DNA from: Bugula neritina
Lineage: Eukaryota > Animalia > Bryozoa
Assembly: GCA_964035545.1 (NCBI GenBank)
Contig: OZ037766.1
Coordinates: forward strand, 15,304,722-15,368,721
Length of the DNA stretch: 64,000 nt
Reading direction: 5' to 3'
Numbering within the stretch: the first letter of the stretch is position 1; each line of letters begins with the position of its first letter. A program made the position numbers and the translations under genes. Below are positions 1 to 64,000 of the stretch, piece after piece. Under the pieces are notes generated by a model. It did no database searches. It saw only the letters and a list, made by a program, of their open reading frames with translations, and was not told where the DNA came from.

Positions 1-19
1 CTTTTAATGGTGCTCTTAC

Positions 20-3000
20 CCACATTACTTGCTGTTGAATTAGACGGTAATCATAATAGACATAGGAATAAGCAAATCTGTCCTGCTGTCTTACGATGGC
101 CTGGTTAATCTGAGAGATCAGCTCTTCTATAGAGTTTGTTCTCCCAATGATACACTCTATCCACGAAGGAAGCATAGCCTGAAATCCGTCACTCAATTCA
201 TGTCCAGCTAGCTTAGGGTCAGAGGCTCCAGTTATTTTGTGCCACATATCAACCATAAATTTTTTGGCTTTCTTTAGTAAATTGGGATTAGGTTGCAGTT
301 CCACCAACCCATCATACACAGATGCATTTTGGCTTAGACCTGTAAATACATAAATTATGCAATATACAAATTCAAAATTTTTATTTAAATGCCGTTCCAG
401 CACCAAACTAAAGAAATGTGATTGTACTGCGTTTTATCGACTTATTACACTTATAATAATACTTGCATATCCCCACTTGATTTGAACTGCAACTTTTTTA
501 TTTATTTCAAAAAATACATCAGCCCCTTGAATTATCAAACAAAGCTTGATTATTTTTTTTAGTTAATTCAGCATTAAAATAGAATTTTTTTCAACAGAAA
601 CACCCACACACTCCATTTCTATAGTTCACGTTATGGAACAATGACATTCCATCATGGCTGAATAAAATATTTCGTAAGGAGACAGGGATCAGCAATTGTG
701 ACAACAAAGAGTCACAAAATATAAACAATAATTAGGAGTGTAAGCATTTATAAAAAAATTCAACTCTGCTTTTCATCTAATAAACTAAATTTGACAAAAA
801 CAAAGGCAGAGCGAGGGGTGTAAAAACACAGTGAGCATTACCTAAAACCAAAATTAGCCATGTCTGCTTATGGCTAGCAAAATTTAAGGGCTAATTCATT
901 TAGATTTAGAAGCAAATGATTGACCATAGTTCAATTGTGGTTTTTCATTAAATGCAACGTGAATTAGAATCTATTTAAACCATATAAACGCAGTCACATG
1001 GTAAATATGAACCTCATGTATTACAAACATTTTCCAAAACAGCCAATTTAGTAGCAGAAAACTATTTTACTTTTTAGATTGGAATGATGGTAGCCACATA
1101 CAAATTGTTAATATCATTTACCTGAAACATTGAGATATCGATTCACAATGACATTGTAATAACCAGAATGAGAATAGGGCAGCCATTCAAACTCTGTTTC
1201 ATTATCAACATAAATTGCATATTTGTAAGAGAAGCCTCTAGATGATGATGGAATTTCTAGATTTGCCCACCAGACTCCATTCTCACTAGAAAGAAATGAG
1301 TTATCAAGTACATATTTATATATTGAAGCTAATCTTTATTAAACTAAAGAATTACTAAATGTACCAAACAAAGATCTAACCTTTCTTGACATTCAGCAAG
1401 TCTAGTCTTCCAATCATTATATAGATTTCCATATATTTTGACAACTGGTTCTTGCTTCAGTTCCTTGTACAGTTTTTTGATTTTTGAAGACAAGAAAACC
1501 TTGAATGTTACCAGTTTTTTCCCCTCGCTAAAAAATGACACAAATTTAAATTTGCTGCTAAATATGCAAGAAACTGATACATACAATTTATTTTGTATCT
1601 TTATGCTATAAAGCTTAGCAAAAATCCAATATATTTTCAACAGAATCAAGGTGTTCTTATTTATGCTAATCTGAAATTTGAATAGTTTATTACTTGTCTG
1701 GCTTGCTTTTGGTCTTTGCTTCTTTATGCTTGTATTTGCCTCCGGGTATATGGTCAACTGCCATCTAAATTACATTGAAAGAAAAATAGTAGCTAAACTA
1801 TTATTAAGAATATACTGGTATGAGGTGGTAGATTCTACTGGTGAATTTTTGGTGAGTAAAAAGAATAACAAAAACTGCTAGCCTTCAAAATATAGCCGAG
1901 ATAAAATATCAGACATCTTTACAAATGTTCCACAAATATCGAGACAATTGTTATGAAAGAGGAAACGGTCTTTTTCATGCATGTTGTTAAAATGCACTAA
2001 ATGCAGCCTCTTGTATTTTAGGTTCCAATCTGAGCACAATCAGCAGGGTAGGAAAAAAATTTCTGAAGGTTTTGTGCTAGAAGAGACAACTGGGATTTGA
2101 ACCCACAACCTTTCGATGGAGAATCCTGCATTCTGCAAACTGTGCCACCCTAACACCATAGAATAATTTAACATTATTAATAAAACAATACAAACATCTA
2201 TAATGTATACATACTTTAGTATAAATTAATGCAATTATGCATTACCTTTTGAACACCATATTTCTCAAATGCTTCATTAAGCTTTTCAGAAAACTGGTTG
2301 ATGTCATTTCTCATGCCTTTAATTGTTTCTGTTAACCCCAGAGGTTTTGTGGCAGATTTCTTTGACTTCCAGTTTTCTGTGTGCAATTGGTAAGCCTCGT
2401 ATCTTGACTTTAGAGCCTTTGGTGCATTACTTACAGCAGCTTCCACACTTTTGGTAAGATTAAGTTTGGAAAATTTGTGTTCTTTATCTCGAATAGCCTT
2501 AGTTCTTATGTTTGTCAGCTCTTCTAATTTAGTCTTCAGTTCCATAAAGGTAGCAAAAATAAATTTTTCATTGTCTCCATCTAAAAAGAGAAATATTTAG
2601 CTAGAAAAAATTTAGATGAGCTTACCTGACAGCAGAGACCGTCTAATAGAAACCACCGCACATAAGATGATTCTGGGAACAAATATCCATAGTAGAAACA
2701 CTTAAACTTTTCGATAATTATTACTTGTCTATTATATTTTGGCAGCTTTTAATCTGTCATCTGGGTGCATTGAATAAAACCAGTGCTGTGAATTTCAACT
2801 ATATATCTATTTAAAAAACTTTATAATAATAATCACAAAGTACAAATAGTAAGCTATATATGCTTCTAGGGGTATTATACAGTATTTTTCAACTATTGAA
2901 ATTATTTCTCATCATAATAATTTCAATGAATTTCAGTGAAGCTATAAAAAGGCAGAGTTGAATTAACTGAAACTTGGCAGTATACTTAGAGAAGGTACAA

Positions 3001-6000
3001 ACAGACAATAAAGTGTTTTTCTAGAACAACCCAAGCTATCAACTCCTTAAAAGTTATATCTATTCAACTTTTATATAACTATAATCTAAATGCTCTAGCA
3101 GTTAAAATTAGATAATTTACTGCTCTTAGAATAGAGATCACTTAGCCTTGTAAGCAAAACAATAGAAAGTGACTGAAGTAGGTGCAGGAATGTAGTTTTT
3201 TAATGCTTCTAAGACTAGCACAACTTTGTAGCAAGAGAAGTTGAGCAATAAAAATTACAGCAATTGCTTTTTAGCTAACAATATCAAGCTTATCTAAGAA
3301 GTGACAGCAAGTTTATTTGGGAATTAAAGTAGTAAGTATTACTACTTAAAAAACTGACCTATATTTTCAAAAATGCAAGTTTTAAATTGGCTTGGAGAAC
3401 GGCATAGATTGTTATACCATTATTCATCAATTATTTGTAAAATTTACTTTAGAACCTAAAAATAGAAACACCAAAGTGTTTTTGTTATTAACTAAAGTCA
3501 CATCTAAGAAGTCAATTAAATTACATTTGTAAGTTGAAGCAGAAGACTGTGCCCCAGTCACTTTTCTTTTCTTTGTGTCTTGAAAATTGTCTTCTCTATG
3601 ATCAGCGTACTCCTTAACAAGTTGCCTTTTCGGTGCTTTAAATTAAATTTAATATTCGTATGATTTGGACTGCAGTTATAGTTGGACAACTAAGAATAAG
3701 GTTTGCTACTTGCATAGAGTCTGTTGTAAATTATTGATGCAAACGATTAGTTTTGATTAATTTTAGAACTTTAAATTTGCTACTCAAGCTGTTCAAAATA
3801 AAAATTTCACTCATTCTTAGGAACTATAACCTACAGTATATCATTGCTCCCATTTCCAGTTTTAAAGTTTTTCAAATATAACTAATTTTGAAAAAAAAAC
3901 TATTCAAGTGATACCCACTCTAGAAAACCAAAATTATGACCCTAATGTTACAGCAATTACAATTTTAAGCTGAAGATATACACGTTAAAGGTTTTCATAA
4001 ATTATACTGGAAAAATTAAACCAATAATACTTTACTTTATGTTCTAAAACTCAAAAATTTAATTTAGGTAGCCAAAAATCTAGGAGCTCTTGATGTTGTA
4101 AACATTGTTTGCGTTATACCACAATTCCCACATGTGATGTAGAGTGTTATACAAAGTTTGGGACAATTTGACTAATGTAATATAAGTAATATATAGGTGT
4201 AGCCTGTGCAATGATCATGAATGATATTATGGGTGCATAGGTGAACATGTGTGAAATAGAGAGAGTGCATGTATATTGCATTAAATGGGCAGAAAGAAAA
4301 GAATGAAGGGTAAAATAACACATTGTGAATACATAATTAGAAATGTGTTAGAATGTTAGGATGCTCAATTCAGAAGCCAAAACTTTGGAGCATCACCTAG
4401 CGGACACCCTAACTCGGAGGCCTAACTCCTTAGCAGATCAAGATAGGATCTGAAGCTACCTAGCAGCCAAACCAACATACATTAATACACTGACTTCCAA
4501 TCTATATGAAATTCTATGATATACAATTATTCAATGAGTTGATAAGCAAATAAAAAATATTATGTGACTTAGCATTAAAAATAAAACATAAATGTGTGAA
4601 ATTCAAAAAGAGCACAGCTTACAAAATAGTATTTGATTGACATAACTCTAAATGAATTAACTCTGCACATCAACAACTTTGAAAATAAGTTAGTCAAAAA
4701 AGTTATCAAGAAAATAAGGATCGCCTGGTTTCACTTTTCCACATTTCAAACTGCTATGACACCAACAATGAACATCTAAACAAGATCACCGACTGCAGAC
4801 AGAGTAAACCAAAGTTACCAACAAAAATGTTTAACATAATCCAACTCAATAAGATGCAAATTTCTAAAACTTTTTCCTAAAGAAAAGTAAATTATTGATA
4901 AGATACCAACAAACCTCCATTTTGAGATGCAGCTTCTGTCAATTTTCCATCAGCAGGTTGTTCTGGAGAAGAACCTGTCTTTGTTTTGCTTCTTGTGTTA
5001 TCAGCTGGACCTCCTAAAAAGCAGGAACAGTTAGAACGTATTAAAAAGGAAAATGACATATTTTTGAACCAAGAGATATCTAGCATTCAAAGTATAGGGC
5101 TGCTATCACTACCTTCCCGTTTTCCTTCACTGTTAGAAACTTCTCCACTCTTTGGGTCTTTCTCACTATCAGCAGAAGTATGTTCTTTTTCACTACCACA
5201 GTTTTGTACAGTGTGGGAAGCATCTCGTGTTGAAATTGCTTTATCATCATTTTGAACAGATGCACTCTGTTGATTTTGATCATGCGCATCACTATGTGTT
5301 GGAGCTGATCCTTTCTCTGCAAAGAAGTATAAAGTACTAAGATACTTACAAATGCAGTGACACCACGCTTGTTTATATATTCAAGAATCAAAATCAAAAT
5401 TAGTGATATAATATAGTCACAACAATATTGAAGTATTTAAAAATTTCAACTCGATAAAAAAAAACATTTCAAAGTTTGCAGCCTATGCAACTGTATGTTA
5501 AACAATGATTTTATTCCACAGCCAAAATATTTGTTTCACTTACCATCACCAGAACCTTTGTGAGTGAACTGAAGCTTTTGCTGAGTAAAACTTCCTAAAA
5601 TATTATATACACATACAACATAAGCATAATCTACTACCAAACATCAATATAACATAGATGGGCATTTTAGGTGCCAAATAATATACGTTACCTTGCGGCT
5701 CACTAGAAGCACCAAACATAGAATGTTGACATGCATCTCGTGGTTCTTGAAAATCAGTTGTGCTTTCTGCCTCTTCAATAGACTTATTGGCATTAGTTTG
5801 AATTTCAGATTTAGAAACTAAGATTGTTGAAGTATTGCCCGATATGCTGGAGTCGTCAGCTTCTTCTGCACCAGCTGCTTCTGCATTAGCTACTTCTGCA
5901 CCAGCTACTTTTTCATTAGCTGCTTCTGCATTAGCTACTTCTGCACCAGCTACTTTTTCATTAGCTGCTTCTGCATTAGCTACTTCTGCACCAGCTACTT

Positions 6001-9000
6001 TTTCATTAGCTACTTCTGCATTAGCTACTTCTGCACCAGCTGCTTCTGCATTAGCTACTTCTGCATTAGCTACTTCTGCCATAGCTGCTTCTGCACCAGC
6101 TGCTTCTGCATTAGCTACTTCTGCATTAGCTACTTTTGCATTAGCTACTTCTGCCATAGCTGCTTCTGCACCAGCTGCTTCTGCATTAGCTACTTCTGCA
6201 TTAGCTACTTTTGCATCAACTGCTTCTGAATCAGTCACTTCTGCACCAGCTACTTCTGCATTGCCTACTTTTTCATCAGCTTCCTCTGCACTAGCGACTT
6301 CTGCATCAGTTATTTCTCCACCAACTACTTCTCCACCAACTACTTCTGCACCAGCTACTTCTGCATCAGTCACTTTTACACTAGCTACTTCTGCACCGGT
6401 TACTTCTGCACCAGCTACTTCTGCATCAGCTACTTCCACACCAGCTTCTTCTCCCCTAGCTACTTTTGCACCAGCTGCTTCTGCACCAGCTACTTCTGCA
6501 TCAGCTACTTCCACACCAGCTTCTTCTCCCCTAGCTACTTTTGCACCAGCTGCTTCTGCATCAGCTAATTCTGCAACGGCTAATTCTGAACCAGCTATTT
6601 CTGCATAAACTATTTCTGCATCACTTGGGCAATCATTTGCATCTCTAATGTTATGATTGGACAGGTCACTGTACTGCAGAAGAGTTGAATTACTGCAATC
6701 ATTAGTGAGTGATTCACTACTTGAAATGAGCATATCACGGGCATCATGAAACTCTTCACTGTCAGAACTAGTAGTAATCTGTCTCCCGGCTCTCTCTAAG
6801 TAGACTGCTGCTTCTGGTTGATGGTCACCTAAAAAAAATAACTTAATGTTCATTGCTTTATAAAGTTTGATTTTAATTTTATTCAACCCTTGAACCCCGG
6901 ATAAAAAAGGTGTTTTCGATGTAGGCTAGGACTTATTAATATGCAGCACAGGAGGTACTATAACTGGATGCTCTTACTAACCTCACCAGTGGCCTTTGCT
7001 GGGGTGCGTACCCATGACTTCATTTTTACTAAGTCAGACGCTCTAACCCTTAGACTACAGTTGCTGCCTATTCTTTTAATTCTATTTGACTGATTTTGTT
7101 TAAATGGTTCTTACTTGACAAAGTTTTCTCTGACTTTATAGTGGCTTGAGTGACCTCAACAAATTCCATATCACTGGAGTTTCCAGCACACTGTGTGGTA
7201 GTATCCAGCTCCCTGCTCTCTCCATATGGCACTGTGGCTAAATGGGACACTCCAATCTTATTAGAATCAGCTGTCTGTTCATTGCAATACTCTGGTAAAA
7301 CATCCTGACAGCCTTCAAGTTCTGTCTTTGGTGCTTTAGATGGTAAAATGTCAGCTACAGCAATATAAATTCAATAATTATTAACCCATTGCATAAAATT
7401 AATATGCATATAAAATTAATTTTATAATAATTAAATTTAAAAACTGTATAATATACAGTGATTCATAGTTGAACGTGTGCATTACTAATATGTGGTGTGC
7501 ATGACTTATAAATACATATCATTGTAGAATAATTTAAACCGCATGCTTCGTAATGTTATTTGGTAATTTTAAAGCCTATATGCATATTGCCAGTAGTGGA
7601 ATTAAAATCAGATTATAATTTAATATGATGTAAACATTTATCTGCCATTTATATCCCAACTTTGATCACAAACTATAATATGTTTTGCAAAATGAGTTTT
7701 TACTTTTTGTATGTAGCAAGTTCAGCTGAAAATATATTAAAATAAAACTATTTGATTACAATTGCTTATTTATTACTTAGGCGGTTATTAATTACATGCA
7801 CATGTGTATTGTAAAATGAAGTTCTATCAACAAAGGTAAGGTAATCAGATTATAAATGAATAAGTTATGCTAAAAATGATCAATTGATAATTTATAAAAA
7901 TGAAGTCATAATAATATAAAAGAATACAAAAAATACAAATACTACCTTCACTTTGGTGGGAAACAGTAGAAAGTTGTGCTTCATCAGATCGCCTTTTTCC
8001 TGGTTTAACAGGTGAGTTAGGTATAGAACTTGTAGATGTCTCAGACCTGCATTATAAATGTTGATGTGCATTCATAACTCACAAAGCATAAGCAGCAGAT
8101 ACTCTTATGCCTGGTTTTCCTTCATTTCCAACTACAAACTCAACTAGAAGTTGTTCATTATAAAACAAGTGGTAGCAAAATCGTTTGAGCATAGCTCTGG
8201 TGCCGCCTTAAAACTTATACTTTTCGGATTTGTCTGTTACAAACGTTACATTTTTTGGCAAACATCTTATAATTTTTTAAACGTATAACTAATTTAAAAT
8301 GTCTTGAAATTTAAAATAAGTTTAGATGAAAGAAATAACATTTAATGCAGTGTAAACGTTTCACATTTTTACTTGGCAACCAGAAATTTGTTCAGTCTTA
8401 TGTGATATAATATTAAAATGATGTCACAAGGCAGTAAAACATCTGCTACTTACTTAAGTATGAACTCCGGGTTACTCTCAATGCTTGTAGATTCAGTGCA
8501 GGTGGCATCTGAATGAGAAGCAGAAGAGATGTTTGCCTGAGAGGACTCAGAGAAAGACAACTCAGAATGGGGCTGCACATCTGTAATATTACTCCCGATT
8601 CCTACAAAGCAAACCAGAAGTTGCTGCTAAAAATCATTGGATCTACAAAAATTACTAAATCCTAACGACAATAGGCTTTAATTCTTTCAGAATATAATTG
8701 CTTTTAATTATTCTTATCATGAGGAACAAATTCAATGCTTTAATTGATCTGCAGTTACACTAGTTCTTAGTTAGTCAAGAATTGCCTTCTCTTCTGTTTA
8801 AGATGCTTTAATATGAATAAAAGCACTTATGAGTTACACAATCTGCGCATGCTTGCATTTATAGCTAGCAAAGGCATGTACAATATTATACAAAAATACT
8901 TGAAACAAAAGACACATTATTTGGATAGCATCACAAGAAAAAAGCAATAATTATTACTGAGTGAATGACTCCATTGTTAATTATTGACTGGTAGAACATG

Positions 9001-9312
9001 TACTACAAACATAGGGGCAGCTATAACATTTCATTCCTCTATTTAATGTTTATGATGGATAAAATGAATTTCTTAGTTTCAATGCAGCCAACAGGCTTTA
9101 CCTGGTGTGAATTTATATCCACATTCACAGCAAAAATTTCTCAAAGCTCCAGTTTTTCTGTTGACTACCCTTTCCACACCGCACTCTGGACAAAACAGCT
9201 CTGGCTCTATTGATTCACCACATTCTGGACAGAACTTAGGAAGCTTTCCATTCCTTGTCTCCAAAACCTCATTGCAATGTGGACAGGAAACAGAGGCATC
9301 AGCCTCCATCAT
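20..9312 (-). CDS. RNF213: RNF213/mysterin-like E3 ligase-AAA+ ATPase, N-terminal part only (gene continues beyond the left edge)
   Basis: GT-AG exons with matching phases: 9102-9312 (ATG at 9312), 8454-8601, 7946-8046, 7115-7354, 5692-6828, 5544-5594, 5113-5316, 4915-5013, 3525-3635, 2246-2580, 1694-1764, 1381-1527, 1122-1285, 20-339. Exons 1381-1527, 1122-1285 and 20-339 give LVTFKVFLSS...GVWWANLEIP...FSYKYAIYVDNETEFEWLPY...IVNRYLNVSGLSQNASVYDGLVELQP, resembling the RNF213 CBM20-like segment as I recall it (PYKYVIY...EYEFIY...VNRCLFI...HQYYDIV). The first coding exon has four CxxC motifs. AAA+ and E3 domains are not in the window, so the family call rests on this one segment. Confidence 0.75.
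2083..2150 (-). mobile_element. tRNA-derived SINE head (degenerate)
   Basis: Reverse strand GGGTGGCACAGTTTG (A-box-like) and GGGTTCAAATCCC (B box); no complete cloverleaf. Confidence 0.5.
5855..6619 (-). repeat. Coding 15-bp minisatellite: about 51 pentapeptide units (AEVAN/AEVAG/AEAAG/EKVAG) in the largest exon of the RNF213-like gene
   Basis: Units such as TGCATTAGCTACTTC and TGCACCAGCTGCTTC repeat without frameshift; 75-bp and 45-bp higher-order duplications are visible in the translation. Confidence 0.92.
6943..7068 (-). mobile_element. tRNA-derived SINE fragment, same family as 47524-47655
   Basis: Reverse strand GCAACTGTAGTCTAAGGGTTAGAGCG...GGCCACTGGTGAGGTTAGTAAGAGCATCCAGTTATAG parallels GCAGCTGTGGGCTAGTGGTTAGAG...GGCCATTGGTGATGTTAGGAAAGGCATTGAGTTATAG at 47524. 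Confidence 0.55.
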
Positions 9313-11934
9313 TCCTTTAAATAAAATAAGAAAAATATACAATCAGCTACATGGCCATTCATTTACTAAATTACATGCGTACCCATGAGAACATAATCAA
9401 ATGTGAGTCAAGGTGTAGACATGTAACTAGCTGTAGAACACTTCTGTATGTTGCACCTGGTAAGTAATTTGGTAAACCATTATTTTTATAATATTTCAAA
9501 TCTGGAAGATTTTTAAGTATATCATGTAATATAGTATAATAGATAGTTCACAAATATCCAATTGTAAAAATTATGCACCTCTTTGAAAAATGCTTCATGT
9601 ATTCTTACACATTAAACTCAGATATTTATAAAAAGATTAATATAGTTAGACATAGCTAGGATAGTATAATAGTGATCATAGTTAGTTGAAATGTGTTGTA
9701 CCACTTACTACATTGAGTCAAATTCTAAGTAAATAATCATTCTAAGCATTTACTGCAACAGGCAGATTTAACCCAATACGAAAATCAGATTTTCTATGTA
9801 TAAATAATAATTAACTGTTTTGAAATTTTAAAGCAAGTTTACAAAGTTGAATAAGCTTTTTCTCAATAAAAACTCCACACTAATGTTATGAAGTTGTAAG
9901 AAATGTTGAACTATATTTTTCATTAAAAGGAATTAATATTGTGATAGTTATATCTAAATAAAAGTATAACATTACTTAGGCCCTAATAAATCAAGTAAAT
10001 ACAAAAAATAGAAATCAAATATTAATTGTACAGCTACTGTAGGTTTAAAAACCAGAAGCAGTTGAATGATAATACAGATTATTATAAAGAAGAAGTTTGG
10101 GATGACAAAGTTTTAAAAGGAACTTTGAAAAATATATTCCAATAAGAAACATATCAGCACTAATTTTTAGTTTTTACGGCTGAGTTTAAAAGCTAAATCT
10201 TGATTTTCAAAACATATTGAAAATATAATATAATAAAAATGACAATTTTTCAAGTCACCATAAATTTGAAAACCTATAGATCTAAAGTGCCATGTTAGAA
10301 AAAGATTTATGTGCAAAATGCTTACACTTCACCTTCTTTACATAAGCTTAAATCATTATTGTGCTAATTTTCCGAATCATGCCAGCATTACTGGTGAAAG
10401 TGGAATTTACAGTTGACTATTAGCAATATTGAAGAGTTAAATTAAAAAAGCTAAATGTTAATGCTACAGTATTATCATTCAAATAAGTTCAACTTTATTC
10501 AAACATGCATTACTTTTAGGTTATGAGAATGATCCTTGAAAAATATCAGTTCCTTAGCTTATACAGTAATTTACAACTGGCACTACTATAAGTAAAGAAA
10601 AGCAAAAAGCAGAAGCGTAACAAATCTATGGGGTTGATTAATTGATAAATCATGGTAATTTAAGTGACAGTTTTTAAAAATATAGATAATAATCACTGCG
10701 TTAAAATTTCAAATACTAGGTGATCATCACAAAAACAATACAACAATGACCTAAATAATTGTTAGTGCTTAATTCTTGCTTTAAACTCAACACTAATTCT
10801 AACCTTAGGTTAAACTCAAAATCATTAAACTTTATTTTAGCTTTCAGTTCTGCCGACTCTGAGTTTTATGGTTGGCAATCACAGCATTATCACACTACTC
10901 AGTAGGGTCCAGGTCATCTGCAACGAGATACCTATAGCAGCTGAAACCGTCCTCATCAGACAGCCCACATGGGGACTGCGCCCGAAGAAGGAGGTGAGCC
11001 GGCAGGTAAAAGACCTCCTTGACAGGGATCTAATTGAGCCAGCCCATAGTGCATAAAGCTCACCAGTAGTTCTAATCAAGAAAAATGGTAGCTGAAGATT
11101 CTGCGTAAATTACATCAAGCTCAACAGCGTTATCATTCAGGATGGTTATCCCCTTTCTCGGATAGACGAGTCACTGGATGCCCTGGCAGGAAATAAGTAC
11201 TTCAGTACTTTGGACCTGCTAAGTGGGTACTGGCAAGTACCCATCAGTCCTGAAGTCCAAGAAAAAGCAGCGTTCATTACCAGCGATGAGCTCCGAGAGT
11301 GGGAAATGATGCTATTTGGGCTAACCTCCGCTCCGGCCACTTTCTAACGACTCATGGAGCAGGCCCCGAGTGGGCTACACTGGAAGACACTGCTCATCCA
11401 TTTGGATAACGTCATTGTCATCTCTCCAGACTTCCAGACTTATGTTAGCCGTCTGCAGGAGATTTTTGACTACCTCCGGGAAGCAGAATTGAAATGAAGC
11501 TCTCCAAGTGTGCGCTCTTACAGCAGGAATTTTAGTACCTGGGACACGTGGTCAGCCAGGACGGCATTGCCACGAATCAGGAGTAGAGTGGACTGTTTCC
11601 CGGAGACCTCCACGAGTTGCAAGCATTCCTAGACTTGGTAGAGTACTACAGGCAGTACATACCAAGACTTGAAGGGGTGGCACAGCCTTTGAATTGGGTA
11701 ACCACCAAGGGGGGTTCGGTGGCAGTGGACACATGAGATGCAGCAGGCATTTGACCACCTCAAGGACTGGCTGGTAGAAGCACCAATCCTGGCCTACCCA
11801 AACTCGACCAAAGAGTATATCTTGGGCACGGACGCAAGTGACCACAATGTAGGGGCTGTGTTGTCCCAAGTATAGGGTGGAACGGAGTGATAGCGGCTTA
11901 CTACAGCAAGGCTTTCTTGACCGCCGAGCAGAAA

Positions 11935-12353
11935 TGGGTCATTTTACTTAATTTAGTATACACTGGAAATTTCCAGTTTTTTGCTATTTTTTACAATTTA
12001 GCTGCTAATGAACATGGGTTTTTCCCCCAAAACTAGTAAAATATCAACAAATATACCTAAATAATCAAAGTTCTTCTTAATTTTACTTGATTTCCCATGT
12101 TTTTTCCTATTTATTTAGCTAATTTGGATTGCGGACCATTACGAAAAAACGTAATGGTTAGCTAAATTAGCTAAATAAATAAGAAAAAACCTGGGAAATC
12201 AAGCAAAATTAAGAAGAACTTTGATTACTTAGGTGTATTTATTGATATTTTACTAGTCTCAGAAAAAACCCCATGTTCATTAGCAGCTAAATTGTGAAAA
12301 ATAGCTAAAAACTGGAAATTTCCAATGTCTACTTAATTAAGTAAAATGACCCA
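11935..12353. mobile_element. About 420-bp foldback/MITE palindrome inserted in the Gypsy RNase H region
   Basis: Ends TGGGTCATTTTACTTAATT / AATTAAGTAAAATGACCCA; arms remain complementary to the centre ACCATTACG-AAAAAA-CGTAATGGT (about 12135-12158). TSD not resolved. Confidence 0.85.
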
Positions 12354-12428
12354 CTTGCTGCAAGAAAGAAGTCCTGCCAGTAGACAAGGCGGTCAAGCAC
12401 TTCGGGTCATATCTGTGTAGAAGAACAT

Positions 12429-12804
12429 TGTGCAAGGAATGGTTTAGTGAATTGAATAGCAACAAGCATAAAACAATATTCTCAATCTTTGGATTTATTG
12501 TTCTTTCTTTTTTTTGTACTCTATATAAGAAAATAGTTACATGCTGTGCAAAAACATACATAAGTAGCTTTCAAATATTCAATATCAACAAAAACAAACT
12601 TATAAATTATAACAACACTTACAAACATTTTAACCTTTTCTTGGCAAGTGAAACTACTAACAATCATAATACAGACTAAAGAGTTTTAGGTACCAGCCAA
12701 AAGCAAAAAACAAGAAGCCAAAAAATAGCTGAACGAACTGCAAAAAGCCAACTTATACTTTCAGTAAAATTTTGGCTAACAGCCAGGATTATCTCCCTGG
12801 CACA
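12429..12804. mobile_element. Solo LTR (376 bp) nested in the Gypsy relic
   Basis: TGTGCAAGG...CCTGGCACA termini (TG..CA, imperfect inverted repeat) with 5-bp TSD AACAT (12424-12428, 12805-12809). Removal restores AGA AGA ACA TTC AGG (RRTFR) of the RNase H. Confidence 0.8.
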
Positions 12805-13734
12805 AACATTCAGGTTACAAACTGATCATGCATTTTTGATATGGTTGTGTAAACGAGCTAAACCTTCTAGCCAGCTGGCTTATTGGTTGAGGATCCTTGC
12901 TGAGTTTTACCGGATAGAGCATCGTGCTGGCAAAAAGCATGAGAATGCCGAGGACTGTAAGCACTAAGCAGTGCCTGCATATAGAGAAGTAAGACAGAGA
13001 ACCCGCTCACCTTGTCATCGAGGAAAAACTGAGGAAGGCTGGCGCCTATAGCTGGGAACAGGGCCACTAATGGTCTGAAGCCCCCTTGGACGCTGTCAAA
13101 GCTCTCTGTGCCAACCCTACTTTGTCCTGGAAAGTCAAGTAGCTGCGCAGACATATTTCAGACCAAGAACAAGGGAAGTCGACCTAGTGAAGAGAAGCAG
13201 CGGCACAAAGACACTCAGTTCCAACACTTCTGCGCTACTGGGATTTTTTCCAGTTCTACCAGGATGGGTTGCTAATCATATTATTGGCAGTGGACACTCA
13301 TTACCGGGAGAGATAAAGAGCGGTTTGCCCACCAGCCCTCTGGCAGCAGTTGATCTGGGACACACATAAACAGACCCATGCCGGGGCCAGTCAGGTAACC
13401 AGATGCCTGCAGCTGCGGATGCATTGTTCAGAATGATTTAGAATGTGCGACTGCGAATACGGCAGTGTGTGGTTTTTCAAATTAGCAAGCATCTACAAGG
13501 GCGAGCTTTCCAGTGTAGAATCCGTCTACCACTGGAGCTCAACGACTACAATACTACCAAGCTTGATTGTTCGAGACCACCCCTGGGTCTCTTTTGCTGC
13601 ATGTGCCCAAAAAAGAAATATTCAACTGGAAATCTGTCTTCTCTCTACACATAAAAACGTATGTTCACCTAGCTTAGGTTCTAATAACAACCCACAAAAA
13701 CATCACAAGAATGAATCAGTATTAGTATAACTAC

Positions 13735-13840
13735 AATTACTAGTCCTACTAATACCACTACTACTAGTACTACTAGCCTACTACTAGTAGTAATAGTGGT
13801 AGCAGTAGTAATAGAGCTAGTGGCTAGTACTACTAGTAGA
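13735..13840. repeat. Degenerate (CTA)n/(TAG)n microsatellite
   Basis: CTACTACTAG/TAGTAG runs in both orientations. Confidence 0.7.
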
Positions 13841-14155
13841 CAATGACATGAATGATCATGATAAAGATGATAATTTTTTCCTTCGTCAATGCCACACCAA
13901 AAATACTTAAAGTTAAAATAGTACTTTATTACTTAAACTCACGCTGACTCAGCTTATCAAAATAAAAGTACAAAAATGCATGTTGACATCATTAGGCATT
14001 ATTATTATAATTGAATTTTTGTTTACTAAGGATGTTTCCAAGTCGAAGCTTTAAGTTTTAGTTTATAGTTATACTCAAACTGAAGCTTGAAGTTTAATAC
14101 TAATAATATTATGATATAATTTCGATAATCATAATGATGTATTTCGAATATTTAC

Positions 14156-14320
14156 CTAGCAATTGTCGTTATTGCAATTTGATAATTGCTCGCACTGACT
14201 TGCTAAACTGCTAAGTTAATATCATGGCTGCATTCAAATTTCAATAAGTAATATCTGCTGCAGCAAAGTTTGTCGCTTCTACTAAAATCTTTCAGTAAAT
14301 ATCAATATGAACGCGGAATG
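14156..14320 (-). other. Putative non-coding first exon (5' UTR) of the RNF213-like gene
   Basis: Donor TAG|GTAAAT at 14156/14155. Region is relatively CpG-rich and lies next to kB and CRE-like motifs. The first coding exon starts at an acceptor at 9314, so an upstream exon is expected. The upstream boundary is a guess. Confidence 0.45.
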
Positions 14321-14349
14321 TTATTTCACCCCAAGGCAAAAATCCAAAT

Positions 14350-14360
14350 GGGGAATTCCC
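14350..14360. promoter_or_regulatory. NF-kB/Rel site GGGGAATTCCC (palindromic GGGAATTCCC at 14351-14360)
   Basis: Exact match to the kB consensus GGGRNWYYCC just upstream of the putative first exon; CRE-like TGACGTAA (14467-14474) and TGACGTAG (14506-14513) nearby. Confidence 0.55.
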
Positions 14361-14723
14361 TAAAAAGGCATAGCCTAGGATCCAACCTTAAGCACTATTT
14401 GTTTGCGAGATTTCGATTATATTGGATATAATAGCTTCACGCTTCTAAAGATTTTGCAGGCTCGTTTGACGTAAAAGGTTGAAGTTCATAATAGTCACGC
14501 TGATTTGACGTAGATATTTTCTTTAACAAGAAGATAACTCTGTAATATTTGATCGCTAATACTGGATATGCTTTATAACTCTTATTGATAAGATAAGATG
14601 GGCATGAGACATTTCTGAACTATAGGAAACACCACCATGTTAGTAATGAAAAGACAACTCTTATTTCTTTAACCTGTCTGAATAATAATATTATGTAGTT
14701 GTTGTGTTCTGAATAACCTTATG

Positions 14724-16431
14724 CAGGGATGTAGTGGTCCCATACGGTCCCATACGCCGTATGGTCTAGAAGAAAATAGACTGTTCTAGGCCATACGCCC
14801 GTATGGGCACATTTTTGGAAGTGTTACTGATGATTAGTGCACAGGATAGTTTGGGCATCCTCACTGAGAATATCATAAATTTCCGCTCACAATCTAGTTT
14901 AAGTTCTTGTTATGTTAATACTATGTGGGTAGCATGTGTGTTGCCTACTTGTGATTGTTTAGCCTGAGATTACACTATAAATAATAAGCAGCTATCAACA
15001 TTCCATCTTCTCATCTCTACGTGTTCGTTGAAGCGATTGGCGATTGGCGTTGGCGATTACTAAGGAAACAATATTTCATTTTCAGTGTAAAAATCACTAA
15101 CTTGTAGAAAATCTATGAAGACTATTGAAAAGATCAAAAAGTTTGCTGTGCATAAATTTCTCAGGTTTCCTGCTGAGATATTTGGCAGGGGTTGAAAAAT
15201 AAACTTTTCAGGTAAAATTGGCTAAAAATGGGTAGATTTTTGTCTATAACTTTGCAAAAAGAATATTGAAAACTCGAAAAAGCAGGTGCTCTAAGGAACA
15301 GGAAGATCTAAAACACGGTTTTTGAATTCTAGCACAATTAGGTAAGGTTTTTATTTTGCAGGACTGAATTCTTATAATATACCAATAATGTGACCTCAAC
15401 AAGGCAGTGACAGCTAGAAGGTTGCTCTTATCTATCTTGTGTGGGCTTGCATTTTGTCAATAAGCAATGGAATTTGGAAAAAACCAACATGAAATCCAGA
15501 AATGAAATCAAAATGTTTTCAGGAAACAGTACCAGGTGTGTAGGAGAGATTAATGAGAATTTATCACTGAGGTCTACAAGTACTATATCCACATTTTATT
15601 CAAAAACCTAGCGTTATTGCATGTTAATTATCAATGCAATGAGGTTTGCAAACTGTACACCACCATAAGTAACCTTTTATGTTTGATTGTACTAACGTTT
15701 GGCTTTACATTTAATCATCTTCTAGGTTAACAAATTTGTTCTTTTGGGGTATATTTCCTTGACGTGGCTAGTGGAAGCTTATTTTAAAACCAAGTTAACA
15801 TACTCTTCTTGGGTGTGCCTTATTGTGTGTAAGGAGGTGTGGTGGTATCTCCTTATGGATTAGACTAGTACTCTAATAAACTCCAAATAGGTTTTCAACC
15901 AATTTCTGCTTGCCAATGAGTTATCAATTCAAATTGCTCTTTATAAATAACCAACACACATTTTCTGATTTGCAATCTTCCTCTGTTCTGATCTATTATT
16001 CTTTTTCTGTGCACGTCAGTGTATTAGTTATATAAGGTTGCATTTGGAGAGCACTTGTTACATGCCTCTATCCTTCCATCTTTTTGAGATCTTCAGCAAT
16101 TTTTCTGTACAGGTTGGACTTAGTGTCAGAACAAACCTAACTGCAGTTGAGTAAGACTACATTTAAAATTACAGTCAATAGGTATGGAACAATACTGAAT
16201 AATTTATATAGTTTGCAGCAATGCCCAGTCGTCATGTGGCTGGTATGGTATGAAAATAACAGCAAGGTGCACATTTCAACACAGATTTTTCTCAGAAGAA
16301 TTATAATTCACAATGGCTTTAAATTGCATAAATTTGCATCAGAAGCGCTCTGAGGGCTTCGGCGGCCGGGGCACTGTCTCGAACCCCGGCCTGAGAGTAT
16401 GGTCTAGAATATTTTTGCCACTACATTCCTG
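14724..16431. mobile_element. Non-autonomous hAT-superfamily DNA transposon (1708 bp)
   Basis: TIRs CAGGGATGTAGTGG / CCACTACATTCCTG (13 of 14 match); perfect 8-bp TSD ACCTTATG (14716-14723, 16432-16439); subterminal CCATACG/CGTATGG motifs; no transposase ORF. Confidence 0.88.
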
Positions 16432-17842
16432 ACCTTATGTATTATTTGGCATTGCAATTTTGTGCCACCCGTGACATAAATTCTTGTTTGTGGCTTATTA
16501 ACTCCATGGCTACAGCGACATTATTTGTGACAACTTAATTTAAGCTAATGCGCATTATTAAAATTATTTAGCTTTTATAATATATAATAAATTGTAAAGA
16601 TGGAAGTGATAGAAAAAAGCATCTAATTAATAGATGAATATTGTGGAAGTTTAGTTATATAACTGAATTGCACAGACATACACACATGCACACATATTTG
16701 TATTTGCATGTGCAATCCATCCACAATCAACAGTGCTGACATTAGTAATCCAACAGAAAGATAATGGTTATTAACAAACCATCCTTCTATAACAACAATT
16801 TTTTTTTCAAATTTATCCATCTCTGCTCACATAAACTATGGTTTCAACACACTTGCATGAAATTAATTATACGTATCTAAAATTAATAAAAAACATTGTT
16901 AAATATGTCTTTGCAGAATGCAATTGACAATGTTTTATACAGCTTTGCATGATCCTCAAACTTCTGCTGCCATAAACAGTTTTTTAGAAGATTTTGGTTT
17001 AACTTCATTGACTTAAATTCTAGCTAGTGGCTTTTTGAAAGTATTATAGACTGCTCTTATTGTATTCACCAGAAGTTATGTCTGCAATAGATACAAAAAT
17101 AACACTTCATTATATAATATTATAGTATGCATTATAATGAAACCTAGGAAGTTTCTGTTGAATACTTGACAATGTTATAAAAATCTAAAATTATAGTTTT
17201 TAATTACTTCTACAAGAAAATTTGTGTGTGTGTTTGCATGTGTGTGGGTGTAGTCTTCGCCTAATTGTGTTACCCATGCTACAGAGCCATACCTTTTTGC
17301 AGAAATACGTTTGATGTATAGAGAAGAAAAAAAAATTATGCTTACAAAATACCATCTTCACTAAAAAGATTTTTCATTGGTTTTTTATTTCTTATATTTT
17401 TCATAGCATATATAATGCGTTTTTAATAAACAGTAAGTGTGTTTACAAAACATCTTTGGGCTTATTGTGCTTTATTGTATATTTGCTCTAAAAATACCAT
17501 ATAGTGACAAATTTCTTGAGAAAAGTCTAATATAGAGCAATAAGCAATCAGTCAATAAATAGTATATTAAACTCTAGAAGCAGTTACAATAGTTTGGGGT
17601 TATACTGCAAATTAAAAAATATTATGCAGCTGTTCTTAGGACTTAAACATCCTAGACCGGGAGCATTTACTAATATTGAAACATATTGCATAAATTCACG
17701 AGTATGAGCAAAAAATGAGCTAAAAATATATTCAGTTATATAGCTAGAGTTTTAGATTTCATTGAAAACAGTGCAGCACACATGAAGTGAGTGTTAACTT
17801 TTTTAATTATAATAAGTACTTTAATTATATATTATGAATTGT

Positions 17843-17843
17843 T

Positions 17844-17918
<75 letters not shown>
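17843..17918. repeat. (TG)n(TA)n microsatellite
   Basis: Direct reading. Confidence 0.95.
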
Positions 17919-17926
<8 letters not shown>

Positions 17927-17962
17927 ATGAATCAAAAGAACTCAATGTTTTGAAAAATAGAG

Positions 17963-18149
17963 TATTTATATTTTTTACTGATACAGTTTTGGATATAAAA
18001 ATAAACTTATATATTCATTTTATCGACTACAATATTGTTTCACATAGTGCAGACCTGATGATCGTAGCTTGCACTACGTGAAACAATATTGTAGTCGATA
18101 AAATGAATATATAAGTTTATTTTTATATCCAAAATTGTATCAGTACCAA

Positions 18150-18158
<9 letters not shown>
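17963..18158. repeat. Near-perfect AT-rich inverted repeat (about 89-bp arms, 18-bp spacer), MITE-like
   Basis: 17963-18051 is the reverse complement of 18070-18158 with few mismatches. Confidence 0.85.
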
Positions 18159-18329
<171 letters not shown>

Positions 18330-18632
18330 ATCAATTCACTCTTTTTGTTTTAATTTATGTCCAATTAAGTTGATCAGTCATTAACTATAGATAATAAATA
18401 GAAATGTATTACATCTTTTCTAAATTGTGTAGCTTATATTCAACAAAAGTACTACATTATAATATATTTCAAGCAGTTCTACTCATTGCCAAGTTGAAAT
18501 GTGCTCATTTAATTCATTTCAGGTTTCAAAATTCATTTTGTCCAATTTGTTTAATCGATAAAATATGTGAAAGGTTGTTGCTTACTGATCACCCACTCTC
18601 ATAGATTATAAATTATATCTATAAAATAATTT

Positions 18633-18707
18633 TGCCCCGCACACTGGGATTCAAATCCGAGATTTATACTACCAAGCATATGTGCTAACCATTGCACCAC
18701 AGAGACC
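18633..18707 (-). mobile_element. tRNA-derived SINE head or tRNA pseudogene
   Basis: Reverse strand GGTCTCTGTGGTGCAATGGTTAGCAC (A box) and GGATTTGAATCCC (degenerate B box); anticodon arm not intact. Confidence 0.5.
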
Positions 18708-19263
18708 ATTGGGTTAACTCAATGCTACATTATCTTGAGGTGAATAAGAAAATGCCCATGATAGTAGTTAAGATTGATAAACTTGCCACGCACTTGATGC
18801 ATACGTACTTTAATTCTTCCAATATCATTTTGCAACTTTTGTTTACTATAGCTTAGTTCTTGTTCTCTTTTTAAATATTTTTTTCTATCTGCAAGGGCAG
18901 CATAACGGGCATGGCATTAGCTGTGCAGATTGTTACATACATAGTATTTTTGTAGTACATATAGTCTATAGATTATAGCAAGAAATATTATGTACGTAAT
19001 AACTAACAGCCTTTGAAGTAAAACAAGGATCGTGTAGTAATAATTTGTCTTAACTGAGGGATAAAAATATATTGTAGGCCTATTATGTTATATTATAGGC
19101 TATAACGGTTAGAGCTTCACTCACATTGATGTTAATATAATGTAAGCCACACTGTTTAGCAATTACTGCGCTGGGAGAAAGTAATTTGATTTTTTAAATT
19201 GTTTTTACTGAATTCGTGCTGAAGTATTTCCATCTGTGCAATATTTTGAGTGTTTGATAAGTT

Positions 19264-19423
19264 GGAATGGTTCTACAAGCGGCTCCAAGTTGTTGGTGAA
19301 AGAGTGCAGTAGTTTGGACTTTGGGGTCTCGTGTGTGGAGTTGGGGATATAACTCTAAACGGTAGACCCCCGAACTACTGCACTCATCCACCACCAACTC
19401 GAAGCTGCCTCTAGAATCATTCG
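19264..19423. repeat. GC-richer imperfect hairpin/MITE relic
   Basis: GCGGCTCCAAGTTGTTGGTGAAAGAGTGCAGTAGTTTGG (19279) pairs with CCGAACTACTGCACTCATCCACCACCAACTCGAAGCTGC (to 19408); inner stem GGGGTCT..AGACCCC. Confidence 0.7.
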
Positions 19424-21858
19424 ATAAGTGGCGCCACGTGGATAGCTGATTTCACAATGTTTATATTGATTGCTAGCGAGAGCAACTGGAACGTCCCATA
19501 GCCCAAAAATGCTTTCGATAGATATTGTTCTAGTTTTGTCAAGTTGTAGAAATGACTTGATGCAGCATAAAGTTTGGGATTCCTAAAAGATATGGTTTGG
19601 CGTTTCAAATTTGGGAATGAGGGTGTTCAGAGTGCTGACGATGTGTATACAAACATTGCATGCAATGACCCCTTACTTTGCGCTGCATTTAAAGATCATC
19701 AAAAATTTTGCATGGAGATGGACACATCATAACAAAGTCGAAAGCCACTGCAAGTGGAAAGTACTTACTTACTTTCAAAATAAATGTATGACTGTACTGT
19801 TACTGCGACAACTATCGATTTTAATTTAAGTTTTAGTTTGAGCTATTAATATAATATAGACTTTCCTGAGATTATTTATTGTTTGTACCTTGCTTTATTC
19901 TTCTTTTTTGGATTTTTATTTAGTTTTGGCCTATGGCTATGCCTATGGCTATAGTTAATAAGTTATAACGAAAATTATAAGTTGCAGTTATTTTATGTTA
20001 ATTACAGTTACTAATGGTAACATAAAATTAATGAGTTGCTCTATTTGGATCAGCTTCAACGGAGTTCAACTTCAACTTATCTATTATCATGATAATCACT
20101 TTGAGTCTGTTCTACTACAAATCTAAGCTAAAGTAAAAGTAAAACTACAAGTACATTAGTGATCAATGATGAGATGATCAAAGTGATAATGGTAATTGCG
20201 AAGATAATTTCATAAGATTGAGTAATACTTATAATGAGTTATACTTGTACTTGTAATATTACTAGCAGTGATACTAATTCAGTAATTGTGATTACAAGTG
20301 AAGAGTGTAATGTTATTTTTTAGAATTTCCTTTTATTATATCATTACGATTAAGATAACAATTTTTACATTGCTGGGTAAATCAATATGAACATGCAGTA
20401 TGATTATCGAAAAGAATTTCGATTTTGATGCTTTTATAAACAGAAATAGTAGATTTTTAAATGTATGATAATCTAATTACTACCGCTTGATAATCATAAT
20501 TATAGTAGTTTACTGGACAGATCAAATGTGTACTACTAAAAGCAAAGTTGCCTGGATAACATACAGCTTTTTACCAGTCACTTATTCATTGCTGCCACTT
20601 GTAATGCTAATAAAAAGAGTAAGCTAAACTTGGTCACCTGGTAGGCTGAAAAATTGTGCTTGTTTATCAATCAATGATTTACTTAAGCTAAACTATGAAT
20701 TGGCTTTGAGAAGCACTTTTCTACCATGCAGGTGTATAGCAGCTCGCAGAATATGGTACTGAATGAATACTACATATTTTCCTGGCAAGATATACACATA
20801 TTTGAGAATTAACAATGGCTGATTAACATAACAGTTGTAGTACACACTTAGTTGTAATTTCTTGATATTTAAGTACATGGATACTGCATAAACATGTAAT
20901 AACCGGCTTAAATATATGGCGACTAGCAATAACTGATAATGTTATTGACAAAGCCAACAAGGTCAAATTTTTATGTAGCTGTTAAAATAATTGCTCAAGA
21001 TTGTAGAGATATGTATGTCCTTTATTATTTATCAAGATTCCAACACCAATTACATTCATAAGTTGAGAACTATGTTAGTTTTGGTTTTATTAGCCAAATT
21101 GATTGGTATTACTCTGTGCCTTTATATACCAGTCTTATAATACAGCTTTGGCTAAAAGCGACTAAAGTGTATTATATTATCCTGTTCTTGACATTCATAC
21201 GAATAAATTAAAAATGTATTTCCCAATGTATAGCAACTTTTCTTTGCTTATAAGCAAGCATTTTTGCATTTATCCTGCCGTTAGAATAATGAATTTCATT
21301 AAGTACCGCAACTGTTCATTTTGTTTGGGGTTTGTTTCACCATTCAAGTAACATAATAGATGAAAAAATGTTTTATTATGTATGAAAATGATAGTTATAT
21401 TTTTTTAGCTATTTTATTTTAGTTGTGTGTAATTATATATATGTATATAAGTAAATAGAAGCTATGCAATTCACATAGACTGATTACAACTACTGCAAAG
21501 TATCTTCTAAACTCACACTTTTGTTAAAGTGCTGGCAAATAACATAATATGTTTTTTTACAAATGATGTTTTGTGTATTTTAGTAAATGTTAGCTCAGGA
21601 CCGAACAACAAATGTTTGCATTGAAGGTAAGTTTTGTTGTTTTGTAACTTGTTTCAAGAAAGGTTTAGGGTCTTGGAAAAACTGACCCATGTTTTACACT
21701 TTATTTTTGCTGGCCATGCATTTAATTCACTATCTTTAAATAAGATATGTAAAACATGATGATTAATATGCTTATTCTGAATTTTTGGATCCGTACTTTT
21801 AGAACTGTAAAAGTGATCATTCTTGTTACATTTGTTTAGATTTACTCTATTTGAGACT

Positions 21859-24800
21859 ATGGGCATTACGGAGTCGGCCCTTCCTAAGCAGCTAAAAGAT
21901 GACAACAAATCTCTAGATTTAAGCAGGGATGTTTCACACAAAGCATTTATTAAGGTAGGTCTTTAGTCTAGAATATTTACCTCAACACCTTTACTACCAC
22001 TTATTCACGCTTCAAGCCCTGGTACCTGTGCACATGGCATATCAGTTCAGTATAGTTCATGTAGCTCAACTAATTATTTTATGCACAACCTAGACTCATT
22101 TTTTAGTTTTCTTTTTGTAGAGCTTTAACACCGCAAAGCAGTTATTTTTATATCATTTTCTATTAACGTAAACGTAAAATTTACTGACTCTAAGAAAACT
22201 AATTAGTAAATAAGTTTGTTTTCAAAGCTGATTTTAGCTGAGTGTTATTGCTTTAAAATATAAAATACATATCAAGGTGGTGCCTGCACTGTATTGAACC
22301 ATTTGGTTGTATTTTAGCATGCAGAAGGTGAAATAAATGGCAACTGCTTGTGGGAGTTTCCTTGGGAGCTACGAGATAGTATAACACTGTATGAAAAGAT
22401 CAATGCTTCGTTTAACCACTTGACCTCTGTGCCAGAAGAGATTGCTTTGAGGGTGCCTCACTTGACGCAACTTAAACTTAGTTATAATAAGATCTCTGCA
22501 CTTCCGCATACATTTATTCTGTTCTTTCATTTGAAGGAATTGGACTTAGATCATAATGACTTTGTCACTTTTCCTATATCCATCACAAAGTTGCTCACTC
22601 TAGAAAAGTTGAATCTGTCAGATAATAGTATTGCAGAACTACCTGAGCAAGTAGGGGAGCTGCAATCTCTACAGAGACTCAACCTCAGTCACAACAGGTT
22701 ACACAAGCTGCCTCCAAAGTTGGCAATGTGCCCGCTAAAAGTGATACTCTTATATGGCAATCGACTGGAAACTCCATCTCAAAGAGTGTGTGATCAAGGT
22801 ATAGCTGCTAAATCGCTCCATTGTTACAATGTAGAATATTATAACTAATATAATGTGCTATTTTAAAGAATTGAGAATAATCATTAGTTTTATTGTATTT
22901 ATTTCCTGACTCAAATTTTAAAAATAACCTGCAGCTTCAATTAGGTACAGAAAGATACTTTTTGCGGAACAATATTTATATAGCAGGCCATCATTGCACA
23001 GAATTCGTAGGGAGCACAACTTCTTCATATAGTTTATGTTGGGTAGACAACTACAATAATAATTATGTACCTGCTTTATTTTTTATCATTTCCAATTATC
23101 TTATAGTTGTCTAAGCATTTCGATTACAAAGTAGTGGTTGAAAACCAATCATAAAATACCAATTTTGTTTATTGAATGATTTTTGAGCGGGAATTATTCA
23201 CTATCTTCCCATGCATCAAAGTCAATTATGGTATCCTTCAATGATGGACATCAAGGGGCAATTGAATTAGCAGCTATGGTTTTACAGTGTCTTTGATACA
23301 TGAAGACACATGAATTGTATATTAGTAAATTTTGAACTAAATATTTATCATTCAAATCACTTGTGATGTGTTTAACCCTTAAACTGAAAATGGCACAAGC
23401 CAGCTACGTTGCAGTTTTGTATCATTTGAAAATCTCTATTCAAGCAGATCAGTCTTGTAACACACCTGGTACATTTGTTTACCTGCAGCTAGAATGTACT
23501 AGCATCTATCAGATGATTCTATCTTCAACATGTTTGATATGATTTGATATGCACTCACACAGGCAGCAGGGCATCTCTAGAAGCTCTGCATGCTATGAAC
23601 ACATCTGTTTATGCATCACAAGTTGAGAGGCTGTTGGAGTTTCCCAGGATACGAGGCTCGCACATCATGATATCTACTCACAACCCCAGTTCTATGCACT
23701 TTCAGTTCACACAACTTCAAATCTTTCCTGACAGAGTGAAAACTCCCCTTATCCCTCCAGTTGGCTCCACATGGCTGGAAGCTGTAGATCTTAGTGACAG
23801 AATAGTTGGTAGGTGCTGATTCTGTTGTATTTTGCTAGCTTTCACTTAAAAACATCTGAACTGGCTGTTGACTGTTGATAAATTGTAACTCTTATGTACT
23901 GCTAATTTATTCTTTTTTAGGATTTTAAAGTTTTACAGAGATTTTATGGTTTGTTGGTTTTGATGATTAGTTTAAGTAGCACTAATCAGTACTAACACCT
24001 ATGTTTTGTTTTGATATTTTTATTGCTTGGAGAGCTTCTAGTTGCTGCCTGACTATCAATTAGTTTGCACTCAATAGTGACGGTTATTAAAGTTATCCTT
24101 TGCCAACAGTTGCCATTTCTTTGCTCCTGTCATTGTTTTCAAATTTACTTTCATGGCTCTTTAGCAAAATGTTTTAATATCTTGTGTTGAATGACAAATT
24201 GTAGACTTTATATTTTCTATGCTGATATTATAGAGTTCTTTAAGATATAATCTATAGTTGTATCAAACCATAATTAGTATTTGTATATCGGTAGATAGGC
24301 ATTTCGTAGTTTGAAACTATTTATATATGGGAGTTGTGTCATCTTTGCTATTGTTACCTCGAAGAGTTGACAACTTCTCTGTTCAATATTGGTTCTTGTT
24401 ATTTCAGGCCTCATCTATGGTGCAGCTATCGGTGATGCTTTGTCTTTTGCAACTGAAGGGCTGACAGAAGATGAGTGCCACTTTCATTACGATCCTCTCA
24501 CCTTATCCTATGATGATATTATTAAAGACAGCTACAGGAGTCACTGGAAGAAAGGTGACTGGGGCGTCTGCTTCGATCAGATGGTGAATATTTGGTTTAC
24601 TGAGGTAGTAGCTATAACTATTCAGTATACCATGTGGAATCAACGCTCATAAGTACTATAGCAACGTGATGTTTTGCCCCAATTATTTATTGTTGTTTTG
24701 GAATTGGAAGTCATTTTCAAATATTTATCCGTGTTATACGTTCTTCCTACTCCACAAATGTTGTTTAAGCATTTTTGTTCTATATTTACTGGTTACATAA

Positions 24801-27800
24801 GCTTGGAGATGGTGGTTTGAGCCATAAAAATAAAGGAAGTTGGGGTGATAAATCATTACTTATAGTTTAGTTGGCAAATTAGTGACTTGATAAAGAGAAA
24901 GACTATTTCTTTCCCTAGATCTATCTAACTATTCTCTCACTCACTGTATTCCACCCACCTTTTAATTCCCCAGGTGTTCTCTTGTTGGCAAAAATATAAA
25001 TATGGCTGCGTATAAATCAAACGACGTAAATAATGCCCACGTCAAATTCGTTGCCATGCAAATGTTCTGAAAGGAATTTTAAACAGAAATCCAAATGTAC
25101 AATTCTACATAAATTATATAACAAATGAAATTTATGCTAAATATCCCATAGAATAAACTTTAATTGATAATTCACATGCATGTTCTTTATAAGATACATC
25201 AATAGTACATCTTTGAAAACTTGGTATGAAGGTGTGGACAGAGAAAAAGTAATATTTTCTGAATTTTATTTGGAGTTCATTTACCAAATTCAATCAACTT
25301 GGCTACTGCTTAATTTCTTTGAAACTGAAAATTTTTTAGACAAATTTTTCACAATTACTATTTATGAATAAAATGAAAACTCCAGCAAACTGGCGAAACT
25401 TTAATATATTTATTCTTGAATGGTAAGTAGAACAAAAACAATGCTTTTTATTTCATAATTTCCAGTCTCTCCCAGTCATACTCTGCATTGTGACACAACT
25501 GGCCTGATATGAATGTTATTTGCATCAACGACTAGTTTGTCCTACTTGACTCAGATTTACTTTCCACTTCCAACATGGCCGCATGTGCATCACTCTAAAG
25601 TGAATATGATTAATGTGAGTGTTACTGGAAGGTACACCCAGTCACAAGATATCTCAAGACTATCCAACTCTTACTAAATCTATGCACATATGTCTGTGAT
25701 GTTGCCAATCTCTTCTATGTTTGGCTTGCTCTCTGTTGTTCTTTTCCTGACCTCCTAGCCTGTCATTCTGATGGCAACAGCCCATAGGTTAAGTTCAAGT
25801 CTTTATTAAACTTGTTATCATCAGTAACTTGCTGCACTGTAGAATAATATTTTTATTGGTGATGTTAGCCAATTCATATTATTGGCCAATCGAATTGACT
25901 ATCTGCTGTCATATAATTTAGTTGAGAGACTTGGTGAAACCTCTTCCACTATTAACCTGAATAAGGTGAAAATATTTTCATGGAAACACTTCCGAGTTGT
26001 TGATCAACAAAACATTTATACTTTGTTATTTGCTAGTTCAACATATGTCAACAACTACCATTACGTATGTGCAAGATATTATCTACAAGACAAGAGAGAA
26101 ATAGCTTTTTTAACAGAATAATGTGGCGTAAAGCTTTTATGATTCCAAGCTCCTCTGCTTCTTATTTTCTTTTGCATTTCCAACATCTCGGAATATTTCA
26201 AAGATGAATTACGCTTTTCTATTTCTTCAGCTGTTTATATCACCATTAAACCTCTTGTGTAGACTGTAGACCTGCATCATTTATATTAACTTAAACTTGA
26301 TAGGACAGTTAGTAGGATGTTATATCTAAAATGGCCGGTTAATATTCTGCTGAATTGCAGGTTGTCGTACTGGACTGTCTGCTGCAATGGGCTGGAGTTT
26401 TGGATGAGTTGGAGTTTGCCAAGAGGTTGCATATGTGGTGCTCAAATGGATTCCCTGAAATTGGAGATAAACATGGCTTTCAAGTCTCAGACACTATTCA
26501 ACAGGTTATGATTGATCACCTGCTTAGAGTTTATAGAAACTGACACATCATCATTCATCACCCTATATCAGTATCATCTTGCTACACTTAGTTTTTGACC
26601 TGAATATGTTATAATATTTTTTATAACTGTCTATAATCCTCTTCATGCATGATCACCTATCTCAGTGCTGGTCCAATTTACCACTGCTGTGGACTTGTGA
26701 CCCAGTGTGTTATGGTACTCTTTGGTTTATGTTGTAAACAAGTCTAGTAATAGCTGGTAATGTTTGCTCACTCAACCAGTCAGTTAGAGGCCTGTGGGCT
26801 CATTGTCCATCAATCCCTACTACTCTGTTTGCACTGTTTAAAACTGTCATTTACGAAAAATTAATTTCAATTTTTGAATTATTTGCTACTGCAGAGGTTT
26901 TTGGCAAATGTTTTCACAAAAAAATGATGAAATATTAATTCATCCTAGGACTAACGTTGTCTAATCAGCTTTGGCTACCAGTTTGTTTTGATTGATGAGT
27001 TGAATTGCTGACAAACTTGTGCATATAAACTGATTGAATTAAAGTGACTTTATTAGCCTGCAACTACTGAATATGGGAATAATATTTAGGAGCAGCAGTG
27101 GAGAAATTGAGAATGTCTAAGTTCTTTAATTTCTTGTCAAGTTTTTCTCATGAGAACATAACTTCTTTTGCTACTTTTCTAATCTAGAATACAGGTTTCT
27201 CTCACTTTCTCCATTCCTGCACCTACCTCAATTTTCTTTGTTCTTGCTCTTTTAAATAGTGCTGGTTTTGAAAGGTTCGTGTGAATTCACCAATTTCACA
27301 ATCTTATATTTGGCTTCAGCCATCTTAGCATGCCTCTAATGTATGCATCTCATACTAAATATATCAAATTATTAATACTTATAGTTGTATAGCTGTGGTA
27401 AGAGAGGAAGGGATTTTTTTTTATTAAATCTATCCGTATAGGTATTTTGGTAAAGTTGGATGCAATATGTTGAATAAACCAGGAATGAAGATATTATTTG
27501 TGAAATTTAAACCTTGAAAATATGTTAGATCAGGCAGTTTAAGATGTCAAATCATATTGGGTTTCTCTGCAACAGGTGTTTTACTAGTCTGAAATGTATT
27601 TAGCAATTATTGCCATAGGCTGCTATTATACACTAAAGTCTGCAGGGTCTACAGTTACCCTATCGATACATATTATCTGTGTTGTATCTAATTATATTGT
27701 AAGATCTTGCACTATGTCACATACACATACATACATAATATGTGTAGCTTGGAGAAGCTTCACTACACCGTCTCACACTCTGCTCTTGTTGGCTCTCTTT

Positions 27801-30800
27801 CTAATCTGCCTGTAACTAAGTGAGGGTGGATAATATCAGAAACCAGTTGCATGTTGCAATGTCCATCCGTACATTCAGGTTTGCATGTTAGGGAGGCATG
27901 GTGGAACAATATGAGACATATAGCCTATAGCGTAATTAGAACTTTGTTGAAGAATTCATGCAGCTTTCTTGTGCGGTGACTAAACTTGGTAACTCTTCAG
28001 CTCTGCTTAGCTGTATTACATCATCAAATCTGTATAAATGGAAGTATCATGTAATTATGAATTGATTGGGTGGATTAAAAAATGTATACAAATTATGGCC
28101 TGATAGTGTCATAGTTACCAGATAACAAACTCTTGCTAACTTCTCATTTCCCTACATGTTGATGACAAATGATACTCCTGTGAATGCCTTCTAGAGTACA
28201 GCTGTACACCGTTTATCTTAAGTTATCAGTTGGTTTGATTAATGACTGTATAAAAATAGGAATGTAAGGGTAGCTGATGATGAAATTAATGATTTAGTTC
28301 TATTCACACTGCCACTGCAACAATATACTATTTCCATACCAACTCAATATTTTATGCAAATGAATGCAAATTTCAATTCAGTTGACTGAACTGTAGTCTC
28401 AGTGTTGGTAGCTCTTATCCATAACCTGACCCACAAAGCATACACTAGTGGTGGTTGAGCTTTTAGGTTCAGATGAAGCCCAACTAGTGCTATGTCTTAG
28501 ATAATAAGCAGTGCAGCTTAGAGCATATGTGTACCAACGCTTTTCTATTATTGACGTTGAATTCTGGCTCTACATAAGTTTCCGAGCGAAGGTCAAAGTA
28601 AATCAAAATGATTGCTTTTGGAAATATGTGCTGGTTCATTAATTTTAGCTTGCACTGCACTGGTTTTTGTTCTGTAAAATTCAGCTTTTTCTGCAAGAAA
28701 TAAACCCAATCATGGTATAAATAGGAAAGTAGCATTTGGTTCTACACATATATGAGTTAGGTGCAGTAATGAAGTAATGAGAATGGCCTGCGCTCTAGAT
28801 TAGAAATGTTGCAAAAAAACTTCAACCTGCACCCCAAATAAACCAAAATCTATTAAGGAAGCTCAGGCTATCAACATTTCTCTACTACTGCACCTACATG
28901 ATATATATCCAGGCTCAAAGTGGGCAGTACTTAGAACCAAAGAGCTAATTGATTGTTTTATTCATCAGGTTACTATGAAGAAATGTTGCTCGGTATAAAT
29001 TGTGCTGAATTTTAGCCATCAGTTCGTAATTCTTGGTTGAATGTCAGACTCTAAAGTCTAAAAGAACTGCTTTAATCGCTGGTTTAAGTGGGTAGACATC
29101 TTTCATGCTACACCAACTACAAAGGCGTTCAAAATGTTTTTTCAAAGTATCAATTATTTGCTAATTATTAATCAGTTGATTGAATTTATGTTTGCAATCA
29201 ATATTCTACATTGTATCAAGTTTTGTAAAAAAAAACTTATTTCGCTGTCATCTTTCAAAATTTGTCCCTTTTTGAGAAAAATAAGTTTTATTAACACTAA
29301 TTTCATGAGTTTAAGAGTCTGGACTGGATAAATTAAGTGGAATACTTCAAAGTGGCTTCAACAGAATTCAGATGTATCTTATAAAGGATGAATCCATATT
29401 TATAGTCATATTCTAAGTCACATCTTTCCATGAACACTGTAATAAAGGGATGGTTTGAGGCCTGGCCACACTATCGTGAGAATCACGCGATTTCTTGTGA
29501 TTCTCACTATCTAAAGCCCAGGCCTTTAGTTGGCACTTGTTACATTACTAAATACCTAATTTCCAAACACTTCAGCCAATCAGAGGTGTGCTGGTTGTAG
29601 AAAGCTTAGTTTTCTTTATCCAGTCTTCTGTATTTGCAAAACATACTTTTTGTACCACGTCCAACTTTCCTAAAGTTTGATGGTCAGAAAACAAACGTGG
29701 TTTAGTGTAGACTTAGGTTTATTAAAGTTTCAATGTCTCACAAACATTAAAAACGGATCTGAATGAGTTTCGACCTTGTATTAATGACATCCTAATAATT
29801 ATATGCAACTTCATCAAGTTTAATTTTTTAATTTTACTTGACTAGTTACTAATAAAGTTCATCCTAAACCTTCATACGCTAGCATTAACCTATTTTTGAA
29901 CCCATAATGGAAGTATTAAAGTTCAAATGTGTATTACCCAGCATGTGAATGTTACAAAAAATTATATTGTTGTTTTTTGTTGTATAGTTTTTTTATTTGT
30001 TTTCCTAGATTTTATAATATATTTTTTTGAGAAAGTGAGTGTAGCTCAGTGTGATCTAATATGGTGCTTGTGTTTCCCTGTGCCATCAACTTGCCAGCTA
30101 TAATAAACATGTGTCAGGTGGCTAAAATGGGCTATGACTTTCTTGTCAACCATTTTGGCAAATCATCTCAAATCAGAGCTTCCTTTTTTCATTTCCACTG
30201 CTTGAACAGCACTGAATAGCAGCTAATACAAGTATTTTGTTCAGACCTGCCAGTCTAAGTATCAAATCTGAATGCTGTAATTTTATAAATTTTGTTTTAT
30301 CAGAGTTTTTTGTTTTGTTTCTATTCATAAGTTTTTGCTCTACTTTCTCTTTTCTGGAAGCAACAGTTGCCTAAATCTTTTCTTGAGAGATTTTTAATCA
30401 ACAGGATACGATAACACTACGTATTCAGTAAAAATAATATATTTTTTGTGTATTTTGTAGGTCACAAGTGACCCAGATTTCACTGTTGACCCACATAGAG
30501 TGGCTGCAAGCAACCCTGTGACTCACTCTGATGACTCTGCCTTAGTTAGGGCAATAGTGATAGGTGCTCTTCCTACTCTACACCCATCAATGTCCCATCA
30601 AAACAGTATTTTTGTGACAAATCCTGTTGTACAAGCAGGATTTGTCAGGCCAACTGACAAATGTCTAGTGGTTCCTGGAAGAGAATGACAAGATGTCTGA
30701 TAAGCTGAATACAGTATTTGCTTGCTGGCTGTGGGGAAATAGTTTACTTATGATAGCTCAATATTATGTGTTGCTTAGTAAAAATTAGTTGATGTTTTCT

Positions 30801-33800
30801 ACTATCTTCTGTATGCTACAAGTTTATAGTTCTGTAGTCTCCAGTGTAGTAACTCCTAGTTATGTGCAGCAGATGGTATCAAGTCCAGCACTTGAACAAG
30901 GAAAGCTTGAGGGCCAAGGGTTGTGGTTATGCAAGCAACTTGGCTTCCTCCATTGAGGGAGGGTGTCAACAGTAACAGCCATCTTGCTGGTGGTTCATTA
31001 GCCATTCTCCTAGCAGTTGTTTGTGCCAAAATTAACCAGTCCAGTAGCCCAGGGCATTAAAGAAAGGAATAATATAAGTTTACATAACAAGCTTGCAAAC
31101 TGAACATATAATGAGTTATATCAAACAATATTGGGCAGCTAAGTGTAGTCTCTATACTTGATTTTCTGGCTATTTTTGAAGCACACTTGGCCATATTTGC
31201 AAAGTATCAATAGCTGTGGTTAAGCCATGCCTTTAGCCAATTTAATGAATGTGACACATTTATATCTAGGTCAACTCCTTATTTTTGTATGAGGAAAATT
31301 TTGTTATATAAATTGGTAAATTTGCAAAATTACATTTCTACTAATCAGTACAAGAGTTGTATATTTTTAGGGATTCCATTTTTCCATAACCTAGAAGAAG
31401 TGATGGACAACTCCACAAGAATCTGTAGAACTACTCATAGTGATGACATTTGTACTGCTGCATCTGCACTGTTGTCAGGTGTTGTCTCCCTCTTACTGCA
31501 GGTAAGAGGTCACATCCGAAGTATCAGTTAGTACATAGCCCCTGTAGATTACCATCAGACAGATAGTTCTCTAAAGTCCCTGTATTATCAGAGTAATAAC
31601 AGCCACTCAAAGTTACACCAGCTTCTGATCTTTATAAAAGATACTTTATTTATACAAGACCTAGTTGAAGGTTGCCCTCCAAGTAAACTTTCCATGTGGA
31701 AGTCCTCCAGATTTTGGCATCTTTGATTAACAGGATGTGATGTAGATATATTTTTGCCATAGTAGCTGAAGCTAGTATGCGATGCATTAATTTCTCCCTT
31801 GTTTACCAAATATACATCCCACAGTAAATTTCTGATCCTGTTGGAATGTTACCGATGAAATGGTTAGGGGTATAATACACTGTATGGGGACATAAGCACA
31901 AGCAAAGCACATCCTATGTTTCATTCGTATGCTATCATAGCCAATAGCCTTTAAATACCATCAAAATGTGAAAAGCTTCTCTGTAAATGTTGCTTATGTT
32001 TAGTGATGTCACAGGTAGCTGTTTGCACAGCAGGGTAACCAATATCACCCCATCACTTGGCTATATTACAGATTAAGGTTATTTGTTTGACCAAGGAAAT
32101 TGTCTGCACTAAGATGTGATGTGGTGATTGCAGAGTGCACAGGGTGAATAATAGCCCTTATGCTTATTTTAATGTATTCTGCCTGTTCAATCGTTTACTA
32201 AAAGTTGTTATGGTTATGGTTGGCAAGCTCTTGGGTTAAAAATTAAGGTTATTATTAAAAGATAGGATAGAGGTAGTTGAGGGGAGATTAGTGGTGATTT
32301 GCTGGGTTAATTGTGGTGTTGAAACTTGGCTCTCCTCTGACATCTCGTCACTCACTAGTTGAGCTGTTTCACTAGTCAGTTTCATTCCATGCTAACCATT
32401 CTGTCTTCTCTAAATTCTTGTTCACATTACTAGACATGTTTTCATTTATGTATAGCATGATGTCGGTGAAATACCTTGTAGTGTAGTGCTTAGTGACATA
32501 GTTCACTCATCTCATTCCAAAGCTTAGTTTAAGAAAAGTGAGTTGAAATGCATTAAATATCTTTTTTCTGTGTTCTCGGAATGTATTGAGATCAGTAAAC
32601 AAACTTGTGGATTTAGGGAAAGCTAGCAAGGTTCCATCTCTCTATGGATGTCACTCTGTGGTTGTATTGATTGATATGAACCTCTGGCACTCTACATCCT
32701 TTTTGCTGTTGTTTTAGTTGAAGCTAGTCCTTACATGTAACACTAGTATTTTTACATTATGTCATACTTTAATATTACATAGGATATGAATTGTTGTAGG
32801 CTAATGCATGATAACTATTTTCGAAAGTGTGACTATAAACTCAAGTTATTTCACTTTAGGAACACAAACCAAATTAAATGTTTCCTTGCTATAAATTAGA
32901 CCATACAATAAGCATAGTCAGCTTTACTGGGAGGAATATTAAACTTCTATCTATTATTGTTCTATCTATCAGTGCTCCATCTGTATAGTTGCTATCTATT
33001 AGTATTATATCTATCAAGATGCTATCTATTAGATTCTACCACACACAGCATCGCTGCCATTCTGCCCACCACTGCATGCCCACCACTGCATGCCCACCAC
33101 TTTTAGGCTAGCTGTAAACTGTGGCTCCAGCACAGGTATCAAGCTCCTACTTCCATGGTTTTTACTAATTCCACAGAATATAGTTCGAAAACATATTGGC
33201 CACCCTGAGTTTCAACCATTTAGTATTGACTATATTGAAAGTTGTTCATCAGGAAATATATGCATCTATTACTTGAGGACTGCTAGTATAGTTGAGGGCA
33301 TGCCCTTGCCTAAACTGTAGATTGACCTGTAAGTGGATCTATTACATAACATTGTTGACATCATCACTATCTAAGCTAGAATGGCTGGCTATTCCATTTA
33401 GTTGGGCTTTATTTTGCCATGTAAGAGAATATTTTCTACTAATTAGCTTTTGAAAATTATGTTGTTTTAAAGGGTGACTTTGATGCCAAGGATCCATCAT
33501 CACTTATTAAAACATCTTTTGCTGTGGCTCAGAAGTATTTACCCCATCAGAAAGATAAAGACTACTTTGAAAAGCAACTCAACCTGGAGTTATCAAAGTG
33601 GGTATATTGTATATTTGTGGTGAATATGTTTTTAATTTCTTTCAAGTGGATTTTGTGCTTTGCCATTATGCCTTGGAAGCATTATATGGTGGGGATTGAG
33701 GGCTTAAAATGGACTCAGAACTAAGATAATTTTTTTTCAGGCCAGGCATTTCCACCAAAAAAAGTCCTTAATTAGGCAAATTCTTTGCAGAATTGAGAAA

Positions 33801-36800
33801 ACTTGACTGTGGAGCCTATTGCCAACCTACCTACCTTACCCAATTATTTACTTTTCATGCTGTCTATCTCTGTTGCCACATCTACCAACTACCAACTTCT
33901 ACTAGCTGCTAGTGCTTGGTATTCAGTACATGTTGAGTTTGCAGCTGCATTCAAACTGTTTTGTGTTTAAAGGTGGAATGGCGGAATGTGCTCGGCACTC
34001 TTAGCATAGCATCATTGTTTGTGGGATGAGACTTCGTGGAAATCTCTAATATCCTAGGAGCTTTGAAGCACCTCAAAAACTCTTCATCTATGTTTTATGT
34101 GGCTCATAAATAGATTTATAAAATAAACAAGCTATAGCTGATTGCTGAACTCTTCTTGCAAGGCAACCCAATAGCCCTTCTGCTGCTGATTCGCCTTCTT
34201 CTACTTTTTCTCGCAGCTCTTTTAAGTAAAGCTACTTTTTATGGTTTTCATTGTGTCTCTGAAAGCATATGTGTTATCTGCTGTCAAAATGTATTTTGTT
34301 TTGACTTTGCTTGATTCAAATTATAATTTCACTTAGAAAACTGAAGACCTCAACTGCATGTTCCTTACTTTATTTAAAGTGTGCATTGCCAATGTGTTGC
34401 CTTTTAGGCTCTCAAAATCTCCGCAATGTCATGTGTCTGCACTCAGACAATTCTACCAGCATGTTCTCTTTTCAATCATCAATTGTTTGAAAAGGAGTAA
34501 AGAGTATCTAAACTTTTGGACTCAAAGCAGACTCTTTAGTATAACATACTGTTTATTAGAACAACTGATGAAATGTCAACTGCATATATAACTTTGCAGT
34601 AGCCTACAAAGATCAAAGTTTCCTATCGGTGGGGGAAGAGTTCTCCCCCTTGATTAATATCCAATACACCTTGTTTCAACATTCTCTGTCCATGAATACA
34701 GGGTCTCAGTCCACTACTAGCAGTCAGTTTAGTTTCCTCCATTTTCTCCTCCTCACCTGTCAATTGCACCTACGCAGTCGCCCAAATAAAGCAAGTCATG
34801 GAATAATTTGCAAGTTTTTGGTGACTTCAACTAGCACATGTCATACCCTCCAGCATTAATATATTCTCTACTCCAAGTTTTGAAGAGAATAAATGCGTCA
34901 TTAGTTGACAGCACTCAACATTATGCAACACAGGATACCTCAATATTATTATGTCTACTAGAGGTTGTTGGCACTGGCAGAGCTTCTACTTACATGTTCT
35001 TAGCTGTAGGTGTAATGATTCAGCTTACCCTCCCTGTGGTCTGACATAATGATGACTTACATTGTAGGTGACATCATCTGCTCCCAGTGATGTCACTAAT
35101 GTTATGGCCACCTGCCCTCTTTACTTTTACAAGCCATTTCATGCTTTTCAACTAAGAATTTGTTTATCTGTAGTTGTTTTGCATTTGTGAACTTTTGCAC
35201 TGCGTTAAATAGTTTGGCTCTAATTTTCATTCCATTTTTAAGGGTTACTCAATATTCGTTAGTAAATAAATATATTCACTACTCACTTTAAGTTTTAACC
35301 TACTTTACACCATCTCTTCTGGTTATACAGAAGGCATACTGTAGCAGTAGGTACACTATAGCAGTATGTGTGGTATAAATCATGCAGTATTTTGCTGTTA
35401 AAGGAATCACTCAACCTTACATATATACAATGGTTATACATAGTATGATTTATTTTAAAGTTTCATCACCTAGTGGCTTACTAGCAGATTAGACTAATCG
35501 CTCATCTAGTCAAGTGTTACATCATTGTTTATCAAAATATGTTGTTATTGTAGAATTAATATAACTCACTTGCAGAATTATAGATTACCTTGTAGTATAA
35601 GTACTATTATAACACACATACTGTTACAGGGGACTTTTAGCTAAAAGAAATGATTGTATGAAATCGCTGATTACGGCCTTACAGACTCTACATTGGTTCA
35701 AAGACTTCAGGTAAAGCCTCTGTTTTACAATGCCAGTAAATGAGTTTATCTGTAAAAATGTATGTAATACAAAAATTTATGTAATACAAACAATATAGGT
35801 GATACAAACAATATAGGTAATGCAAAGAATGTAGGTAGTGCAAGCAATATAGGTAATACAAACAATGTAGGTGATACAAACAATATAATTGATACAAACA
35901 ATATAGGTGATACAAAATGGTAAAACCAACCCTTGAACATACAAACTATTAAAAACATTATTTCAATGAAGCTCTCATGTTTCCATGGCTCTTTAGAATA
36001 AATCTCCCATTTCGAAATAGGGGTATGAAACTGAAGATAATGTATGGGCACTGCAATAGCACTAGTGATTCACAGTGTCTGAACCTGGTTATTAGTTGAA
36101 CTCTTCTCTGTTGCTGGTTGTGGCTGAGGTTTGTGATTGAGTTGGTATATCCATGTTTTCAGTACATAACCCCCATCACTTAGACTACCTGTCTAGTTAC
36201 ACAGCTAACAATTACTGGTGTTGAAGTTATTCAGATACATGTTTACTAGTGCAGGTGGCTCATCTTATTCACTACTTCTGTCGTTTGATGCAAACTCTTT
36301 AAAAGAGTATGTTTTCACTTCATTTATTCTATATGCAAAATTCACTATGTAGCCCTACAGCAATGCCCATATAAGGAAACATTTTAGCAGACTGTTTTGA
36401 CAGGTCTTATCAGTGTATGTTTAACTCCTACTTTGTTTTTATTAGTGATTTCTAAAGAAATTGCTCTCAGCTGTGATACATATCTTGTTGCTAAATTTAA
36501 ACCTTCTAATATATTCCCTCACCAAGTCTGTCATCAGCTTTCTATCCTGTGCTGTATATATAATCCTCATCTTCAGGGTAGAATGTAAGCATTCAATATC
36601 CTATGGTACAACTACTAATACATGTAACTACACAGAACTTAACTTTTCTGTTATCTTTACCCTCACGTGTGTTTATTTTGGATATTCTCTCCTTGTTAGA
36701 TTAGTTCTGTTGGACTATACAGAACTAACCTTTATATTTTAATACATCTTCAGAGATAAGGCTAGTAGCAGTCAACTGGCTATCAACTTGCATACAGAAG

Positions 36801-39750
36801 AGTAGAGTTAATAATAAATTTAACCCAAATTGACAAGCTGTCTTCTATTTTGTTTGTCCTTTGCTCAAAACACTTGTAATGATTGACATGTTTTTAACTA
36901 GTTTGATTCTTTTTGGATTCCTTCTGGAGTCAAACAACTGTTTGCTTAAATTTAGACTTTTCTGTTGACCTTATTAATTTCTGGAAGAGGTTTCAACAGT
37001 TTTTGAAACCTGATAGGATATCTCCTGCATCAGCTTTCAGCTAGATTTGCAGTATGATCAGTTGCCCTGATTCCCAAATAAGATATCTAAATTTAATTTT
37101 CCTTGAACTGTATGTCTCTGGGAAGGGTGTAATTGCCTGTCCCCATTTAACTTAAGCATTATCTCATGAATAAATAAACTACACATTATATACTAAGTAA
37201 GTGTTGCTAATTAAAGTTTTCACTTTAAAAGCATTAATACGGCAAAAAGTAAAACCTGATAATTTTCTAAAAGAATGCTCAGCCTACGCTAAGTTAGTTG
37301 TTTCTATATTTAGGCAAGAATGGTGGTGCTGTAGCGGGCAACTAGCATTATTATTTATTGAACGGGCTAAATCCATCCAATATAATACATTAATACATTC
37401 ATGAGCTATTTTTAAATTATATTATAGTTTCTATTGGAAAGCTATCTATTGTTGAGTAGAAGTTGTGCTAAGCAGGATATTTTGGCCATCAGTTTTTACT
37501 TTAGAAAGAACTTTTTTGCATCATTTTTATGAAGAAATAGTTAAATATGCTATATTTTAGGAGCTTATTATGCCAAAATCTGCCATGGTCATTTGTGGTT
37601 TTGGTGTTGATCACTTTTTGCTTTAAGTCTGTCACCAGCTTCCAAAATATGCACAGGATTTCCATCAGGGTTGAATGAAGAATAATGTTATTTTTGGCAT
37701 TTATCTGCTAGCTTTTAACCTACTAGCTAGTAAGACACCGAAACCAAATTATTTTAAGTTTACTTGTGGGTATATGGTGTAGTAAAAGCATGGAAATTTA
37801 TTAAAAGATAGCAATCTGCTAAATACTGGTGGTTCTTTTTTACACCCCTCTTGTTTATTTTTCCTGTTTCAATGTAGCCCATTAAAAGCATGAACTAATT
37901 CAATCTTTACAAGCCAACTTTGAGCAGTTTTTGCTTTTATCAAAGTTAAATGTTGTATAACATGAATTTAGGCTAGTATGTTTGTTACCCAAAATGCACT
38001 CGTTAGGTTGGAGTTGTGAAGGTGTTATTCGTAGGCTCAAATTACTGCATAGTTGCATTATGATAGCCAAGATGTCAACTATTCTGGCATTGCGCTGAAC
38101 TTGTATCATCTGTTATTTGGCATTTCATGTGGCCAACTTGATGAAGATGTTCAACCTTTATTCCCTCAGCAAGTCTAACTTTAAAGCTCCGTTTTTTAAC
38201 TCACGTGACAAACAAACGTGACATGCCCACATAAAAACCCTTACTCTCTTCCATATAGCTAAGTTACTGATCGGTTTTTATGTGTAAGCAGATTTTTATG
38301 GTGAGATATCTTGCTGTACGTAGTTGTTACTAAACCTTGCTAATTTACTAATATCTAACTTCGGAGTTATTCTTGAAAGCAAAATGTCCTCATCACTGTC
38401 TATACATAAACCACACATGCAGATGTAAAATGTCCAAGTACTAATTATAATCACATGGGTCTACCTCTAGCTACAGCCTCAATCCTTTGTTTCTGTATAT
38501 TATAATTTGGTTACTGGTTTTTCTCTCAAGGGTCAAGTTGAATGCTTGAGGTTAAAATTTGTATGGGGCTATGGCTAACCACATAACTGTTGGTTAGCCA
38601 TAGAAGTTGATCTGTCCTTCACCTTTCTCATATTAGTTGTTCAACTAGCTAATGATTCAATGACCTAAGGTCGGCTCACAAGCCTAAGTCAGGGAAAATT
38701 GGAAAGGCTTTTTGAAAGGAGTTGAGTTTCATTGCAATTCAAAGTTGAAACTGATGCCATCCAAAAAATGATGGCAATATATCAAGTGTTGTTGAGGTCG
38801 TTGACCTCAGTGCCAGAGGGCAAACTGTGTTATTTTTGTGTGTTGCAAATGCAATGAATATCCACAAAGTGTGATTATTTCCCATGCCAACAATTTGTCA
38901 CCATTTGAAAGACAGTGGGGAAATCGGCTATGTATATAAAGCAGAAATTTGATGCCAAAATGTTGATTTTTTGCTTCCATGTCAATACCCTGCTTCCTTT
39001 TTCTAGATTATACAACTTCATTTCGCTGGCCAGTCTTCACCAATAAGAGCTCATTGGTCAGCCTAGGTTTTAATAGCATTGGGTGTGCAACTATTGGCTA
39101 ACTACAAAATCCCTTAACTCCAGTTTCAAGTAAATTTTGTTAATTTTCTGCTTCTAGCTTAAAATGATAAAGCAGTTGTTTTTTCTTACCAACTGTTAGC
39201 ACAAAGTTTTTGACAGTTGCCTAAGTTACTAGAGTGAACTAGAATTCTAGAAACTCTGCTCATGGTGTCAGTCCGCTTATCTTTCAACTATTAATTACAT
39301 AGCTGTTTCATTTTCAATTTCTTTGATTTGTTTTGGGAGTAACTCAAAAAACTTAATAACAAAGTTGTTAATTTTCTACTTATGCATATATTAAAAAGCT
39401 GGTTCGTAAAAGAAGAAATAAAAATATGGCTGTCTTTTCAACTCAACCTACTATTCTTTTTTTTACAAATCCCCATAGTTATAAGCACCAGTGTTCTAGT
39501 GCTTATATTGGAAGGGGTTATATTATGCAGGGCCTGATTGGTACTTCTCTGTTGTAGATCTACTTTGCTGAAGATCGTCATGAAAGGAGGAGATTGCAAG
39601 GTGGCTGCTACTATTACAGGTGCTCTTCATGGTGCTTTAACTGGTTACAGCGCTCTTCCTAAGCCTTGGGTAACACAGTTACTTCCAAACCAGACCAAAT
39701 GGCTAAATGCTAAAGTAAATCATCTTCTAGATCTGATGGCAATTCCCTAG
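21859..39750 (+). CDS. Leucine-rich repeat + ADP-ribosylglycohydrolase (ARH/DraG/crystallin J1 fold) protein, about 591 aa, N-myristoylation motif, probable pseudoenzyme
   Basis: Phase-consistent exons: 21859-21954, 22318-22798, 23563-23808, 24408-24583, 26361-26504, 30461-30563, 31371-31501, 33473-33597, 35630-35710, 39558-39750 (TAG); probable UTR exon ending at the donor near 21626. Starts MGITES. Six LxxLxLxxNxL repeats. ARH motifs DRIVGLIYGAAIGDAL..ATE, FAKRLHMW..GFPEIGD, ICRTTH, IVMKGGD..ITGALHGALTGYSALPKPW. Confidence 0.88.
29458..29525. repeat. Small palindromic MITE remnant
   Basis: AGGCCTGG...CCAGGCCT ends with internal GTGAGAATCAC/GTGATTCTCAC stem. Confidence 0.55.
33950..35150 (-). 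mobile_element. Heavily decayed non-LTR retrotransposon 3' part, possibly HERO/R2-like with restriction-like endonuclease
   Basis: Reverse-strand remnants TLPPP, MLVELS and AVEV in the order expected for the zinc knuckle/REL region; many stops, so the family call is tentative. Confidence 0.35.
35760..35916. repeat. Intronic 18-bp minisatellite (about 8 copies, TAGGTGATACAAACAATA-like)
   Basis: Direct tandem units; source of the spurious LYCLYH ORFs. Confidence 0.85.
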
Positions 39751-41137
39751 ACTTCTTTATTAGGTCCATTCTACTAATTATTGTTAGCTAATGTGTGTTG
39801 TGTCAACTATATACCTAACATTGTATTTCTATCATTATAATATACTAGCGTTATTTTCTGTAGTATAAACTAATTATAGCCAAATACATGTTTTTTTGTT
39901 TTATTTTTGTGTTTTGTATTTCAAAATATATGACATGTAGTATAAAATAGATCATGAGATACATGTAATTTATGATTATGGCTTCTAGTTTTTTAATGTT
40001 AAAACTTATAAACACTCACAGATTTATAATAAATGCTTTTAAAGACTAATTTGCGCTGTATCTACTTCATCAGTTTACCATAGGAAATGTTCTCATTCAT
40101 TCCACCGAGCACATTTGCATTGTAAATTCTATGATCGTTATAGCTACTGCAACAGAACTATAAACCATAGCGTTATTCGGTTGTTAAATATGAACACTTC
40201 CTGCCTTCTGCAACTTACTAGTCTATATAAGTTTGTATCATTGCAGCCATGTATTGAATTGCCCATCTGGAGCTTTAGGTCAAGGTCAGAAGTTGTTTTC
40301 TCCTTTTAATACTTCACTTCAAAACAAATTATAGCTCACCATTCCCTTGACCGATTTATTGCTTAGCTGTGGTCAATTGCTTTCAAGGCACTCAAAGATA
40401 AATTACCATTTTTTGTTTTTGTCACAAAATAATGTTGAAGTACACAGTGCATTATATTCACCAGAACTTAGTGATGTATAATTGTAGTGATTGCCTGCTA
40501 GTCATCTGCTCTGTAATGAATTTGAATTGAGTGAAAAATAGTCTTGAGATCAACATGTTTGGCACTGCTTGAAAATAAGATGGTGGATAACAATTAATGA
40601 CCATTGTTGTTACTTTTGTGGCCACTTGAATAGAATAATTGCGTGATTTTATAACCACATTGGTGCACTTTTTATCTCTTGGTTTACAGAATGAGTGTAC
40701 AAGCCTGTCTAGCTAATAATGTAACAGTACCTGCATAATTATGAACATAACAATACATACTATACACCGTTATATTATTTTGATGACAGGAAAGATCTAT
40801 TGTAGAGCACCAAGCTCACCACTATATATGCAAGTTTATCAGATGACATTAGTGGACCATAAAATCAACTACATAGTAGTCATCAAGTTGCAAGCAAAGC
40901 TATGTGTGCAAAGTCAAATGTCAATGATTAAGTAAGCAAATTTCACTATTTGGACTACTAACATTATGTTAACCTTTGCATAAATACCAAAAGTTCTCCC
41001 AAAACAGCTGGGAAGCAGATCATAAACTGTCAGTGTCAAATACATTCAAGATTCAGTCATATTTACACAAATATAATATTTTACAGGTTACATAAATGTC
41101 CAATTCTAATGGTTGTATGTACATCTGGTTAATTAGT

Positions 41138-42565
41138 TCATATGTTGTGGCCCATGTGATGGTGCATATAGTTCCATCTATATTTGGGCACTGTAAGATC
41201 TAGTGGAGCTTCAGCAGAAGCTGGTAGACTTTTGTTAATGGTGAGGTTATAGCCATGTGTGGGCTGCTGATATTCATCTATTATACTCATAGCAGACTGT
41301 GGAGGACTCATGTAAAATCTATGTGTATCTTGAACAAAGTTGATTTGTTGTTGGTAGGTATGAAAAGCAGAGTTTATTCCAGTATGCATAGATTTGGGCC
41401 CTGGCAATAACGATGACTGCATGCGCATGGATGTTGCTGCTGCAACATTCATTCCACTGCTTGAAGGGTGGTAGAACTTTGACTGGGGTGGAGAGAAGAT
41501 ACTGGTAAAGTTTGGGTGGTATGAGTTTGTAACGGCTGCGATTTCCTTTGGAGTGGGTGGCTTTGGGGGCTCAACTGGCGCAGCAGGAGGAATTGGGTCA
41601 TCTTTCTTTCGGTTGAAGAAAATACAAGAATCTTTAGCGTTGTCATTCTCAGATGAGAACCTCCTCTTTTGTATTATTCGTGAAACTTCTCGAATACTTC
41701 CTTTTAGAGCGAAGCTGCACACCTTATTGTCTGGTGTCTCTGGGCAATCTAAACTCACCGAGTGCTTATAGACAGAAGACTGTTTCATTGCTGGAGGTAC
41801 TTTCTGCTTTTTCTTGCTACTATGTTTAGCATGAGTCTTCTTGGAGCTAGTATGATGCTCTTTGACCTTTTTCTCGACCTTTTTCTCAACTTTTTTCTCA
41901 ACCTTTTTTTCTTTGGTCGACACAGCTGTGGTTGCCTTCTTTGCATCATTCTCGACAACTGAAATGTGTATCAGCTCAGCTTCAATCTCTGTTTGCTCCA
42001 AACTCATCTTATGAAACAAATTAATGTGATCCATAAGTTTCCCACGCTTTCGGAATGACATGTCGCACCAAAAACATCTATACCTTGAAATTTTTATTGA
42101 TGTTGCCGATACTTGGATAGTTTTTTTTGTTTCAGGAAGTACAACTTCACTTTTTCCATCTTTCGCTGCTACGGCATGGATCAGGTTATTAACAACTTTG
42201 GTCTTCTGAGCATCTAATGTGTGATCTTGCAGTTGCTCTTTTTGAATTTCATCTATAAGCTTATCCTTAGAGTCCTTCTCTAGTCTTATAATTTTAACCT
42301 CTGGTTCAGTCCCTGCTTCTTTATGGTCGGTTTCCATATGCCTAACCAATTTCTTTCGAGTGCGGCAGTCCAATTTACATTCAGGGCATTGTGCGGCTGT
42401 ATTAACACTTTGTGCAGCCTTTTTTGCTTCAAACGAATTTTCCTCACTTCGATCAATTTTCATCTGAGCATCCTCCACAAATGCTGAATGGCTTTCTCGC
42501 ATATGCTTCACCATTTTACCAGACGTTGGAAAACGCTGGTCACATTTAATACACTTGTGAGTCAT
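41138..42565 (-). CDS. C2H2 zinc-finger protein (3 dispersed fingers, KKVE repeats, C-terminal PLDLT motif), about 475 aa
   Basis: Single coding exon after an acceptor at 42598-42599; first ATG 42565 (MTHKC). Fingers CIKC..HMRESH, CPEC..HMETDH, CFWC..HINLFH. Upstream donor GTAAGT at 43547 suggests a non-coding exon 1. Confidence 0.88.
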   Translation of the reverse strand: MTHKCIKCDQRFPTSGKMVKHMRESHSAFVEDAQMKIDRSEENSFEAKKAAQSVNTAAQCPECKLDCRTRKKLVRHMETDHKEAGTEPEVKIIRLEKDSKDKLIDEIQKEQLQDHTLDAQKTKVVNNLIHAVAAKDGKSEVVLPETKKTIQVSATSIKISRYRCFWCDMSFRKRGKLMDHINLFHKMSLEQTEIEAELIHISVVENDAKKATTAVSTKEKKVEKKVEKKVEKKVKEHHTSSKKTHAKHSSKKKQKVPPAMKQSSVYKHSVSLDCPETPDNKVCSFALKGSIREVSRIIQKRRFSSENDNAKDSCIFFNRKKDDPIPPAAPVEPPKPPTPKEIAAVTNSYHPNFTSIFSPPQSKFYHPSSSGMNVAAATSMRMQSSLLPGPKSMHTGINSAFHTYQQQINFVQDTHRFYMSPPQSAMSIIDEYQQPTHGYNLTINKSLPASAEAPLDLTVPKYRWNYMHHHMGHNI

Positions 42566-42693
42566 CTTGTGGCTGGAGTGTAGCTCCAAGATTCAATCTG
42601 AAAGAGAAACTATGAAGTATGATATTCATATACAACATGATGGAGCAAAAACATCATTCAAATGATTATAAATAATACATCTCACTTTGCCTA

Positions 42694-43027
42694 GGGCCAC
42701 ACTGTGCGTATTTTCGCATGCGAAAATTGAAATCACAAGTAGCAAAGGTGTCCACTGTAGCGTCAACGATGCGTGATAAATAAAGCATTCATTTTTAAAT
42801 CGCACTCGCTTTCAATAAAACGCAATTTACTGGAATGTAGCACTAAAGTAAAGAAATTGGGCTCGCTGAATAACTACCAGCCAATTAGGTGACGACGACA
42901 GAGACGATTCGCACTTGCGTTGAAAATGCAGAGCGACAAGTGCGAATGTTTTCTCAACGCGCACAGTGGACACCTTTGCTACTTGTGATTTCAATTTTCG
43001 TATGCGAAAATACGCACCGTGTGGCCC
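42694..43027. mobile_element. MITE (334 bp, about 65-bp TIRs GGGCCACAC..., PIF/Harbinger-like) in the zinc-finger gene intron
   Basis: GGGCCACACTGTGCGTATTTTCGCATGCGAAAATTGAAATCACAAGTAGCAAAGGTGTCCACTGT is mirrored at the right end; palindromic CCTAGG flanks make the TSD length ambiguous. Confidence 0.85.
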
Positions 43028-43786
43028 TAGGCTTACAGTCACCCAAGTATGAAGTATTACAACAGTTTATGTTTAAATTATTATTAGATATAACATTTGG
43101 TTTCAGCTGGACTTGAAAACTTTTAGAAAACAGCATTAGTATTATGTGAATTTTAAACATAGATTAAGATATGATTCCAAACAACTAGAGAGCTTAAGTG
43201 TCACTAATTCTGAATTAAAGAGTTGCAAAACTTCTGAACTAGTTGCATAGCTAATGATTTAGTTTTTGCTGTGTTTTGTAGCTCACCGATTCAATTTTGC
43301 ATTAAAAAAACTCATCATTTCTATTGCAACAAAATATGGGTAGTTCAACTTCGTCTCTAGCAATTCCAATGTTTATATTTGATAGGAATTGAGTTTAAAA
43401 CCAAAGCTGGTAGGAAAAGATAACAAATTGTAGTTGTTATTCAATCTTTATTACTAAACAAACTGTCATACTCATAATCATTATCACTATGAGTATTAGT
43501 ATGATCACTCAATTATAATTTTATACACCAATGGCAATTGTACTTACCAATATCAAATATGACTATGAAAGTAGAGTATGAGTTAGGTATCACCTCATAG
43601 ATTCAAAACAACAAAAAATTCTGGTGGGTTGACTTCAACCCTAATGGAAGAAGTTAATATTCTCTAGAGCAGGCAATGTACGCCCTCCTCCATCTGCGAC
43701 TTATGATGCATTGCGAGTTTACAGTTTCATTTCAATGCTCGTCCTGCATATGTCATATATTCTTTCAGTAGCTGTGATTAATGACT

Positions 43787-43846
43787 TGACGTCATTGATA
43801 CAAGCCCCAAGTCATACGTAGCTAAGTAGTTTGCCGCGCAGCCAAT
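43787..43846 (-). promoter_or_regulatory. Putative zinc-finger gene promoter: full CRE TGACGTCA (43787-43794) and CCAAT box (43842-43846)
   Basis: Motifs lie about 240-300 bp upstream of the exon-1 donor (43547) in a CpG-richer stretch. Confidence 0.45.
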
Positions 43847-45606
43847 CTACCTTTAGTACCAGCGATAGCAAGTCTGTAGTCTGCAGCCTATTGTAACCCG
43901 ATACATACTGAGAGAAGATAGCCCGAGGTCAATTGTTTATAGTTAACTGCTATCACTGCGACATCAATAATGGCGTGGTTATTATACCTTTGACCTTTAG
44001 GCTACAGATAAATAGGTCATTCTGATGTCATTCAACTTTTTACGGGCTCAGTTTTAGGTAGCTGGTAACATCCCGGAAGCAAACATACATAACAAATTAT
44101 TATATGTGATAGGGTAATTAATTATAAAGGCAAGCTATGCTACAACTCAAATTTCTGAAATGTCACATAGAATGCAGACTAATAGGGGAATTTAGCATTT
44201 AGCATAAACATTATTGCTCTAAAAATACATGTCATAATTTAACCTAAGATGATATAAGTATTGAGGTAGAAAACTTTCTTTAATTGAAATATCTGCTTGG
44301 TCTAACTATAGTCTATACAATGAAGGTAGTGGACCTGTAGAATGGAGAAAGTGCATGGAATGCAGCCAAGATTTCCTTAATTTCAAAAAACAATTTTTAC
44401 AAGATCTGGTCAATAAATAGTTCACAGCTCCTGATTCAGAGTATGTGTCTAGCCTCAAAAGAACAGCTCCTTTCAAACACTTTTCTTTCAGTTTAAACCT
44501 AACAATTAGCTGTTTCAGCCTTTCTTTAGCAGTACATACCTTTACTTACAGCTCAACATGGCCAACCTGACCGTTAAACTGTATCAGATGCATCAACTTC
44601 TCACTGGGTTGACATGTTATACATTGAGTTATACATAGGTAGAACTTATGTTTTGTGATTACTAAATGTGACCAACTTTCCTCAGCCATTGTTATTTTGG
44701 GAAATACTATTTGTATAAGAATTTCATAATGAAAATTTGACCAGTGTATATTGACCGAAATGATAGTGCCTAATTATATCATTACCCTAGTCTGATTTTA
44801 AAGCTGCTTTTTGAATTTATATCCAAATAATAAAATATTTTTACTATTTTGCCATCCCCACCTGAACACACCAACTTGTCTCTAAGGCTGTATATGAAAT
44901 CAGGAGCCAAAATTGCAAAAACAACTGCAGCTGAGGTCACAGGAACAGCTCTTAATGAACTTTGACCTTCATGTTTTCCCAACAGCAACACTTTTCTTCA
45001 CCACTCAAACTAATAGATGTGAAAATAAACTATTATGACTGCATGGCATGTAGGTTTTACGTCAATGCCTGCTGGCAACTGTCATTCAATCTGTCCCAAC
45101 TGCTATTTATACCTCATGTTCTCCACTATCAACAATTGATATACTTTTGAGTAGGTATGCTGCCCAGGCTCTAGGCTCAACTTGTGTCATATAAAAAGGC
45201 AATTAAACATCAGTCACATTCTCTTGTTTTTATACAAAACTTTCCTTTGCACTATATATACATATCTATGCCTACTAGTAAGTGAAGCTGCCCTATAAAC
45301 AAATAAACAATCTATAGCAAGAAGTTTATATAATTATTGTTGCATTGTTATGCTCTTTTGAGAATATAAAATAAAAGCTAGTGGCCATAACTTTACAAGT
45401 TGTTTAGAAGTTGCATAGCTACTTTTGATTTGTTTGGATTGCATTTTAAAATATTTTAAAGTTATAATTAATTTAATATATACTTCAGTGTGATATTCAT
45501 TTTTTTACTGTACAGATGCTCTATTGAAAGCAGATTTTTTTGTGAAGCATCCCATTTATAATATGGATTAAAGTATATATAACATGTGAAATCAAAATGC
45601 TTATTT

Positions 45607-45701
45607 TATGTGCATGTGTGTGCGTGTGTGTGTGTGTGTGTGCGTGTGTGTGTGCGCGTGTGTGTGTGCGCGTGTCCGCGTGTGCGTGTGTGTGTGTGTG
45701 C
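45607..45701. repeat. (TG)n/(CG) microsatellite
   Basis: Direct reading. Confidence 0.9.
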
Positions 45702-47523
45702 ACATAGTCAACATGAATAAGTTGATCACTTATAAGAATTATAGTCTTTTCAACTTGTTTATGCAACATGCAGCAGACCCATTCAACTGAACTTGCCCAA
45801 TATTTAAAAAAAAATTTGTGCAGTGCCAATAAATTTATTAACTTCAAAGCATACAGACATATATAATATGAGAAAAATAAAATAAAGTAGCTTATAAGTA
45901 AGATTAAGTATTCTAGTTTAATTTGTAGCTGAAAAATTTATAACAAAATAATAACATATACTAAAGTTCACTAGAGCTGATAGTTGTCTAGATTTAGAGG
46001 ATTATTTTGATTTATCCTAGTCAATAACCTAGTTGTAACATTGCGGCACATTTGTAATTGGGCTGACAACTCCTTAGCATCCCACTTGCAACTTGGAATA
46101 CAACTATTGAACTATTACTAAGATATGAACCTCATATTATGTTGGTAATGTTAAAAAAGTTATATTTGTGAGGCGCACTTGTGGTTAATACCTAATGTGG
46201 TATAATTGATGCAACTAATAGGGTCACATATTATTATCAACTCCTCTGTAAAATCTGTCCTATATTATAATATTGTTCGTAGAAGTTGTCATACTTGCAA
46301 ACTGATGTTATAAAATTATTGCCCCAGTTAATGTCTAGTCTACTTCCTAAAACTTTTTTGCAGAATACTCAAACTTGAGAATTAATAGGAGCTATGTAAC
46401 AAAATACAAATATATAGTTTATGATTGACTTTTATATATTATCTATATCTAAAAAAGATCTTATAATATATTTTGTTCTAGCTAGATTTTTGTACAGAAA
46501 GGCCAAAGATAATTATGGTAAAGCTGTGCATATAGTTACTTCTTTGTACTAAGAAACAAAAAGCAATAGAATTAGTCATTACATCTCCTTCTCTGACATA
46601 TGCAGTTTCAATTATACTAACTTTAAGTTTTCTGGTAAAAAAGCTGAGTGTATATGGTAAAGAGGGCAACATAGTTTTGCATTAAAATAATCAATTTTGT
46701 TTGTAGGATTGTTATTTGATATTAAATAAAGAATTTGAAAAAAATAAAACTGATAAAAATATTATTGTGAACCATGCTATTGTATATGTACATTTAGAAA
46801 AAACTGTCAACTGCTGGATTCAAACTAGGAGAAGAGTATAAGTTAAATGAAAGCATTAGCTCAGCTACTAAACTTTGTTAATTTAAATTGTTTTAATTAG
46901 GGTAATGTACTATCAGCTCAACTTAGTCCTTCATGTACTAGTACATAGATGTATATTAGCTCAATTAGGTTATTTTAACTCATTCATCGTTATTAGATCA
47001 TAGAAGACATTATAATTATAATGACCATTATAACAGCTAAAGAATGCTGTAGATTAAAAATAAAGATATAAGAATACACATATTGTTTTTAATAAAGCAG
47101 TACTGAAATGGAAATGATTAGTAACAAGAACCTCCATTTTTATCCTCCAAAACTATAAATTAAATTATAGCACAATTTTAATTATTGAGGAGAATGCAAT
47201 AACATATAAGGAAATTTATTTTCTCATTGTTGCTCAACTTCTACATATAATTTTTAAGAATTATATTTAAAATGTAACAATTGTTATATTTGTTCATCAA
47301 ATTCCTTTGCTTTTGCAAAAATATATGAAAGAAGAAGTTGTTTTCTCTAAAAACTATAATGTTCACTTTTAATGTTCACTTTTAAATTACCACTAGTAAA
47401 GCCTTTTTTTGTGTTTTAAAACAGCTATATTGAATTGGTTTAAAAAAAATCTCTAAGAAAGTTCATTGATTAGTGGTGCATGATCTATAAAACATATTTG
47501 ATTATGGTGTAATAAACTCATTG

Positions 47524-47655
47524 GAGCAGCTGTGGGCTAGTGGTTAGAGAACTAACTTATATATAGTGAGCACCTAGTCAGTGGTTTAGTTTCCAGTGCG
47601 GGCCATTGGTGATGTTAGGAAAGGCATTGAGTTATAGTTGCTCCTTTCCTACAAG
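47524..47655 (+). mobile_element. tRNA-derived SINE
   Basis: A-box-like TGGGCTAGTGG, degenerate B box, body GGCCATTGGTGATGTTAGGAAAGGCAT shared with the copy at 6943-7068. Confidence 0.55.
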
Positions 47656-49599
47656 AGAAAACAAGCCTTTGGCCTGCTTTTAGACAACTTTTCTTCAGAA
47701 GAGTTTCTCGCAGTGAGGGTGAATTTTCTATTAATATATGAGAAACTGAGACTTTCAAACATTGAATGCTTGTTATACCCAACTTGTCATATACACTCAC
47801 ACACATAGAGAAATGCATGTTTTTTATCGTTGCTTTTATAATTAATTTTTATATACTTGGAAAATTGTCATGCAAGTTTCTGTCTCAATTCCTTTCACCA
47901 TGAAGATAAAACCTTTTATAAATAATAGTTTGAATGCTGTATAATTAATAAGATTCTTCTGGAAGCATTTTCTACACTCATTATAATTTGAACAACTACC
48001 CAACTACATCTGGATATTAAAACTGCTGTAGTTGTATGGCTAATTACTGGGCTAATAGAAAATAAAAACTTAACATCTTTATAGTTAGACGTAGTTGTTC
48101 AGCTGTATAATATAATGCAATTAATAATTATATGTCAAGTCCAGTGTATGTCAATAAAAAAACTGCAAGAGTTGTATATTTTATAAGCAAGCTGTAATTA
48201 AATTGATGAAGTAATTGTATATGCATATAATAAGTTGCAATACGATAATTGAATACATTGTAAGACCATGATTTTATCTAAGTTAATAGATCACCAGTCA
48301 CTCAACTCTGATCATAAAGGTTTTTTATAAATTTGCCATTGTAAACAAGCTGTTTCTCCAACACTTAACCTCTGACCTTTTTGCTTGTAGGGCTGCCTGC
48401 AGAAGTCACTGGTTCAAGCGCAAGAAAGCTTTCAGAAACAATCCAATACAAAGAACTAGTCATCTAATGGTGCAACATTTAATCAAAGTATATGAATTGA
48501 TGTGTTATTGAAATCTACATTGAATATAATATGCAAATGGTAAAAGCTCTTTAGATTAAACTTATGATTATGTATGCTTTGTAGTGAATAAACTGTGAAT
48601 TTAAAAATTACTTTCAGTGCATTACTGCAGCTGGCAAATATATAATTATTTTCTGCTTTAAAATCATCTGCACCACTTTTAGACTCTACTAAACACTTAT
48701 CAACCATTTTATTATGTAGTCTCCTCTAATGCTCAAACCATGCAGCACATTTTTTACAAGTTATAGTTATTAAAAACTTTCTCCATAAGGCATATAATAT
48801 TATTTATAGTATAATGTATATTGGTTATTCTTTGTCACAAATGAAACATGAAATATGTAACAACACTATACACATATTAGAATAGAGTAGCAAATCAAAA
48901 GTAGGAAGTTTATTTACATTGTATCAAGAAACTTTTTGTTGGTTGGTAAAAATTTTGAATTTGGAAAAGCAAGTTTATGTAAAAGCTAGAATTTTGCATC
49001 TGGTTTATAGTGTAAGAATAAATCTAAAAGATCGTATGCACCAATAATCGACTCAAATAAAACCTTTAACCAGAGTCGCTAAAATTAGCAGACGTTGTCC
49101 AATACCTGAATAGCAGAGGTGAAGACAACACTTCAAGCTTATGCAACAATTGTGCTTAGTCAGGCTGGAACATACTCTACTGTAGGCCTTTTTGATGCTG
49201 CTTATTAGAAATAACTTTTATGGTAGACACACAGCATTTGATCTAGCCAGTATTTTTGAAGCATTCAAAAAGCAGATTGAGTCTCAAAATGTTGTAAATA
49301 ATAATAGCAAACCACAAATGCCAAAAGACTTATATAAATGTATACCCATTTGCATTATTTTTGTGAATATAAGTTGATATTTATATATAATGTAAAACTT
49401 GTTTTAATTTTGTCACTTAGTTTTACATTGTATTTGTGCTTTAATGTTTTGTATGTTATAACATACAATATATAATATCCATATCGTATTATGTAGTACA
49501 ACTTATAGTTTATTTATCAACAGCTTAAATATCTTATATAGTAACATTGTGGACTTCACAGTGATGTTATGGTGAAGAGTATATGATCAATATGGCATT

Positions 49600-49840
49600 C
49601 GATAAAAATGGCGCAGGTAAATATAGCACAGGTAATAATGGCACAGATAATAATGGGAAAAACGGAAAAGTATGTAAAAATGGTACACTTTCAATAATGG
49701 GGTTTGGGGTTAGGATGGAGGGCTTGGGTATGGGTTTGGGCAAAATTAACATCAGTGACATTTTTACTTACTTCTCCATTTGTGCCATTATTACCTGTGC
49801 TATTATTAGCTGTGCCATTTTTACCTGTGCCATTTTTACC
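49600..49840. mobile_element. Foldback MITE with 15-bp tandem subrepeats in each arm and a G-rich core
   Basis: Left arm about 4 x GGTAA(A/T)AATGGCACA, right arm about 4 x TGTGCCATT(T/A)TTACC, core GGGGTTTGGGGTTAGG. Confidence 0.75.
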
Positions 49841-50405
49841 TTTGTCATTCTTACTTAAAATAAATAAATATAATAAGTGTCTATTCACCAACACACCAAC
49901 TGACGCTTTCAAGGTTCACTCTAGCTGGGAAACATTTTAGGAATTCAATGTAAATTTCTTAACAGTGTAAGCTAGATACATTTATATGATGAAGAGAATA
50001 TAATAATACATTGAGTTTGTTCTTCACTGTGATAAGTATGAGTTATAGCATACAATTGGTGATGCTTTTCTGAAAAAAAGAGTTTCAATAAGTTAACTTG
50101 ATGAAACACATTTTATTCAAACAATATTATTACATACATGTGTATATAGAGCATTGATCTACAACTGTATTTGGTTTTCTCTGTTTATATATAGTAAACT
50201 GGAATATGATTTATTTTAAAGCATATGCTGGTATTAAGCTAAAGCGAAAGTAATATAATATTTATTGATTTGTAACATATAACAGATTGCTGACGCTTCC
50301 TCCATTTATATATTTTTCACAATATTTTCTTACTCTAACAACGACTAGATTCAGCATAAAGACATTGTTAAAATACAAACAGCAAAAAGCTATGATTTAT
50401 GATGT

Positions 50406-50457
50406 TCCCCCTTCCCCCTCCCCCTTCTCCCCTCCCTTCCCCCCCCCCCCCCCCCCC
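50406..50457. repeat. Poly-C / C-rich tract (G-rich on the GPCR sense strand, downstream of its stop codon)
   Basis: Direct reading. Confidence 0.85.
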
Positions 50458-50585
50458 AGTACAATGAGCTTTCAGAGCAAGATTAGGATATTTTTTTTAT
50501 ACATGGCATTCCCATTTTACCACAAAATTTAGAACAACAAGCACTACATGGAAAAACTACTTATTTATTTGCAGTCGCAAAACTC

Positions 50586-51152
50586 TCAATTTGGCGTGAC
50601 TGTTGACTTCTTCAACTTGAGCAGATTCATTACATGAATGCGGTAGCCTGGGGCAATGAAAAAATATATCAAAACATTGAAAATACTGTACGCTGTCGTG
50701 TAAAAATAGGAAATCCATCTAGTCAAATCTTCTAAGTTCTTGGCAATGTTATCAAAACTGTTGAACACCACTGATATGACTGTTGGAATGTAAGAGAGGT
50801 AAAGAGTTATAGAGGCAATTACGATATATTGGGCAGACCTCTTTACTATCAGGTCATCTTGGGCTGGAGCTCTACTTCTTGACTGCATTCTCTTCAACTC
50901 TCTCCATGTCTTTGATAAGCAGATGACCGAAGTAATGAATGCAATTGTGATGGATCCAGCAAAAGCAGCACTAGTCTGCTTGTTGGGCTTACTTGGCATA
51001 GCTCCAAAGTCGCCAAAGCAGTACTCATCAGTGTCGGTGACAATCGAGATGGTCATGAGAGCAAAACTGATCATCCAAACAATGCCCAAGCAGACTTTCA
51101 TATTGTTAACTATTTTGTTAGTGGTCACCTGATAAGGAAAGCATATGGAGAT
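50586..51152 (-). pseudogene. 3' half (ICL2, TM4-TM7) of an intronless class-A GPCR disrupted by the BEL/Pao insertion
   Basis: ICFPYQV..VCLGIVW (TM4 Trp)..LYLSYIP (TM6)..FNVLIY (NPxxY-like). Rejoins the 5' half in frame when the element and one TSD are removed. Confidence 0.88.
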
Positions 51153-51963
51153 TGTAGCAGTTTTGTTAGGTCTGCTAGTAACCGCAAGCTTATCAGAGTA
51201 GGTTTAGGAATTCAACTGATGTCTTGTGAGTGTAGTTATTAGTATTTTATTCCAACTTATAACACTTTTGCTCACAAAGCTACACCGTGAAATCTAAATA
51301 AAATACACACAATATAAGGCTAAATAAAGTACAAGAAAATAAGAACTGTAAGGAAATAACACACATAAAATTATTAAAGTAAGCAAAATATTACTGCATA
51401 ATAATTCATTAAAAATAATGTCAGCTATAAACCATTTCAAATAATATAAGCCAAATGCATCGATATTACAGCATTAAGACAATAAATGATAGAAAAATTA
51501 ATAGCAGACAAACCTTTAGCACTTCTCTGATAACTTGATAATACAGCTTCTGCTCTTAGGTTTCAATAGATAGTAATATATATCTTGTTTAATGTAAAAT
51601 TATAAGTAGTATACTTGCTCTTTGGCTCTACTAATTGAAACTGATCAGGATAACCAATGCTTTCCAACAGCAGCAGAATAATACACAAACAACAAATAAA
51701 CAAAAATGATGTGTTCCAGATCCCATTGGTCACCCAAATTGCACCACCAGCCCCAAGTAATTCCAAATAAGGGAACAGAAATATTCTGGCAGATTTGTTG
51801 TCTTGGGCTTTTGCAATACACTTGATTCATTGATTGTGGCTTTTGCTGCGCAGTTGTAGGAATTTATTGTTTTGTTTAGGGGCTATTAATATGCTATGAC
51901 GATGGACTATGACACACGCACACACACAGTGTGCATGTAAACATGCTGCCAGCTACTGCTACA
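51153..51963 (-). repeat. 3' LTR of the BEL/Pao element
   Basis: Direct repeat of 59610-60420; adjacent to the PPT. Confidence 0.95.
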
Positions 51964-52160
51964 CTCCCACCTTAATTTTACAAAAATTAAAAGAGAGTTT
52001 ACAATTTTATTTTAGCTTTTATTTATTTATTTTATTTTATTATTTTTTTTTTTTATAAAAATGACATGAAACTATATAATGGCTATTATAAAATATGGAT
52101 ATTATAACTATGCACTGTAATCCTCATACAGTGGCAGTTGGATGTCGCTAGCTACTATAA

Positions 52161-55100
52161 CTACTCTTGTTCCTGTAGCAGCACTAGCTTCTGTATCGGA
52201 CGCTCTAGTGTTGTCCCAGCGTTAGTCTTTACTTTCACTCTTCTGACCCTGCCATCAGCACTTTTCAACGTTTCTTTGACCAATCCATAGGGCCATTCAT
52301 TTCGCAATACGTTCTCTTCTATAAGCATGACTAGATCTCCTGTATGAACATCACGTGTTTGGTTCTCCCACCTTTGTCGCTTTGTAATCTGCTGCATGTA
52401 TTCAACTTTCCATAGTCTCCAGAATTCTTCAGCAAACTGTTGAGCCTTTCTCCACATTTTTCTTCCATAGATCTCCGTGGTCTCAAATTTTCCTGGTGGG
52501 GGTCCTATCTGTCTTGATTTTGATGTCAGTAGATGATTTGGAGTGAGTATAGGTGCCTCAGGGTCATTCAAGCTGTTTATCGCCAATGGTCGGCTATTGA
52601 CCGTAGCCATTGCCTCATAGAAGGCAGTACGGAGCCCCGGTGTATCCAGCCTGTCGTACTTACCTGTAGATTTCATACCTTCCAATACAGATCGTACACT
52701 ACGAATTTGGCATTCCCAAACACCCCCAGCATGGCTCGAATGTGGCGCATTGAACTGGAAGGTGATTCGATTTTCCTTTAAAAATGTTGTTAGTGCAGAT
52801 GACCCTTGGTCCATTGCATGGAGTTCTCTTGTGAGCTCGTTGTCGGCTCCAACAAAGTTGGTCCCTCTGTCACAGTAAATCATATTTATTGCTCCTCTGA
52901 TGCAGATCAGTGTTCTTAAAGCGTTCAGAAATGAATCTGTTGTCATATCCGGCAACAACTCTATATGCACAGCTCGGGAGTACATGCACGTGACAAGGAG
53001 GCCCCATCTTTTTACTTCTGACCACCTGTCTTTAACGGTAAAGGGTCCAAAGCAGTCTATGCCTATATTTGTAAATGGTGGTGTTGGATTTAGTCTTTCT
53101 GTGGGTAGCATTGACATGATTTGGGTAATAGGCTTGCCACGCAGCCTGTTGCAGGTGACGCATTTGCTCAACATAGACTTCACAAGTCTTGTGGCTCCGA
53201 CAATCCAGTACCCTGCAGTTCTAATTGCACTTAGTGTAGATGTTCTCCCTAGGTGATAAATGCTGTTGTGATAGTGCCGGACTATTAGAGACGTTACATG
53301 TGCATCACGAGGGAGAATTATGGGGTGCTTCTCTTCATAGCTGAGCACCTGTGATCTCTGCAACCTCCCACCTACACGCATAATGCCGGCTCTATCAATG
53401 AATGGGTTAAGTTTAGCAAGAGGTTTAGATTTTGACAATTGCTGTCCTTGCTTTACTGTACTGTAGTCCTCTTTGTAGTGGCTCTGCTGGACGGCTGAGA
53501 TAATTCTCGTCTCAGCTTCATGGAGACTCTCTGCGGAACATGGTTTAACACACCAGGTCTTCTTTTCATTGCGGTGAATGCTTCGGATGACTGTGATAGA
53601 GCGTACAAGCTTTGACCAGGTGGAAAACTTGAGAAATTTGTCAATAATGCCAGTTGGTCTAATAGCGGTTTGCATAACTTTCGCTTTCTTTATCTCGGGA
53701 TCTTGGGGATCAAGGTTGTTTACGGAATTTTGCTCTTGGTTTAAAAGGGTGATTGTAGGCTCCTTGAGAAAGCCTGGTCCTGAGAACCAGCTTGTATTGG
53801 AGAGTTGATCGCAGGGTTTACCCCGAGAAGCGATGTCAGCTGGATTTAAAGGTCCAGGCACATGGTACCACTGCTTTTCTTCTGTGGTGGATGTAATAGC
53901 CCGTACTCGATTGTGGACAAAAGGATGATATTTCTTCGTGGTGTTGGCTATCCATCCTAACACAATTTCTGAGTCTGACCAAAAGTACTCTGCATCAAAC
54001 TTCATATCTAGCTCCTTGTGAAGCATCTTACTCAGATGAGTAGCCATTACAGCACCCATAAGCTCTAGGCGAGGCATTGTGAAAAGTCCTTTAGATGGTA
54101 TTACTCTTGATTTTCCGATCAAGAATGAGACTTGCACATTGCCTTTGTTGTTGATTTGGCGTATGTATGAGCACGCACCAATTCCATCTTCACTGGCATC
54201 GCAAAAGTTGTGTAATTCACGTCTTACAACTTCTCCGTAATTCTTCGGTTTCAAGCATCTTGGAATGCTGATTTGTTCTAAGGCTGGTAACTGATCCATC
54301 CACCTGCTCCATTTGTCGGCTAAGGTATCAGGAATTGGATCGTCCCAATCCAAATTGGCCTTGTTGACCTGCTGTAGTATATTTTTTCCTAGGAGTGTGT
54401 ATGGAGCCAGGAATCCTAGTGGATCATATAACTGACTGACTGTTGATAAAATTCCCCGTCTAGTATTTTGTCTGTTCTGGATTTGATTGATAAACTTGAA
54501 CGTGTCTGATTCCATGGCCCATTGTAAACCCAAGGTGCGCTGTTCAGGTAGTAACTCCATTAACTCTTTGTTCTGAACAGATCTTTCAGACTCTGGCAGT
54601 GCTGCTAGAACTTCTGCACTGTTAGATGCAAACTTATGTAAGCGCAAGTTTCCCTTGCTGCAGATGTCACGAGCCGCATTTATAAGAGCAATCGCTTCGC
54701 CTTCTGAGGCAACACTGGTGATACCATCATCGACGTAAAAGTCACGGTTGATGAACATTGTGGCCGCATTGGAAACAGAGCTGTGGTCCTGTGCGATTTT
54801 TCTCAAGCCATATGTTGCAACACCAGGGGAGGACTTTGCACCGAAAAGATGCACCTTCATTCTGAAGGTTTGCTGTTGGCCATGTTGGTCATGCCAAATG
54901 AACCGGAGATAATCTCTGTCATCGGATGTGACAAGAAAGTTATAGAACATTTGCTGTATGTCACAGCTGATTGCTATAGACTCTCTCCTAAAACGGCACA
55001 ATATTCCTATAAGGGAGTTCATGTGGTCAGGGCCTTGCAGGAGATGGTCATTCAAGGATGTGCCCTGGTAGGAGGCCTTACAGTCAAACACCACCCTCAA

Positions 55101-57995
55101 TTTATTCTTCTGGGGATGCTTCACTGCAAAATGTGGTATGTACCACCTTTCCCCATTTGCTCCACTGTTATCATCTACTGGCTCAGCCAGATCTTGCTCC
55201 AGTAGCTCATTCATAAATTTTTTATAATCAGCTTCCAGTTCAGGGTCTTTCATAAAGCGCTTCTCTAGGCCCTCTAGCCTTCTCTTTGCCTGTTGAAAGT
55301 TATTTGGGAGAGTCGGGCGCTCCTTGAATGGCAATGGCATCATATAGTTGCCGCTTTCACTAATGGCTGTTTGACTATCTAATATCTCAATAAACTTGTA
55401 GTCTTTTTGTGAGAGCAAACAGCTGTCATCATTATCGTCAAAAGTAAGACAAGTTGCATGAACCTTTTGTTTGGTGTGTGAGCTTTTCGCGACACCAAAC
55501 ACAGCCCAGCCAAGCTCCGTTCGAAGGGCATATGGCATGTTACCATCCCCTTTTACAGCTTCCAATGGAAATGAGGCCATTGTACAGTTAGCGCCAATCA
55601 AGAGACCTACTGGTATGTCCATTGGGGGTGCCAGTTTACTGGCCAAGTGGCTGAGGTGCGGTTGCTGTAGTATGTTCGTGTGATTAGCAAATTCTCCAGT
55701 GGAGTTGGGTATTTCGTTCCATTCATAGACAGATGAAAGAGCTACTTCACCGCCGTAATATCCTTTAATTAGCATATCACCAAAGACGTTGACTTCCTCC
55801 TTTTGAACTTCACCAATCATCGTTTCTACTTCAACCGATTTTCTTCCAAGCTGTCGTGGTTTCAGCTTTTTGGCTAAGTCTTTTGTTATGTAAGAGTGAT
55901 CTGATGCAGAGTCAAGAAATGCATACACTAGAATCTTGGCTTTAGGATTAGCAGTGGTTGACACATACACAGGCATCCCCATGTTGAAGATCTTGTTATG
56001 TGTAGGCGTTCTTGTGTTCTTACTTGAGAGTTTGGTTTGATCTTTATTGTCTTGTGCTGAAGGTGGCAATCGACTGTCAGGCCATTCTGCTGCACTTGTA
56101 ATCCTGTTAGAAGTCTGAGTAGTTGAAAAGCTAGATGGTGAGGCTTGGATGTCACTCCTTTTCATTTGTTGTTCACCACTCTGCTGTACTGATGATGGCT
56201 GTTGAGAGGCGTATTTACTAGGCCTTTTGTGCTCTGTTCCTTGGTTCTCTTCATTCCAGTCTTCTTTTGTTTTGTGTAGGCATGTAGCATGGCCAGGCCT
56301 TTTACACTTTCTGCAGATCTGCTTGTCATTGTAGAAACAATTGGTAGCCATATGGCCAGGCCGGGCGCAAATGTAGCACAGCATTTCATTTGTTACAAAT
56401 TTCATGCGTTGGCTGTAGGGTTTCTCGCATAGCTTGAAACACTCAGCCACGATATGACCCTTTTGGTGACAGTACAGGCACTTTCGTGGTTCCTGGGTGC
56501 TTGCTGTGTTAGTCATGAATGATTTTGTATTTGGTCTTCTTTTCTCATTTCTTTCAGTGTTTTGCATCAAGGGTAGAGAACACACCTCTGCTAAGTCATC
56601 CACGAATAAGGAGAACTCAGAAAATTTGGGGTATCGCATTTCTGTTTTTTGCAGGCGGTGCACCACGGCTACCCACTTTTTATGTGCCCAATCGGGTAGT
56701 ACTCTTGCAAGTTTCTCATTAGTATGCTCATCATCAAGGCTAGTTAACCCTGATACTGAGCTCATAGCGTTTCTGCAGCTCTCCAAGTAATCTGCGTACT
56801 TCTGAAGGGCTTGGTGGTCATCTATTGCAATCTTCTTCCAGTTATCTAGTGCGTTTTTCATTGATCGAGCTACGTCGAGTTTGTTACCATATCTTGAGGA
56901 CAGCTTCTGACGTGCTTTGTAGTAGCTATGCTCTGTTCGTATTAGAAAATGTTCGCTAATACATTCTTTTGCAGGGCCGTCTACATATTTCTTCAGGTAT
57001 CTCAACCTTTCTGGTCCTTCCTCTATGCCCATGGATGTTAAGTAACTGTCAAAATCACATTCCCAATCATCAAACTCTAAAGTGTTGCCCTTGAAGATAT
57101 CTGGTTCAATATCTGCTTTCCTTGTAAGTTTGATTCCCTGAGCAATCTTATTGGTGAGTTGGCGGATGGAATCATCACTTGACTGACTAGTTTTGAATGC
57201 GTGATTTGCTCTCTCATTGCCACTTAAGTATTGAAGATTGTCCCGGGGTTTGACATCAGTGTTTGGGGGTGTTGCGGGGGCAGACCACAAGTCTATCGGG
57301 TCAGTTCTGATCACGTGCACTTCTAAATTCTTCTCATCTCTCACTAAGTTTCTGTTCAGTGGTGTGGATTCCGCGGCGGCCATTTGTAGTTGCCGGGCTT
57401 GTTCTTCTACCAGTTGAACCTTTTCCCTCTCAGCCAGATACTCTTCAAACTTGCGCTGCTCTTCTTCCAATAATTTCTGCTTACTTGCTAGCTCTTCCTG
57501 TTCCTTGCATTTCTCCTCTTGGATAGCCATACCTTGTCGTATCTCTAGAATCTTTTCTGTAATTTTACCGACTTCCCCAATAAAAGACTCAAAGTGTTTT
57601 TCTATTTTTGTTTCCACTTTATTGTCAGATAATTGCAGAAGTTTAGCATAATCAGATGTAATAGACTCAGCTTTTGTTTCTATTTCAGCAACACAAGTAT
57701 CAAGAGTATCTAACATATAAACATCATTACGGCATCTTTTAAAAATAACATCAACAGCACGAAGCTCTCTGTTTATAGCAGCATATAGTGAAAATGCCAG
57801 CTCATTTTTCTGGCTCTCTTTGCCAAGATTTGAAACTTTGATTGTGCGTACAGGCCTTGTTTTGGTTGGCGCCACAATTTCACCTTTTGCATTGCTAGTA
57901 CATGATTTGTTGCTAACTGGTTGTATTAGCGGAGCTGCTAGATTCTTGTCAGAATAGTCATCTAGATCAAGCAGGCTAACATTCGCTTTGGCCAT
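52161..57995 (-). CDS. BEL/Pao Gag-Pol polyprotein (1944 aa): Gag, three Cys/His knuckles, aspartic protease, RT, RNase H, integrase
   Basis: CLYCHQKGHIVAEC, CYICARPGHMATNC, CRKCKRPGHATCLH; YAFLDSAS; WYIPHFAV..LRVVFD..FYVDD; LHNFCDAS..MPRLEL..NPADIASRG; HNSIYH..CVTC; IDCFGP..CDRGTNF..GGVWE. Order PR-RT-RH-IN in one frame. Confidence 0.96.
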   Translation of the reverse strand: MAKANVSLLDLDDYSDKNLAAPLIQPVSNKSCTSNAKGEIVAPTKTRPVRTIKVSNLGKESQKNELAFSLYAAINRELRAVDVIFKRCRNDVYMLDTLDTCVAEIETKAESITSDYAKLLQLSDNKVETKIEKHFESFIGEVGKITEKILEIRQGMAIQEEKCKEQEELASKQKLLEEEQRKFEEYLAEREKVQLVEEQARQLQMAAAESTPLNRNLVRDEKNLEVHVIRTDPIDLWSAPATPPNTDVKPRDNLQYLSGNERANHAFKTSQSSDDSIRQLTNKIAQGIKLTRKADIEPDIFKGNTLEFDDWECDFDSYLTSMGIEEGPERLRYLKKYVDGPAKECISEHFLIRTEHSYYKARQKLSSRYGNKLDVARSMKNALDNWKKIAIDDHQALQKYADYLESCRNAMSSVSGLTSLDDEHTNEKLARVLPDWAHKKWVAVVHRLQKTEMRYPKFSEFSLFVDDLAEVCSLPLMQNTERNEKRRPNTKSFMTNTASTQEPRKCLYCHQKGHIVAECFKLCEKPYSQRMKFVTNEMLCYICARPGHMATNCFYNDKQICRKCKRPGHATCLHKTKEDWNEENQGTEHKRPSKYASQQPSSVQQSGEQQMKRSDIQASPSSFSTTQTSNRITSAAEWPDSRLPPSAQDNKDQTKLSSKNTRTPTHNKIFNMGMPVYVSTTANPKAKILVYAFLDSASDHSYITKDLAKKLKPRQLGRKSVEVETMIGEVQKEEVNVFGDMLIKGYYGGEVALSSVYEWNEIPNSTGEFANHTNILQQPHLSHLASKLAPPMDIPVGLLIGANCTMASFPLEAVKGDGNMPYALRTELGWAVFGVAKSSHTKQKVHATCLTFDDNDDSCLLSQKDYKFIEILDSQTAISESGNYMMPLPFKERPTLPNNFQQAKRRLEGLEKRFMKDPELEADYKKFMNELLEQDLAEPVDDNSGANGERWYIPHFAVKHPQKNKLRVVFDCKASYQGTSLNDHLLQGPDHMNSLIGILCRFRRESIAISCDIQQMFYNFLVTSDDRDYLRFIWHDQHGQQQTFRMKVHLFGAKSSPGVATYGLRKIAQDHSSVSNAATMFINRDFYVDDGITSVASEGEAIALINAARDICSKGNLRLHKFASNSAEVLAALPESERSVQNKELMELLPEQRTLGLQWAMESDTFKFINQIQNRQNTRRGILSTVSQLYDPLGFLAPYTLLGKNILQQVNKANLDWDDPIPDTLADKWSRWMDQLPALEQISIPRCLKPKNYGEVVRRELHNFCDASEDGIGACSYIRQINNKGNVQVSFLIGKSRVIPSKGLFTMPRLELMGAVMATHLSKMLHKELDMKFDAEYFWSDSEIVLGWIANTTKKYHPFVHNRVRAITSTTEEKQWYHVPGPLNPADIASRGKPCDQLSNTSWFSGPGFLKEPTITLLNQEQNSVNNLDPQDPEIKKAKVMQTAIRPTGIIDKFLKFSTWSKLVRSITVIRSIHRNEKKTWCVKPCSAESLHEAETRIISAVQQSHYKEDYSTVKQGQQLSKSKPLAKLNPFIDRAGIMRVGGRLQRSQVLSYEEKHPIILPRDAHVTSLIVRHYHNSIYHLGRTSTLSAIRTAGYWIVGATRLVKSMLSKCVTCNRLRGKPITQIMSMLPTERLNPTPPFTNIGIDCFGPFTVKDRWSEVKRWGLLVTCMYSRAVHIELLPDMTTDSFLNALRTLICIRGAINMIYCDRGTNFVGADNELTRELHAMDQGSSALTTFLKENRITFQFNAPHSSHAGGVWECQIRSVRSVLEGMKSTGKYDRLDTPGLRTAFYEAMATVNSRPLAINSLNDPEAPILTPNHLLTSKSRQIGPPPGKFETTEIYGRKMWRKAQQFAEEFWRLWKVEYMQQITKRQRWENQTRDVHTGDLVMLIEENVLRNEWPYGLVKETLKSADGRVRRVKVKTNAGTTLERPIQKLVLLQEQE

Positions 57996-58582
57996 TTGAT
58001 TAATTTTGATTACAGCAAAAACTTACAAATACCGTTCACTATAAAACTAATGTGCTGCTATGTGCAATAAATTGGCAGTAGATCAGGCCGTATATATAAC
58101 CTCAACTTGATTGTTTGTTTTGATAATTAATTACGTGCTAGGCTAGCAAGCCTGACAACTGCAGCGTGGGTTTCTGCCACACAACTGGGTCAATCCCACA
58201 ATGGACCAATGGAAGCTAATGAACAATTCAAACCACCAATAGGATGCAGGAACACTTATCATTACCTCCACCCACACTAATTAGTGCTGCTTTGTTGGAA
58301 GCACTGATTCCTAATTAGCTTTACAAACACAAAAATCTTTTTAAAAGTTCAAATAATACCAGAAATAGTAGATACTCTAGATATTTTCATGAAGAGATAA
58401 AATTCACTGTTACAATACTCCTCATATAATTAAAATTGCAATTTGCACAAGAAATTAATATAAAGTTAAAGCTTTTGTGGTAAATATGTCATTAAAATGC
58501 ACAGATTTACTTATCTTCTAGTACCCTCCTGTACTATAGCTTTATTGAGCTTCAGGAGTTGTCCCTTCAGATGATTGTTTTA

Positions 58583-58779
58583 GGTGTGGCTCTACGGGGC
58601 ATCACAAGGTGTCTCTTTCTGGACTTTATTTCAGGTGTGGCTCTACGGGGCGTCACAAGGTGTCTCTTTCTGGACTGTATTTCAGGTGTGGCTCTACGGG
58701 GCGTCACAAGGTGTCTCTTTCTGGACTATATTTCAGGTGTGGCTCTACGGGGCGTCACAAGGTGTCTCTTTCTGGACTT
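58583..58779. repeat. 51-bp tandem repeat (4 copies) in the element 5' leader
   Basis: Unit GGTGTGGCTCTACGGGGCGTCACAAGGTGTCTCTTTCTGGACT(A/G/T)TATTTCA; further copies lie within the rearrangement at 59330-59595. Confidence 0.92.
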
Positions 58780-59846
58780 TGTTAAAGATTTCACTGTAGC
58801 AGTTTTGTTAGGTCTGCTAGTAACCGCAAGCTTATCAGAGTAGGTTTAGGAATTCAACTGATGTCTTGTGAGTGTAGTTATTAGTATTTTATTCCAACTT
58901 ATAACACTTTTGCTCACAAAGCTACACCGTGAAATCTAAATAAAATACACACAATATAAGGCTAAATAAAGTACAAGAAAATAAGAACTGTAAGGAAATA
59001 ACACACATAAAATTATTAAAGTAAGCAAAATTGTAAACTCTCTTTTAATTTTTGTAAAATTAAAAGAGAGTTTACAATTTTGCTTACTTTAATAATTTTA
59101 TGTGTGTTATTTCCTTACAGTTCTTATTTTCTTGTACTTTATTTAGCCTTATATTGTGTGTATTTTATTTAGATTTCACGGTGTAGCTTTGTGAGCAAAA
59201 GTGTTATAAGTTGGAATAAAATACTAATAACTACACTCACAAGACATCAGTTGAATTCCTAAACCTACTCTGATAAGCTTGCGGTTACTAGCAGACCTAA
59301 CAAAACTGCTACAGTGAAATCTTTAACAAAGTCCAGAAAGAGACACCTTGTGACGCCCCGTAGAGCCACACCTGAAATATAGTCCAGAAAGAGACACCTT
59401 GTGACGCCCCGTAGAGCCACACCTGAAATACAGTCCAGAAAGAGACACCTTGTGGCTCTACGGGGCGTCACAAGGTGTCTCTTTCTGGACTGTATTTCAG
59501 GTGTGGCTCTACGGGGCGTCACAAGGTGTCTCTTTCTGGACTATATTTCAGGTGTGGCTCTACGGGGCGTCACAAGGTGTCTCTTTCTGGACTTTGTTAA
59601 AGATTTCACTGTAGCAGTTTTGTTAGGTCTGCTAGTAACCGCAAGCTTATCAGAGTAGGTTTAGGAATTCAACTGATGTCTTGTGAGTGTAGTTATTAGT
59701 ATTTTATTCCAACTTATAACACTTTTGCTCACAAAGCTACACCGTGAAATCTAAATAAAATACACACAATATAAGGCTAAATAAAGTACAAGAAAATAAG
59801 AACTGTAAGGAAATAACACACATAAAATTATTAAAGTAAGCAAAAT
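58636..59846. repeat. Inverted triplication (direct-inverted-direct) of leader repeats plus the inner 237 bp of the 5' LTR
   Basis: Palindrome 58654-59454 centred on a 3-nt loop (59053-59055); 59451-59846 repeats 58636-59031 at offset 815. Confidence 0.92.
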
Positions 59847-60420
59847 ATTACTGCATAATAATTCATTAAAAATAATGTCAGCTATAAACCATTTCAAATA
59901 ATATAAGCCAAATGCATCGATATTACAGCATTAAGACAATAAATGATAGAAAAATTAATAGCAGACAAACCTTTAGCACTTCTCTGATAACTTGATAATA
60001 CAGCTTCTGCTCTTAGGTTTCAATAGATAGTAATATATATCTTGTTTAATGTAAAATTATAAGTAGTATACTTGCTCTTTGGCTCTACTAATTGAAACTG
60101 ATCAGGATAACCAATGCTTTCCAACAGCAGCAGAATAATACACAAACAACAAATAAACAAAAATGATGTGTTCCAGATCCCATTGGTCACCCAAATTGCA
60201 CCACCAGCCCCAAGTAATTCCAAATAAGGGAACAGAAATATTCTGGCAGATTTGTTGTCTTGGGCTTTTGCAATACACTTGATTCATTGATTGTGGCTTT
60301 TGCTGCGCAGTTGTAGGAATTTATTGTTTTGTTTAGGGGCTATTAATATGCTATGACGATGGACTATGACACACGCACACACACAGTGTGCATGTAAACA
60401 TGCTGCCAGCTACTGCTACA
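59610..60420 (-). repeat. 5' LTR of the BEL/Pao element
   Basis: Direct repeat of 51153-51963. Confidence 0.95.
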
Positions 60421-60788
60421 GAGATGTATCGTTCATAGCTTCCCATAGCCATACCAAAATTTCTGACAACAAACGGAACAGCTGTAAGTATTGTAATCGA
60501 TACTTGAAAGATTCTGGCAATAGTGGTTGGTAGAGTTATAATTTGTTTGTTCAACTCACAGCTGAATGCCAGAGAGAAAGCAGAGCCGGTTACGATGTCG
60601 CATATCCCAATGTTGATTACTGTCCAGAAATATGCATTTCTTTTAGACTTGTCTAACTTCTTCAGAAAAATTAGATTAAGGATGTTAAATATAACACTAA
60701 AAATGTTGAAATATGACAAAACTGCCGATTCAGTAGATTCTACACAAAAATCAGTTATTTCATCACACAGAACACTAGTATTTTCCAT
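60421..60788 (-). pseudogene. 5' half (N-terminus, TM1-TM3, ERY motif) of the same GPCR
   Basis: MENTS..FNILNL (TM1)..IGICD (TM2)..SYERYIS. Reconstructed allele is 930 nt, 309 aa, ERYISICFPY, no stops. Confidence 0.88.
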
Positions 60789-61784
60789 GATGAAATTTTA
60801 ATTTAACACAGTTTGACTTTAGAACACAATTAGCTGTAGTGGTTTCATTTGCTGAAATGTTTAAAATATACTATGTATCAGACTTATTTATGTAAAAGCT
60901 TTTATTATCTAAAGAAAGATGAGAATATTGATTGTGAGACAGTATGTTAATGTAAAGGAACTTCATTAATTTAGAATAGCAAAACCATCAGCTCGAGGTG
61001 TTGCTGCTACATTTTATAATTATACAAAGAAACTATTTCTTAAAAATTAATTTGATGGTTAGTAACCTTTAGCTAATGTATTCAAATACTATTCTTATTC
61101 ATCCCAGTAAACTATATATATAATAATTCTTGCAGGTATCAAGTGCTGATTAACTACAAAACAAGTGGTATATACTAACTGATTAACAAGAAATAAGCTT
61201 TATGATCATATAATAAGCTTCACGTCAATGCGTATATAATTAATAAATATGTTAACTATATTACGTGTTGATAGAAAGCTTTATATAATATTATATTCTA
61301 TATGTAAGCTTCAATGATGTTATTTTAAATGATTTTATATATGTCTATATACAACTATTTAATTTTTTTTCTCTTATCAACCCTTTAGCTAGTTGTAAAA
61401 TATTGTTTGATATTTTTCGATTTTTGATTGGGATTGAATCTTTAGATAAGCATAAAAGGTCAGAGATCATGATGAAGCAAACCCTCACCTTTTTTTTCAA
61501 CCATTGTGATCTATAGCATAGCATGGTAAATAGTTGTATTTTCATTATATCATAGAGTAGACAACTTTATACCCAGGTAATATATTTGCAGTGAAGTATA
61601 GACTATCCTAAACATTTCATTAGTTTAATTATATACACAAAGCTTGTTAGTAAGCCAAACGCATTTGTGATGGGAACTATAGCAGCTCATTGTGTTTTGC
61701 CTTTAATTTTTCTTTAAAGGCCAGCTTCAAAACTTGTGCTTCCCATTTAAAGGTAACTTGTAAAAGTACATATTTGATATTACC

Positions 61785-62534
61785 CAATCAGCATTCTCTT
61801 TAACACCATTTTCTGTTGAATATTCTTTAATTCTCCTTCCAAAGTTATTTCATCATTTTTTCATTTTTTTTCTTTCTCAGCTGAGCCATTTTTGTATGTG
61901 TTTTTTATTTCTATTCTCAAACACTGCCAATTATTTTTTTTTCACAATCTGCAGTGTTTTCTAATTTTATTAGTATTTTAGAGCTTTTTTCATTTTTTCA
62001 TTGCCTTCTTTCACAAACTCACAAACCTTTTTATTTCTGAAGTTTTCTGTTTCAACAGCTACTCCTTCATCAGTTTCTCTTCGTTCTTTACTGATGCATC
62101 TTCTATTTTTACTTTATTTCCAGTTTCTCCTTTTTTCTCTCTTATATGAGCACTATTTGCTGTTTTTGATTCTTCATATTTTTTGCCATCTCCCACCTTT
62201 ACCTGTCTACTTCCTTTCTCTATGTCTGAAGTTTCAGTATAATCTCTCCCTCATCTAAATAACCTGTCTCATCATTCTTTCTATCTTTAGCTTTAGCTGA
62301 GTCATCACCATATTTTTTTATTTCCTCTGTAAAACATTTCCATTTCTATTCTACCCTTTGTCTCTTCTTTTTCAATTATCTCTTTTTTCAAAGCTTTATT
62401 GACCCTTTCCTGGCTTTTTCTTTAGCAATTTTACTCCTGTTTGTTTTTTCAAGTTCTTCCATTTTACCTTCTTTTTTTAACTTAATAAATCCTCTTTCAG
62501 CTTTTTGATCTTCATTTTTCAAGCTCATTACTCT
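61785..62534 (-). pseudogene. Decayed Lys/Glu-rich coding-like segment
   Basis: Strongly purine-biased minus strand; MSLKNEDQKAERGFIKLKKEGKMEELEK.., EIIEKEETKGRIE.., TETSDIEKGSRQVKVGDGKKYEESK.. in shifting frames with stops. Confidence 0.35.
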
Positions 62535-63490
62535 AAAAATTCATCCAAAACATGATGGTTGTTGACTTACAGTATTAGATGTTTAGTTCAGTCAGTTTTT
62601 ACACTTCAAACAATATAATAGAGGTAAAACTTTGAATAGCAATATATGTATGACTAACAAACTTCTAAAGTACAAATACATAAAACTATATAAGCTGTCT
62701 CGCATTATTTATTCACACGGTAAATCACACCTACCATGAGCATAAAATACCAGCTCAATGATACATATATCTACATACATGTGAAAGAAGTTTTCTATAG
62801 ATTCAATCCTCATAACTCAATTGTAGATAATAAAAGGCAATAAGAACACACATTTAGGTTTCAATAAAGTAATACTGAAATATTTGTAAGAATACCTCCA
62901 ATTTTTTTCCCAAAGCTATAGACTAAATTATTCCATAAATAGTTACTCAACCTCTACACATATTTTGTAAGTTATATTATCTAAAATATAACAATTGTTG
63001 TTTACGGTATTGCTTTGCTTTTACATCTAACTATAAGCATAGTGTGGTTTGGGATTCTCCAGTTACTAATAGCAACTTTGTGGGACATCAAATGCTTTTA
63101 GATTCTCAAAGTACATGCACACATTCTTTCTTTACCATGTCTAGTGTAATATCTGACATCTTAAGATAAGATAGTGTGAGACAAAATATGTTTCTGCCAC
63201 CAGTGGCCAATTATAGCTAAAACCTAAAATCATATTGTTTTTCTTCTTAACATGATATTGTAATGGATTCTCATCCTCTATTGTTCTGAAATAACTGCGT
63301 GCATCAGTATACTATAAATACTGTTGCGTATCGTTCTTAATGCTGTAATTATAGTTAAGTAAGCTAGCTTGCTAATGCCTAAGTATGGTGATTACTGTTA
63401 AGCTTTCAGCGTAATGTAATTTTACTGAAATACGCATTCTGAAGTTATGTAAATATCTCTTTTACTATTGTTGCTTTCTTTTGTGTGTGT

Positions 63491-63618
63491 CCTTGGTTGC
63501 TGAGATCGGCATTTCGGTCTTCCGAAATGCCGATATGCCGAAAATCGACGTTTCGGCATTTCGGAGTCCCGAAGTGCCGATATTCGGCATTTCGGAACCC
63601 CGATCTCGGCAACAAAGG
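63491..63618. repeat. Short GC-rich palindromic element with internal TCGGCATTTCGG/CCGAAATGCCGA repeats (MITE-like)
   Basis: Ends GTTGCTGAGATCGG / CCGATCTCGGCAAC. Confidence 0.75.
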
Positions 63619-64000
63619 AATGTCTTTGTCTCGCTTGTATATAAAAGCCAGCGAGTTCCAGTGTAGTTCAGACTACTACTGGAGCTCGCTGGTAGTAGGA
63701 CCACATAAGCTGTATCTGATGCAAATAAAGTTATCTTTCATTCGTACTCAAATACTTGGCTTATTTTTTCTAGAGCATGTAGGCACTAGTTGCATTCAAA
63801 ACCCACAGTTTACTACAATATCACTTTGACAAAGTTAGTGCAAACAATCAAAACTTTGGTAACACAGAAACTTTAGCATATGACAATTACTTATCTACCA
63901 GAAAAAGCCATTGTTCCCTTGTCTAAAATTATTACTTTTTCAAGTTTTTATGTCTAAATATTGCATCATCTGCCACTTCAACTGGCGAGTATGTTTAGAA

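What the first reader, a model, noticed from the sequence alone, without database searches (positions are those of the whole stretch)
21859..39750. Myristoylated LRR-ARH fusion with a degenerate active site: candidate membrane-tethered ADP-ribose reader
Seen: the spliced protein starts MGITES (MGxxxS), has six LRRs plus a cap, then a complete ARH fold in an intact frame. Established: ARH1/ARH3/DraG catalysis uses two metal ions bound by a TDD motif (G.WTDD.DQ in this subfamily) and a DxDT motif, with an NG..MR ligand loop. Here these read GDWGVCFDQM, GGDCKV and SDDSALVRA, while GAAIGDAL, TH and TGALHGA..G..ALP..W are retained. Inference: a fold kept without catalysis, joined to an interaction module and a membrane anchor, could bind or sense ADP-ribosylated targets instead of erasing them, for example as a guard against ADP-ribosylating toxins. 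I do not know of a characterised protein with this architecture, but uncharacterised homologues may exist.
Basis: partly seen in the sequence, partly recalled or inferred. Interest (0 to 1): 0.78.

Follow-up and report, generated by a model that had tools for sequence, protein, structure and literature searches.

The report
Ancient membrane-anchored dead ADP-ribose eraser
This spliced invertebrate gene joins leucine-rich repeats and a predicted lipid anchor to an ADP-ribose-removing enzyme domain whose active-site residues are intact in sponge and amoeba relatives but missing in every cnidarian and bilaterian relative examined, so it is likely a conserved dead enzyme working as a protein-binding scaffold rather than as an ADP-ribose sensor.

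Summary
RNA contigs support all ten coding exons. The 591-aa frame is intact: MG start, six LRRs, a linker and a complete ARH domain. The gene is probably bryozoan (sister to a Watersipora protein).

It belongs to a family found across invertebrates. The same Met-Gly/LRR/ARH architecture has an intact active site in sponges and protists. The metal site is broken in all 63 complete cnidarian and bilaterian rows, against 89 of 95 intact stand-alone relatives. So this is an old pseudoenzyme, not local decay.

The 'reader' idea is weaker. ADP-ribose-pocket columns eroded as much as metal ligands (retention 0.42 and 0.39, against 0.70 elsewhere). This protein lacks the adenine-stacking Tyr, both loop glycines, the Asn-Gly pair and two of three second-metal ligands. 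Cnidarian orthologues keep most of the pocket and are the best reader candidates.

Best reading: a myristoylated LRR–pseudo-ARH scaffold, analogous to ADPRHL1 but of separate origin. Partner unknown; nothing was assayed. I found no description in the papers searched.

The parts
21584..21626 (+). Non-coding 5' exon; supplies an in-frame TGA (21622-21624) ahead of the start codon
   Evidence: Joint 21624->21845 in X1 and X2; translation of the spliced leader
21859..21954 (+). Coding exon 1 (exon begins 21840), aa 1-32: MGxxxS predicted N-myristoylation motif (Gly2 21862-21864, Ser6 21874-21876) and start of the LRR N-cap
   Evidence: 62 of 72 LRR-ARH relatives start MG
22318..22798 (+). Coding exon 2, aa 33-192: N-cap, six LRRs, C-cap
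   Evidence: Pfam LRR_8/LRR_1/LRR_4; joints; repeat register
23563..23808 (+). Coding exon 3, aa 193-274: end of the LRR cap and a conserved linker (FPRxRG-like motif, predicted helix, TPLxPP)
   Evidence: helix 234-246 in the orthologue model
24408..24583 (+). Coding exon 4, aa 275-333: ARH helix 1 (GAAIGDAL), Glu291 kept, first metal motif TDD changed to GVC (24563-24571)
   Evidence: PF03747
26361..26504 (+). Coding exon 5, aa 334-381: conserved WxGVxDELEFAKRL surface; ancestral GxGxT loop now QVSDT (Gln374, Ser376)
30461..30563 (+). Coding exon 6, aa 382-415: ancestral NG..MR motif now DS..VR (Asp405 gained, Asn406 to Asp)
31371..31501 (+). Coding exon 7, aa 416-459: TH motif kept (His438); Glu425 gained in eumetazoans
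   Evidence: PF03747
33473..33597 (+). Coding exon 8, aa 460-500: variable helical part of the ARH domain
   Evidence: joints
35630..35710 (+). Coding exon 9, aa 501-527: site of the adenine-stacking Tyr (DraG Tyr212), here Asp509 beside a short deletion
   Evidence: joints
39558..39750 (+). Coding exon 10, aa 528-591 and stop: second metal motif DxDT changed to DCKV (39592-39603); conserved C-terminal helix
   Evidence: PF03747
39751..40210 (+). 3' UTR, at least this far; an AATAAA at 40028
   Evidence: X2 contig 39556-40210

Best explanation
This is a spliced 591-aa protein with six leucine-rich repeats and a complete ARH fold lacking most of the metal-binding residues, and it is likely a myristoylated, catalytically dead scaffold that binds a conserved cellular protein partner at membranes rather than ADP-ribose. 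Shown: the exon chain, the architecture, the family, and the dating of the active-site loss to cnidarians plus bilaterians. Inferred history: the ancestor was a membrane-tethered, LRR-targeted ADP-ribosylhydrolase of the MJ1187/Tri1-like eukaryotic subfamily, still intact in sponges and several protists. The metal centre was lost near the cnidarian-bilaterian ancestor, and bilaterians then remodelled the nucleotide pocket. Inferred mechanism: NMT adds myristate to Gly2 and the protein associates with membranes. The LRR face and conserved ARH surfaces (W343-L356, E425, R432, the C-terminal helix, the TPLxPP linker) hold a partner, plausibly the old substrate, and regulate or localise it without chemistry. 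The partner is not identified.
For: Catalysis lost: 0 of 63 complete eumetazoan rows keep E/TDD/DxD[TS], against 6 of 6 complete sponge/protist LRR-ARH rows and 89 of 95 stand-alone rows. The bridging Asp is kept in none of 14 lineage groups (73 rows). ARH3 needs these residues for activity (PMC8141533 passages). One origin: with 31 motif columns removed, the animal LRR-ARH clade has support 100/99, eumetazoans 92/92 and bilaterians 97/95, with sponges outside. Fold kept: orthologue model pLDDT 85.3, pTM 0.76; Z 34.9 to MJ1187, 33.2 to DraG, 32.4 to ARH3. Window versus Watersipora identity is 0.60 in the ARH part and 0.67 in the LRRs. Pocket not kept: mean retention is 0.39 for metal columns (n=6), 0.42 for pocket columns (n=6) and 0.70 for other conserved columns (n=57); this protein keeps 2, 1 and 37 of them. 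New conserved residues absent from all 110 intact domains include S376, D405 and E425; S376 and D405/D406 sit just before helices 377-384 and 407-415, where the enzymes have Gly and Asn-Gly. MG start in 62 of 72 LRR-ARH proteins against 12 of 92 stand-alone ones. Precedent for dead ARH folds: ADPRHL1 and, as a possibility, ArhL.
Against: No partner, assay or localisation data. The window's own spliced protein was not folded; the model is of the Watersipora orthologue, and I had no coordinates to inspect the pocket. His438 (0.98), Arg411 (0.77) and Asn406 (0.67) are still well kept, and the Tyr column holds His/Tyr/Phe in 59 of 65 rows, so part of the pocket survives in many lineages. ARH3 D77A binds ADP-ribose 23-fold tighter, so losing TDD alone can make a trap. 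The pocket-versus-other test is small (one-sided p=0.032; columns are not independent), and the Gly-loop, Asn-Gly and His pocket assignments are recalled from DraG/ARH3 structures; only the Tyr comes from a call. Only 48 of 62 MG starts fit a PROSITE-type pattern, and I saw no cysteine or clear basic patch as a second membrane signal. The dead domains diverge somewhat faster than active paralogues (0.45-0.50 against 0.54-0.64 identity between phyla).
Confidence: 0.55

Rival explanations
1. Membrane-tethered ADP-ribose reader: the dead domain still binds ADP-ribosylated targets and the LRRs pass on the signal. More likely for cnidarian orthologues than for this protein.
For: ARH3 D77A is inactive and binds ADP-ribose at 0.06 uM against 1.42 uM for wild type. 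Cnidarians keep G374, N406, G407, R411, H438 and the Tyr while losing the metal site. Molluscs keep D540, N406, G407, R411 and H438, with His or Tyr at the stacking site.
Against: ARH3 D314A and metal-free ARH3 bind 44- to 60-fold weaker, and that metal needs D314, D316 and T317. Here the last two are Lys and Val, and cnidarians lose all three. This protein also lacks the Tyr, both loop glycines and Asn-Gly. Pocket residues differ by lineage and erode further in arthropod-like rows.
Confidence: 0.2
2. The LRRs and anchor do the work; the ARH domain is a stabilising passenger kept for folding.
For: Faster divergence than active paralogues. Strong erosion in the fast-evolving rows P0218, P0227, P0230, P0244 and P0270.
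Against: The domain is kept nearly full length across cnidarians and bilaterians. It carries residues fixed in all 14 groups but rare or absent in enzymes (W343, L350, E425, R432). Its mean conservation (0.63-0.65 outside one variable part) is close to that of the LRRs (0.67).
Confidence: 0.1
3. It is still an enzyme with changed chemistry: one metal, no metal, or another substrate.
For: Glu291 and Asp540 are kept here, and a Lys sits at the bridging-Asp position in both bryozoan-type proteins and P0189.
Against: No alternative catalytic set is shared: position 291 is E, R, A, D or C and position 540 is D, H or Y by lineage. All characterised ARH enzymes use the binuclear centre.
Confidence: 0.08
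4. Decoy or guard receptor against ADP-ribosylating toxins.
For: The nearest solved relatives include toxin-immunity hydrolases (6dre, 8za7). The intact orthologues come from organisms that feed on bacteria (their feeding mode is my own knowledge).
Against: Each named species appears once, except two partial Elysia marginata models. The x5 positions of the LRR concave face are conserved (0.76), and concave positions overall (0.58) are about as conserved as other non-core positions (0.63). There is no signalling domain.
Confidence: 0.07

Closest known systems
ADPRHL1 / ARH2 (vertebrate cardiac ARH pseudoenzyme; PMC7390403 and PMC9738213, passages read)
   Same: ARH fold kept while metal aspartates and adenine/ribose-binding residues are changed; conserved over long times; the remodelled cleft is thought to serve a non-catalytic role.
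   Different: ADPRHL1 is a single domain close to ARH1 and restricted to vertebrate muscle. This protein comes from a different subfamily, has six LRRs and an MG start, and has active-looking orthologues of the same architecture in sponges and protists.
MJ1187 (1t5j), Tri1 (6dre), DraG (2woc) and the eukaryotic 'Tri1-like' WTDD[TS]DQ hydrolases
   Same: Closest solved sequences and folds; the ARH domain nests in this subfamily.
   Different: Those keep E/TDD/DxDT and are mostly single-domain. The orthologue scores far below the NCBIfam cut-offs (Tri1 43.8 of 490 bits, DraG 36.9 of 337). The substrate of the eukaryotic subfamily was not found in the papers searched.
Human ARH3 / ARH1
   Same: Same fold (Z 32.4 and about 28); the motif positions correspond.
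   Different: Active binuclear Mg enzymes, with no LRR and only about 15% identity.
ArhL of the Chlamydomonas Orf2971/Ycf2-FtsHi motor (bioRxiv 10.1101/2024.09.02.610899, passages read)
   Same: ARH fold with only partly conserved catalytic residues, possibly a structural subunit; Z 31.3-31.4 to the model.
   Different: A chloroplast stromal subunit with no LRR; no close relationship was shown.
SHOC2 / RSU1-type LRR scaffolds
   Same: Best solved matches for the LRR part (SHOC2 Z 24.3).
   Different: Generic LRR similarity only; no evidence for shared partners, and they carry no ARH domain.

Membership tests
ARH/DraG superfamily (PF03747) | Profile match above the gathering score | tested here: met
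   Three window exons score 26.5-28.8 bits each (cut-off 26.2); orthologue P0001 scores 130.3 bits over model positions 1-286 of 287
ARH/DraG superfamily (PF03747) | All-helical ARH fold | tested here: met
   Model of the Watersipora orthologue: Z 34.9, rmsd 2.1, 291 aligned to 1t5j. The window's own protein was not folded
Active ARH enzymes (ARH1, ARH3, DraG, Tri1) | First metal site [TS]DD | tested here: not met
   G327-V328-C329
Active ARH enzymes (ARH1, ARH3, DraG, Tri1) | Second metal site DxD[TS] with the bridging Asp | tested here: not met
   D540-C-K542-V543; bridging Asp kept in 0 of 14 eumetazoan groups
Active ARH enzymes (ARH1, ARH3, DraG, Tri1) | Glu-flap glutamate | tested here: met
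   E291 kept here, but in only 20 of 65 eumetazoan rows
Active ARH enzymes (ARH1, ARH3, DraG, Tri1) | Metal-dependent hydrolysis of ADP-ribose conjugates | not testable with these tools
   Needs an assay
Tri1 and DraG equivalogs (NF041672, TIGR02662) | Score above the curated cut-off | tested here: not met
   P0001 43.8 of 490 and 36.9 of 337 bits
Eukaryotic MJ1187/Tri1-like WTDD[TS]DQ subfamily (by descent) | Nested in the subfamily tree, with the shared GDW...DQ frame | tested here: met
   W326, D331 and Q332 kept
ADP-ribose readers of ARH fold (hypothetical) | Adenine-stacking aromatic residue (DraG Tyr212) | tested here: not met
   Column mapped through; Asp509 here beside a deletion (local alignment uncertain); His/Tyr/Phe in 59 of 65 eumetazoan rows
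ADP-ribose readers of ARH fold (hypothetical) | Phosphate-binding GxG loop, Asn-Gly and His (roles recalled, not from a call) | tested here: not met
   Only His438 of these five residues is kept here
ADP-ribose readers of ARH fold (hypothetical) | Measured binding of ADP-ribose | not testable with these tools
   Needs ITC or a pull-down
ADPRHL1/ARH2 | Single-domain ARH1-derived vertebrate protein | tested here: not met
   LRR fusion; ARH1 ranks below MJ1187, DraG and ARH3 in the fold comparison. No ARH1 or ARH2 sequence was in my trees
N-myristoylated proteins | Met-Gly start with Ser/Thr at position 6 | tested here: met
   MGITES with an upstream in-frame stop; Ser6 preference in PMC1885993; MG in 62 of 72 LRR-ARH proteins
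N-myristoylated proteins | Myristate on Gly2 and membrane association | not testable with these tools
   Needs labelling and a G2A mutant
Leucine-rich repeat proteins | LxxLxLxxNxL repeats with caps | tested here: met

The most novel reading that the evidence does not exclude
A myristoylated, LRR-targeted ADP-ribose eraser already present in early eukaryotes was converted in steps at the base of eumetazoans: active in protists and sponges, a catalytically dead ADP-ribose reader in cnidarians (pocket kept, metals lost), and a remodelled reader or scaffold in bilaterians. That would be the first natural ARH-fold reader and would point to an unrecognised membrane ADP-ribosylation pathway in invertebrates.
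Probability: 0.2. Interest if true: 0.8.

Novelty: new variant of a known kind. Interest (0 to 1): 0.55.

Why it matters
It defines an apparently undescribed family of ARH pseudoenzymes, separate from vertebrate ADPRHL1, and kept across cnidarians, molluscs, brachiopods, bryozoans, arthropods, echinoderms, hemichordates and amphioxus. Sponges and protists keep active-looking orthologues of the same architecture, so the birth of a pseudoenzyme can be tested directly with a natural series: sponge, Nematostella, mollusc or sea urchin, bryozoan. The intact MG-LRR-ARH proteins are also uncharacterised and suggest membrane-targeted ADP-ribose erasing in amoebae and sponges. No vertebrate member appeared among the named hits, which limits medical relevance.

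Tried and rejected
No whole genome is held for this window, so paralogues and the stand-alone hydrolase could not be looked for in this organism. No run is on record as RNA; the tool lists X1-X8 as guessed RNA. I relied on their intron-skipping GT..AG joints and on X9 as the unspliced control.

A structure prediction of the LRR-plus-linker part against the ARH part, both from alignment A1, was not folded. It gives no evidence either way on domain docking. The wide VIA search was not run because the machine was busy; the narrower one was.

The ESM Atlas feature search gave only generic LRR clusters (0.79-0.80) and stand-alone ARH clusters (0.86); no cluster with this architecture was listed. 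The full-length profile search was crowded by long LRR proteins: 40 of 152 newly fetched proteins held an ARH domain, and 33 were long enough to align. No vertebrate, tunicate, nematode or dipteran name appeared among the named hits. This is weak evidence of absence, as many hits are unnamed.

A synonymous/non-synonymous count on the 23 allele differences listed for exons 1-3 gave 12 synonymous and 10 non-synonymous codons against 185 and 606 sites. That fits purifying selection, but the list was cut by the tool and covers no ARH exon, so I give it little weight.

A single ancient origin of the LRR fusion is not shown: the quick tree groups most LRR-ARH rows (SH-aLRT 97) but the careful tree does not.

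Rejected: pseudogene, two separate genes, assembly error at the active site, and bryozoan-only decay.

Paper searches for the architecture listed 5, 1, 8 and 1 papers. I read passages of PMC1314882, PMC3482391 and PMC8120803, none of which describes it; the rest I saw only as listings. A search for DraG pocket residues and a look-up of PMC6093245 (not held) gave no contact list. A J1-crystallin/SelJ search gave one listing, not read. No supplementary files were read; supplements of family surveys could list this architecture.

Full report
Observation. Four runs from four studies, guessed by the tool to be RNA, give contig joints that skip the introns. They fix a non-coding exon ending at 21626 and ten coding exons from 21859 to 39750. 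All nine coding introns are GT..AG, and the join is one open frame of 591 residues. The joints LRR exon to linker exon (22798/23563) and linker exon to first ARH exon (23808/24408) are each in 4 of 4 runs, so LRR and ARH belong to one transcript, although no single contig spans it all. Run X9 covers the introns of 30300-39900 and shows none of the four joints that X2, X3 and X7 show there. The upstream exon puts an in-frame TGA before the ATG, so MGITES is the N-terminus. Pfam finds LRRs on exon 2 and PF03747 on three ARH exons.

The family. Exon 4 found two proteins among 18 candidates: a 587-aa Watersipora subatra protein (P0001) and an unnamed one (P0002). The ARH part of P0001 found 66 proteins among 7992 scored candidates, 62 of which carry both LRR and PF03747 families. 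Named sources include corals and Nematostella, many molluscs, Lingula, spiders, ticks, a centipede, a dragonfly, echinoderms, amphioxus and the sponge Sycon; the Saccoglossus hit is an N-terminally short model without LRRs. The window protein is sister to P0001 (100/99; 62% identity), so the window is probably bryozoan; that is an inference. The Sycon ARH domain retrieved 379 relatives, of which 120 were listed: a eukaryote-wide set of mostly stand-alone hydrolases with WTDD[TS]DQ, NG..MR and GD.D[TS]N motifs. A profile search added LRR-ARH proteins named as Balamuthia, Pelomyxa, Anaeramoeba, Protostelium and Diphylleia.

When catalysis was lost. ARH enzymes use two metals (PMC7050489 section 22 read whole). 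In ARH3 the ligands are T76, D77, D78 and D316 for one and D314, D316 and T317 for the other (PMC8141533 passages). I matched these by motif, using HMMER alignments of the subfamily to DraG and Tri1. The window protein has G327-V328-C329 and D540-C-K542-V543, and keeps E291. Of 65 cnidarian and bilaterian rows, 63 are complete at these columns and none keeps all seven residues; 13 keep none of the four aspartates, 45 keep one and 5 keep two. All 6 complete sponge/protist LRR-ARH rows and 89 of 95 complete stand-alone rows are intact (P0065 was left out as too short and P0067 was used only as outgroup). With 31 motif columns removed, an IQ-TREE tree of 57 chosen rows gives animals 100/99, cnidarians plus bilaterians 92/92 and bilaterians 97/95, with the intact sponge-type rows P0031, P0172 and P0167 outside (P0167 is unnamed and close to Corticium). 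The loss is therefore old and shared, though cnidarians and bilaterians carry different replacements, so parallel erosion after a first shared hit is possible. Whether animal and protist fusions share one origin is unresolved.

The fold is kept. An AlphaFold2 model of P0001 with a 61-sequence alignment has mean pLDDT 85.3 and pTM 0.76, with low confidence only at the N-terminus and in parts of the linker. Foldseek and VIA-align rank MJ1187, DraG, Tri1 and ARH3 first (Z 34.9, 33.2, 33.0 and 32.4). Conservation across 59 eumetazoan full-length rows is similar for the LRRs (0.67), the second half of the linker (0.67) and most of the ARH domain (0.63-0.65).

Is it a reader? I took the 69 columns conserved in at least 90% of 110 intact domains and asked how often 14 eumetazoan lineage groups keep the residue (73 rows; partial or odd rows P0034, P0061, P0064, P0066, P0194, P0256 and P0281 were in no group). 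Metal ligands average 0.39, pocket residues 0.42 and the rest 0.70 (one-sided p 0.016 and 0.032; small, non-independent samples). The pocket set was G374, G376, N406, G407, H438 and the Tyr equivalent to DraG Tyr212. The Tyr is; the others rest on my recall of DraG/ARH3 structures. The window protein keeps 1 of 6. Bilaterians gained S376 and D405, and all groups have E425; none of the three occurs in the 110 intact domains. In the model, S376 and D405/D406 lie just before helix starts, where capping residues would replace phosphate-binding glycines; that reading is inference. Evidence the other way: His438, Arg411 and Asn406 are often kept, 59 of 65 rows have His, Tyr or Phe at the stacking site, cnidarians keep most of the pocket, and ARH3 D77A binds ADP-ribose 23-fold tighter. 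But loss of the second metal weakens ARH3 binding 44-fold, and that site is broken here too.

The anchor. 62 of 72 LRR-ARH proteins start MG, against 12 of 92 stand-alone ones; several exceptions are truncated or have MG a few residues in. 48 of the 62 fit a PROSITE-type pattern typed from my own knowledge. Among non-eumetazoan LRR-ARH rows, 17 of 24 start MG, so the motif predates the loss of catalysis. Ser6 is the preferred residue in predicted myristoylomes (PMC1885993 passages). Acylation itself is untested.

Mechanism. Most likely (0.55) this is a myristoylated scaffold. It descends from a membrane-targeted hydrolase that lost its chemistry and kept, or gained, protein contacts through the LRR face and conserved ARH surfaces (W343-L356, E425, R432, the C-terminal helix, TPLxPP). 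Hits are about one per named species and the LRR concave face is not hypervariable, which fits a fixed cellular partner better than pathogen sensing. Active-looking stand-alone relatives exist in the same animals (for example Lingula P0118), but also in sponges, so redundancy alone does not explain the loss.

Comparison with what is known. It works like ADPRHL1, an ARH pseudoenzyme that lost three of four aspartates and its ligand residues yet needs its cleft for function (PMC7390403 passages, PMC9738213 passages). ArhL may be a second case (passages). It is not a member of either group, nor of Tri1 or DraG. Four searches for the architecture found no description; the library lacks most subscription papers. 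Databases label members 'uncharacterized' or by transferred names; one JGI label names the domain pair (P0282). Look-ups in this scan's earlier notes found no report on this family; one search listed one unrelated kinase fused to a dead ARH.

Verdict. A real, well-supported gene and an apparently undescribed family: a new variant of a known kind (ARH pseudoenzyme), with a datable origin and living active-looking orthologues. The specific reader/guard claim is possible but not favoured. Interest 0.55.

Noticed in passing
window 21582-21584 (5' end of the transcript): Contigs of X2 and X5 carry two different 22-23-base loose ends joined at a good splice acceptor. Neither is in the window at up to 3 mismatches. 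They could be trans-spliced leaders, distant upstream exons or divergent alleles; one contig each.
   Followed up: partly
proteins P0069, P0073 (Saccoglossus) and P0071, P0072 (unionid mussels): Tandem ARH-ARH proteins of the same subfamily with a degenerate first and an intact second domain, so pseudo-ARH domains arose more than once.
   Followed up: no
proteins P0225, P0260, P0095, P0143, P0239, P0310, P0278, P0031, P0172: Intact LRR-ARH proteins, most with an MG start, in Balamuthia, Pelomyxa, Anaeramoeba, Protostelium, Diphylleia and sponges; apparently uncharacterised membrane-targeted hydrolases.
   Followed up: partly
proteins P0197, P0218, P0227, P0230, P0244, P0270: Unnamed, fast-evolving members that group with arthropod rows and have lost nearly all pocket residues but keep an MG near the start, LRRs and D405 or a neighbouring Asp.
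   Followed up: partly
window 52161-58022 (-): Open 1953-aa frame of a BEL/Pao LTR retrotransposon (Peptidase_A17, DUF1759, DUF5641, zinc knuckle, RT, integrase zinc domain).
   Followed up: partly
window 41138-42592 (-): C2H2 zinc-finger protein convergent with this gene, ending in PLDLT, which resembles a CtBP-binding motif (recalled).
   Followed up: no
window 5603-6925 (-): 440-aa frame rich in 5-residue Ala/Glu/Val repeats, with no Pfam match; further long frames at 1344-1769, 2216-2596 and 5080-5436 lie nearby.
   Followed up: no
window 50586-51203 (-) and 60351-60797 (-): Hydrophobic frames that look by eye like pieces of seven-transmembrane receptors; no Pfam match at E 0.001.
   Followed up: partly
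window about 27130-27230 and about 29460: Short intronic repeats with very high contig depth in the runs laid, probably high-copy elements.
   Followed up: no
PDB 8xks_Q, 8xqw_G, 6sga_FP, 9hny_FP: ARH-like folds used as subunits of a chloroplast import motor and of trypanosome mitoribosome assembly complexes.
   Followed up: partly
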